64,000 nt of DNA from Vermamoeba vermiformis (Eukaryota). The translations under genes were made by a program, and so were the position numbers. Under the pieces are notes generated by a model. It made no database searches. It was given only the letters and a program-made list of their open reading frames with translations, and was not told where the DNA came from. Shown here piece after piece: positions 1 through 64,000 of this stretch. Location: contig JBEWZL010000078.1 in the NCBI GenBank assembly GCA_045837725.1, forward strand, positions 62,001 through 126,000, given 5' to 3'. Position 1 is the first letter of the stretch. The number at the start of each line of letters is the position of its first letter.

Positions 1-47
1 TAATGCACCCGTTTTTACTTTTCCGTTTTTTTAATGAGTTCAATTAG

Positions 48-584
48 GGATTTGAAAAGGACCACGTACAGCTCATGGACTTACTCCACCGACTAGATAC
101 GCGCGTTCACGAGAAGGATATTAAGTCAGTTGGACCTCACGCCAAAGAAGTGGCTTCGTTGCTGACGCAGATCAAAGAGCTGGTTCTGCCACACTTCCAA
201 GGCGAAGAGCAAGCACTGTCGCGCGAACAACTGCAAAAAGTACTCACTGCTGAGGATCAGAACGATATTGAGAGCAAAATATTGAAGCACGTGCAGGCCA
301 GTGCGCAGTCCAACGTTAGATTAGCCATCATGTACTACACCCAATCGGATGCTGACCGCAACAGCATGTTTGCTGCAGTTCCTCGCTTCGTTACCAAGTA
401 AGTTGTGGTAGTATAGTTTATAACATTGCAAATTTATGCGCGGGATAATTGCGAGGTATTTTTTGCCTGTTTAGGTGCATCCGTGGAGCACGACACATTT
501 TAACGTTACAAACCTAGGTTACTGTTGCCCTATGCGTTCTACATGAGCTATCGACACCTCACCGTCTTCTTCACCAACTACTAG
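48..584 (+). CDS. Hemerythrin/HHE cation-binding domain protein, 3' part (5' end outside window)
   Basis: Exon after TAG acceptor at 47 reads GFEKDHVQLMDLLHRLD...LPHFQGEEQ (H...HxxxEE pattern of HHE domains). Intron 398-517, then last exon KLLLPYAFYMSYRHLTVFFTNY* ending 584. Confidence 0.6.
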
Positions 585-737
585 ATGCAAGGCTTGGTAG
601 CTAAAAGTACAAGTTTATTTTACAGATTTCGCTTGATTCGCAAGTTATAATAGTTTTCGTAGCGGCGAGGTTTGCAGAGCCTCGACACTATGTTGTAGTA
701 TATAATACAATTCATTATCCAATCCTTGTGTATCGCA

Positions 738-1118
738 TTACGTGAGCAGGAACTTGCCCTCGTTGATGGCCTTGCAAAAGACGTAGAACTTGGTGCGCAA
801 CAAGCACTCGATGTCATTGCGCGCGTCATCGAATATTGCTTTGTGCGGCTGACCCTGCTGCATCACAATCTCTTCTGTTAAATATTCGGGAACGTAGACG
901 TAGTATTCCGAATCTGGATTGAAATACTTGTCCAATAACTCCGAGACCCGTTCTTTCAAGTCCTCTTTGTCTTCGTAACTTTCATTCGCGAATTCGGTCA
1001 TTTCTTTGTAGAAATACAGTGCTTCGGTGCACAGTTCTGAGGCTAGATACGACTCGAAGTGTCGGTACAACTCGTTGTTTTTCAGAATTTGATCAAACGA
1101 TTCTTCTTTAATTATCAT
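738..1118 (-). CDS. Small RGS (regulator of G-protein signalling) domain protein
   Basis: SFDQILKNNELYRHFESYLASELCTEALYFY...DKYFNPDSEYYVYV...IFDDARNDIECLL matches the RGS domain pattern. Start placed at MIIKEE; the ORF is open further upstream to 1343. Confidence 0.8.
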   Translation of the reverse strand: MIIKEESFDQILKNNELYRHFESYLASELCTEALYFYKEMTEFANESYEDKEDLKERVSELLDKYFNPDSEYYVYVPEYLTEEIVMQQGQPHKAIFDDARNDIECLLRTKFYVFCKAINEGKFLLT

Positions 1119-1691
1119 GGCTCTGCTATTTGAGCGACTAAAATATAATTTTAACGTTAGTCCATTACTTTTCGGGAACTTAATCCGGTACAATGACCTA
1201 CCTGCTCGCACGACGGAAGCACAGTCCTCGGGAACTCCGCCCTCGTGGTGCCACTGGTTCCATATAATACGTTTATGTTTAGTGTTCGTAGGCAGAAAAT
1301 ACAATGGAAATGAAACTTTTGTGCTGAAAGTTTTGTTTAACACAACCGTTATTTTTTTATCAATTTTATTTCATAAACTTCTTGCGGAATTCGCTCCCGC
1401 GGACAATTACTTAATTAATTATTGCGAATTGACGGCACAGGCAATTTTAATTGCCTCTGGATGACCGGCGCTAATATTGGTGCGTAGCGGGGTTTGTGAT
1501 ACCCAGTACCAGAGCTATATTATTAGCTGCAAGTTCATTGGCGGCGGTGGTTAAATTCGGAAATTATGCTATGAGCACATCAGTTTATTATTACAAGTTA
1601 AATGGTGTTCGATGCTGTACATAACATTCAATGTGTATCCGGAAGTACCAACCACTGCCGCAATACTACTACTTAAATAACAAGCGAATAT

Positions 1692-3785
<2,094 letters not shown>

Positions 3786-4083
3786 GAAGATTTGCGTTAA
3801 TTAAACTGACAGACAGATCGCAAAAATTAAATTTAAATTCGCTCACAATCATAAAATCTATTCATATTTATTCCCCCCTATTGACTGACACATGGCCTGT
3901 TTAACGACCTCTCAGTCACTGTTACTTATGAGGCTCGCATGTCAACAGTCAACGGTTGATCTGTCAGCAAAATGGCACGTTGTACCGAGCAGATCCGATT
4001 TGAATTAATTAAATTATTTATTTACAATAATTATTCGAATTATTATTTACAGCTTGAAGAAAGATTGGATTCAAAATTGCAAA

Positions 4084-4947
4084 TTAATTATTTTTCTTAT
4101 TGGATTGCTTATTCTTTTGAGTTACCGGTTTATCAGCACCATTAGAACCCTCTTTCTTATTGTTTTTGTTGTTTAGCATCACTTGCGCTCGTTTGACTTG
4201 GATCAGCAAGCGAACATTCTCCAGTACAAGATTGATCTGGATATTCAAGTCAATTTTAAGCCTAATATTGCTTTTATCAATCAAATATTCTAATGACGTA
4301 CCAATATAATCAGCGCCATCATCAATAAAGGGAATGAAAAGAGCGCGGAAATGAAAATTCCGTTGGGATCGAAGTAATCTTGCGTGGAGAATTGCTTCCA
4401 ATGCAGTGAGCCCATATTATTAATACGCTCTGAATTATATACTAAGAACACTGGTAGACATAAGGCTTGATTAGTATCTAGTTTGGATCTGACGTCAGAT
4501 CTGCTTACACAACGACAGGAAGGTTGGGATCTGTATGACCATGATCTTGCGCGTGACTATCACGAGTATGAATAGCGTTAAGTGTATCAATAGCAACGAG
4601 ATGATCCATCCTTCGCTCCAGTCGATCTGATCGCAAATAAGAAAATTATTTATTTGAAATTGTGTGTCAAAACTGTTATTTTTCAGTCAAAATTATTTAA
4701 ATATAATTTCTGTGTATTATCGCAAGAATTTAAGACAATTTTTCGGCACTTTGGGGAGTTATGTAATGCAGATCAGCTTTTTGGGGCTGTTTTCACGCGT
4801 AATGCATAAAAATTATCCACTACGCGTCATATAATCAATGCTAGTACTTACTGCGTGATAGAATGCTTGTAATTGCTCCCACAGCGAGAGTTCTGCTTGT
4901 TCTGACAAGTAAGGCTGCAAGATCTGCTGCACGAGCTCCTCATCCAT
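4084..4947 (-). CDS. TMEM18: Transmembrane protein 18 homologue, multi-exon
   Basis: Spliced translation MDEELVQQ...AFYHA/IDWSEGWIISLLLIH.../EYINNMGSLHWKQFSTQDYFDPNGIFISALFSFPLL matches TMEM18 signatures (IDW.E.W; W..FS...YFD..G.FIS). Confidence 0.85.
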
Positions 4948-5327
4948 TATTCAACGGTTACTAATCGCTGCGAATACTACAAATACTACTAGGTGCTCTA
5001 GTGTGCAGTACAAGAGAGTGCCGAGCTGATCAATGACTAAGCTCAATTGTGAACCAAAATCTAATCGCCGACCTGTCAAACCCAACTCCCCAAAAACAAC
5101 CTCAAGTCTGTTGCGAGCTCATTTCACCAATTATTATCACACCGCGCACCACAAGGGACTATATTTAGCTTCTCCCTTAGTCATATTGTAATTTTGATTC
5201 TCGATCCGCGGCTGTTTCAGTTCTGAAATCTGCTGCGACGAGTTTCGTGGTGCCTTTCTATCTTGTAATCACTAGCAATTGATTACTTAAAATTATCAAA
5301 GCATTTAACACCTAACACTCGAATACA

Positions 5328-8300
5328 ATGGAAAGTTTTGATTTTTTCGAACCATCCGCTCTCGCGGAGACTTATTTAGCCTTAGTTGAAGAGTAAGTAC
5401 TTATAGGGCCTACTAACATGACGCACATCGTGTGATCTTCTCCATTTAAAAAGAATTCGTTACTCGACAAAGCGACACCGATCTAACATCTATTTAACAG
5501 AAACAGCTTTCCAGATGAAGATACTGGCTCTGTGTACAGCTCAGAACTAACAGGGTGTGTAGTATAGGACTCATTATAATCACGCATTGTCTTTGTTTTG
5601 TTTTTTTCGATCAGAAGTAGTTGTGATCCGCCCCAATAACGTATACTAGATACTGACCATATTAAATAGCTCGCCTGTTGGTTCAGATGAGTTCAATAGC
5701 TCAGACATGTTCCAAGACGATGAAATGATCGACAATGAACGCGGATTTGCTCAACAACCGCAACAACCATTCGAGCCACAACAAGCAGCGAGTCATGTTA
5801 ACGAGCCTCTTATTCACACTAATAACGCATCGCATCCCTCTTACGCACCGCAGTACCAGCAGTACGTCACCACCGTGCCTGACACCACGCAATATTCCGC
5901 GCAAAGTCACGTGACTGGCACGCAGATCGGTCAACATTCCCAGGGCTCGGGAAATTTCATCGAACAGCCCGCACAGCCGTTCAATGTGCTGGCGAACACG
6001 TGGCCTGAATTCACGAACAACTCGCCGTTCAAATCGCCGCTGCCCTGGTCGATCACGTGCTCGGGTGTACCCGAGAAATCTCGCGTGGAGACCCAAATTA
6101 GGCTCAGACTCGGACTCACGCACGAATCAGGACAGAACGCGTGGCCACTGCTGAAAATAGATGCAAAGGCAATCTCACCGACCCACGTGACAAAAAAGAT
6201 CAGCAAAGACAAGAAAGAAGAACAGCAAAGTCTCGCTGACCGTGAACAGCGCGAAGAGCACGTGATCATGGAGACGCGCATCGTGTCAGCGGGCACCAAT
6301 GTCGCGGAGGCCCTGACACGTGCCAGCAGTGCCACCGAAGTCAATCACGTGCTCGAAACGCACTCGATTTGGTCGTGCTACGGCTGCATTCAGCGCGAGC
6401 GGAAAAATGTGCAGCGTAAAATGAAAGGCCAGAGCAGCATTGATGTGAATGCGATCGATCGCCACTCCATTCTGCAGTTCTACTGCGACCAGTACTTCGA
6501 TCTCAATCAGCTGCGCGGAGAATTTGTTACTCCGCTGCGAGTCACGTGTTACTGTCGCCATCACAAAGAACTCGAAGGCTTTTCCATATTAGTACTGCTC
6601 TTCAACTCGACGACACGCGCACTGATTGGCACGTGTCAAACCGAGGCTGTCATGATCACCGACGACCACAAGTCCAGCGCAGTCAACCAGGGCACGGTGC
6701 CGTCCACCCCCCACGTGACCAGCAACACCAATGTGCTCGCAGAGGTCTTCAAAACCTCGCCCGTGCACTCGCGCGACTCGAGTTCTGACGAGCCTGATTT
6801 TGGCCCAAATAGGAAGCGTCGTCGTGTGGACTCGCACAGCAGTGCTGGCAACAGATCTCCGAGCCAGATTGTTCCGCCGCAACTCGATCGTTTGATTCCC
6901 ACGCAGGGCCCGTTGAGTGGCGGTCTCGAAGTGACACTTCTCGGCGCGAATTTTCAGCCCGGCATGCAAGTCAGATTTGGCAGTCAAGTGACGCACACTT
7001 CGTACTGGGGACCGCAGACACTGATCTGTATTTGGTACGTGCTTTCTAAATATAGTAACTTGCACTGACACGTGTCAAACACAGTCCTCCGTATCACCAG
7101 CCAGCAACAGTGCCCGTCAAAGTGTTCGCGAGTCACGAGGGCACGGAGGTCAGCAGCAACGAGCACGTGTTCACGTACATTGACGACGGTGATCGCCGAC
7201 TGCTCGAACTGGCGCTGCAGATCATTGGCATGAAGTACCACGGTCAGGTCTCGGATCCCAAGTCCGTGGCCCTGGACATCATCAACAACCAGCACGCGTT
7301 CACTAGCACGGCCTATTCGAACACCAATTTGAACTACAGGACACAGAGTGACACCGTCATCGAAATGACACCTGTCAGCGGCAAGATCGAACAGCTCGTC
7401 TTGGCAGCTGTCAAGTACGCGCTCAAACAAGTTGACGCGCGTCAACTCGAAGACGGCACTGCACTGCTGTCCCTGCCACACCGCAAGACAGGTGCCACGC
7501 TGTTGCACTATGCTGCCATTAAACAGTACCACAAACTGTTTAACTACTTGCTCTCTGCGCAATGCGCGGCTGTGGTGGATGTCAATGCCCAGGACAAGAA
7601 CGGTGTGTACGGGACACTTGTATGTGAATGCGTGACTAACCCCCAATAGGCTGCACTCCTCTGCACCACACCACTCGTTTGCAGCTCAAAGACATGTGCC
7701 AGGCCCTGATTGATCGTCGTGCCAACACTCAAGTGGTCGACGAACACGGTGACAAGCCCCTCGACCTCGTGACTTCAGCGCACATTGCCGCTGTGTTCCG
7801 TACTGGACGTCGAGAAGAGCGACGTGACGTCAAGCCCGTGCTGCAAGACATTGTGCACGATGAAGAGCTCGGCGATGAGTCCACTCGTCTCGTGCAACAG
7901 TCACCAGCGAATCATCGTTCCGGTCTCGGTCCCAAGTCACGTGCCCCGCAGCGCGGATTTGGACCTGCACGCTGGGCACTGTACGTGGTGGGCGTGGTAT
8001 TCATGTCCGCTGTCGTGATCTACTCGGCCTCGCCTAGCGGTGACGTCACGCCACCTGGACCTGTCCCTCAACCAGTGCCCGTGCCACCTGTCACTCGTAA
8101 GTATCGCTCTTTGACACGTGTCACCAGTCCATACTAACTGAACTTTGCAGTGCTGCCCCCTGGCACTCCATTGGCCCCGCGCCCACCGACCCCCATAGGG
8201 CACACAGACAGCGCACTTGACTGGTGGTCACTGCTGATACGACTCGGTGGCTTCGTGGGTCTCATGACGGTGTTTGCACTCATTCTGCAGCACGTGCACA

Positions 8301-8416
8301 CCGAGTACTTGAGTCCGCAGTTGAACGGCAGTGGTCGTCGCATGGTCTATTGGACCGGGGCTGTCAGTCTCGTGCTCGGCACACTGATTGGCCTCGTTGT
8401 CCTCGCGCTGCTGTAA
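5328..8416 (+). CDS. Spt23/Mga2-like membrane-tethered transcription factor (DNA-binding domain, IPT/TIG, ankyrin repeats, C-terminal TM segments)
   Basis: KSRVETQIRLRL, CYGCIQRERK, RVTCYCRHH, MITDDHK (Spt23/Mga2 motifs). Basic NLS-like RKRRR, IPT LIPTQGPLSGGLEVTLLGANF, ankyrin TGATLLHYAA/DKNGCTPLH/GDKPLD, hydrophobic C-terminal helices. Start ATG 5328 inferred. Confidence 0.85.
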
Positions 8417-8544
8417 ATGGCACCTTGGATTATATTAGTATTATTAACTTTAACGCTCTGACGTGCAGCTCCTCTCATGTAAAATATAAATGTTGTACTT
8501 CACAGCACTTGGTACTACGCAGTTTATTCCTATGTACATATCAA

Positions 8545-9969
8545 CTATTCGCGCGCGCTGTAGTACTTGACCCCCTGCGTGGTGCTCTGACGCGTGTGGT
8601 GCATCAGCAAGCTCTCTTCTTTCTCGCCAGGGCTCAGCACCTCGCTCAAGTACGGTGAAATTTCATCCAATGTCCACTTGGCTCTGCACTTGAACAGCTC
8701 TTTGAAGCGCAGTCTGGCGAGTGTTAGTCATATCACTTGCCAAAAAAGGAAATGCATACTTGATGTTCGAGGGCAGCTCTTGCGCGTCAAACAGTCGCAC
8801 TTTGGCCTCCGCGCCTTGTTCTTCCGTCAGCACAATGCCCTAATTAGGAAGGTGAGCCAGTGCTATTAATAGGTCATGTGTCACGTGACTGACCTTCAAG
8901 TCCTCAATGCGCGGCTCGACAATCAAGTCCAATGTCTCGAGCACGTGTCGCCACTCTTGCAACAGATCATTCACTTTCATCACGCCCTATTTATAGCACA
9001 CTGTCAATTACCATATTTGGTACTGTGCTGTCGTCGTACCTTTTTCTGACGCAGAATCTGTCTCGCAAAGAACTGAGTGACACGTGTCACATTGAGGGCT
9101 CGCGTGTCTCCATCACCAGCGGTAAATACTTGCAAAGTATGCTCGGCAATGTGGCGCGGAATATCTGCGGAAAAATGCGACAGCAGTGTCTCGATGGGCA
9201 GTGCAGTGACTGGCCAGCTGTCACGTGATGTGAGTGGTGGTTCAGTGAATTTAGAACAATCACGTGCACGTACCTGAACTGCAGGCGTATATTCAATATT
9301 TCGCGTAAAATCACTTCTTCAGTGCGCGGATGGAGCAGCCACCACTGACCGCGGTGCTGCACTGCTTCTAGTCGCTTGAGACCCGCGAGTAGCTCTGCCT
9401 TGCTCGCTTGTAGTTTGTTGAATAGCGCCTCTGTCGATCGATCGGCGTGATTGCTGCGATCTGCGTCTTCATCTTGCTCGAGATCGAACAGCTCCTGACG
9501 CAGCAGATCTTTGAGCGGATCTAGATTAGGTCTGATCTTCTGCAGCTCTAGATTAGCTTTGATAATTGCTTTGACCTCTGTGGACCCCTCTGACGCTGTT
9601 CTATTCGCACCTGGATCCGTGTCCAGCAACAGCAGCGCATTGGATGTCTCAACCTTTAGTAGCGCATTAATATCGACGATAATAATACTATAGTGCTATT
9701 ATTAACGCACTTGTTTGATCGCAAAGGTCTCTTTAGCGGTGCACAATACTGCTTCGTCATTTTCTGCCCCTTTAATGCAGATCCTAAGCAACGGTTGACA
9801 TTAGTATTAAGGCACTATTATTGCGATGTTATTCATATACTTATTATTTGATATTAACTTACTCGCCGTCGGATTCAATCAATTGGCTCAGTAATGCCTC
9901 ATCCACCTCTAGAAATCTGTATTCGTTTGGATTTACAGCCAATTTATTTGAGAATACTATCTCCGTCAT
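8545..9969 (-). CDS. DSCC1: Sister chromatid cohesion protein DCC1 (Ctf18-RFC subunit), multi-exon
   Basis: YRFLEVDEALL, IKGAENDEAVLCTAKETFAIKQVETSNALLL, LQASKAELLAGL, RFKELFKCRAKWTLDEISPYL are characteristic DCC1 segments. Confidence 0.85.
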
Positions 9970-10124
9970 TTTATCTCGCTATTATAGTCCTATTGTGTTA
10001 CAGAATCGTCTCAAATTTAAAATTTTCGCGCGTTTTTTGGCGCGGCGAGACTGTTTGAGCTTTTATTAGGTGATGCACAGCGAACAAAGTTATAGAGCTC
10101 CTTGGGGGTAACTGTACAAGGGTT

Positions 10125-12619
10125 TTATTTATCAGGATTATTTATCAACAAGCTGCTGCTGTTCGAGAGAGGTTTGTTCTCATCGCGCAGTGGAAACAAC
10201 ACGGCGGCAATGTAGCCGAGCAGTGCACCAATGTGCGAGCGGAGTGCTTCGTCCGAGGTCTCAATGCGCAGATCGGGCCAGTGCACTGTCGCGTGCGTGC
10301 TTTGTGCATCCAGTGCCACGCTGATCGGCCCTTCCTCGCCACTCGCCGGATCTGCTGCCCGCACCACAGGGAAGTGCAGTGCGAGGAAGGCTAATAGACG
10401 CTGATAGGCCGAGGGGCCAGTGCTCGTGTCAGCAGCCTTGCTCGGACTGGGTGTGCTGGGTGAGCTCTGCACGTGCAGCAAGAGTGCCACGATGCCATCG
10501 GCGAGCAGATCTGCCACTTCATTCGACGTCCAGACCAGCGTCACGTGATCGAGGGGTGCATCGGGATCGAGCTCCTGTTCATCGACCTCCATCGCTGCTG
10601 GATCTGCTTTGATCTTCTTGCTGGTGGCGAGCAGCTTGGGCACGACGAAGATGATGTCGTTGATGCAGTAGGCACGTGACTTGCCCTTGTAGCTCACGAG
10701 CAGCACATTGTCGAACATTTGACGCAGTGCGCGCACGAGCACTGTGCTGGACAGCGTGAAGGGCACACGCTGTTTCTGAATCAGCGAGGCAATGTGCATG
10801 TGCGTGTAGGTGTGCAAATCCGCGGGATCGACAATGTGGTGGTGAAAGTCCTTGGTGATCATCAGGCCGTGCACTTGATAGCCGTGCAGTTGTTCGGGCG
10901 AGGTGACCTCTTTCACAATCTCGCCCATTATCTTCGCCGTGCGCTCACCCTGGAACGGCAGCACAACGGTCTGACAGTTCTTGGGCGAGAGGATTTTGAT
11001 GTTCTGTCCCTCGTAGCGCGACTGCAGACTCGTCTTCAAGCGGTGCATTTCATTCTTGTCGCCGTGCACGAGAATCACGTGCGGGGGCTTGAGAATGTCA
11101 ATGAAGCCCGAGGTCTGCAAGAAGTCCGTGTGCGCAGAGAACGAGATGTACTGCACACTCATCAACAGCGGCACTGTGCGGCCTGACAGCGTGGTGATTT
11201 CAGTGGGCTCGAGCAGAATGTGCTGGCAACATGACACGTGTCAGTCACTTGTCAACACGCATGCAACACACGCGAGCATCCAGTACGTACCTTGGCGAGA
11301 GTGCCTTCGACGCAGTAGCCGGGGATGATGACACCATTGCGCCGATCAGAGCACCACATCTCGAACAGTTCGCGCGACAGACCACTCTGCAACATGCCCG
11401 GACTGGCCATCACGACGCAGGGGCCGTTGTCTTCAAAGTCTTCAATGGACTTGAGGGACTTGATGTACTTGAACTTGAACGGATTCGACACGGCAAATCG
11501 ATTGCGAATCTTGTCGTTCATCATGTTGATGTAGGTCTGATACACGGTCATGCACTTCTTGCCCAGCGAGGAGGCGTAGTAGATGGGAATGTGGCCCAAG
11601 ATGTCGTGATGTTCCTCCCACCACTCCTCCAAGATGAGCAGCAGTTCTTGTGCGCGGCCCAGTGCGAACACGGGGATCAGACAGCGGCCGTGTCGGTTGT
11701 GCACAATGTCGTGCACCAGCGAGGTGAAGCGTCGTTCACGCTCAGCACGTGGCTCGTGTATCTGCACACCATAGGTAGACTCGACGATGAGCACATCGGG
11801 CGTGACTGCAGGCAACTCCGCGCTCATCAAGTGCCGATCCTCTTGGCGACTGAAATCTCCCGTGTAGAGCACCTTGATGCCACCAATCTCGATCATGAAC
11901 ATGGCTGCACCGAGCACGTGACCAGCATTGTAGCACCAGAACTTGATGCCGTTGACTTCAATCTCTTGGTGGTAGTTCATCTGCTCGATCTTGCTCATCG
12001 ACTGATTGATGTCGTTCTCGTCGTACAGCATCTCTTCAATCGACACGTTGCTCACTTTGACGTAGTCGGTCAGCAGCATCTTGTAAATAGCTTTGGTGGG
12101 GTGCGTCATGAACACGCGGCCTTTGAATGAGGTCTGCGGAACGAGCAGTCAGTACGCTATCAGTGTTTGACGAGCAGATCCGGCGTCAAATTCTTGTATA
12201 AAATTTATTTAAATATTCTAATTGTCAAGTTTTACCTTTTCTAAAAAGTATGGTAAGGCAGCTGCGTGATCCAAATGAAAACTGAAAAAAAATTATTAAT
12301 ATTTAATTGGTTTGATTATGGGTTGATTTTAATGAAATTATTGCACAACGGTCGATGATATTATAATATTATAATTTATTACGTACTGGGACACGAGCAG
12401 CAAGTCAATAGCGCGCGGATCGTCAATGAAGTCAAAGAAAGGCAGCGCAGCGAGTCCAGTATATGCAGGATGAATACCGCAGTCGAGCATCAGTGTCTTG
12501 CCCTTGAATTTCATCATAATGCAGCTGCGACCCACTTCGCTGCCTGCTCCGATCGGCGTCACCTCCAACAGATCGACATTGCCTCCAGCACCCTCGATCG
12601 GTATAGTAGTAGTGCTCAT
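10125..12619 (-). CDS. CPSF3: Cleavage and polyadenylation specificity factor 73 kDa endonuclease (CPSF73/Ysh1)
   Basis: [26 protein letters not shown] (spliced), [64 protein letters not shown]. Confidence 0.97.
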
Positions 12620-12877
12620 AGTGTCATAGTGCACTCTAATTGAGCTTCGTGCATAAACCAGTCATTATTTGCCTTCGCTGAGGGACGACCTTTTTTGTGA
12701 ATGAAACGAGCGACACTCCCGCTCTGGTATGGATACAAGTGTGGTATGGATACAAGTCCTATGAGAATGGAGCAATCGCCACTAGTGCATTCACGTAGTC
12801 AATTTCGTTCACTGAAGCACAACATGATCAGGTGTATACTTATTGCAGCATTCATCACGAGTGCACCACCAATCTCA

Positions 12878-13377
12878 ACCCTCCGAGAGAGATCTGGTAC
12901 ATTCAGAATCGGGCGCAGAATGTTCGAATAAATTTGATAATTTGCAACACCAACAAAAAGCGAAAAATTTGGTTGGTCGCTCAGAAAATGCTTTCTGCAC
13001 TACGCTCCAAACTACGCACCAGAGCCGTCGAATACTTGAGCGAAGAAGGTTTCAAGTCCCTAAAGGAGTCTTTGCGCTCTCTTGGTCCAAACGTCATCTC
13101 TATTCGCAACGTTCTTCCCGATGAACAGGTTTCCTCTCGCGCTGATCTGCAAATTGGTGGAACTACGCGAAAGACACAACCAAACAGTGCGAGTCGTTAC
13201 AACACCTCGTGTGCACCAGTCACTTCATCCAACACACGGATGACGTCGTCAAATTTGGAAATCAGATTTAAGAAATGGATTTAATAAACCGGATGCGAAT
13301 TTATATTTCAATATTTGAATGCAATTCTTATTTTAAGCTTCTGCGCCCGATTCAGAATGTACCAGATCTCGGAGGGT
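12878..13377. mobile_element. Putative non-autonomous TIR element (MITE-like), ~500 bp
   Basis: Inverted arms ACCCTCCGAGAGAGATCTGGTACATTCAGAATCGGGCGCAGAA (12878-12920) and TTCTGCGCCCGATTCAGAATGTACCAGATCTCGGAGGGT (13339-13377) differ by 1 mismatch and a 4-nt indel. No clear TSD. Confidence 0.55.
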
Positions 13378-13608
13378 CGTTGGGACTTATTGGTCGGAAA
13401 TAGGTTCGTCAAATATATCAGTACAGATCTCGTAAGTGAACGATTTTCTAAGGGACGATCACTTTCCACGTGATTTCGTTACATGTAAATGATGAAAGCA
13501 TGTGACATGAAATTTCGACGTCTGCCCGTATCAAATAGCTTCTGGCTGCTAAAAATATCGCAAATTTAACATTTCAACGAAAAGTTCTTATTTCACAATT
13601 GTAGCAAC

Positions 13609-14169
13609 ATGAACGCCGCACTCGTACGCACTCTCCTCCTCCTGCATTACATGGGCGCACTGCTCGCCATGCACCAGGTCACCTATCTGAGCAGCAGACA
13701 AACACCTTCCCCAGCGAATTGCAAGAACAGAACGCTGACCACTGAGATCCAATTCAACACGCAAGTACCGCAATGTGCAAACTACTGTCGCGTGAATGAT
13801 GATGGCTCCACTTACGAAATTGTTTGCTCCGAGTCTGGTGAGCCAGATCTCCTGAACAAAAAGTGGATTGAGCAAACATTCTACTACGATTCGCCCTGTC
13901 AGCCGTGCGTACCGAGTTATAACTGCATTACTGATCATTGAATACTAAAGCTTGGTTCATACAGCTCGACTGCGGTAGGTACGCAAGTCTTCACTAAGCC
14001 GTTTCGAGGATGTGATCGACAACGAGACGGCAGCTACATCACTTGGGGATGCACAGATGTGGTGACAATATTCAAGTGCCAAGACCAGTGGTGCCAGAAT
14101 TGCTCCCCCTCGACCAAATACAGTCCGGACGACTGCGTTAATTTGAGCACATTCCGCTGTGTCGATTAG
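13609..14169 (+). CDS. Small cysteine-rich secreted protein (2 exons)
   Basis: Hydrophobic N-terminus MNAALVRTLLLLHYMGALLA. Intron ~13904-13964 (GTGCGT...CATACAG) joins to an open exon STAVGTQVF...CQDQWCQNCSP...CVD*. About 12 Cys. Confidence 0.6.
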
Positions 14170-14621
14170 CATTCTTTAGGCCCAAATAAATAACTGCAGG
14201 TGCCTAGCTTTGTATTGGTTCATTTCTCTCGTTCAGTAGCACCTACTACATTATAACAGCGCACTTGGTTATTTTGAAGCAAATTTCAGTTTTTGAATTT
14301 GTGGTAGCACTCTGGTATCGATATAAATTTATGCTTTCTGTGTGCATGAGGCCTCTTATTTTTTGAAGTGCGAGTCCCGATAGTGCGCTGTTACAAATTT
14401 TTCTGCACTTTTCACCGATGCGTCACATCCAAAAACACATAACAAGCCGCAATTGCACAGTATAATAGCTGGCTCATGAGTGCTTGTATTGCGATACGCA
14501 GTACTTACTTTGGCCGGTTAACTGTGTTGTTGTGAAGTGCGGGCTTGGAAATTGAATGATTGACACACAAAATCACTTTGCTTTTTAACTTGAACGAGCA
14601 GCGCAGTACCACGAGCTCAAT

Positions 14622-17600
14622 ATGAATAACCTCAACGCGATTGTACGTATATGGTCATATAATATGCATGCCCAATGCACGATGGGACTCGTTGTCAGGT
14701 CGTGATCGAACTCACCCACCAACCTTTGTAGGGCAAGAAGCAAGGGCTGATTCATCTGCGCGGCAGTGTGGTGATCGACGCCAAGAAGAACAAGTTTCAG
14801 CCTGTCTACGTCGTCGTCGATCAAGCCCTGCTCTGGTATTACAACAAGGATCATCTGCCTGAGAAGGTAAGCAACTTGGCTTTAATACGATTAACTTACT
14901 CATAGCCCGTATTATAATATTAATTGATGCCATTCGTGTTGTTTGATTTCGAAATTCTTGCGGTTCAAATCCGCAGAAAATCTTTTTTTGTTGGTGGTTG
15001 AATTCGCCAGTTAGTACGAGTACATGAGTCAGTATTGCTCGTATTATTCGATTAATATTAATGTAAATTCAATGTAATCTCAAATTTAATTGCAAAACAG
15101 AAGATTTTTTAAAACCTTGTGATTTGATTGATAGGCGGAGGATCCGGTCGAAATAATTCAATTGTTCGGCAAAGAGCTGGATACCAGTGTTAAGAAAGAG
15201 GGCACGCACCAGTTCTTATTTGATTTAGTCAGCAAGGCAGACAAAAAGTGGCGGATCTCATTCAGTTGCGACAGCGAGGCCGATAAAAACATGTGGCTGC
15301 GCGCCCTCCAAGAGGGCATCAATCTGTGTACGATATATATATATATGCCTATAGTACTATACTACCCTGCTAACTGTCCACTGCTAGCTGCGACGAGTAT
15401 CTTCAACACGACGGTGAATGACGCGTGTTTGAAAGCGAATCAAAATGTGCCCGTGCTGATGGAGAAGATCATCGAAGAGCTCAAGACTAGTACGCATTGT
15501 CATACATACATAGATATACATTTATATACATACATACTTAATATGCTGTATTAACACCTTGGCAACCAGAGCTCGACACCGAAGGATTGTTCCGCGTGCC
15601 TGGCGGTCAGACGGAAATTCTCAAGCTCAAAGACGCATTCGACAAAGGTACGTCATTGACACGTGTCACTTAGACCTCGACACTCACCGTTCATGAAACA
15701 GCTGAGTCCGTCGAGATGAAAGACAAAGATCCGCACCTCTTGACTGGCACGCTCAAACTCTATTTGCGCGAAATTTCCGATCCTCTGTTCCCGATTGCCT
15801 TTTATGACAAATTTGCAGCTGCTTCAACAGGTAATCTATTGCGACAATTCCAATGACAGGTGTCAAACACTGACCTCTGCCAACAGACAAGAACACCGTA
15901 GCGAACAAACTGAAAGAAATCGTCAAAGAACTGCCCAAGACCGTGCGCATCTCCATCGCGTACATGATTGGCGTGAGTGTCACGTGATCGTATTGCTATA
16001 TTTAGTAACTGACCATCGGCTAGTTCTTGAAAGAAATCAGCAAACACAGTGCCAAGAACAAGATGGAGGTCAGCAACATTGCCATCACCATTGCGCCCAC
16101 TATATTCCGCAAGGCTGAGAAGGAAGAATGTGCGTCGTGATTGCCTAATTTAGTCATTGCCAATACTGACCTTAATTCCTGCAGCCAAAGTGGCGTCCAT
16201 GGACTCGCTGAGTGTGATGACTGCAGCGAATGTGATCATCGAGTCTATGATCGTCAATTACGATCAGATCTTCAGCCCTGAAGAGGTCAAACAGTTCCGT
16301 GTAAGTCTCACCTTGACACCTGTCAAATCACGCTCTATCTCATGCAATCTCGCAGGATCCATTGCGCGACCCTGAACTCGAACGCACGCGCAAGAGAACG
16401 AGCATCACTGCCACGGAGAAGCGTAAGTGACACTGATGCGCATGACACGTGTCAAACACTGACCCGTACGCTGCAGCGGTGATTGAGCCCGTGCTGAAGC
16501 AGCACTACGAAGACATTGAGCGCGTGTTCATGATGCGCGGCACAGCCAAGACCCTCAACACCAAGGGCGCATTCGACGAGCGCATTGTAGTTGCAGGCAC
16601 GCACCGCTGTTACGTGTTCCAAGTCGGAGGCAAGCTCGAATTTGACGTGCACTACATGGACATTGTGGCACTCTCCACACCGACCCGTGCTCGCGTGCGC
16701 ATCGAATATCGACCGCCCAACAGCACTGATCCGAAGAAGACCAATGAGCTCGTGATTCAGCCCTCGTCCTTCGCCTCCTTCGACATTGACTTCTTCGTGC
16801 AGGCCGTGTGTCAGTCTTATCAGTCCAACTTCATTGGCATGCCACGTGATCTCAAGTTCAAGCTCGAAATTGAACCTGATGCTCGCAAGCAACAGATCCT
16901 CAACGGCATTGCTATTCCTGGTAATACATAGACAGGCCATTCATGAACGAATATTGTAACTGACACGTGTCACAGATGTCAACCAGGGCTGCGGAGGATT
17001 CGTGCAAACCTATCGCACCGTGTGTGACTACTACAACGTGCCGCCACAAGAGAATGTCGTGTGGGACTTGGAGAACTTGTTCTACAACAACGACGTGTAA
17101 GTGCGGCTATTTTTAGCTCATTTTGTTGTCCATTCCACTGACCAGTCCTTAGAAAATCATTCAATCTGTCCGAGTTCATTCAAAAAGACAAGTATCCCAA
17201 TCCTGAATATCAAACACTCATCACTTCACTCGCACACAATCTCTGGTTCAATTCACTCATCATCGACGGACAGAAGCTCGGCAATGACGGCATTGCAATG
17301 CTGGCCAATGTGCTCAAGACCAATCAAGGTCTGCGCGTGCTGCACTTGAAGAATGTGGGTGCCACCAAGGACTCCATTGCACAGCTGTTCGATGCCATGG
17401 CGCAGAACAAGCTGCTCAACCTCGCTGATATTGACGTCTCGAACAACGGCATTGAAGTGAGTAGCGTTATTGTTGCAGTGCTCTGATTGACACGTGTCAT
17501 TCACAGGACAAAGGTGCGCAGTCGATTGCAGACTTCTTGGCCAAGTACGACAAGCGACTGCACGCGCTCGACATCTCGAACGGCAACATTGGCAAGAAGG

Positions 17601-19286
17601 GCATGATGGCCATCTTCGAGTCGATGCAGAAGAACACGCAGATCTGTGCCGCGCTCAAGAAGCTCGCGATTGCCAACAACAAGTTCGATCAAGAGAGCTC
17701 GCGCAAGTTGGGTCTGCTGCTCGGCAAAGCACAAGCCCTGCGCGAACTCAACTTGTCGAACACACAGCCGACCTATCTGTTCATCTGTGCCTCGCTGGAG
17801 AAGAATCAGACTATTCACACCATCAACTGCTCCGAGAACAAACTGCCCGCCAAGGAACAGAAGGACTTTGTGCAGTTTGTCAGCCAGTTGCAACAGCTGC
17901 GACAGTTGAACGTGTCAAACACTGGTCTGACAGCTGAGACCCTGATCGATGTGTTGAAGACGGTGAAGACCATTCAACTGCTCGACATTAGCGACAACGA
18001 ACAGCTCGGCGATGAGGGTGTCAGTGCACTCTGCAACTTCTTGACCAGTACGTAGTGATTGATCGTAGGCCTCGGTCGTGCGTTCGCTGATCGATTTGTC
18101 CGCGCAACAGGTGAAAAAGCAGCGCCGAACTTGACGGAGCTGAACATGAATCGACTGTTCACGCGTCGCACCAAAGACCGACAACAAGCGATCATTGGCG
18201 TCTCGAATCTCATTCAAAACAGCAACATTGCCAAGCTGCGCATGACTGGTGGGGCCAAGTCACAGCTCAAACAGGTGCGTATTCGGTTATATAGAAATAT
18301 ATACTTCCTCGTCATAGCAGTATATTCACGACTCATAGGACTTGTTACCCTTCGTGTTCAATCTCATCAACAACAATACACTGCGCGTGCTCGACATCTC
18401 ATCGCACGCAGTCGGTGATGGTACGTGCTATATACCCTACGAGTGCTGCTATAAATAACTCACACGCTTGTCAGCTCTCGCCATTGCTCTCGCCAAAGTG
18501 TTGCAGCACAACCGTTCACTGCACACGCTGTTCTGGGACGACAACGAAGTGACACTCAGCGGTCTCAAGGTACGTGATTTGACACCTGTCACACGAGTTC
18601 AGTACTGACGCCCGTGACAGATCTTCAAGATTGGTCTGGAGCGCAACAAGACAGTCAAGAAGATGCCTCTGCCGCTGCTCGATCTCGCGAACATCATCAA
18701 GGGCGATCAGTCCACTGGCCCTGGTCGACAGTCCTCGTCGACTGATCTGCCTGAAGTGCTGCGTCTGGCCAATGAAGTCCAACAGCTCGTGTTCGACAAT
18801 GCCCTGGCCACACTCGATGCCAACACGGGCTACTCGGACAGTTCTGAAGAGGAGCGTCGCGACACGGCAAGCGCGGGCGAGTCGAATTCAGGCTGGACCG
18901 TGCTCTCTCCGCGCCCTGCTCCCGGCACTGCCCCCGCACACTCTGCACCCACCACACCGCGCGGCGCACCGCCCACTGCTAATCGTCCCGCCAATCTCGC
19001 GGCCAGCGCTGGATCTAATCCGCTCAACAAACCCAAGATCGGTCCTGGTGCCCCGAAAAAGATGCCTATGAATGCCAATAACAACAGCAATCCAGCTCCG
19101 AATCCCAATGTGCAACCAGTGCTCACACGACGCGAGTCTACGACTAAAGTCATCGACACGACCAGTCTGACGCGCGCCAGTCTCTTGTTTGGCAATCTCG
19201 CTGAGGCATTGGAGAACAGGTCAGACCTGACCAATGAGGAGAAGCGCGAGATGAAGAGCGCACTGAGCGGTGTTAAAGAAGAATAA
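14622..19286 (+). CDS. PH - RhoGAP - CARMIL-like (PH-linker-LRR) protein with Pro-rich tail, multi-exon
   Basis: PH (LWYYNKD...SCDSEADKNMWLRALQ). RhoGAP (VPVLMEKII, TEGLFRVPG, TLKLYLREISDPL, NKMEVSNIAITIAP). CARMIL-type linker GCGGFVQTYRTVCDYYNVP, ribonuclease-inhibitor-like LRRs and C-cap LHTLFWDDN...LERNKTVKKMPLPLLD. Confidence 0.85.
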
Positions 19287-19671
19287 GCACTATCCGCTCT
19301 TCATTCAAGCTTCAGATTTGAGAATTTCGGTTTGGGTTGCACGTTGTACAAATCAGATCGGACTTCCTTTTGTTTTATTACGTAACAGTACGAACTGTAA
19401 ATTAGTAGGTGCTGTTTATAAACTTCATCTAATGTTTTGTTGTCATCAGTTCCTCTCCGTGCAGTAGAAATGTCGCACGAAGTCAATTCCCGCGGATTTT
19501 TTAAAATAAAACTAGCCGTTGAATGACTAGTGGCCGGTCAAGTTAGCCTATACAACAATTACATTAAATAAATCCACCAAAATAAAGTGATAACCATCAC
19601 AAGCGATATTGCCGTTACGCATTTCAAATTCACTTCGTCATTTTTTTAATTGAACAATACAGAACAACACA

Positions 19672-22570
19672 ATGGAAAGCAATGCTCGCGAACCTTGTTG
19701 CTTATCTACGAAGTCTTGGTGTGCCGCGTATGCCAATGCATTCTCTAAAGAAAAGCTGAAGCCGGATTATGGGCAGCGCATACAAACACCAAACAAACCA
19801 ACCGATCCGAACGTGCGAGGTTCGAGCTCTGCTGGTACATAATAAATCAATATGCAACGTAAGGCTAATCAACATTTGTAGAGCTACAGAGTCTTTTAAG
19901 CGATTTGAACCTAATAACCCCAGAGAAATTAGCAAATTACTCTAAGGTGGTTTATCTTGCATCGAAATTCAATCAGTATTAACCTTACTATTAGTCTCTT
20001 TCACTTTCCAGCACTACTGACAAGTTTACATCCCCAGCATTTAACAGCTCTACTCTCGAGGCCTACGGCATCGAGTTCTTAAGTGATGTGGGCAGCGATC
20101 TAGCAAAGAAGGGCTTTGAAGACTTTCCGTTCGTTATGTGTGCGAGAGAGCTCCCTTTGGTCAAAGCGTCTTTTCTGCACGACGATATCGGGGACTATAT
20201 GCTGCAGAGACTCATCAAAGAGGCTGCAGATCCCAACAATGTACGTTGCACATGCATATATGATGTCATTATAACGCGTATTAGATCTCTCAGGGATACA
20301 ATGTGCATTGGCGAGAGAAGGACTCCACCTTCCGTCTCACCAACTCGAACGTGGGCCTGGACTGGAGTGCGGAGTGGGAATTCGATGATGTCCTTGGAGG
20401 GACTCGTAATAACCTCATCAACATCTTTTTGAGCGAGCTTGTGTTTTCTTTTCGCTCAGCCGAGGAGGACAATCGGCCCATCCGAACTTTAGGCAATCGC
20501 CTTTTCTTCCACACCACTGGGTAAGTTACTGTTATCATGTAGCGCATCTTACTCATCCTTAAATAGGAATAACAACCCAATGCGAGACGACAGGCAAACG
20601 AAGATCCGTTGTAACGAGTTAAAACCAGACTTCGTTGCCGGTCCTTTCCAGTACTGCAACGGCTCGGTCGTTTCCATGCTCAGCTCATCTCCGTTGGAGG
20701 AGATATCAGCTTTCCTATCCACTCTGAAAAGAGTGCCAGGCACGACGGTACATCCGCTACCTTTTGTTGTCGGAGAACTCAATAAGCAAGGAACAGGGAA
20801 TAGAGCCGAAGACGTGTAAGCAGCGACACACTCAATTATAACATGCTTAATTAGATTGACTTAGGTACAAAGTGTTTGTCGAGATGGCTGTCTTGCGCAC
20901 GATCCACGAGGCCTTTTTTGAGAAGCCACCAAAGTACACGTTCGGCATTCATCAAGTGCAGCACGAGTGGAGGCTATTCGCAATGACTACAGCAAATGAT
21001 CCAGAGCAGCCTTGGAAGAGATTCAATGTCGCAGAGGTGTTTAATGGCAACGACTCGACTGAACTAGGTGCAGCCTGCATCGCTATTGTCATGCTTCGCT
21101 TGGCAACTTACTTACTATGGCAACTGCAAGGCCTTACCCTAGTGTCTAAAGACCAGCAAGAATTTCTGCGTGGCATCTACGGCGACAACACTACGAGCAA
21201 CAAAGAAGAGAGCCACGACATAGATGATAACAACGAGGTTGATGGAGCCGATGACGACAACAATGCCGATCATACGGAGAATACTACGACCTACACAGGA
21301 CAATCAAATCAACGCGCTCCAAACAATGCCACTGGAGGCTCTCAACAACGTTCCAGGCTTACGAACAACTCATCTGCCACGCCTCTCTTGTCTGAAATTC
21401 GCCACGTAAGTATTTGCTCATTTTGCGAACAGTTTGCTAACATTCGTCAACCGTAGCTATCCGACAACATTTACCTGGCAAAATACCAGGGCGAAGAGTG
21501 CGTTGTCAAGGTTGGAGAAAGACGCAAAATCAGGCGCGAGTGGCATTGCTACAATCTGCTACAAGGTTCGTCATTGATTTTGCCGGGAATTGTACCTCTG
21601 ACGCACTTATTAGGATCTCCTTATGTCGCCAAGATGTTCGCTGCCTACAAGGCCAACGATACTCACGATTGTTTAATTTTGAAACAATACAATCCATTGC
21701 CGATTGCCACCTCGCCAGAGGACGTATTGTTAATTACTGAACAATTGCTACTCGTACGTATTTATGCCAAATATCTGCAAGAAGGTTTTTTAACAACTCA
21801 TCTCAGATTCTTGCCGAAATGCACGCGCTCGGATTAGCGCATCGCGATATTAAGAACAGCAATATCGTGTGGGACGAAGAGAGCAAGTGCATCAAACTCA
21901 TCGACTTCGAGACCTGTGTGCGTGTTCCTCGTGGTGCGTATTTCAAAACTAGTTGCGGAACAGAGTTGTTCAAAGCACCAGAACAACTCGAAGGACGGTG
22001 GTGCTCGCCAAACATCGATGTCTTTTCTGCCGGGTTGGTGTGTGCTGCCATGGTACGAGGCCAATCACAACCTCTTTAACGCTAACATTGTTGAACAGAT
22101 GTATGGCGGACAAATCAGCACAACGGACACACGTGAGGGTGTGCTTACAGCTATCGAGTTGTCGTTCGAACTTGACTCCCCTGCGTTTGTGAAATCTTTG
22201 TTGCGTGAGTGAAACAGCCGCTATGTACCCCCTTGCTAACTGCTTCAAAGCGTTGTTTCAACGAATGACCGCTGCAAATCCGATCGAGCGAATCTCAGCC
22301 ATCGATGCCCTCGGATTGTTTAGAGCTACTAGCATGCTGATTGCAAGTGAAAGGCGAGCAACAACAGCTCATAATTTGAGTGCCAAGTCGGGACTAGCAC
22401 CTGTCAAGCCAAGCTCCCGAGCAACAGTTAGGCAGAGAGAAGCGCGCATTAAGCCAAGCTCTCAAACAACCGCTAAAGCCCAACCTTCAAAGCAGCTCAA
22501 TGTAGCCAAAGCCCACTCTTCGGTACACTCTTTGGTGCCCAGTCACGATGACAAGGAAAACCAGCACTAA
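19672..22570 (+). CDS. Atypical protein kinase with N-terminal PD-(D/E)xK-like (REase-like) region, multi-exon
   Basis: Kinase motifs CVVKV, HRDIKNSNI, LIDFE, CGTELFKAPE, DVFSAG, PIERISA. Upstream exon LKPDFVAG...LPFVVGELNK. Start and N-terminal exons uncertain. Confidence 0.7.
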
Positions 22571-22948
22571 CTGGCTAAATCAGAGACAACGACCGGACAA
22601 CCTACGGATGCGTTCAGTAATAGTGGTGATTCGAATCGCATTACTGGCCGCAAAAATATTGTTTCTTGAGTTATATGTAATTTTTATTGTACAGACTGTA
22701 AATGCTGTAAACCGCACCTACAATTAGCAGTTCAAAGAATACTACGAAATACCATCCCAGGTTCGGTGATCAGTGCAATTGACTTATTTGGAAGCGAGAA
22801 AACAGTTGCAAAGCATGATCACGTGGGTTTTAATTTAGGTGAAAAATTCACAACCGCTCCTCCGTAATTATAATACGTATTAATTAAAACACGACGCCAC
22901 GGACGGGCGGAGCAAACTATGCGCGAGGAATAGCGACAGACAGCACGA

Positions 22949-25647
22949 ATGAAGAGCTTCAAAAAGGGTCTGCGATCCTTCATTACCTTCGAATTCCTGC
23001 GGCCCCGCAAGCCCGTGGTGGAGTTGAATAACGACGACTTTTCGGAGGAAGAAGTGGCGGCAAATGAAGCGGATCTGCAACCTGAGAGTCCAGTGATAGG
23101 TCAGCTAATTAGACAGAAGAATCATAAAGATATTGAAGAGGCCATCCGAAAGGGAACTCTGCGAGTATCACGTCGAAAAGCCACAAATGCAGAGCGGGTA
23201 AGACAATCAAGGTTGATGTTGCGGTGTCTGATATTTAATTTGTGCTTATTTAAATATGCGCGAAATTTGCTATCAATTTTAATTAGCAAAATCAATGTGG
23301 CCGTTAGGCCTATTTGACAGAGGATTATATCAGATTTTACATTTGCTTTTTAAACTATAATTCATCGATTGTTATTGAAGGATTTTTGGGATGAAGCGAG
23401 TGAGATGGAAGATCCAACCCCACACAGACAAGCGCACAAAGGAGGCTCTTCTGCTCGGTATGAATATCATTAAGTTGATGAAATATTAATTCTCCATTGT
23501 TATAAGAAGATTTCCTGTGCATCTGAAATTGAACCATTAAATTTCAATTTTAAGTTACGCTATTTGTTGTATATTACAATGTCATGCTCGACGGTGACTA
23601 ATAGCACCATTAATGCAGTGAAAAGAGACCTAAGAAAGGACTGCCAGCGATCAGTGAGGACAGCGAGAGCAGATCTTCAGTGCGGAGTGGTGCCGCGACA
23701 GCACGAGGTCACAAGCCACGGCTCGACGAGTTATTCCACCGCGACAGTAGTGAGGGACAGCTGTCAGGGCCCAGCAGCGCTGAAGGTCATCGATCAGGGC
23801 CACAGAGCGCTGAGAACAGCTCTGATGACACGGAGCGGTCAGAGGGCAAGACACGTGTCAAAGGTCACCACCGCGGCCGATCAGTGCCTAATAAGGCAGG
23901 TCTCATGCAAGCCAAAAAAGGTAATTGTACAATGCCCATAGACACACTCTAACGAGCTGTTCAGTGAACTCGAAAGAGAAGCTCAATGTGCCATCGACCT
24001 CTCCGAAGAGTGACGTGCCAAAAATAGAAACACCCAACAGCACTGAGAAGCGCGTCGTTGACAAAAAAGATAAAAGCAAAGACAAAGAGGACAAAGATGT
24101 CAAAGAGAAGGATGTCAAAGATGTCAAAGAGAGTGCTGCAGCCAAGACCGTGCACAAGCGACCAGGACACCGTCGCGTGGCCTCAGAAGCGATCAGTGCC
24201 AAGGATTTGGTCAAGAAGACTATTCCAACCCTGCCCGCCATCACCACGGACACGAGTCACGTGCTCAAGTCCGACAAATCAGAGAAGAAAGACAAGGACA
24301 AGAAGCTCAAAGACAAGAAGAACAAAGTCAAGTCCAACACGCTCAAAAAGAAGAGCAGTGATTCAGCTGAGCTGGCCAGTGCGCGCAGTGAGAGCAGTGA
24401 ACACAGCGAGGCCCTGGTTGAGAGTCCCAGTTCAGTGAAAGCACAGCAGTCCGAGCCACTCATGCACGCTGCAGAGCCGAGTCTTGTGCCCAGTCGCACG
24501 AGTGCACCAGAGCTGAAGACGAGCGATGACGGTGCCGGCAACAACATGGCTGTCGAGCTCGTGAAGCGCATTGGCAAGGGTGCGACAGCAACTGTGTGGC
24601 AGGGACTGTTGAATGGCCAGCCCGTCGCACTCAAACAGGTGCACTTAGGGGTACGTCGTGCGTGAGGGCTCGTGGCAGAACTAACGTGCTATATTTAGAA
24701 CTTGAGCAAAATTCAAAAGTTGAAAACACGCAACAAACACAAAGCAGAGCTGGATCTGCTGAAACAACTCGATCACCCGCACATTATCAAGTACGTGCTT
24801 ATTTGGCTATTTTTTAATGAGTGTTGATGGCTAATGTACTTGCAGATACTACGGCATGTACTATTCACGCGCACAACAACAGCTGAATGTGGTGATGGAA
24901 CTGATTGAAGGCGTGACATTGACCGAGCTCGTCTTGTTTCAAAAGACCAAACGACTCGCTGAGCCCCTAGCGCGCCATCTCCTGACTGCCCTGCTCGAGG
25001 CACTGAGTTACCTGCACCGCGCTGGCATTGTGCACCGTGACATCAAGCCCGACAATGTGCTGCTCGATCAAGAGGGCCACATCAAACTGATTGACTTTGG
25101 CACTGCCGCGCAGATCATCGACCAGGGCCAGCGACGTCGCAGTGCAGTAGGCACACCGTGGTACTGCGCCCCCGAAGTCGTGAATGCCGAGTCCACGCTG
25201 GAGGGCTATGCGTGCAGCTGCGACATTTGGTCCCTCGGCTGCACTGCACTCGAGTTAGTGACCGGCAGACCACCCTACGACGATCTCAACGACATTGCCT
25301 GTCTGTTCAAAGTCGCCGAGGCCCAAGTACCGCCCATTGCGCGCGAGTTGATGAGTGACAAGTGCTACGAGTTCATTCGTCGCTGTCTCGAGCCTGACAG
25401 CACACTGCGGCCCTCAGCGGAAGAACTGTTGCAAGACCCGTTCATGCGCAGCGCGGAGGAGGCAGAGGTCAGCGCGCAGTTGAGTCACACCGTGCAGCAC
25501 ATGTTGGAGGCCAAGCGCATGCTCGAAGAGGCTAAATTGCAAGCCAAATTAGGCAATGACCGACCGGGCGTGACCAGTGCGGAGATGGAGGGAGATATTC
25601 TCGCTCAGGGCACTAGTGACGAGCCTGTCAAACGGAAGTCTCTGTGA
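22949..25647 (+). CDS. STE-group (STE11/Cdc15-like) Ser/Thr kinase with long charged N-terminal region, multi-exon
   Basis: IGKGATATVW, VALKQ, HPHIIKYYG, VHRDIKPDNVLL, IKLIDFGTA, VGTPWYCAPEVV, CDIWSLGCTALELVTGRPPY, RPSAEELLQDPF. Confidence 0.9.
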
Positions 25648-26297
25648 CATTATCACTCATTTGACACGTGTCACAAATTGCGTTGTAATTTTTGTTTTGT
25701 CTTCTCTGGTGAAGTCCAGAGTGTTGTAATTAGTACTAAACCCGCTGTTAATAATCACTCGTCTCGATGAATGCTGCACTCGACTTGCAATATCCGCAGC
25801 AACAGACACCTGTCACTTTTTGACATGTGCTGTTTTTTTTGCAATTCAAACCTACACGCCTCCCATACCAATTATATATCCATAGTAATAACAATAAGCC
25901 ATTCTATTGATGGCTTTGTGACTTGTCCTTTGAGATCTGCAACAATTGGATAGAATGTCAACGGTAAACAATACTGCCATTATTTATTTCCTTTCATTGA
26001 TTAGAAATACTGATTCGCGTTTATTAATACAACTTAAAGGACGATAAAATTAAAGATAAGGAGAAAGATAAAGAGAAGAGTGGAGCCGGTGCTTTCTTTT
26101 CCAAAATCGTATCTGTTGTAAAGAAAAAGCCCGTAAGTATATCGTAGTAATCGATCGACTGTGCATCAATAGATGACAGTTGAACTATTAATATATAGCT
26201 CAGTTTATGAAACACGTAATAATCGTGAATTTCAACTGAAACCAAATTACAGCAGTAATTCCGAGTTCAATAATAACCGCGAGTATATCAAATTAAT

Positions 26298-29200
26298 ATG
26301 TTTTCGTTCAAGAAATTGGAAACAACAGTTGGACATTTGGAGAATCCAGTCAAAACAGGATGGTTAACCAAAAAGAGAGGAAACAGCAACAAATTGCGGT
26401 ATTTTGTTCTCAAAGATGATAAGGTGCATTATTTCCCATCGGATGAGGTATTTAATCACAAAAAAACGCTCTGGATCAAGCTCAGCACCTTTTTGTAACA
26501 ACGTATCTTTATGATTTAGAAAACAACGCAAGCACTCGGCGTCATAGAACTGAGCAAATGCATTGCATATCCCTCACTCGAGACGACACAGTTCATTGTT
26601 GCCAACAAAGACTCAGGTCGCGACTACATCCTGGTCGCTGAACAGCAGTCCGATCGCGACGAGTGGCTGCGCGTGTTGGACGGTGTGTTGCCGCAGCCTA
26701 AAAAGGAAGCACTCCGCGTATATTTAGACGAGGCCGGTGACTCGCAGTACTGCACTGTCGCCATCATGCCGCGCACCACTGTCGGCGAGCTCCTCGAACT
26801 GGTCAAGTCCAAATTAGGAAATAAACCGATGCCCGGCACCTACCAAATCTACGATGACAAAAAAGGCAGTAAGTAATTCCGCCGTGTCTTGCGTTCAGTA
26901 AGCTAATTATAGCAGCGCTGTACGAGCTTCAGAATGACATGCCCGTCAAAGATTTGATGCGCCTCTGGTCCGAGCGCCCTGGCAAATTTCTATATAAGGA
27001 CAAAGCCACTGTGCTCAGTGCCAAACCAATCGTTGTCAAAGAAATTCCTCCGCCCTCCACCTCGAACAAAAACTCCGTACGTGAACTCGATCGATGGCGC
27101 GTGACCACCAACTGACTTTCCATATTTAGCATCGCAATACCGTTGCAATTGTAAACATTGCCAAAGTTGTGGACAAGTACGAGACTCAAGAGCCTGAACT
27201 GAATCACGTGAGTACAGCTAAATTAGGAAGGTGTTGGTGCAATCACCTTATTGACACGTGTGACAGTTGACAGCAAACAGAGCGAAGGTGCAAGTCAAAC
27301 GACGACCTCCAACGCGCAAAATCCGCCAATCAGCGATGCCTGGTGGACTCGGTGCGGGTGGAGGACTCGACGTGGACTTTGACGAGTCACGTGATGTCTA
27401 CGAGAACGACTATCAGATCAGCACCGCGCCCTCTATGGTCTCGTTCAGTGAACCGTACAATGAGTTCTCTGACGCAGCTCCAGCACCTGTCAAACGTCCA
27501 CTCATGCGACAAATGTCAAATGGGGGCTTGTCGCAACAAATTATCTCGCCCAACGGAGATTCATCCGAGACAGGTGTCAACAACAGCTCCGTGTCACTTT
27601 CAGACCTCTTTGGTGCCCCCGCGCCACCTCCTTCACGCCGCACAATGCCACCGCAGAACACGTCAATGGTGACACCTGTCAATGAGGAGTCTGCATCGAG
27701 TTCAGACGTCAACTTCGCACCCGTTGCGCGCACTGATTCACTGAACAACCGTGCAGCCCCTCCACCCCCTCCGCAAGGTATGCCGTTTGACACGTGTTAT
27801 TCTTTGGCTCACACTATTTGCAGGTTCAAAACCACGTGTCGCTTCAATGAAATTCAACCAATCAGTGATCAATCAAGCGCTGTCCAATGACACATCTGCG
27901 TCCGTTGAGCCCAGTCCCCCGACTTCAGTGTCGGGAGTGCCCGAACAACCTTCCCCGACTGTTCCAAAGTCCGCAGTGCCACCACCTGTCGCACCACGTG
28001 TCAAGACAATGATGTTCAGCCCTGGTCAGTTGTCAAATGCCCTCAACGAACAGCCCGTGACACCTGTCAATCCGAAGACTCCACTCAACCAATCAGGTGG
28101 TGCTCCCAAATTTGGTGTTGCCATGCCTGGATTCGGTCCCGCGCCAGTTCAGAGAACTAACTCACAAGACCAGATGACAGGTGTCAAACAAGAGTCCGCA
28201 CCAACACCGCAAATCCCACCTCCCGTGCCCAAAGCACCTGTCAGAAACAATTCCCAAGTACTCGCCTCTTCGACAGACCAAGTGACAGGTGTCAATCCTG
28301 GAGTAGGTGTATCTCCCAATGTATCTCCCGCAGTCCCCAAGGCACAGCTCGGAGGTCCACCACCTGTCGTGCAGAGAACTGTTTCGCAACAATCCGCTGT
28401 CTCTGATCAGTCCGGAGGTGCTCCCAAATTTGGTGTTGCCATGCCTGGATTTGGCCCTGCATCAGTGCCGAGACCTAACTCGCAAGAAATGGCAGGTGTC
28501 AAACAAGAGTCCGCACCAACACCGCAAATCCCACCTCCCGTGCCCAAAGCACCTGCCAGAAACAATTCTCAAGGACTCGCCTCTTCGACAGACCAAGTGA
28601 CAGGTGTCAATCCTGGAGTAGGTGTATCTCCCAATGTATCTCCCGCAGTCCCCAAGGCACAGCTCGGAGGTCCACCACCTGTCGTGCAGAGAGCGGCTTC
28701 CCAACAAGGAATGACAGGTGTCAAACAAGACTCCGCGCCAGTGTCCCCTGCAGTCCCCAAAGCTCAGCTCGGAGGTCCCCCGACCATTCAGCGCACAGTC
28801 TCGCAACAAGGTGTCGTGCCTAGTCCTCCTCCACCCCGCAACCAGTCACAGCCCAACATGTCTGCTGGTTTGACACCTGTCAACTCGCCGCCCGTGCCTA
28901 AAATGGGCATTAAAATGCCCATGCCCCCAGGAATGAAAGCTCCCTTCAAAATGCCTCCCAAATTAGGTCCACCAGGCCGCGCAGCTCCGAGTGAAGTCAT
29001 CAACGATCGGCCGCTCAATCCGAACCTGATCGCCCCTGGCAAAATGCCACCAAAGATGCCGTTGGGTCCGCCACGTGGTCCAAATGGTATGGCGATGCAA
29101 CCAGGGCCACTGCAGAATCAGCCAGGGCCTCAATCAGGGCTGGCAAATGTTCCTCCAGGTCAGCCTCCGACACGTGTCACTCAGCCACCCCCGCAGCAGA

Positions 29201-30564
29201 ACACCGTGCCTCCCAGCACTGGTCCCAAACAAGTGTCCAGCCCGCCACCCACTGGACCTGTCTCACCGAAAACAGCTCCGAAAGGAGTGCCCAAAGGTCA
29301 AAACGCTGGCAGTGTGCCACCTGTCGTACCGCGAGCTGTTGGAGCTCCTCAACCAGGACCGCAACCTGTCAATCAGCAAATGATACCTGTCACTGCTCAA
29401 AATCCTTCGCAGAATGCAGCACAACAAGTGACACCTGTCACTCAATCCCCTCCGCAGAATGTCACTCAGCAAGTGACACCTGTCAACACGCCAGCTCTAG
29501 TAGCTCGAGTGCCGCCACCCACACGTGCTGGTCTCACCGCTTCAGGCAATACTCCGCCAGTAGTTCCGCGTCAACCAATGCAACGACCACCCCCTCCTTC
29601 GGGAACTACATCCGCGGAACAACCTCGTGCTGTATCCCCGCAGAGTGGTCAAGTGCCACCGCCCGAGCCATCAATGCCGTCCCTCGTGCCTAACCCCACT
29701 GTGTCACAGCCCATTACGCCGCAAGTGTCAAACACTGCCCCGCAACAAGTTGTTGAGCCACCACTCGAGCCTGTGCACGTGACAGCACCCGAAGTGACAC
29801 CTGTCACTCAACCTCCTTCGCAGAATGTCACTCAGCCAGTGACACCTGTCACTCAATCTCCTCCGCAGAATGTCACTCAGCCAGTGACACCTGTCACACC
29901 AGCAGTGACAGCTGAGTCCCAGTCCACGCCGCAGAACACGCCTGTCACCGCACCACACGCGTCACAGCCGAGTGCGGCAGTGGATTATTCCGCCGTGTTC
30001 AATCAGTCACTCGAAGAGAATGCGCCCTACGAGAACGAGTACTACTACGGCGAGTACCAGTACGGCGAATATCAGCCCAGCGAGTACTATCAGTCGAGTG
30101 AATATCAACAGTATCAGCAGCAATATCAACAGCAGTATCAGCAAGAATATGCCGCGGTAGATCCGAGTCAATATCCACCGGGCTATTACTACGACGAGTA
30201 CGGCAATGAGTACTATTATAGCGGCGAGTACCACACTGCGAGCTCAATAGACACTGTCAGCAACAATAACAACACTGCGGCCAGTACTACCAGCACAACA
30301 TCCACCACCCCGCAGAGCAAATCTGCGCACGATAGTTTCGAGTTGTCAGACTCCACTCGATTCACTAGTGCCGCAGATCTCACGGATGTGTTCGCTGCCA
30401 CAGAACCGCAACAGACCCGCCAGGAGGTGCAGTTCATGGACGACAACGATCCGATGCTGAGCACGATGAACTTCAACAACCTGCAGTCAGAGATTGACAA
30501 GATGTTAGGCGATATCTCCTCTGCATTTGTACCGCCCAGCAATAATAATAATAATAATAACTAA
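26298..30564 (+). CDS. PH + Ras-association-like domain + CPI motif + long Pro-rich/Tyr-rich adaptor protein, multi-exon
   Basis: PH (KTGWLTKK, RYFVLKDDKVHYF, EQQSDRDEWLRVL). RA-like (LRVYLD...TTVGELLELVKSKL). Spliced LNHLTANRAKVQVKRRPPTRK, then a 937-aa Pro-rich terminal ORF. Confidence 0.75.
28090..28810 (+). repeat. Intragenic tandem duplication, period ~318 bp (~106 aa), two near-identical copies plus a partial third
   Basis: GCTCCCAAATTTGGTGTTGCCATGCCTGGA at 28102 and 28420. Peptide QSGGAPKFGVAMPGFGP...VPKAQLGGPPPVVQR is repeated. Confidence 0.9.
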
Positions 30565-30841
30565 CTGACGGGTGATCAATCGCAGCACTCGTTATCTATG
30601 TACCACTAGCTTCGTCTTCTTGTAAATTAAAGTACACTTGAACTTCAAGTGGCATAGTACTAGCAGCTTATCCATATTAGCAACACCTATTGAGATTATC
30701 ACCTGAATATCGAATCGTTATGGTGTTGGTGTTGCACAGGCGCAAAAAAGTGGTAATAAATTTTTGTCAGCAGTAAAATTGATAAGAGTTCTTTTGTAAA
30801 ATAGTAATAGCACAGCTCGATCATTAATCACTATTGCAAAT

Positions 30842-31939
30842 ATGGCCAATGCTAAGATAGGACAACCAGATTGGACAGATGTTGCCCACAGCATGGGTGT
30901 ACGTATTCATTCTGACTTGACTCTATGCCAATAACATGGCTATAATAGTGTATTATAATTATTTTGAAATCATACTGAATTACACTAGCAACTACGAATG
31001 AATGACAAAATAAAATTGCCATCTAATTTTTTGTTTTTATTTTTCTAGACATCAATTATGGCCGTAGAGTTTGAAGGAGGTGTAGTCATGGGTGCTGATT
31101 CGCGAACAACTACTGGTAATATTATTAGTGTTATTTAAAATTTGATATGAAATGTTTTTCAATTTGGAAAACTTTTCGTACTTACGTCGATAAAAAGTGA
31201 AAGTCAATATACTAATAATATTAATGACGCAGGTGCTTACATTGCCAATCGAGTCTCTGATAAGATCACTCCTATTCACGACAGAATTTTTGTTTGCCGC
31301 TCTGGATCTGCTGCAGACACGCAAGCCATTGCAGACTACGTGCGCTATTATTTGGATATGCACAGGTATGTAATGTTATATATCGATTGTAGTCACATAG
31401 CTAACAACTGCGCTATAGTGTTGAGCTCGGAGAACTTCCGCTCGTAAAGACAGCCGCGAATCTGGTGCACCAAATCATTTACAACAACAAACAGCTGCTC
31501 GCAGGTATGATCACTGCAGGCTGGGATCAACACAACGGCGGACAAGTCTACTCGATCTCGCTGGGCGGTTCTATTGTGCGTCAACCTTTCGCCATCAGCG
31601 GCTCTGGCTCGACATACATCTACGGCTATTGCGACGCACACTTCAGGCGCGGCATGACTCGCGATGAGTGCGTCAAGTTTGTCACTAATGGTACGGTGCA
31701 GCGGAGATTATTGTTGTTGGAGAACCGACCACTGACCTTTTGATTGATTAGCGCTGGCCCTCGCCATGGCCCGTGACGGCTCATCAGGTGGCATCATTCG
31801 TCTCGCTATCATCGATCGACAAGGCTTCACGCGCTACGTGGTGCCTGGCGATCAATTGCCCGCATTCTCTGGTACGTAGTAGTAGTAATATTGCTCGGCG
31901 TTGTGTACTAATAATGAGTGCTGAACAGAGGACGATTAG
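30842..31939 (+). CDS. PSMB6: 20S proteasome subunit beta 1 (beta type-6, caspase-like), multi-exon
   Basis: Propeptide ...[72 protein letters not shown]. Confidence 0.97.
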
Positions 31940-32151
31940 AGCTCTCGTGTGTTCACGAAACAATTAGGCGTTGTTAAGTGCACTGCTATAATCAACTCCT
32001 CACATATGTAAATCAATTGCTGTTTTGTAACCTCCCCTTTGAAAAATAAACCCATCAAAACAAACATACGACACCTTCAGACCAAGTTGTTTTTAAAATA
32101 AACATTGACTCCTTCGCACTTTATTGATACAAGTTCATGCTGCGAGAAATC

Positions 32152-33015
32152 TTATACCTTCTCTTCAATAAGACCGTCCTTGAAGACATAGAAGTAAGGC
32201 TCGGGATCAGAACCCTTGTAGAACTTGAACAAAACGATGCCTTCCATGTTTTGGCTTTGACCAACATAGAATTCGAATTCGTCAAAAGCGCCCAAGATCT
32301 TGTTCTTGACGAAAGCCTGAATAATCATGAATTAGTAAATAAATTGTCCGATCGGGGAAAAAAAAAAGACGGATCACAAGAAAAAAAAAGAAAGTAAGGG
32401 AATACTTACGGCAGCAGCCTTTTGGAAATCAGCAACACGACCAGGGTTAGTGGCTTCCAAGTGCTTCTTGAGGGCAGCCATGTAGCCCTTGATGTAGGCC
32501 ATAAAGTCGCTCTTGCCCAAAGTGGTGGGTTCCAAGTTGTGGGCAGCAACCAAGTTGTTGACGGTGACGGCACCACTACCAGCCTCGTTGGGGTCGTTAG
32601 CCTCGACGTAGTCATCGTCGTTTTGAACGATGTTCTGGCAAAATCCAAGGTCAGTTATTTTGTTTTGGATTGGGGTTGCGTTTATTTGTATCCGCGCTTA
32701 CCTTGGTCTTGACTTCGTAGACAACGTCGTCAACAACGGTCAAGGGGAAAGAGTCAGAGAGAACTTCGTCTCCTACAAGCGAATAAAATGATCAGCGGAT
32801 TTTAAATCGCAAAACTAAAATCGCAATTCAGCACTCGCAAAATACAAATAAAAACAATAATAAATATTTTCTTTTTAACACTAGCTTTAACTCAAGTATT
32901 TCGCTAATTAAATGGAAGGGCAAGATTAGATCGTTGCGCCCGGGAGCGATCTAGACTTGAGTATCCAGGCAAATATAAAATACGTACCAGAAATAAAGTC
33001 CTTGTAGATTTTCAT
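32152..33015 (-). CDS. TPT1: Translationally controlled tumour protein (TCTP), multi-exon
   Basis: MKIYKDFISGDEVLSDSF, YEV, NNLVAAHNL, FMAYIKGYM, FDEFEFYVGQS, PYFYVFKDGLIEEKV*. Strong codon bias of a highly expressed gene. Confidence 0.95.
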
Positions 33016-33212
33016 TGTTTAGTGGTAGTGGAACGTTGCAAATAAGAACAACAACTGCCCTTGTGTCAGCTCTCTCGTTTTGTTGCGCTGCTGTTTGGCG
33101 ACTTGGAGGCTGGTTAAAAATAGGGTCTGACTACTGAGTCAGAGGGTTTCCGGCGACAATCAATTTCTGATTACTTACCAGTTTATCTTTATGTACATAT
33201 ACAACGTGTTCC

Positions 33213-36200
33213 ATGGCATCCGTTAGTATTGTAAAACGGAATACGGCGGTGCCAAAAATTTGGATCGACACGTTAGCCCATCTAACTGAAGATCTAAAGA
33301 ACAAGTAAGCGCTTTTTTGAAAGCTGACAATGCCACTTCATTCATACTGATTGTATTGTTTTTCATTTAAAGAGATGAAGACATAAGAAACAAGGCAACC
33401 AAAGAGCTGGCTAAATATGTAAAAATCTTTTACTTGCCCATTTTATTTATCACCCTTATGAATTAATTAATATACCGTTTATGTTTGTATCAATTTATCG
33501 CATATAATTTCCATGTTTTGATTGAATTTTACAAAACATTACAATATTCAAATTTAAATTTAATATAACTCACTGATCCAGGTCGAAGAACAAGCCAGAG
33601 AATTGAAAGGAGAATTATTTGCACTGTTTATAAACGATGTTAATACTCACATATTTGAACTGCTGAACAGCAACAATAATCTCGATAAACTTGGCGGAAT
33701 CACAGCTATCAGTGCGTATTATGATACATCAATACCCGAATGACGACCATGCAGTTTATTGATTGTACTATTGTTGTTCACTACAGATGAGCTGTTGGAC
33801 GTGGATTTTCAAGAAGATATTGCAAAGTTGACACGTCTCGCTGATTTCTTGCGACTGGGCCTGTCGAGCAATGATGCCGCGGTGATTTCACTCTCAGCCA
33901 AGGCACTCGGTCGATTGAGCAAGCTCGATGGCAGCCGCACCATGGCCTACGAGATGTGCGCCACTGAGCTGCGCACTTGGCTCGAAGTGCTGGCCGAGAA
34001 AGATCGTTACGAAATGAAGCGACAAGCAGCAGTCACAGTGCTGGCTCAACTCGCGAGCAGTGCGCCGTCATTGTTCTATCTCAATCTCAACAGGTAAGCT
34101 CTTATATTGGCGTGACTGGTGACTAGTCGCAGTACTCATTTGTTGCCGCAGATTTTTAGAACTGATTTGGGTGGCATTGCGCGATCCTAAATTGACCATT
34201 CGAACGGTATGCAATCGAGATATATCCCCAAGTACGTGATCTCACCACCATCAATACAGACTGCGAGTGAGGCGCTAGGAGCGAGTTTGAAGTTGATCGC
34301 AGAGCGTGAGAACACGTGGCAGCTGATGAAAAAAGTGTTCGAAGAGGCGAAGAAAGGACTGCGCGCCACAGCGATGGAGAGCATTCACGGCTCACTGCTG
34401 GTGCTGTGCGAGATGTTGAACAACACCAATTCATTCTTCAAAAATCACGAGCGATTCAACGAGATTGGTCAAATACTGCTCAAATTCCGCGAACACAAAG
34501 AGAAGTTAGTGCGCATCACGTGCATTAATATGATGCCTAGACTAGCCATGGCCAATCCTGAGTCATATGGCAAAGATTTCTTGGACAACAGCATTGTATT
34601 TCTGCTGGGCGTAGTGTCCAAGTCCAAAGAAGATCAAGAGCGCCAATCAGGCTTCATTGCTATTGGTGAAGTTGCGGTGGAGGTGAAAGATCTGATCAAG
34701 CCTTACTTGGACAAGATCGTCGAAGAGGTGCAGAACACGCTCAAGTCCAAGAACAAAGTGTGCGGTGACGAGGCACTGATGTGCATCACACTGCTCGCCA
34801 AGGCCATTGGCATTGGTCTGCACCAGGGCTGCGGCATGAAAGATCTGTTGGACAACATCTTCAGCGTGGGACTCACCGAGAAGTTGGTCGAATCACTCGC
34901 CGCACTCGTGCTGCACATCCCAACACTGCTCAAAGAGATTCAGCTCCGACTCATGGACGTGCTCTCCTCCACTCTCACGCGCGAGAAGAGAGCGCAGGCC
35001 AATCCCGCTGCACTGGTGAAGAGTGGCTCGTTCTTGAACAGACTCGCGCCCGGTCGCAAGAAATCTATCGTGGGAGGACGCGACAAGCTGACCAAGACCG
35101 GCACGCGCGAGAGTGAGGGCGAGGGTGACGGCACCAACAAGGACGATTCAGCACTCACGGCCCTGGCTCTCAAGACACTGGGCTCGTTCAATCTGCAGGG
35201 CTACATCAGCAACATGGACGAGTTCTTGCGCGACATTGTGACGCAGTTCCTCGACTCTGACAACGCCGCTATTCGCAAAGAAGCAGCGCTCGCTTGTGCT
35301 CAACTCGCAGCCCGTGCAGAGGGCTCGACGACAGTGCTGTTCGAACAGAACTGGCTCTTCTCGAGCAACAACACCGCAGCACAGTCGAGCAGTCTGGTGG
35401 CAAACATCACGGGACCCCTCAGTGCGCCACTGCCCGTCAGCAATGCAGCAGCTGTGTCCCCTGCTGGCACACTCAAGTCCCCGGCACTCTTCTCCGCTGG
35501 TCGGCAAGCTCGTCCCCCCTCACCGCAGCTGCTCGCTCAAGTCGTCTCGCTGCTACTCGTGGTGGGCACAGCAGATCCAGAGCCCTCTATTCGCGAGACG
35601 GTCATGTCTTCGCTCGACCCCAGACTCGACGGCTATCTCTCGCAGCCTGACAATCTGCGCTCGCTGTTCATCTCGCTCAACGACGAGGTGTTTGAGATCC
35701 GTGAGCTCGCGATTGCCATCATCGGTCGCTTGGCTATTCGCAACCCCGCCTATGTGATGCCCTCGCTGCGCAAGACGCTGATTCAACTGCTCACCGAGCT
35801 CGAGTTCAGCGGCGACAACAAGAACAAAGAAGAGAGTGCCAAGCTGATCGGCACGCTGATTCGCACCAGCAAGCACATGATCAGACCCTACGTCTCCTCC
35901 ATCGTCACTGCGCTGCTCGCCAAGCTGCCCACCTATCAGCACCCTGACAAAGATCCGCGCGTCTCGCTCGCAGTGCTGGGTGCGCTGGGTGAACTGGCGC
36001 TGGTGGGCAGCGAGGAGGTCGGAGCTCATCTCGATGTGCTGCTGCCCTTCATCGTGCAGAGCTTGCAGCAGACCAGTGTCTACAAGCGCGAGATTGCCTT
36101 GCGCGCGCTCGGTCAGCTCGTCGAGTACACGGGCCACATTGCAGCACCTTACAGCCGCTATCCAGAGCTGCTCGACATTCTGCTGCACCTTGTCAAGAGC

Positions 36201-39200
36201 GAGAAGACCAAGAGTGTGCGGCGCGAGGTGATCAAAGTGCTGGGCATACTCGGCGCGATTGATCCCTATCAGCACAAGCAAGCCAAGCTCAAGACCACGC
36301 GTGCCGACAAGTTGGTGCCGCACGAGGCCTCGCACCCCGCGCACTTGCACCCGCGCAAACTCTCTGAACGCCGCAACTCCACCATGGTCAGCAAGACAGC
36401 GTCACGTGATCAACCGGGGCCACTCAGCAGTCTCGGACCATTCACCGAACACTACTACAGTCTGGTGGCCATACACGCACTGGCCGATGTGTTGAAAGAG
36501 GCCTCGCTGTCCGCCTATCACAGCAAGGCCATTCAAGCGCAGATCACCATCATTCGCGAGTGTCTGGCGGGACAACAAGCGGAAGAATTCTTGCCGCTCG
36601 TGCTGCCACCACTGCTGCACATTGTGCGCCACGGCGAAGTGCAATCGATGAACTCACTGCTGCAAGATCTCACCACGCTGATTGCCCTCGTGAAGCGACC
36701 TATTGCCGAGTACTTGGAGGACATCTTCGAGATGGTGCTGGAGTGCTGGCAGAATGACTGGCTGCCGAGTCTGTTGCACCTGATTGAAGTCATCTCCGTG
36801 GTGCTGGGCGACGAGTTCAATGTCTACCTGCCCATCCTCTTGCCCAAGATGCTCGCGGTGCTCCACGCGGACTTCAGTCTCAATCACGGCCTCACCAAGC
36901 GCGTGTTGACGGCGCTGGAGCTGATTGGTCCGCACTTGGACGACTACTTGCACCTGATCACGCCAGCACTGATGAAGGTGATTGAGGAGCTCAATGTCTC
37001 CAATGACGTGCGACTCATGGCCATCAATGCATTCGGTCGACTCTCGCGCGTGCTCAACTTCAGCGACTATGCCTCGCGCATCATTCACCCCATCGCGCGT
37101 CTGCTGCAGGACTACGCACTGAGCACGGACATCAAGCACGCCGCGGTGGATGTGCTGTGCTACATTGTGTACCAGTGCGGCTCTGACTACGTGGTGTTCA
37201 TTCCCATGCTCAATCGCATTCTCAACGACCAGCAGTTCAATCACACCACCTACACCAACATGGTCTCCAAGCTCTTGAAGTCGCAGCCCTTGTTGGAGAC
37301 TGATCTGCCCCGCTTGCCCGAAGCTCGCGAGTCGCGCAGCAACACAGCAGACGGCGATGCACGCGCACTGGGCCCGCACGCAGGCACGACACAACTGCGC
37401 GTGGACGAGAGTCGCCTCAGCAAGGCCTGGGGAGCCTCACCACAGTCCACCAAAGAGGACTGGGACGAGTGGTTCCGTCGCCTGTCGATTGAACTGGTGC
37501 GCGAGAGTCCTGAGCCCTCGCTGCGGCTGTGTCTCGAGCTCGCAGAAGAGCACTACCCCCTCGTGCGCAGCTTGTTCGATCCTGCCTTCATCTCCTGTTG
37601 GCGCGCACTCTCGCAGCAGGGCAAGGACGAGCTCACGGACAATCTCGTGGTGGCACTCAAGTCACCGCACATCCCCGCTGATGTGCTGCAACAGCTGCTC
37701 AATCTCATCGAGTTCATGGAGCGAGCACGTGTGCCACTCAAACTGCTCTCCATTGACGAGCTCGGTGCACTCGCCGAGAAAGCACGTGCTTTTGCCAAGT
37801 CTTTGCACTACCGCGAGCTGAAATTTCACAGCGATTCCAATGCCAAGACCCTCGCAGCACTCGTGACACTCAATCTGCGTCTGCAACAGAGCGATGCAGC
37901 GCGAGGACTGGTCGCCATGGCCAAGAGCTCGCTGGGCCTCGCAGCACCTCCTGCTTGGCTGGCGGAGAGTGGTCGCTGGGAAGCAGCGCTCAGCGAGTGG
38001 GGCGGTGCAGACGGCGAGTGGCGCACTGATCCGCTCGGGGCACTGCGCTGTTTGCGAGCCCTGGGAGATTGGAGCGCACTCTCGACCAGGGCCACGCGCA
38101 TGTACCGCGACAATGCCCTGGACGAGAGCGTCAAGTCACGTGCCATCATCTGGGGTGCAACAGCAGCGTGGCGCACGAACGAATGGCACAACTTGAGCGA
38201 ACTGAACACGGCGCTGAGTGGTCTGACTGCGAGTGTGGAGAACAGCGCACTGGGCACGCAAGAACTGCTCGAGGCACTGCTCGACCGCGCGGTGCTGTAC
38301 TTGCACGGCAGACACTGGGACCAGCTGCGACACGTGATTGGCGTGGCACGTGACATGATCGACGGAGAATTGAGTTCGCTGGCCTCTGAGTCGTACTTGC
38401 GCGCCTACGACATGATCGTGCAGCTGCAACTGTTCACTGAACTCGAAGAGCTCGTCGAGTACCAGTACATTGAGTCGCAGCTGGCCACTGATCGGCGCAG
38501 GGTGATGGAGACCATGTGGCAACAGCGCCTCGCCACCATGACGCGTCGTGTGGATCACTGGCAAGAAGTGCTCGCCGTGCGCGCCTTGTTGTTGCCTGCT
38601 GATCGCCAGCTCGACGACTGGCTCACCTTCTCGCGCATGTTGCAGAAAGAGGACAGACCGCTGCAGAGTCAGCGCGTGCTGGCACAGCTGTTGGGTGTGA
38701 GTGCTGGAACCCTGGTCGATGTCAAGTCACATCCGGCAGTGTTCACTGGCACTGGGCCACGCGTCTACTACCACTACTTGCACTTGCAGTGGACACTGGG
38801 CCACAAACAGTTCGCCATCGATCAGCTGCGCGCACTCACCGCACACCTCGGCAGCGACACTACTGCCACGCAATCCGCGCTGCTGGCACGGTGCCACTTG
38901 AAGCTGGGCGAGTGGCAGTATCAACAGCTGGAAGGAGGGCAGCCATTCGATCTCAAAGTGCTGCAAGAGGTGCGTCGTCATCTGCAACAGAGCACGCAGC
39001 ACAGACCTGACTGGCACAAGGCCTGGCACGCGTGGGGTCAGTTCAACTTTGAATGGGCAGCCTACCTCGAGCGACAGGGCTCAGCGACCAACACCTCGGG
39101 ACTGGACACTGTGGAGGGCGCGGTTGTGACGGCGATTGGTGCCTTCTTCAAAGCCATTTCCCTGGCCCCGCAGCCCTCACTGCGCGACACGCTGCGCTTG

Positions 39201-41147
39201 CTGACACTGTGGTTCAAGCACGGCCCCAAGAGCAAGGCTGTGATTGGTGCGCTGCAGCAGGGCTTTGGATTCCACACCGCTCGATCACGTGCGCAAGACG
39301 ATCCTGCGCTGACAGTGTGGCTGCAAGTGGTGCCGCAGATCATTGCGCGCATGGACGTGTCGGAGGTGCACACGCGTCAGATCATCTTCGAGCTGTTCGA
39401 TCAGTTGGGTCGCTCACATCCGCAAGCACTGGTCTATCCGCTCACCCTCAGCGCCAAGTCACAGGACGTCAATCGGCAGACACTCTCGCGCTCCATCATG
39501 GACAGCATGCGCCAGCACAGCAGTCACGTGCTCGATCAGGCACTGGTGGTCAGTCAAGAGCTGATTCGCGTGGCGATCACGTGGTGGGAGGCCTGGCACG
39601 AGGGGCTGGAAGAGGCGAGCAAGTTCTTCTTCAACGAGAACAACATTGAGGGCATGCTGCAAGTGCTGCAAGGACTGCACAAGACGATCCAATCGGGCCC
39701 CGAGACCATCATCGAACTCGCCTTCCACCAGTCCTTTGCGCGCGATCTGAGCGAGGCTGAGGCGTGGCTGGGCCGCTATCAGAGCAGCAACAACGAGCTG
39801 TGTCTGCACCAGGCCTGGGACCTGTACTACATTGTGTTCAAGCAGATCTCCAAGCACATCACCAATCTCACCTCGCTCGAGCTCAAGTACTCCTCGCCCA
39901 AGCTCTTGCAAGCACGCGAGTTGGATCTTGCAGTGCCTGGCACCTACAAGCCCGATCGCGCGGTGGTGCGCATTCACCACTTTGCACCGCAGCTGTCCGT
40001 CATCTCCTCCAAGCAGCGACCGCGCAAGCTGCGCATCAAGGGCAGCGATGGCACGGACTACTCGTTCTTGCTGAAGGGACACGAAGATCTGCGCCAAGAC
40101 GAGCGCGTGATGCAGCTGTTTGGACTCGTGAACACGCTGCTCAACAATCACCGCAAGACCTCCGATCGACATCTGCGCATTCGTCGCTACAGTGTCACGC
40201 CACTCTCGCCCTACTCGGGACTCATTGGCTGGGTGCCACACTGCGACACCTTGCACCAGCTCATTCGCGAGTACCGCAACAGCTGCGAGCCCAAGCTGCC
40301 GATGAATCTCGAGACCAAGCTCATGGCCAAGTTTGCAGGTGACTACAATCTGCTGACACCCATTCAGAAAGCGGAGGCCTTCAAGTACGTCACCACGCAG
40401 ACTGACGGACAGGACCTGGCACGTGTCATGTGGCTGTCCAGTGTCACCAGCGAGGCCTGGCTCGAACGACGCACCAACTACACGCGCTCGCTGGCTGTCA
40501 TGTCCATGGTGGGCTACATTCTGGGCCTCGGCGATCGACATCCGAGCAACATTATGATCGATCGCCACACTGGTCACGTGGTGCACATTGACTTTGGTGA
40601 CTGCTTTGAAGTCGCCATGCAGCGCGACAAGTTGCCTGAACGCGTGCCCTTCCGTCTGACGCGCATGCTGATCAATGCCATGGAGGCCTGTGGAATTGAA
40701 GGCACATTCCGCACCACGTGTGAGAGTGTCATGGCCGTGCTGCGCGAGAACCGCGACAACTTGATGGCAGTGTTGGAGGCCTTTGTGTACGACCCGCTGA
40801 TCAACTGGCGCCTGTTGGCTGCATCGACGCGCAAGAAGAGTGCGAGCGATGAAGTGCCAACGAGTGACAGACTGCTCGCTGATGAGGACGAGCCTGAGCA
40901 ACAGTCCCCCGCTGAGATCAGCAAGACATTTGCAGGGGATGTGGCGATCATTGGACACGCCAAGGTCGAGGAATTGAATGCCCGTGCACTGTCCGTGCTG
41001 AGTCGTGTGCACAAGAAGCTGACTGGTCGCGACTTCAAGCAACAAGAGCCCCTTGATGTGCAGCGACAAGTGAACAAGCTAATCATGCAAGCCACGTCAT
41101 TGGACAACCTTTCACAGTCGTACTTGGGTTGGTGTCCGTACTGGTAA
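33213..41147 (+). CDS. TOR: Target of rapamycin kinase (HEAT, FAT, FRB, PIKK kinase, FATC)
   Basis: SLRKTLIQLLTELEFSG, FRB ELIRVAITWWEAWHEGLEEAS...QAWDLYY, SKQRPRKL, LLKGHEDLRQDERVMQLFGLVN, GLGDRHPSN, HIDFGDCFE, FATC ending GWCPYW*. Five introns before 34260. Confidence 0.98.
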
Positions 41148-42142
41148 AGCAATTACCGAGTGTTGTAAATAAATTGTATTATTACCGAACTTGCTTTAAT
41201 GATGTCATTGCTTATTGGAAACTTAAGGGAAGTTTAGTTTTTGGGATTTGTGGTATTCACAATGCTCTCCCTATGACTTTAGTGATGATCCAGAAGGACC
41301 AACTTCATTTTCAACAAATTTCACAAGTCCCCCATTGGAATTCTTTGCTGCAGACATTTAAAGGCACAATTTGGATGTAGTAGAGTAATGAAAGTTTTGA
41401 CTGAGGGATTTGGGAGAAAACCACTCAAAGTTGAATCCAAGGCCAGTGGACCCACAACAGGTAATACTCACAGAAATGAGTAATTAGGAATGCTCTTAGG
41501 CCCAAGTTGAGTACAATACGGACATCTTGTCCCCAGATGGACACCCTGTCTACAGACAGCATTCCTTTGGGGACGTCTTGTCCGCCAAAAATTGGACATC
41601 TGCCATGGACCACACGTCCGCCGACCATACATCATGTAGCCAAAGTTTTTAATAAGATTTCTATATGCCATGTATGTGGTTAAGCATATTCCTTCCATAA
41701 AAAAGTTTGCCACCATGCTGGACAAAGTTACAACATAAAAAAGTACGAATGATGCAAAAAAATTTGGACGGTTAGGTGATTATTGAATACTTAAAGCTGA
41801 AAATCTGCAATTGTTGTCTACAATATCTTTGGGATTACTTTTTCTTGTTGACATTGGTAGGTGTGGTATTTCCAAGAATTAAATTTGGGTATTGCCAATA
41901 GAACAATGTTCTAGTACTAAAGTTCTTTGCAGAACAATGACATTTTCAGCCTCCAGCGTATCCCAAAGCGTACTGATGCCTATAGTGGTCCATTGGTGCT
42001 AAAGGCAGATGTTGGCAACTTCTAGGAAGAAGGGATTCAGAATCAAAGTAGCAGGGCCTGAAATTGGGATGAATCTGAGGATGCCTCTGACTCTCTGCTT
42101 CCAAACTGGCACTCAAACCAAAGGACCCCTGGTAATGGCAAA

Positions 42143-42612
42143 GGAGGATGGCCAATCCAGCATGGATGACATAGCCAGCCAGGGTGAGATGTCCAGCCCG
42201 GCTAAGTTATCCAGCCCGGACAAGTTGCATGTCCCGGACAAGTAAAAACTTCCGGATAAGTATATGGAGGGTGTGCAAAGAACTTCTTTTTGTGTTGGAT
42301 AACCATAGTGCACTAAGTAACCATTGTTCCTTCAATTATGAACCTACTAGCTGAAAAAGCAACAAAGATCAATCAACTATGTGGATAATAATTAACGCTA
42401 CCCACGGGATTTGAACCCATGACCTCAGTGCAGTTGACAGTTTCAGTCCACCTTGAGCAGGTACCAAGCCATACAAATAAATAAAAATCAGGTATGCCGC
42501 TGGGATTTGAACCTGGGACATCTGCGTGGTTGCCAACCCAAGTTTCCACCACCTGCCTCCGGATAGCCAGAACGTTCCGGATAGCCGAGCCGAGCCGGAC
42601 TGGCCATCTTCC
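42143..42612. mobile_element. Nested ~470-bp TIR element (MITE-like) carrying two tRNA-like units
   Basis: TIRs GGAGGATGGCCAATCCAGC (42143-42161) and GCCGGACTGGCCATCTTCC (42594-42612), 16/19 match with all mismatches transitions. Flanks ATGGCAAA / ATGGAAAG are a possible degenerate 8-bp TSD. Confidence 0.5.
42397..42568 (-). pseudogene. Two tandem tRNA-like/SINE-head pseudo-units
   Basis: Minus-strand T-arm/B-box motifs CCCAGGTTCAAATCCCAG (42500-42517) and CATGGGTTCAAATCCCGTG (42403-42421), separated by a T-rich run. Full cloverleafs not supportable. Confidence 0.5.
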
Positions 42613-43417
42613 ATGGAAAGTTTGGTGTAGTTGGTCAATTACTAAGGAGGTCGTCCTGCACATGGTGAGCAAGAAGTACCATTGTTGCATCAGGAGGCTT
42701 TGGGCTAAGTGCTGGAGACTGAAAATGCAATTGTTCTGCAAAGAACTTCATCCACGAGAACTTTGTTCTTTTTGCTGCAAAACCACCCAAACTTTGAAAA
42801 TACCATCACAATATAGTGGTAAGTAAACTGAGATATTGTAGTAACTGAAAATTGGAAATGGCAACATGAACCAAACTTGCTTGGTACAATGCACTATTGT
42901 ATGTGCCATGATTTGAGAATTTGTGATTTTAGGTTGCAAACTACATCTGTATTGCACCAACAATTGGGGGCAATAGATTGAACCTATGCATCTTCATGAA
43001 GCAATCTAAGTGGCAAGAAGCTGATATGTGGAAAGCCCACACCTGTTTATTGTGCTTCCTCTGAGCAAACATTGTTAACCTGTGTGGTCCCAGCTTCAGA
43101 TGCACTCAGAGACAGGCTCTTCAGGAAGTCTTCATCCCTCATGGGGCTGGAACAAGATTCTTTATTACCAACTTGAGCGGACACCTTGTCCCCACTAAGT
43201 CCAATTTACCTGGGGACCATCCTTCTTTTTTTAATTAAAGATTGCTCTGTCAATGACGAAGGTAAGTTTACAAATACAACAACTGGGATTGCATGCGGAT
43301 CGTTATCATAGACAGTGTTACAGAAAACTGCTCATTGGACAATTAGTTGCAGTGTGGGATTTGTCAAAGTGTCGTTTCCTGCAAACCCCCGAAAAAATGT
43401 GCGCATTGTGACAGCTC

Positions 43418-44166
43418 TCAGGACCACAGACGATGCTCCAGCAAGTATTCGATCACGAGTGGTGACATCCACGTCTCCAATTGTGTTTGCAGCTCTTCAC
43501 GACTGAGTGTGCCCTGGTAGAATGCACGGAGCGAGTTCCGAATGAGAGTTGATGAGCGCGGCTGATCCACACCAGTCTCACTCACGACGTACTGGATGCA
43601 GTGCCGGTGCGGGTGTTTGTCGATCAGTGCGCGCACATTCATCGGCAAGGCACGGCTGTGCACGCAAATCACTCCCTCGGCGTAGATCCGCTTGGATTTG
43701 ATGGCGAGCAAGTTCTCAGGGCCACACACACTCGGCATGCTCAACTGCACCGCTTGTTGGTAGTGCGCGGTCAGATGTGCAGTCAATCGTGCGCGCAGTT
43801 GCTCCTTCGTCTCGTGCACCAGCAGCGTCAGGTCCTTGTACTCGCGCACGGCGAGGCGCAGCATGGCCCAGCGGTGTTCGTCGCTGATCGCATCCGATCC
43901 GTTCTTGAGCTGCAACTTGGCGCCAGGACTCGGTGCCAGCACACTCAACAGCACGTGGGTGCCACTGTGCGCGCAGTGATCACGTGCTAGCTGCAACAGT
44001 TCGATGTGACCGCGGTGCACGGGACTGCAGAGCTGTCAGGTCAGTACGAGCAAGCAGTCGATGTCACGCACCAGTACGAGCCATACGCGTACAACACTAC
44101 GAAGGGGGGTGGTGCGCTGCCTGGAGTGAGTGCGGGGAGGTGAAGTTGGTGAAGATCGAGCGCCAT
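43418..44166 (-). CDS. Cytidylyltransferase-superfamily (NMNAT/NadD-like) nucleotidyltransferase, 2 exons
   Basis: Spliced LYAYGSYCPVHRGHIELLQLA (HxGH), HRWAMLRLAV, VCGPENLL, RSSTLIRN, VIEYLLEHRLW. Confidence 0.75.
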
Positions 44167-44488
44167 ATCGAGGAATAGTCGCGAGTAATTAGTTAACAAT
44201 AGCAGTACAAAAGAATTCTTGACCGCTCAAGAAATTGCGCAGGTGTTGTGGTCGCTGAATCTGCGCAAAGAGTGCGAATGAAATTGTTGCTCGTGAACAC
44301 GCTGATAGGGTCTGATCGATATTATACAACGTGGCGTACTAGCACGTCGTTGTTTGGTCGACTTTCATACTCATTTCAGCACATCCCCAGTGCATCAGTC
44401 TCTGCTTGCCGTTCAGTGAATTATTTGGAAAAAACGCGTCCGCGTGACGTATTTCCATTGCAGACCACGACTGACACATACGAACAAG

Positions 44489-44782
44489 ATGGGTGACTAC
44501 GAACAGTGCGCTGTTGCTGAAAGTGTGCGCGAGACTTGCAAGCCAAGCTGCAGCAAGTTGTTGGAGGCCTACGAGGACTGCGCGACTCGATTTGCTGCTA
44601 AAGGACCTGTTGATGGCAAAGAAAACTGTCAATATCAATATAACGACTACTGGAAGTGCATGGACAGCTGCGTAAGTGAAATTGCGCTTTAATTGCAATT
44701 ATAACTTTTGTTATTAATTTAACGGATCTAATAATCAATTTTATTCTAGGTCGCTCCTAAATTGTGGAAAAAGCTGAAATAA
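44489..44782 (+). CDS. QCR6: Cytochrome b-c1 complex hinge protein (subunit 6), 2 exons
   Basis: VRETCKPSCSKLLEAYEDCATR...ENCQYQYNDYWKCMDSC|VAPKLWKKLK* shows the UCR-hinge Cys spacing. Confidence 0.9.
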
Positions 44783-45116
44783 TACAACACATATATATAC
44801 AATATTATCCACGTTTTTGCTATTTAAGAAGAATGAGCTGGTTGGTTTTGAACTCACAACTCAAATCTGCTTGTTGGTCGAAAAATAAAATTGTTTGATA
44901 CTCCACTTGGCGACATATGAACACCCGGTATGTGTATATAGCCTATTAACAAACAAATAGACGCAAATTATGTTTACATTATGATTTTCGATAATATATT
45001 CTGGATCCGACAGACAGTTGCGACGAATACAGCAGCAAGCGAATAGTAGTAACGACAATAGGAGCGCTGCATATACACGACTCTATATGCACCTCATAGC
45101 AGACCACTCAGCGAGC

Positions 45117-46621
45117 TCACGCGTTGTGTTCGGTGTCGAGATGTGGTGTGCTGCTCGTGGTGGAACTGCGTCGAGTGGTGAGCTGCACGCTGTTGTGCTG
45201 CGTGTTGTTGTGACTGTGACTAGGGGTGTAGGTACTGTTGTTGTTGTTGTTGTTGTGGTGACTGCTCGTCGACTGCGTGTTGTTGTGATGGTGCGGCAGT
45301 TGACTGTTGCTCGGGGCACTCAACGACGAGCGATGCTTGCGCCACATCTTGAGGTGCTTGAAGTGAATCAAATAGCACTGGTACACTGGCGCATAGCACT
45401 GCTGTTAGTACCGCACTATAGGTAGATATATATATGTATATAGAGGTGCACCCTAGCAGTGCAGCACGTACCTGTCGGAATCAGCTCCGGCATCCAGTAA
45501 GTAATCAGCCAGAACACCCAATTGGGCATGAATGTGTTGGTAATAGGGCGGTACATGAGTCCTACTACACGCGCGAAGAAGCAGAGCAGGTAGAGCAGCG
45601 ACACTGTGAGCAGCTTGCGAATCTGCTGCTTTTTGCGATCGGAGGTGGATTTGTGCACCATGCGCAGCTAGGAGGGGTGATTAGCATCGCCACTAATATG
45701 CCGCGCATTCATACCAGTCGAGCAGGATACACGATGAACAGGATTGCAATAGTGAAACTGAGGAAGGTAAACAGATTGATGTTCACTTCGAACTGGATGT
45801 TGCCCTGAATGATTTTGTTAGTATCGCCGCGGCAATGGTCAGTGCGCGCAATATCAACTGCGACACTATACTACGCACCTCACGCTTGCCATTGATGACG
45901 CCGAACAGGACAATGGTGTGCACGTAGATGAATCCGACTACCACGCCGAAGATGATGAAGAGAATCATGCGCAGCTTCTTCTTGTCGATCTTGCTCTTCA
46001 GCGAGGCACGATGGAGCAGCATGGTCCACTCAATCGCGATCAGAATGAACGAGGTGTTGTGGAACAGCAAGATCCAGCGCAGCAGAATGAACGTGTCGTC
46101 GTGCAGCAGACTAGGCACCATCTTGAACATGTGCCACGGTATGCGCACTGATTGGTTGATTAGTTTTGGGTGCGTATTCGTGGCAATGAATCGCTATCGT
46201 GCTTTGAACCGTCCTATTTTTAGCGTTGCGGGGGTGGATCCCGACATTAAATCGCACGTAGGAGTGTCTTATTCATACGACCAATATTTAAACTAATAAT
46301 GAGCGCTACTTACGCACGGCATACCACACTGTCAAGACTAAGAAGAACAGCGGCAGCCACTCGTCGAATTTGAGGCCCTTCTTGCGCAACTTCTGAATAT
46401 AGCGCGTTGAATATATGACGCCTAGTGCATAGACGAACAGGCAAGTATATCTGGGGTAAAAGGGGGTGAGAAGGATCCGACAACAATCAGTAATTAATTC
46501 GAGTCTTTGATCACTATGCACAGCTCGTGGCTGAATACAACAGCGCGACTATCGATAGTGCGTACAATACTATGCCGAGCACGGGCATCACGATGTCTGC
46601 GGGCGTGGTGAAATCAGGCAT
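45117..46621 (-). CDS. Multi-pass membrane protein, THH1/TOM1/GPR137-like (DUF1084-type), with His/Asn/Thr-rich tail
   Basis: About 7 hydrophobic segments across exons; IRKLLTVSLLYLLCFFARVVGL and YWMPELIPT match the last two TMs of TOM1/GPR137-like proteins. 5' end uncertain. Confidence 0.6.
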
Positions 46622-46837
46622 GGCGTGGATGTGTCGGTCTAGTCGTTACAAATGCGTGTGTATCACTATACTGCACTAAGTACCTCTAGTGTTGTGCACT
46701 GTGCGGCCAAGAACTACAAGACTAACCGCCAACAGAAATTGACACGTGTCAAACCCTGGATTCACCCGAGATTCTGAAAATGAAGAGAACAACCTTGTAC
46801 TGCGCGTATTTCTAAAATAAATAAGAATGATACGAAA

Positions 46838-46908
46838 TCGAGAATATAGGCAGCGAGAGGAGGTGAAACAGCGCCATCGAGAATATAATCAGCGAGAGGA
46901 GGTGAAAG
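46838..46908. repeat. 39-bp-period direct repeat, 2 copies
   Basis: ATCGAGAATATA(GG/AT)CAGCGAGAGGAGGTGAAA occurs twice. Confidence 0.8.
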
Positions 46909-47262
46909 AGTACCACAGACAGTACAACAAACAGTACTACCGCAGCAAGAAACAGTGAATTAATTAACCTGTAATTACTGGAAATAAAACCCGAGATACA
47001 ATTTCATGCTGAGAATAGTAGAGCGACACACATACGATAGATAGCTGTATACGTACAGTGCCTTACAATGGAGTTCTATCTTACAGCTACGTCTCTGGTG
47101 CTCGGCAGTGGTTGTTGACTCTTCTAGCTGAATTTTCACCAAATGTTGGTGATTTATTGTTTTTCCCTAGTTGCACACGCAACAACACAACTCTTTGCCT
47201 GCAACAATATTATTATGCAATACTAGTCGTAATTAATATTAAATAATATTATATAACCATAC

Positions 47263-48402
47263 ATGTCGCGCGCAGAAGATAACAAGGCACAGCGCAGTAG
47301 TAGCGCAGAGGACACCGCAGCGGTGATTGCCACCACGGACACGACAGCACTGCGCGAGGGGACACTAGGCGAGGGGACACTAGGCGAGGCAGTGCTCCGT
47401 ACCACTAGTAGTGACAGTAGTGCGGTACACAAGAGCGCATCTGTTGTCAGAATCGAAGCCCCAGAAATAAGCACGTAAAATAATTTAGGCATTATATAAT
47501 TATTATTATTATAACTATTGATGTGCAGTGGCCGTCATTGGTCGCACGGCCGTCATAGGAAGACAGATCAAGAGGAGCACGCGCAAACACTCTCGGACCC
47601 GCGTGAGACCTGCTGAACCAGGCTTTGCGTGAGTGACGATAATAATACGCGATGAGGAAGAGGTTCGTACTAAGACCTTCTGTCCTAATTTGACAGTCAA
47701 TTCCGCTACGATCTGGTGGAGGTGATCGAGTCCAAAGGCTTTCAATCGACTATACTGGCGCTGATTATACTGGACATGGCACTTGTGATCACGGAGATAG
47801 CCCTCGACAGGTAACAGCACCCCTTTGCGCGCAGCAAGCACTCACCACATCCACCAGTACGCGCTACTGCACTGCTGACGGTCACTTGGAGTTCCCCAAC
47901 GAACACTACGCGGAGGTCGTGGAAGGTAGGGACTAGCGCTGCACACCACACACTAACACAGACCCCTGCGCACAGTGTTCCACTACACCAGCCTGGCGAT
48001 AGTGAGCGTGTTTCTGCTCGAGCTGTTGCTGCTCGTGCTCGGACTCGGCACGCAGTTCTGGCGCCGCATCATGTACGTGGTGGACTTGGCGATTGTACTC
48101 GCAGCCTTCGTGGTCGAGCTGTTCTTGGCGGACATCTTCGCGACCTTCATCATCCTCTTCCGACTGTGGCGCATGGTGCGTGTCATGCACGGCATTTACA
48201 TCAGCGTCGAGGAGAGTCGGTCAGTATTGCCTAATTTGGTAATCGTGTCGCTGATCACTCCACTCACAGCATGCGCAAGATTGACCGCCTCAAAGACAAG
48301 CAGCACGAGCTCAAGCATCAGATCCGCGACTTGACCGAAGAACGCATGCGACTAGTGCTCTTGTTGCAAGAACATCACATCCAGTACACGAGTGTGCAGT
48401 GA
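47263..48402 (+). CDS. HVCN1: Voltage-gated proton channel Hv1, multi-exon
   Basis: S1 ILALIILDMALVITEIALD (selectivity Asp), S2 FHYTSLAIVSVFLLE, S3 VVDLAIVLAAFVVE, S4 FRLWRMVRVMHG (RxWRxxR), C-terminal coiled coil. No pore domain. Confidence 0.9.
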
Positions 48403-48479
48403 AGTGCTCTTGTTGCAAGAACATCACATCCAGTACTCGAGTGTGCAGTGAAGTGCTCTTGTTGCAAGAACATCACATC
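48354..48479 (+). repeat. 49-bp tandem repeat (~2.6 copies) spanning the Hv1 stop codon
   Basis: AGTGCTCTTGTTGCAAGAACATCACATCCAGTACWCGAGTGTGCAGTGA at 48354 and 48403, partial at 48452. Confidence 0.9.
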
Positions 48480-48790
48480 AGAGATGAATGAGAGGGCCGT
48501 GATGCGAAGATTAGGGCCCGTTCAGTGAAAAAGTTGCAAGTATTTCGTGTCTCGCCAGTGGCAGTAAAATTTCACGACACGCCGTGTTCATTTCTTGATT
48601 TTTGTATTTAATGGCAACAACAACAGCACTTCATTCACTTGGATTGATGTAATTGATCACGACTTGCATGTTCTGCAATTAAATTTGCCGATCCATTCTG
48701 CGTCATTACGATCCACTGCTCAACTTAATCTGCTTTAATATATTATCGCATAAATATTGGTAGAATATTCTGCGCAAAACAAACAATTTA

Positions 48791-51700
48791 ATGGCTGATC
48801 TAAGCTCACGAGCCTCATCTTCAAGCCTCGGCGAGGGATTTGGTCAAGAAGAGCCGATTACAGGTGCGAGACTAGCAAAACAGTCATTATGAGCCCTGGT
48901 GTGACTAAACTCCTCATTGCAGTGCGCATCCGCAACATCTTAGCCGAATATCCGGTGACCAATCTCATCAAAGAATTGCTGCAGAATGCCGATGACGCAC
49001 GTGCCACACGCGTGAAGGTAACTAAAAATAGCACAGCACGTGACTGCGTACTGATCAGCGTGTCAGCTCATCATTGACAAGCGCTGGCACCCCACCACGC
49101 GCTTGATCGAACCAAAATTAGCTGCGCTGCAAGGTGAGTGTCGTCGTTCCGTTCATTGCCAAATTAGGCAATTCATTCCATTGCAGGTCCGGCTCTGATC
49201 GCCTACAACGACGCGCCGTTCACGGACTCAGACTTTGCAAATATTCGTCGCTTGGGTGCCAGCAAGAAGCGCGGTGATCCAGGTCAGTGTCCTCCACAAG
49301 CGAGCTAAATATAGAAATATGTATATATTGCAGTAGTATATGTACACATTAGTATATATGCATGCAGTACTATGTCCCCCATGTCACTCACACCCCTCGT
49401 CAGGTGTGACAGGTCGCTTTGGCATCGGCTTCAACTCGGTGTATCACGTGACAGATATTCCGTCGTTCATCAGTGGCACGCAGCTGGCATTCCTCGACCC
49501 GCACGAACTGATTTGGCAGTCACGTGGCATCAAGTTTGACATGACCAGCACGGTGAGTGACACCTGTCAAACGCTGTTCGAGAGTTATTCCGACCAGTTT
49601 GCGGGATTTCAAACGGACACGCTGCGTGTTGATGGCACTGCTGTCACTGGCACATTGTTCCGCCTGCCACTGCGCACCAATGAATCACGTGCTCCGTTCC
49701 CCGAAATTTCCGACGAAGATACCGTGAGTGATGTCACGTGGACGGCAGAAGATCTCGAGCGATTGTTTACCATATTTAGACAAGAGGCGCATCTGATCTT
49801 GCTGTTTTTGAGATCGGTGGAACAGATCGACTTCCTTATTTGGCACGAAGATCAAGTTGTTCCGCAGCAGCTGTTCACGGTGGCACTCAGCCAGCTGTCA
49901 GACACTGACCGCGCACTGCGTGCTGTCCTTCACGTAAGTTCGATCGATCGATCACGTGATGCAGTGCACTGACGCTATTTTTAGGACCCTGAACAGCCCA
50001 TTCGCCGATATTCACTGAACGTGACCCTCCGCGCGGATGATCACGTGACGAGTGAGGTGTACCGAGTGGTCACGTGCTCGCAGTCCCTGAGCGCAGATGA
50101 AGCGCGAGATATGTGAGTGATGTTCATGAAAGAAGTACTGCAGCAATAATAATGAAGTGCAGTACTCTGTACCATACAAACACTATACACAATAAGTACT
50201 AAATAGACCATACCAGTACTAATTACAATGAGGTGCAGTGGACTGAGTGACAAAGAGCTGCGCAAATTAATTCCGTGGGGTGGAGTGGCCACGCGACTGC
50301 ACCGAACAGCTGCAAAGACTGACCACACGCAGTCACGTGATCAACAGAGTCACGTGTTCTGTTCGCTGCCCGTGACACTGAGTGGACTGCCCGGTACGTG
50401 CTGTAGTGTACTCGATGGTACTATTGTACTGCATCCTTAATTATATATTCATGGTTACAATGCACCACTCATTACACTTACTATTATGACACCATCACTC
50501 ATTACACTTACTATTATTACACCATCACTCATTACACTGCATTGTACCTCCCTACTGACCCCCTCCCCCTCGTGCAGTGCATCTCAACGGCTGTTTTGAA
50601 CTGTCCGCGAGTCGCACGGCACTCTCCTGGCACGAATACGCGCGCAAAGATCACTGGAACCGTCACGTGCTCACTGCTGTCGTGTCACGTGCCTACATGC
50701 ACCTCTTGCACGACTGTCGGCAACTGCTCGTAAGTCACGTGCTCAGTCTTTGCGGGTGTGTATTCACGCTATAGCTATATTTAGACCACAGCGGAATATT
50801 ACGCGCTGTTTCCGAACGTCAATCACGTGCTGCACGATTGGGAGCGCTATTTTTGCACACAACTGGCACGTGTGCTGCACGACGAGCACGTGATTCGATT
50901 CAAAGATGCGTGGATTACACCAAATAAGGCAATTTGGCCTGGGTCTCACGTTGTGTTGGGCGAAGCACTGCGCACGTGGCTGATGGATAATTATCCACTC
51001 GTCGAGACCCCTGACCACATGCTGGCACTCTTCGCGCACGTGACCGGTAAGCGACTTGCCTAATTAGGAAGCTGAATTCTAACCGACACTTGCAAGAGCT
51101 GCAAAGTCATCGCTTGACACCTGTCACACTGATCACGTGGCTCGCTGGACACGACGACTGGTTGCTGGCACTGCGCACCAACACCGCGGTGTATAACCAA
51201 TTATGGCAATTAATGTTCACGCTGCCGGATGAGGAATATGTCAAAGTGTACGAGGTGCCACTGCTGTTCACTGAAAGCGGAACATTAGTGCGCATGAGTG
51301 ACCAGTCCTCGCACGTGCCGTACTACGTGATCAGAAGTGCGCGCTTGCGTCAAATCTTTGCAGAAATTCGCAGCTCACTGATCGATGTGAGCTTGTTCAC
51401 TGAAACAGTGCTCTCCAAGCTGATTGAAACGCGGTTCATGAATGCGCGGAACATTGAACACGTGACCACACTGGAGTCGCACCTGCACGTGCTGTTGCCA
51501 CCAGTCGCAAATGATTGCAAAGTCATCGCACGTGATGCGAATTCATTTCCGCGCAATGATTGGCTAAAACTGGTCTGGCAATATCTCGCTGCGGAGAATT
51601 GCGATTTGTCCGCGTACGATCACGTGCCACTGATCCCAGTCGAGTACGTAACTGTTACCATTATTTAGTGCAATGTTTAACGGTTATTTTTAGTAACGGC

Positions 51701-54700
51701 GCTGGATTAGTTCCTGTGCGGCACTCGAGTCACGTGATCAATATCTCCGCGCGAGATGGTGACCAAGTGCCAGTACACGTGCTGCAACAACTGCAATGTC
51801 ACGTGCTCGACGCAGATCTCCAGCGCGAGATCACACAGTCACGTGCCACGCTGTGCAGTGCTGACCCCGCGCACGTGATGCAGTTGTTGGCCACGCTGCA
51901 CGGCACGCAGCTCGGTAGCAAAGTGACAGCACTGAGCAGCGAGCACAAGCGAGATCTGCGGAGATATTTTGTGCGCACCATCAAGCAGTGGCACGTGACA
52001 TCGCGAGAGCACGCGATTTTGAAACAGTTGCAAATATTCGAGCTGGTGGGTACCAAAAATAGCAATCGATTCGTCAGTCTCGCGCAGTACAAGTCACGTG
52101 CTTCAGGTACGCCACTGTGTTGCTAAAAATAGTCGCACTCACCGTGTCGTGCAGTGCAGTGTCACGTGCTCGATATCTCGCTGCCACTGATCGACTGTGC
52201 CCTGGACGAGACAGCATTCTTTGACAGCATTGGCGTGCCACCGATCTCCACCGTGGAGTTGTTCCGTGCCCATCTATTTATAGATCAGCTGTTTCAGACC
52301 CTCACGTCACATCAGCAGCGCGAATTGTTGCAAACACTGTTCAAGACGAGCACGCTGAAGAATTGCGACGCAGAATTCTTGGAATTGGTGCGGAATTATC
52401 CGTGCATCACGTGTCAGGACGGCAAGGTAAGCAGTCACGTGACACTTTGGCAGTCGCCACCACTCACCGTTCACTGAAACAGCTCCGTGCACTGAATGCC
52501 ATCTACGACCCCGACAACAAGGCCGTGACTGAGCTGCTGGCACTGGCACGTGATTGCTGTCACGTGGTGCCACTGCCCGAACAGTACTGGCAGGAGAGCA
52601 CGCAGCGCGGAGTATTTCTTGCTGGCATGCGATTGGTGGGATTCTGTCACGTGCTGCGCGTGCAAGATCTGCAAACATTGCTGTTAACTTTGCAGTACGT
52701 GAGTTGGGTGTCACGTGCTCGCTGTACTGATTGCTATATTTAGACATATGCCCGCATCGAAAGCAGTCTCGCTGGCCACTAAATTATTCCGCTACGTGGT
52801 GTCGCAGTTCAGTGAATTGCAGTCGCAAGGTGTCTCGCTCGAATTCTTGCGTCACGTGCCCTGGTTGCCGTTGTACAGACCGATCAGTCACGTGATTCCG
52901 CCGTTCAGTGAATTGCAAGATGACACGTGCCTCGTGTCACCGCTGAGTTCACAGCCACGTGCGCGTCAATCATTGGTCAGCGCTGTGATGCCACTTGCCA
53001 GCGTAGATCTCCCATCACGTGATCACCCGTTCGTGCAGTACGTTGAGTGGCACTTGCCTATTTCGGTCAGCAGTCTCGTGCAGCAGTTGAAGGCTGTGGC
53101 AAAGCTATTTTTAGCACTCACTACCAAGCCCGCGGCACTATATTTGCAGGAATTGGAGCACGTGATTCATGAAATCTACGGGCACTTGGACGAACAGCTT
53201 GCAATCTCGCCCGATCTCGCAGAAGTGTTGCAAAGAAATGTTGCTGGTACCGAGCACGTGATCTGGACTGGCACGCAGTTCGTCACGCCGCAACAAGTGG
53301 CACTCACGTGTCAGCTGCAAATCAAGCCCTGGGCGATGAAAGTTCCTCCGAAATTCGCGCAGTTCAAGCACGTGACGCAACACATTGGATTCATGAAAGA
53401 GTTCGGTGCGGAACATTATCTGCACATCGTGTCGGAACTGCACGCGCAGTACGGTGGCACAGCGTTGAGTGCCAAACATCTCAAACAGGTGCTAAAAATA
53501 GTCACGTATCTCGGACGGGAGATTCTCACTCACGGCGCAGATCACGTGCCACTCGATCACGTGCTGGTGCCCACCACAGCCGGTGTGTTGAAGAGTGCGC
53601 GCACGGTGGTATATCAGTCACGTGACACCACGCTGGGCAGTCAACCGCTGAGTCACGATCTCGTGCACGCGGAGATCGCTCCGGAGTACTGTCGCGCACT
53701 GGGCATTGCACCGATGGACAAACTGCTGCTGCAGGACTGCATTCGGCCCTTCGGTCAGGTAACGGACACAAGCCCCATTGAATATATGTCCATATATAGA
53801 CGTCACGTGCGCTACTGACCCCCTCCCCCGCAGCGCCAAGAGCTCGTGCACCGCTTGAAGAATGTGCTCGTGGATTATCCGCCCTCGAGTCTCATCGCCG
53901 AGATGTTGCAGAATGCCGGTACGTACTGCCACCACATGCTAAAAATAGCACTCACTCGATCGGAACAGATGACGCGGGTGCCACGCAGTTCAGAGTGGTA
54001 TACGATGCGGAACAATATCCGACCAATCAGCTCGCACTGCCCCTGCACGCGCTGTTAGAGACGCCAGCGCTGGTATTCATGAACGACGCTGCGTTCAGTG
54101 AAGCAGATCTGCAAGCGCTGATTCTGATCAGGTGCGTGCCTGTCTCACCGTACTCGTGCTAATCATTGCAACTATTCTGCAGCAAGGGCAGCAAGCAGCA
54201 CAGTGCCACCACGATTGGTCGCTACGGACTGGGCTTCAATGCCGTGTACAACGTGACCGACACGCCCATGCTGCTCACTGGCGACCAGTTGGTGGTGTTC
54301 GATCCGCAATTGGAATATCTCCGCAGCTGGAGCTCCGACAAAGAACCAGGTACGCTGGCACGTGACTACCAGCGCAGATGTCGCTAACAGAGCGGTGCAG
54401 GGGTGTGCATTCAATTCACCGCGCCCAACCATCACGTGCTCAACGGAGATCTCCTGGCCCCGTTCCGACACTTCGGAGTGGATCCGACACGACCCTTCAA
54501 CGGCACTATTTTTAGATTGCCACTGCGCGCCAAAAAAAGCAAAATTAGCCCCACGATCTGGACAGAAGAGCACGTGCTGGATTTGTTGCGAAAATTTTCA
54601 GCTCTCGGAACAGCTCCGATGATATTCCTGCAGCACGTGGAACAAGTGCGCGTGCAGTCACGTGACAAGCTCGGTGACACGCAGTACGTGCAGCACTTGG

Positions 54701-57700
54701 TGGAGGTGAAATCTCCGAGTAATTCTCCGCCACACTCCCGCGCTCTGTTGGAACAATTCACGTCTGCAGATCACGTGGCTGGCATGCTGGCACATCGTCT
54801 GACCATTCACAGCACGTACAGCGGACTGTCGAGTCACCACCACGTGACTGAGCACCAAGAATGGCAAGTGTGCCACCAGTGTGCCACGTCACCAGATGAG
54901 GACGCACGTGACAAGCTGCCGATCGGTGGAGTGGCACATTGCCTCTCTGATGTAGACAAGTCACGTGCTGGTAAATATCTGCAATGATTGAATTCTATTT
55001 TTAGCTCACCGCGCTGTGCAGGGCGACTGTTCTGTTTCTTGCCACTGCCGATCAACTTGTCTTTGCCGATGTTCATCAACGGCTATTTTCAGCTCTCATC
55101 GGCACGCACGTCGCTCACGCAGGGCACGTGGAATGAAATTCTGCGCGACGGACCGATCTTCGACTGCTACTGGCACTCGATGATGAATTTGCGCAAAGAC
55201 TCGCCCGCAGCGTACTGGTAGGTCTATTTTTAGCACCGAGATGTTAATGCAAGTCAATCACTGACCACTCTGGGACAGGGCGGTGTTCCCACAGAGCGTG
55301 CACGACAGCAAAGACTTCTGGAATCCACTGGTGACACGTGTCTATCAGCAACTCGCGCGCGAACCTTCCTTATTTGTCATGGGTGAGTGGCACTAACAGC
55401 ACGTGATGTCAGTCTATTAATAGCAGCAGAGAGTCATCGGCTCGTGCAGCCACGTGATGCAATCTATTACGGCGATCAGGCACGTGATCAGGGACTGGAC
55501 GAGACACTGCGGAATTATTTGCTCCAAGTGCTGCACGTGCCACTCGTTGCGTGTCCGCGGCACGTGATCGAAGAGTTCAAGCGCGTGGATGTCACCATTG
55601 CTAATTTTAGTCCGAAAGTACTGCGCGAATTCATCAAACAGCACGTGATCAATTTGGAATATTCTGCCGAGGCTTTGCAAGTATTGCAGTACTGTCTCGA
55701 GGACCTCAAGCCTGCCACTGCCGCTGAACTCCTCGGTATGACACGTCATTTTTTCACAGTTCTCATGTTGACACGTGTCATTGACAGGCTTGCCACTATT
55801 GCCCGTGAAATCTCGTGCACTAGTCAGATTCTCAACGAAATCTCCGTGCATTCTCGGTGAGTCCAAAAATAGTGAAATGTTCGTCGCTGACCAGCCGTCC
55901 AGTCCATTCACTGAACGAGTACGAATTGTTCCCCCCAACATTGCACGCCAGACTGGTCGACATTGAAGTTGTCCCGCGCAATCTAGTGCAAATCTCGTGC
56001 GCAGATATGGGAGTTATTCCGCTGTCTCTTGATGTATTGCTCGATCTCGTGTCGGAGATACTTCCGACAGCCTATCACCGTCAGCACGTGATCAACCATC
56101 CTGCACCGAGTGTGTTGCAGTGGCTTTACCATTTTTGGCAATGGATTCGACGCCAATGTGTCACGTGGCCTGGTTCACTGAACCAAAGCTCGGCTGATTC
56201 GTCCGAGTCACTGATTGACACGCTGTGCAGTCGACTGCACGACTGGCCGATTGTGCCGACTGGTACGTGACACGTGTCAACTCAAAGACCGGTGCTAACG
56301 CGTTCACTGAACAGTCTCTGAACAATTAGTGACACCAAATACTCCGCTATTCTACCAGGGCTCCCTGCCAGCGGAACATTTCGAGCTGACGCTGGCACAC
56401 CGTCTCAACTGTCAGTTCATTGACACGCAGCAGTATCACGTGCCTGTTGAATTCACTGAACGGCTCTATCTGCCGAACATGCTCAATATACTCAAATATT
56501 CCGCCAAATCTCGCGAAACTCTCGCCAGGTATGTCTATATTTGGTAAGGTCACGAGCTCATCTCCCTTGCAGATTCAGTGAATTATCTCCGATTGAACGA
56601 GATCGTGCCCTGACACTCATCGCGCAACTCTCCGACAGCGAGATCGATGTGTACTGCGCGCTGATTCGTCAGTTGCCGCTGTTCCCACTCGTGCACGAAT
56701 TGCCGCAAAGACTCACTGACCTGGCACTGCTCGCTGCTGCTAATTATAGCCGCGAGGTGATGGCACCTGAACTCTGGCAGCAGACACGTGACACACTGAA
56801 CACGTTCTTCTACACGGCTGTCATCGTGCCACTCCGCGCGAGTGCTGTCGCGTTGCTGCGCGATCAGTCGTTGCCACCAGTGCCACTCAACACTGCCGTG
56901 CCGTTCATTCGACTGCTGCACGCGCGATTGTACAAGCGACTCGGTGTGCGCGCAGTGAGCAGTGCGGACTATTTGACCAATCACGTGCTGCCACACCTTG
57001 CGCAACTTGACGATCCAAATATGGTATTGGAGTACATTGCCGAGCACTGGTTACAATTGCGCGAATTCTCGCCGTTACTCCACGCCTTGCGAAATCTCGC
57101 GTTTGTGGCACATGGCACTGGCTCGTCGGTCTGCGCACGTGATTTGTACCACCCTGAGCACGTGATCTATCGTGTACTGTTTGCAGGTAGGACTAGACTG
57201 ACTGCGGCTATTTTTAGCACAACACTGACCTATGCTGCACAGAGCAACCAGAGCAGTTCCCAGCAGAGCCGTACAACTCCGTCACGTGGCTGTCAGTGCT
57301 GCGAGATCTCGGCATGCACGTGACTCCGAGTGCCGATGACGTCATCAGAGCTGCGCAGATATTAGCGGAGAAACTATCCTTCGATTATTCCGATCCACAG
57401 CTCTTGCAATCTTTGCAATCATTTTGGGGGTTCGTGCTCGAAGAGAAATTGTTGCAATCATTGCCACAACTCCGTTCACTGAAACTCGTGGTGGCACTGT
57501 GGGATCATCGTGAACGCATTGACGGGGAGGGGAATTTCAGCGACCAATCACGTGCGCATAGTTGTTCCGCTCAACGATGTTGGCTTCGATATTGAGCGGG
57601 AGTTGGTATGACATAATTATGACTAAATTAGGCAATGATCTCACGCTGTATCTCGCCAGATCTGGACGCAACAGCCCATCATTGACAGCGAGGTGTTCGG

Positions 57701-59226
57701 GTCAAATTTGGTCAACGAGCTCTTCATGCAACATCGCACGGTTGCCAATCACGTGACACCGCTCGACATTCACTTGGGTGAGTGACACTTTCCTAATTTA
57801 GACAAAGACTAATCCGTGGCAGTCTACTCGCACTTGACGACTGTGTTGCAGCGAGTGCGCGACAGAGCACGTGATCAGAGTGTGTGCGGCAATGTCTTCG
57901 TTCACGAACAGGTGGTGCGACAGTACGAACTTGAACCGACGTTCAGAGAACTGTGGCGGTTCATGAACAGTCAAGTTGAGGCCCTCAGCGACGCATTAAT
58001 TGCACAGTTGCAAAGTCTGCCCTGGTTGCTCATCACGCAGCAATCTCGCTCGTATCTCGTGGCACCTAAAAATATCTTTGCTAATGTCAGCGCGCGACTG
58101 ATACCCCTCTGGTTTGCATTGCCAAATTTGTACACGACGCACGAGCTCGCGGTACGAGTGACACGTGGCGTGGAGCCGAGTACCCATGACGCACGTGTTG
58201 CTCTGCGTCAACTGCACGAGTCACGTGTTCGTATACTTCCGCAATCACCCGAGGGAGATACAGCCCACGTGACGGTAGATCTCGTGTTGGAGTTGATGCG
58301 ATTGGCTGCCACAAGGTCCGAGGATGAATTGGCGCAAAGTCAGATGGAGTTGCCAGTAGTAAGTCAGAATATTGGTTCATGAACGCAGTTGCTGAGCTGT
58401 TTTTAGCTGAACGAACATCACGTGCTTGTCCCCGCCAGTCACGTGTTCATTCGTGATCGACACGTGTCACACTTTCAAATCGACACTGCCGTGCAATTTT
58501 TGCACTGTGAGGTACGTCATTCTCGTTCACTTGCCTAATTTGGTCCATTAAATCTTTGCAAAGGTATCGCGTGACTTAGGTCTCGCACTGGGCGTGCAGC
58601 TCTTCAGTCAAATCATCGAAGAGCGAGTCGTGTCACACGTGACGGTCGAGAGTTCGCAGCGTGTGGCCGACGAATTGCTGCAAAGTCATCGAGAACTGCA
58701 GGAGATTGTTGCGCGCCTTCGTTCACCAATGTTTGCCGATGTTCTGGCGCTAATTCTCCGCGCTCAGAATCCTACGCTGAGCGAGCTGACCATTGCGCAT
58801 TCAGTGAATCAAATTAAGAAGTTGCGCGTTGTTTATTGTAGCGAAATTTCAACACAGCTCGTAGATCGGCGGAACAATTCTGTGTTGTCCCAGTCACGCG
58901 TCAATACCGCAATGTTAGTGCAACAGGATCAAGTGCGTGGCGACAAAGATTCACTTAGTAACTCTCGCTGACATGTTGTATTAACAGATATATGTGGCGA
59001 ACAAACCTCGCTTCATTCGCTGGTCAGATCTGCTGGCGCAACAGCTCAACAAATTTTTGAATTTCATGTTGACCGATCTGCTCTCACTGAGCGCAGTTCT
59101 GAATTGTGAAGAGAGGTGAGCGATTTGATTTGCAAACTATACAATCATTTTCATGGGGTACTAATGTCTGTAATTAGGGACATGATCGCGTGTTGTCTTG
59201 CCGTTGAGACTTCGAGCCCAAAATAG
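48791..59226 (+). CDS. Sacsin-like protein with two sacsin repeating regions (GHKL/HSP90-like ATPase), ~30 introns
   Basis: Repeat 1: FGQEEPITVRIRNILAEYP, KELLQNADDA, GPALIAYNDAPF, GRFGIGFNSVYHVTDIP, GTLFRLPLR. Repeat 2: FGQRQELVHRLKNVL, EMLQNADDAGA, IGRYGLGFNAVYNVTD, GTIFRLPLR, GRLFCFLPLP...INGYF. 3' end approximate. Confidence 0.88.
50466..50538. repeat. Intronic 30-bp tandem repeat (~2.4 copies)
   Basis: CACTCATTACACTTACTATTATKACACCAT repeated. Confidence 0.85.
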
Positions 59227-59585
59227 CCGTTCAAATCATCGATCGCGGCATGAATTCCTTAATGTGAAGGTGGTTGCTGTGGAGCAAATGAATAACATGA
59301 TTGATAGTTCATGAAGGGCAGCTGAGTCGTCGACCGGAACAATTTCTCAGATATCAGATCAACTCATTAAAATCGTCATTTTCTACGATGCGTTGGCCAT
59401 TGAAACACTCCCTACTATTATGCTCAGTAATTGTTCCGCAACCACTGTAAAATATGAACAGATCCACACACAACGGAGCAATTTGCGAGGATAAATTTAA
59501 ATTTACGTGTTTTACGTTGCGGTGCCTTTATTATCAAATACGATGAAATGACGAACACCGAGCTGAGCTCAAAAAAATATTACAA

Positions 59586-62500
59586 ATGCAATTGATTAGG
59601 CTACTGTTTCTAATCACGTTATTATCCACCCTTAGTAAGTTCCATTGCGTCGGTCACAGCGCAGCTTATCTTACTCACCGCTAGCTATAGTCAGTGCGCA
59701 ACAAATTTGCTTCGGATCCAGCCAACACATTGTACGGCGACAAAGCTCAGGTAAAACTTTTTAATTCCGGTGCTTTAGGATAATTTAACACTTATCTCGC
59801 CACGAACAAATTGGTTCAGGTGTTATTCAATTGATAATTGAATAGAATTCGCGCGTGTAAATTAAAAACGACATTTTGCATATTTATTGAAAATAACGCG
59901 TTGCTAGAATATTTTCTCAAACTTCAAGTCGATTTGGAACAGCAATTGCCTGGATATATCGTAGAATATGCAATATCAATCAGCAACACCTCTTTCGCTA
60001 CAGCGTGGACTTCCCTCAACGAATACCAGCAGATTCACAACGTTACAGTCTATTTCAACTACTCGCTGCCCACCAATGTAGATATTTATGCAGCATTGCG
60101 AATTCGTCAGCAAGGCAACGTAATTAATTGGAGATACACCTACTCTGAGTCGATCAGAGGTACCTTGTGGTTATTAATTGCTTAGTACTCCGTTGAAACT
60201 GCGTTGTTTACTTTCAATAATAATACTAATAATATAATAGTTGGCGACAAATTACCGTCTGACGCACCCTGCGACGAGGTTTGGGCCCCGACGAGCGGAT
60301 TGATCTCCCCACCCAAGACACCCATGCTGCAAGTCTATTTTGACTCTCGCAGCGGCACGGTTACCTTTCAACTCACCGCGCAATATCTGCTCGGGGGCTA
60401 CACGTGGGTAATTGACTTTCAGCCGTTCATGAACAACGTGACTGCGGGCCAGTACGGGCTTGGCGTCACTTCGTGTGAAAATCGAGACAGCAGTGCGCTG
60501 ACAGCACGGAATTTCATTGAATGGTGGAACTGCGCGCCTGCTGCTAATTACAGCGCTGCTATTAATAGCCCTGAGTACTTGAGTTACTGGCCTGGTCCCA
60601 GGTACTGTTGCTGCCACTGGACTTTGACATTTCTGACACCTGTCACAGCTCACCCTGGACGCTCGAACCAGTCACATGCGGATCAGTGCGCTACACCATG
60701 GCCAGTCCCTTTGCTCGCGTGTCAACGTGTCAAACAGCGAGTGGCACTCCGGCCGTGTCATACGTCGATTTGACCACTGGTGACGTGTTGTTTTATGGTA
60801 CGTGACCAATGGCGTGCATTGCCCTGCTTAATCGCTGCTATTTTTAGGCACACTGTACGTGACGGCTGTGCGACCAATCAGCGTGCTCGATCAGTCACGT
60901 GGGTATCAGAGCTATGCGAGTTCTATTCCCTTTCAATGGACGTACAATGTCACCAAGCCAGTGACACCTGTCATCAACGCGCCTGTCACTTTGACACCTG
61001 TCAACAACAACAATGCGACGAGTGCGGTAATCATTGCCCCCGAACTCTTGCCCGCGATTGTTATCCCCGCAGTGATTGGTGGTGTCGTGTTGACACTTGG
61101 CATTGTGGTCAGTGTTTGACACTTTGGACACCTCGGACTGTAGTTAATGACTATATTTAGGTGGCTGTCATGGCGCGCCACAAATCAACGCGCGGTGCGG
61201 TCAAAAAATTGTTTCACAGAAATAATTGTTCCGGGGCTCGTGACCTGAAGAAGAAAGCAGAACCCGTTAGTAACACTAATAGCAGTGGCAATGTGCCAGG
61301 TACGTGCTGTCGAGTGCAGTGTCGGAATATTTGGCGCTAAATATAGTCAGCAGATGTGCCGCAGCCAGTGCTGGAAGCGAGTGTCGCGCCCAATCAGGCA
61401 AGTCACGTGACAGTAGTGGCTGACAACAACCCTCCCGTCGAGCACCCCGCCGCTGAGCCAGCACCACCCCTCTCTATTCCTAAAATAGCTATCGGCGAGA
61501 TCTTGGAGATGGTGAATCGAAATCTCGATTTTGCCGCGCAAACCGCGGGCACGGAGAGCGAGGACGAGATGGACGCGTCAGGCACTCTCGAGCACAGCGA
61601 GTCACGTGACATCCATCGCTCTGATTCGCCCGTGCAGCACTCCCCCGTGTTCGAAAAAGAATTGATTTCGCAGGACTTGGTGGCACCTGTCAGACACAGT
61701 CCGCACCGCTCGACTTTTGCCTCGCCCGTGAACTCGCCCAAGCTCAAGATCAATCGCACTGGCACTGGCACGTACTTTGCACTAATTCACCGCAATATTT
61801 GAACTAATCACGTGACTGCAGAGGGACTACGATTGAGTTCAGTGAATTCAGCCCAGGGCAGCAGTCTGCGCTCCTCTTCCGACATGTCTGCGCGCCGCGA
61901 CCAATCCGACAGTCCCAAAAGTGCAGTGCTGTGGAACTCGCGCAACAATTCACTCGTCAGTTCGCGACAGAATTCCAGGAAACATTTGCCGCGCAAAGAC
62001 AGTAACGGCAAGTACACGGCGGTATATTCGATGCGTTGCTCATGTATTTAATGGACACAGTGCTGCTGAGTGGTGTGAGTGAACAGTTGATCGAAGTCAG
62101 TAAGTAACTAAAAATAGCGCCCTCAGCTGACACATCTAACGCACTGGTTCCAAGAATTCAACGTGTTTGGTCGACCGTTGAGCGAGGTCGTGGACAAGAA
62201 CAAACAGCTGCCCATCCTGCTCGAAGAACTCACCGAGGGCCTGCTCAAAGCTGCGGCATCGCTCTCACAGCTCGGTAAGTGTCCCCCTAGTGTACCTCGA
62301 TAGTGCGCGTATTGATCGAGTCTGCAGAGCTGCGTCAAGTGTTGTGCAAGTGTTTTGAACGACTCGATGTGGAGGTCCGAGCGATCAAGCGCGACATCAG
62401 TCTCTGTACGTGCCACGTGCCTCTGTGCTGTCAGCTGACTCTTCTTCATTTGCAGGTGACTTCGATCAGTTGAGTGCAAATATTCCCGTCGCCCTCACGC

Positions 62501-64000
62501 TGCTCGTCGATTACTTTGCAGATTTGCCCGCAGCACTGGTGCCACTAGCCACCCTCACGGACATGCTCGAGGCAATGAGTACGTCACGTGCGCTGTTGCT
62601 ATTTATAGACACTAATTCTTCGTGCGCAGAACTCGCTGCCGTGCCCGACTTCCAATTCGAGCTGCAGCGCAGTGCATTGCTGTCGCTGCCCTACTCGCAC
62701 TTCAAAGTGTTGGCGCGCATGAGTGAGTTCGTGCACCGCCTCACTGCCCTGCTCGCTGACGATGACACGCGTCAATCGGTGTTCTCCAAGGCCTGTTACC
62801 GATTCGGACTGTGTTTCATACAGCAGTACGTATTGATGGATTGCCTTATAAGGACATGTCATCTAACGAGCTATTTTTAGTGCCTCGTGTCTCAAGTCGA
62901 GTGCGGTGATTGACGGCAACGAAAAGATTGCCAAACAAGTTGCCAGCACGTGTCAAGTATTCGAGTACATTGTCACGCACCGCGAGCGACTCTTCAATGT
63001 AAGTCCGTGATCTCATTCAGTGAATACTGATCGCTCTATTTTTAGCTGCAACTCACTACCGAGCAAACATTCACGCAAAAAGATGAAGCACTCTATTTGG
63101 ACACGAGCTCGCGCGATGCACTGTTCAAACTGATGATCAATCCGCATTACAAGGGTACGCTCTATATAGACCGATCGATCTTTGCGCAGTAGACTCATCG
63201 CGTGATTTCAGAGCAAGATTTCTTAGAAGTGCTCGCCTTTGGAGCAGGCTACGTGTTGAGTGCCACCAACTGGTTCACGCAGCTGATTGAGTGCTACAAC
63301 GCACTCGGCAACACCATCGCTGCATTCCAAGTGCCCATCAAACTGCGGTAATATACAGCAACAGGTCGCTCGTTTGAACTAGCAGCTAATTCGACAACAG
63401 CATCTTGACTATCTTCGAGGCGTGGCTGAAGATGAACAAGCGCGAGTTGGTCTCAGAGCGCGAGGCCGTCAAAGTGTTGTGCAAGTTCCTGCAACACGAG
63501 ACCAACAGCTCGCCGCACGTGCAAGTCTTGGTCAGCTCGCTCAATGTGCTCATGCTCACGCAGACCAAAGTTGTTCCGCTGCCCTCGAGCTCCGTGCCCC
63601 TACTCGTACGTACCACTCGAAGCTATTTTTAGCTGTTTGACGACTGACGCGTTCGACAGGTGCCAAATATACGCGAAGACTTCTCGATCTACAATTTTTC
63701 GACCAAAGAAGTGGCCCGCGAGCTGTGTCTGATCGATTGGAGTCTGTTCAAGGAAGTCGATCCGACCGAGTGCAGCCACAAGCGGTTCATGGAGGCACGT
63801 ACTGGCGGTTATTTCTTCAAAGCCGCTGAACGATTCAACAACATCAATGCGTGGGTGCAGTACGAGATCCTTCGATTAACAGCTGTCAAAGACCGTGTCA
63901 CGTTCATGACATTTTTGGCCGAAGTAGCTTCGGTAAGTAACGCCAATTCAGAGAACAGCTAATTCAGTGAATAACACGTATGCGCAGGAATGTTTGAGTA
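59586..64000 (+). CDS. Single-pass receptor-like protein: signal peptide, ectodomain, TM, degenerate RhoGAP-like domain, RasGEF (REM+CDC25); 3' end beyond window
   Basis: N-terminus MQLIRLLFLITLLSTL. Beta-rich Cys-containing ectodomain; TM LLPAIVIPAVIGGVVLTLGIVVAVM followed by ARHK. RhoGAP-like VFGRPLSEV...LPILLE...LLVDYFADLP. RasGEF FSTKEVARELCLIDWSLFKEVDPTE...ERFNNINAWVQYEIL. Confidence 0.7.

What the first reader, a model, noticed from the sequence alone, without database searches (positions are those of the whole stretch)
49000..58700. Massive frame-independent CACGTG enrichment: a possible eukaryotic analogue of highly iterated palindromes (HIP1)
CACGTG, mostly as TCACGTG/CACGTGA/GTCACGTG, saturates the sacsin-like gene. 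I count about 33 copies in 51060-53820 alone, where uniform expectation is under 1. It occurs in introns and in all three coding frames (HV, SRD/SRA/TRV, TW/TC), so the protein is conspicuously HV-rich and the cause must be at DNA level. It is also frequent in the Mga2-like, CPSF3, TOR and RasGEF genes, but essentially absent from TCTP, PSMB6, AT-rich 5' ends and the CpG-depleted island. Known parallels are cyanobacterial HIP1 and bacterial uptake sequences. TCACGTG is also the bHLH-ZIP (Cbf1/USF/TFEB) site, but here it lies in gene bodies, not promoters. Hypotheses: methylation-directed repair or mutation sink, a gene-body chromatin-organising protein, or a self/non-self mark. I know of no description of such a system in a eukaryote.
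Basis: partly seen in the sequence, partly recalled or inferred. Interest (0 to 1): 0.88.

Follow-up and report, generated by a model that had tools for sequence, protein, structure and literature searches.

The report
Palindrome CACGTG saturates fungal gene bodies
In an unnamed chytrid-like fungus the short palindrome CACGTG is packed into genes, both coding parts and introns, so densely that it has changed the proteins, and no such system seems to have been described in a eukaryote.

Summary
CACGTG occurs 168 times in the window against 28.2±5.2 in dinucleotide shuffles. Ninety sites lie in 49000-58700. It is the commonest hexamer.

- **Not codon or dipeptide usage:** the sacsin-like gene has 67 sites against 25.8 (synonymous shuffle) and 6.0 (codon shuffle). 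Other genes have 52 against 16.7 and 12.7.
- **Dyad-symmetric 10-mer:** the word is R-D-CACGTG-H-Y, with the same flanks in all three frames and in introns.
- **Confined to transcription units:** 3.6 sites/kb in exons, 4.6 in introns, 0.26 in intergenic DNA. Introns hold 27 against 3.6 shuffled; intergenic DNA holds 6 against 4.9.
- **Cost to proteins:** His-Val is 4.6-fold over-represented in the sacsin-like protein, beyond all 134 family controls. In TOR the sites overlie residues invariant in nine fungi.
- **Real DNA:** independent metagenomes and spliced RNA contigs hold the locus. Relatives keep the trait.

The mechanism is unproven. My best reading is an array of binding sites for a dimeric bHLH-ZIP-like protein, kept under positive pressure. 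A repair or gene-conversion drive is the main rival.

The parts
48868..59176 (+). Sacsin-like gene. It has many introns of about 50 nt and is the densest CACGTG array: 90 sites in 49000-58700, mean spacing 107 bp.
   Evidence: My model covers 48868-56996 with 23 introns. Spliced GT..AG joints in X8 contigs run out to 59113->59176. Pfam SACS domain at 49406-49933, E 4.7e-33. PDB sacsin. Site list. Spacing.
51060..53820 (.).
   Evidence: Counted from the list. Sequence read.
49016..49064 (+). A 49-nt intron that holds both CTAAAAATAG and CACGTG (site at 49037). It shows the word in a confirmed intron.
   Evidence: Joint 49015->49065 in a spliced X8 contig. Intron sequence. Site.
52745..53758 (+). 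Largest sacsin-like exon (338 aa) with 12 CACGTG sites, 7 of them read as His-Val. It was used to find relatives.
34191..41147 (+). TOR kinase open frame with 14 CACGTG sites. Several overlie residues that are invariant in other fungal TORs (for example DDK->ARV at 37726, YKV->ARV at 40420, KV->HV at 40575).
5836..8413 (+). Mga2/SPT23-like gene with 15 sites in its span (5.4 per kb of coding sequence).
10161..12148 (-). CPSF73-like gene with 7 sites in its span.
15447..19271 (+). Gene with 14 predicted introns. It has 0 CACGTG in its coding sequence but 6 in its introns, mostly as TGACACGTGTCA.
31438..32731 (.). Proteasome beta subunit gene (+) and TCTP gene (-). These short housekeeping genes have 0 CACGTG sites.
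29429..29898 (+). Coding tandem repeats that carry TGACACCTGTCA, the second core variant of the dyad word. They lie in a CpG-poor, low-complexity gene.

Best explanation
The feature is a lineage-specific, dyad-symmetric DNA word, R-D-CACGTG-H-Y (D = not C, H = not G). It has been driven to very high density throughout transcription units of a chytrid-like fungus, in exons in every frame and in introns, but not in intergenic DNA. I read it as an array of binding sites for a homodimeric sequence-specific protein, most probably a bHLH-ZIP of the Cbf1/USF/TFE type. On this reading, site density across gene bodies is kept up by positive pressure, for example to mark or organise the chromatin of transcribed genes. 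That pressure is strong enough to fix amino-acid changes.

Shown here: the enrichment, its independence of frame and codon usage, the dyad symmetry, the restriction to transcription units, the cost to proteins, its origin by substitution, and its persistence in relatives.

Inferred, not shown: that a protein binds the sites, which protein it is, and what the binding does.
For: - **Enrichment under every null model.** 168 sites against 28.2±5.2. In transcribed DNA, 162 against 31.2 under an order-2 model or 16.8 when the model is trained with the word masked. In coding sequence, 119 against 42.5 after synonymous shuffling, z = 18, the top hexamer.
- **Same flanks in every context.** Position -2 is a purine in 44 of 58, 39 of 43 and 15 of 18 sites in the three frames, and in 26 of 27 intron sites. 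Position -1 is C in only 5 of 58 frame-0 sites although C makes up 35% of third codon positions. Positions +1 and +2 mirror this. All four flanks fit in 100 of 162 sites against a baseline of 11.3%. This points to a two-fold symmetric reader of duplex DNA.
- **Half-site logic as in bHLH dimers.** In the 12-mer TGACA-NN-TGTCA the centre is CG (12 times), CC (17) or GG (5) among 34 cases, giving cores CACGTG and CACCTG. The centre GC, which would give core CAGCTG, never occurs.
- **Graded near-sites.** One-off cores such as CATGTG carry the same flanks more often than baseline (5 of 13).
- **Site exclusion.** No two sites lie closer than 14 bp (0 observed against 8.8±2.7 expected).
- **Other dyad words in genes.** CTA(A/T)4TAG and CC(A/T)6GG, which I recall as consensus sites of dimeric MADS factors, are also confined to transcription units.
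- **Pressure overrides the protein.** His-Val occurs 38 times against 8.2 expected in the sacsin-like protein, and 37 of the 38 are encoded CACGTG. Among 134 sacsin-family controls the maximum observed/expected ratio is 3.0 and the median 1.15. In TOR, 10 of 18 motif-encoded residues differ at columns invariant in 9 fungi, against 253 of 851 elsewhere (Fisher p = 0.034).
- **Persistence.** Relatives at 75-83% identity keep 4 of the 5 His-Val sites that all five sequences cover.
Against: - No binding protein, footprint or chromatin data exist for this organism, and no genome was available to look for bHLH genes.
- Sites for bHLH and general regulatory factors normally sit in promoters, and here intergenic DNA shows no excess.
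- Dense bound sites in gene bodies would be expected to hinder elongation or to create cryptic promoters.
- Site spacing is otherwise random, with no nucleosome-scale or helical period, which does not favour a role in ordering nucleosomes.
- Fixing changes at invariant TOR residues fits a drive at least as well as site-by-site selection.
- The flank T at -1 is only a plurality (74 of 168, with G at 49).
- The names attached to the consensus sites (Cbf1/USF/TFE, MEF2, SRF) are recalled, not tested.
Confidence: 0.38

Rival explanations
1. Molecular drive by biased repair or biased gene conversion. A sequence-specific enzyme pair, such as a CACGTG cytosine methyltransferase with a Vsr-like T:G mismatch nickase, or mismatch repair steered by a bound protein, converts near-cognate sequences into CACGTG. 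It would act in chromatin typical of gene bodies. The word would then spread without benefit to the host, as very-short-patch repair enriches CCWGG in E. coli (recalled).
For: - Among the nine one-off neighbour pairs, the deamination products CATGTG/CACATG are the most depleted in transcribed DNA (13 against 24.0, ratio 0.54, in the motif-masked model).
- The word replaces residues invariant in other fungal TORs, a cost that is easier to explain by drive than by weak per-site selection.
- Intron density is nearly the same in the sacsin-like gene and in other genes (5.5 against 4.3 per kb), while coding density varies five-fold (10.3 against 2.0). This is what a uniform pressure opposed by protein constraint would give.
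- Spacing is random.
- Its prokaryotic analogue HIP1 is tied to methyltransferases (abstracts of PMC4390886 and PMC13756078, seen in the listing).
Against: - CATGTG/CACATG are about as depleted in intergenic DNA (6 against 9.4), so the depletion is not specific to genes.
- CpG observed/expected is about 1.0 in exons, introns and intergenic DNA, so there is no sign of widespread CpG methylation decay.
- Several unrelated dyad words are enriched in the same compartment. That would need several such enzymes.
- The effect size (about 6-10-fold, and 25-fold or more locally) is far above what I recall for very-short-patch repair in E. coli.
- No methyltransferase or nickase gene could be looked for.
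Confidence: 0.27
2. A neutral by-product of an unusual context-dependent mutation spectrum and codon-context 'vocabulary' in this genome, with no reader of the word at all.
For: - The genome has strong dinucleotide biases. In exons CpA is 1.37, TpG 1.50, TpA 0.35 and CC/GG 0.6-0.66.
- Many other hexamers are 2.5-3.5-fold above the synonymous-shuffle expectation, for example TGCCAC 44 against 12.9 and CACTGC 55 against 17.5. This is similar in fold to CACGTG at 2.8.
- Given its pentamers, the hexamer is only 1.2-fold above expectation.
Against: - The other favoured words are strand-asymmetric, as codon-context effects are. CAAAGA occurs 43 times against 6 for its complement and AGTCAC 39 against 11. 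The CACGTG family is dyad-symmetric out to ±2 in every frame.
- Introns have nearly the base composition of intergenic DNA (45% against 42% G+C, same CpG ratio) yet 18 times the site density.
- The word stays enriched under order-3 models (CACGTGAC 73 against 10.5).
- There is no general excess of palindromes in transcribed DNA.
- Of the 43 other eukaryotic TOR loci, 26 show observed/expected of 1.2 or below and only one is similarly enriched at usable counts.
Confidence: 0.12
3. An RNA-level signal. CACGUG in pre-mRNA would be read by an RNA-binding protein, or copies would pair with each other (any two copies are complementary), to aid splicing, export or protection from silencing.
For: - The word is confined to what is transcribed, introns included.
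- 24 of 80 predicted introns hold it, often just 3' of the 5' splice site or at the branch point.
- It is kept in spliced RNA contigs.
Against: - The mirror-symmetric flanks are not expected of a single-strand reader.
- The intron word CTA(A/T)4TAG is used about equally in both orientations when internal: 6 T-rich, 7 A-rich and 3 symmetric.
- Close pairs that could form hairpins are not in excess (23 spacings under 40 nt against 27.2 expected).
- The TOR exon, 7 kb without introns, has 14 sites, while an intron-rich gene has none in its coding sequence. So there is no link to exon definition.
Confidence: 0.08

Closest known systems
HIP1 (GCGATCGC), the highly iterated palindrome of cyanobacteria
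   Same: Both are short perfect palindromes, several-fold to tens-fold over-represented and present in coding DNA whatever the frame. Both act at DNA level and are conserved among relatives. The function of both is unresolved. (What I saw: abstracts of PMC4390886 and PMC13756078 in the listing; the rest is recalled.)
   Different: This case is in a eukaryote, with a different word. It is confined to transcription units, introns included, and is not enriched in intergenic DNA. No link to methyltransferases is shown. Local density reaches 1 per 107 bp. The cost to proteins is measurable.
E-box sites of bHLH-ZIP factors (Cbf1/CDEI RTCACRTG, USF, and the TFE/MITF 'CLEAR' element GTCACGTGAC; recalled)
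   Same: The core is CACGTG, with T or G at -1 and a purine at -2, so GTCACGTGAC-like 10-mers are the commonest form (CACGTGAC 73 sites). Half-site combinations CAC/CAC and CAC/CAG both occur.
   Different: Known sites are sparse and lie in promoters or centromeres. Here there are 162 sites in 40 kb of transcribed DNA and none in excess between genes. No binding has been shown.
Very-short-patch repair signature in E. coli (CCWGG enriched, CTWGG depleted; recalled)
   Same: In both, a specific palindrome with a central methylatable C is enriched and its deamination product is the most depleted neighbour (ratio 0.54).
   Different: The magnitude here is far larger. The depletion is not specific to genes. 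No methylase or Vsr-like gene could be searched for.
Motif-density marks of chromatin domains (CpG islands read by CXXC proteins; C. elegans PATC introns; Drosophila MSL recognition elements; all recalled)
   Same: In each, a short DNA feature marks a class of genes or a domain by its density over kilobases, and it lies partly within gene bodies and introns.
   Different: Those features are low-complexity or periodic, do not sit in coding frames at a cost to the protein, and are not 10-bp palindromes. No periodicity is seen here.
DNA uptake sequences and Chi sites of bacteria (recalled)
   Same: They are over-represented oligomers found inside genes regardless of frame.
   Different: They are not palindromic and are orientation-biased. 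They are tied to transformation or RecBCD, for which there is no counterpart here.

Membership tests
HIP1-type highly iterated palindrome | A perfect short palindrome many-fold above composition-based expectation across the genome | tested here: inconclusive
   Met within the window (168 against 28.2) and in one other metagenomic locus (L011, 14 against 2.8). No whole genome was available.
HIP1-type highly iterated palindrome | Independence of reading frame and of codon usage | tested here: met
   Frames hold 58, 43 and 18 sites. The excess survives synonymous and codon shuffles.
HIP1-type highly iterated palindrome | Present in coding and non-coding DNA alike | tested here: not met
   Introns are enriched (27 against 3.6) but intergenic DNA is not (6 against 4.9).
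HIP1-type highly iterated palindrome | Cognate orphan DNA methyltransferases that recognise the core | not testable with these tools
   No genome and no modification data.
bHLH-ZIP E-box site (Cbf1/USF/TFE class) | CACGTG core with a dyad-symmetric flank preference (T at -4 from the dyad centre, A at +4) | tested here: met
   Position -1 is T 74, G 49, A 32, C 13. Position +1 is A 60, C 51, T 36, G 21. The same holds in every frame and in introns. The family's preference itself is recalled.
bHLH-ZIP E-box site (Cbf1/USF/TFE class) | Location in promoters, enhancers or centromeres | tested here: not met
   162 of 168 sites lie in transcribed DNA, and intergenic DNA shows no excess.
bHLH-ZIP E-box site (Cbf1/USF/TFE class) | Occupancy by a bHLH dimer | not testable with these tools
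   No protein or chromatin data exist for this organism.
Very-short-patch-repair-driven word bias | Specific depletion of the T:G deamination product of the enriched word | tested here: inconclusive
   CATGTG/CACATG are the lowest of 9 neighbour pairs (13 against 24.0), but they are about as low in intergenic DNA (6 against 9.4).
Restriction-site avoidance | Under-representation of the palindrome | tested here: not met
   The word is enriched, not avoided.
Transposon excision footprints or short insertions | Sites coincide with insertions relative to homologues | tested here: not met
   Most sites align without gaps to relatives and orthologues. YHV in the window aligns to YHI in human sacsin. 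In TOR, 12 of 14 sites are substitutions, one lies in an insertion and one in an unalignable stretch. In the sacsin-like exon, 12 of the 14 sites in the printed frame align without gaps in at least one relative beyond the 98% one.
General palindrome enrichment (template-switch mutagenesis) | Palindromes as a class are above expectation | tested here: not met
   In transcribed DNA, palindromic against other hexamers have mean log2 observed/expected of -0.057 against -0.063 (p = 0.22). For 8-mers p = 0.93.

The most novel reading that the evidence does not exclude
A eukaryotic counterpart of highly iterated palindromes that is tied to transcription. A dimeric sequence-specific reader (a bHLH-ZIP, or a methylase-repair pair) would drive a 10-bp palindrome to roughly one copy per 100-250 bp across gene bodies. 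The pressure would be strong enough to rewrite residues that are invariant in TOR elsewhere. Motif density itself would then act as a code marking transcription units as 'own, active' DNA. CACGTG would be only the strongest of a small set of dyad words (TGACACSTGTCA, TTCASTGAA, CTAW4TAG, CCW6GG) that fill this lineage's exons and 50-nt introns.
Probability: 0.3. Interest if true: 0.92.

Novelty: new variant of a known kind. Interest (0 to 1): 0.82.

Why it matters
Iterated palindromes kept by DNA-level pressure are known from bacteria (HIP1, uptake sequences, Chi). I found no eukaryotic case in five full-text searches.

Here a six-base core with symmetric flanks occupies about 6% of the bases of a 10 kb gene. 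It is blind to reading frame, fills a third of the introns and stops at gene borders. It has also shifted amino-acid composition and overlies residues of TOR that are invariant in other fungi.

That makes three open questions directly testable:
- How far a non-coding constraint can override protein constraint in a eukaryote.
- Whether motif density can specify gene-body chromatin.
- Whether sequence-specific repair or conversion drives operate in fungi.

The organism occurs in many public water and soil data sets, and a labelled relative has RNA-seq data. Follow-up is therefore feasible.

Tried and rejected
- **Own genome and earlier findings:** neither was available.
- **Search for longer relatives of the sacsin-like exon:** none found. 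Pfam on two internal exons gave no family.
- **Metagenome scan with the sacsin-like exon:** 326 pattern matches, none a relative.
- **Metagenome scan with TOR:** 43 loci, none from the same species. I used them only as composition controls. L011 is not measurably closer in TOR than other loci, although it shares two lineage-specific residues.
- **First versions of my gene finder:** the models were too fragmentary or over-linked. One search was an empty script.
- **General palindrome excess:** rejected.
- **Longer repeats as the source of the sites:** rejected. Only the word itself is shared between copies.
- **Insertion or footprint origin:** rejected for nearly all sites that could be aligned.
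- **Periodic spacing (3, 10-11, 21, 150-200 bp) and an excess of close pairs:** none found.
- **Rfam families in the window:** none.
- **Polymorphism spectrum from laid reads:** only 40 of 799 variant rows were shown, mostly from run X21. That run turned out to be a different species: 334 of its 355 laid reads are less than 95% alike. So gains against losses could not be counted.
- **Extra conservation of His-Val sites in relatives:** 4 of 5 kept, against about 0.45 expected per dipeptide. The sample is too small to call.
- **Supplements of papers:** not consulted.


Full report
**1.

CACGTG occurs 168 times in the 64 kb window. In 100 dinucleotide-preserving shuffles the mean was 28.24, sd 5.22 and maximum 43, and none reached 168. 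Ninety sites lie in 49000-58700. CACGTG is the commonest hexamer of the window, and half of all ACGT tetramers (168 of 334) sit inside it. Longer forms stay enriched under higher-order models. CACGTGAC occurs 73 times against 10.5 expected under an order-3 model.

**2. Organism and genes**

No whole genome is held for the window.

- **TOR.** The open frame at 34191-41147 finds only an unnamed 99% match. Named hits are at 52-60% identity, and nearly all of the highest-scoring ones are chytrids and other early-diverging fungi.
- **Pfam.** This confirms an Mga2/SPT23 DNA-binding domain (5836-7032), CPSF73 (10161-11222, minus strand), a protein kinase, a proteasome subunit, TCTP and a SACS domain (49406-49933, E 4.7e-33).
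- **Sacsin.** PDB sacsin entries 5v44-5v47 match the same exon. A search of 1.84 billion representatives returns large sacsin-like proteins with two or three matching stretches.

I take the organism to be an unnamed chytrid-like fungus.

I wrote a small dynamic-programming gene finder, trained on the window, because no annotation exists. Its introns are about 50 nt long and start with GTAAGT, GTACGT or GTGAGT. Spliced contigs of run X8 confirm several of them and carry the sacsin-like gene on to at least 59176. All class counts below depend on these models.

**3. Null models**

| Set | Observed | Synonymous shuffle (protein kept) | Whole-codon shuffle |
|---|---|---|---|
| Sacsin-like gene | 67 | 25.8±3.2 | 6.0±2.2 |
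| All other genes | 52 | 16.7 | 12.7 |
| TOR alone | 14 | 3.7 | 3.7 |

These come from 300 shuffles each. Further points:

- When every hexamer is tested against synonymous shuffles, CACGTG ranks first (119 against 42.5, z = 18).
- Other favoured hexamers exist at similar fold, but they are strand-asymmetric as codon-context effects are. CAAAGA occurs 43 times against 6 for its complement.
- In the other genes His-Val is not over-represented (21 against 17.2), yet all 21 cases are encoded CAC GTG.

**4. Anatomy of the word**

The flanks are mirror-symmetric and the same in each context.

- Position -2 is a purine in 44 of 58, 39 of 43 and 15 of 18 sites in frames 0, 1 and 2, and in 26 of 27 intron sites.
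- Position -1 avoids C: 5 of 58 in frame 0, where C makes up 35% of third codon positions.
- Position +1 avoids G and position +2 is a pyrimidine.
- The only exception is forced by the code: in frame 2, A at +1 would make a TGA stop.

All four flanks fit in 100 of 162 genic sites, against 11.3% of random positions. The word is thus R-D-CACGTG-H-Y.

In the sacsin-like gene the 91 sites have a mean spacing of 107 bp. No two lie closer than 14 bp (0 against 8.8±2.7 expected). There is no period at 3, 10-11, 21 or 150-200 bp.

**5. Where the word lies**

| Class | Sites per kb | G+C | Observed against dinucleotide shuffles |
|---|---|---|---|
| Exons | 3.62 | 55.5% | not run for this class |
| Introns | 4.64 | 45.3% | 27 against 3.6±1.7 |
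| Intergenic DNA | 0.26 | 41.7% | 6 against 4.9±2.3 |

CpG observed/expected is about 1.0 in all three classes. Other results:

- Transcribed DNA holds 162 sites against 31.2 under an order-2 model, or 16.8 when the model is trained with the word masked. The rest of the window holds 6 against 4.7.
- 24 of 80 predicted introns carry the word. One of them, at 49016-49064, is confirmed by a spliced contig.
- Intron density is alike in the sacsin-like gene and elsewhere (5.5 against 4.3 per kb). Coding density differs five-fold (10.3 against 2.0 per kb).
- One gene (15447-19271) has none in its coding sequence but six in its introns. Short housekeeping genes (TCTP, proteasome and others) have none.

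The pattern looks like a roughly uniform pressure on transcribed DNA that protein constraint resists to different degrees. A low-complexity, CpG-poor gene (26529-30513, 1.6 per kb) does not fit that simple picture.

**6. Cost to proteins**

- **Sacsin-like protein.** It has 38 His-Val against 8.2 expected and 4.8% histidine. Among 134 sacsin-family proteins of 400 aa or more from elsewhere, the median His-Val ratio is 1.15 and the maximum 3.0. Histidine has a median of 2.6% and a maximum of 3.9%.
- **TOR.** The 14 sites often overlie residues identical in nine other fungal TORs: DDK becomes ARV, CHA becomes ARA, YKV becomes ARV, ILW becomes ITW, and KV before the DFG motif becomes HV. At columns invariant in the nine, 10 of 18 motif-encoded residues differ, against 253 of 851 others (Fisher p = 0.034). 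The effect is modest, and this TOR is divergent overall.
- **Origin by substitution.** YHV here aligns with YHI in human sacsin. In TOR, 12 of the 14 sites align as substitutions, one lies in an insertion and one in an unalignable stretch.

**7. The sequence is genuine and the trait is shared**

The 8 kb query is held by runs from nine studies, including water, soil and aquifer metagenomes. Contigs of X4 and X10 lie on the locus at about 97-98% identity, for example 13 differences in 565 nt. X8 contigs are spliced and cover motif-bearing exons with 0-3 differences. The word is therefore in independent DNA and is retained in RNA.

Four relatives of the largest exon exist, at 98, 80, 75 and 83% identity.

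- His-Val at 53159, 53255, 53543 and 53558 is kept in all five sequences.
- The site at 53369 varies (HV, HA, HL, HL, HV).
- Two frame-2 sites are absent in the three more distant relatives (the 98% relative keeps both).
- The three more distant relatives have a His-Val where the window has Ser-Val.

The trait is therefore old and shows turnover.

Among 43 TOR loci from other eukaryotes in metagenomes, 26 have an observed/expected ratio of 1.2 or below. Seven exceed 2, but six of these rest on 8 sites or fewer. Only L011 is enriched like the window (14 against 2.8). L037 (3 against 0.9) overlaps it and shares its sites. L011 has a His-Val-rich open frame and similar flanks.

**8. Other dyad words**

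CACGTG is the strongest of several dyad words in genes. Against dinucleotide shuffles of transcribed DNA:

| Word | Observed | Expected |
|---|---|---|
| TGAC-N4-GTCA | 34 | 1.6 |
| TTCA-N1-TGAA | 24 | 0.8 |
| TCACGTGA | 22 | 1.5 |
| GCTA-N4-TAGC | 8 | 0.2 |

- The 12-mer TGACA-NN-TGTCA has only CG, CC or GG at its centre (12, 17 and 5 of 34), never GC.
- CTA(A/T)4TAG occurs 36 times, 27 of them in introns. Eleven of those serve as the 3' splice site and 16 are internal, in both orientations.
- CC(A/T)6GG occurs 23 times, with one in intergenic DNA.
- 50 of 80 predicted introns hold at least one such word.
- Palindromes as a class are not enriched.

**9. Mechanism**

The symmetric flanks argue for a two-fold symmetric reader of duplex DNA. 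The restriction to transcription units argues for a link to transcription or to gene-body chromatin.

My best reading (0.38) is an array of binding sites for a dimeric bHLH-ZIP-like protein, held by positive pressure. The evidence for it is:
- the consensus (recalled);
- the CAC/CAC and CAC/CAG half-site pattern;
- graded near-sites;
- the 14-bp exclusion between sites;
- the company of other words that look like transcription-factor sites.

The main rival (0.27) is a repair or gene-conversion drive. It fits the uniform intron density, the random spacing, the hits on invariant residues, and the fact that the deamination products CATGTG/CACATG are the most depleted neighbours (ratio 0.54). That depletion is also seen between genes, however.

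A neutral by-product of context-dependent mutation (0.12) and an RNA-level signal (0.08) fit less well, for the reasons given under the rival explanations. The first two readings are not exclusive, since a bound protein could bias repair.

**10. Comparison and novelty**

The closest known thing is cyanobacterial HIP1. This case shares its frame-blind, DNA-level, conserved character. It fails one HIP1 feature, presence in non-coding DNA generally, and cannot be tested for another, the cognate methylases. As a binding site it matches the bHLH-ZIP E-box in sequence but not in location.

Five searches of the paper library found no description of such an enrichment in a eukaryote. I saw listings and abstracts only, read no paper in full, and supplements were closed. 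I file it as a new variant of a known kind (an iterated palindrome under DNA-level pressure). The transcription-unit restriction and the set of companion dyad words are its new elements.

**11. Limits**

- Only one 64 kb window and one 5.7 kb second locus were examined.
- The gene models are my own.
- There are no polymorphism, methylation or binding data.
- The family names given to the consensus sites are recalled, not tested.

Noticed in passing
window, e.g. 7066, 8112, 9078, 11232, 15657, 16443, 16961, 17488, 25662, 46740, 55769, 56268 (CG centre); 2296, 7366, 16314, 18580, 27670, 28058, 49558, 51115, 60634 (CC centre): The 12-mer TGACA-[CG/CC/GG]-TGTCA occurs 34 times, against 1.6 expected for TGAC-N4-GTCA. 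The centre is never GC. The CG form lies mostly in introns (8 of 12), just after the 5' splice site or overlapping a CTGAC branch point. The CC form lies mostly in exons.
   Followed up: partly
window introns, e.g. 49020-49029, 52125-52134, 51685-51694: CTA(A/T)4TAG occurs 36 times, 27 of them in predicted introns and only 2 in the AT-rich intergenic DNA. Eleven form the 3' splice site. Sixteen are internal and occur in both orientations. The word equals what I recall as the MEF2/Rlm1 MADS consensus.
   Followed up: partly
window, 26 sites, e.g. 51267, 51396, 52470, 52808, 52904, 56452: TTCA[C/G]TGAA, an odd-length palindrome with a C or G centre, occurs 26 times (TTCA-N1-TGAA 24 against 0.8 in transcribed DNA). 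It is found in exons in two frames and in introns.
   Followed up: partly
window, 23 sites: CC(A/T)6GG, which I recall as an SRF/Mcm1-like CArG box, occurs 23 times with only 1 in intergenic DNA.
   Followed up: no
window 28001-30000 and 42001-44000: Two 2 kb stretches have CpG observed/expected of 0.66 and 0.63, against about 1.0 elsewhere. The first lies in a low-complexity Ser/Pro/Thr-rich gene (26529-30513) that has 45-bp coding tandem repeats near 29429-29898 and few CACGTG sites.
   Followed up: no
window 34191-41147: This TOR differs at 253 of 851 positions that are identical in nine other fungal TORs. It is an unusually divergent orthologue of a very conserved kinase.
   Followed up: partly
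L011 1-5709 (overlaps L037): A second metagenomic eukaryote has 14 CACGTG against 2.8 expected and a His-Val-rich open frame at 3519-4589 (minus strand). Its TOR shares DRHTG and EVAMQ with the window, where other fungi have DRFTG and EVAMH.
   Followed up: partly
window 50463-50552: Three tandem 30-nt units lie inside a long (184 nt) predicted intron of the sacsin-like gene.
   Followed up: no
whole window: CCGG is strongly under-represented (observed/expected 0.26 on mononucleotides). This goes beyond the general CC/GG deficit of 0.70.
   Followed up: no
runs: RNA-seq run X21, filed under the same species label as the likely source sample, is mostly under 95% identical to the window (334 of 355 laid reads). 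The label therefore seems to cover more than one species.
   Followed up: partly
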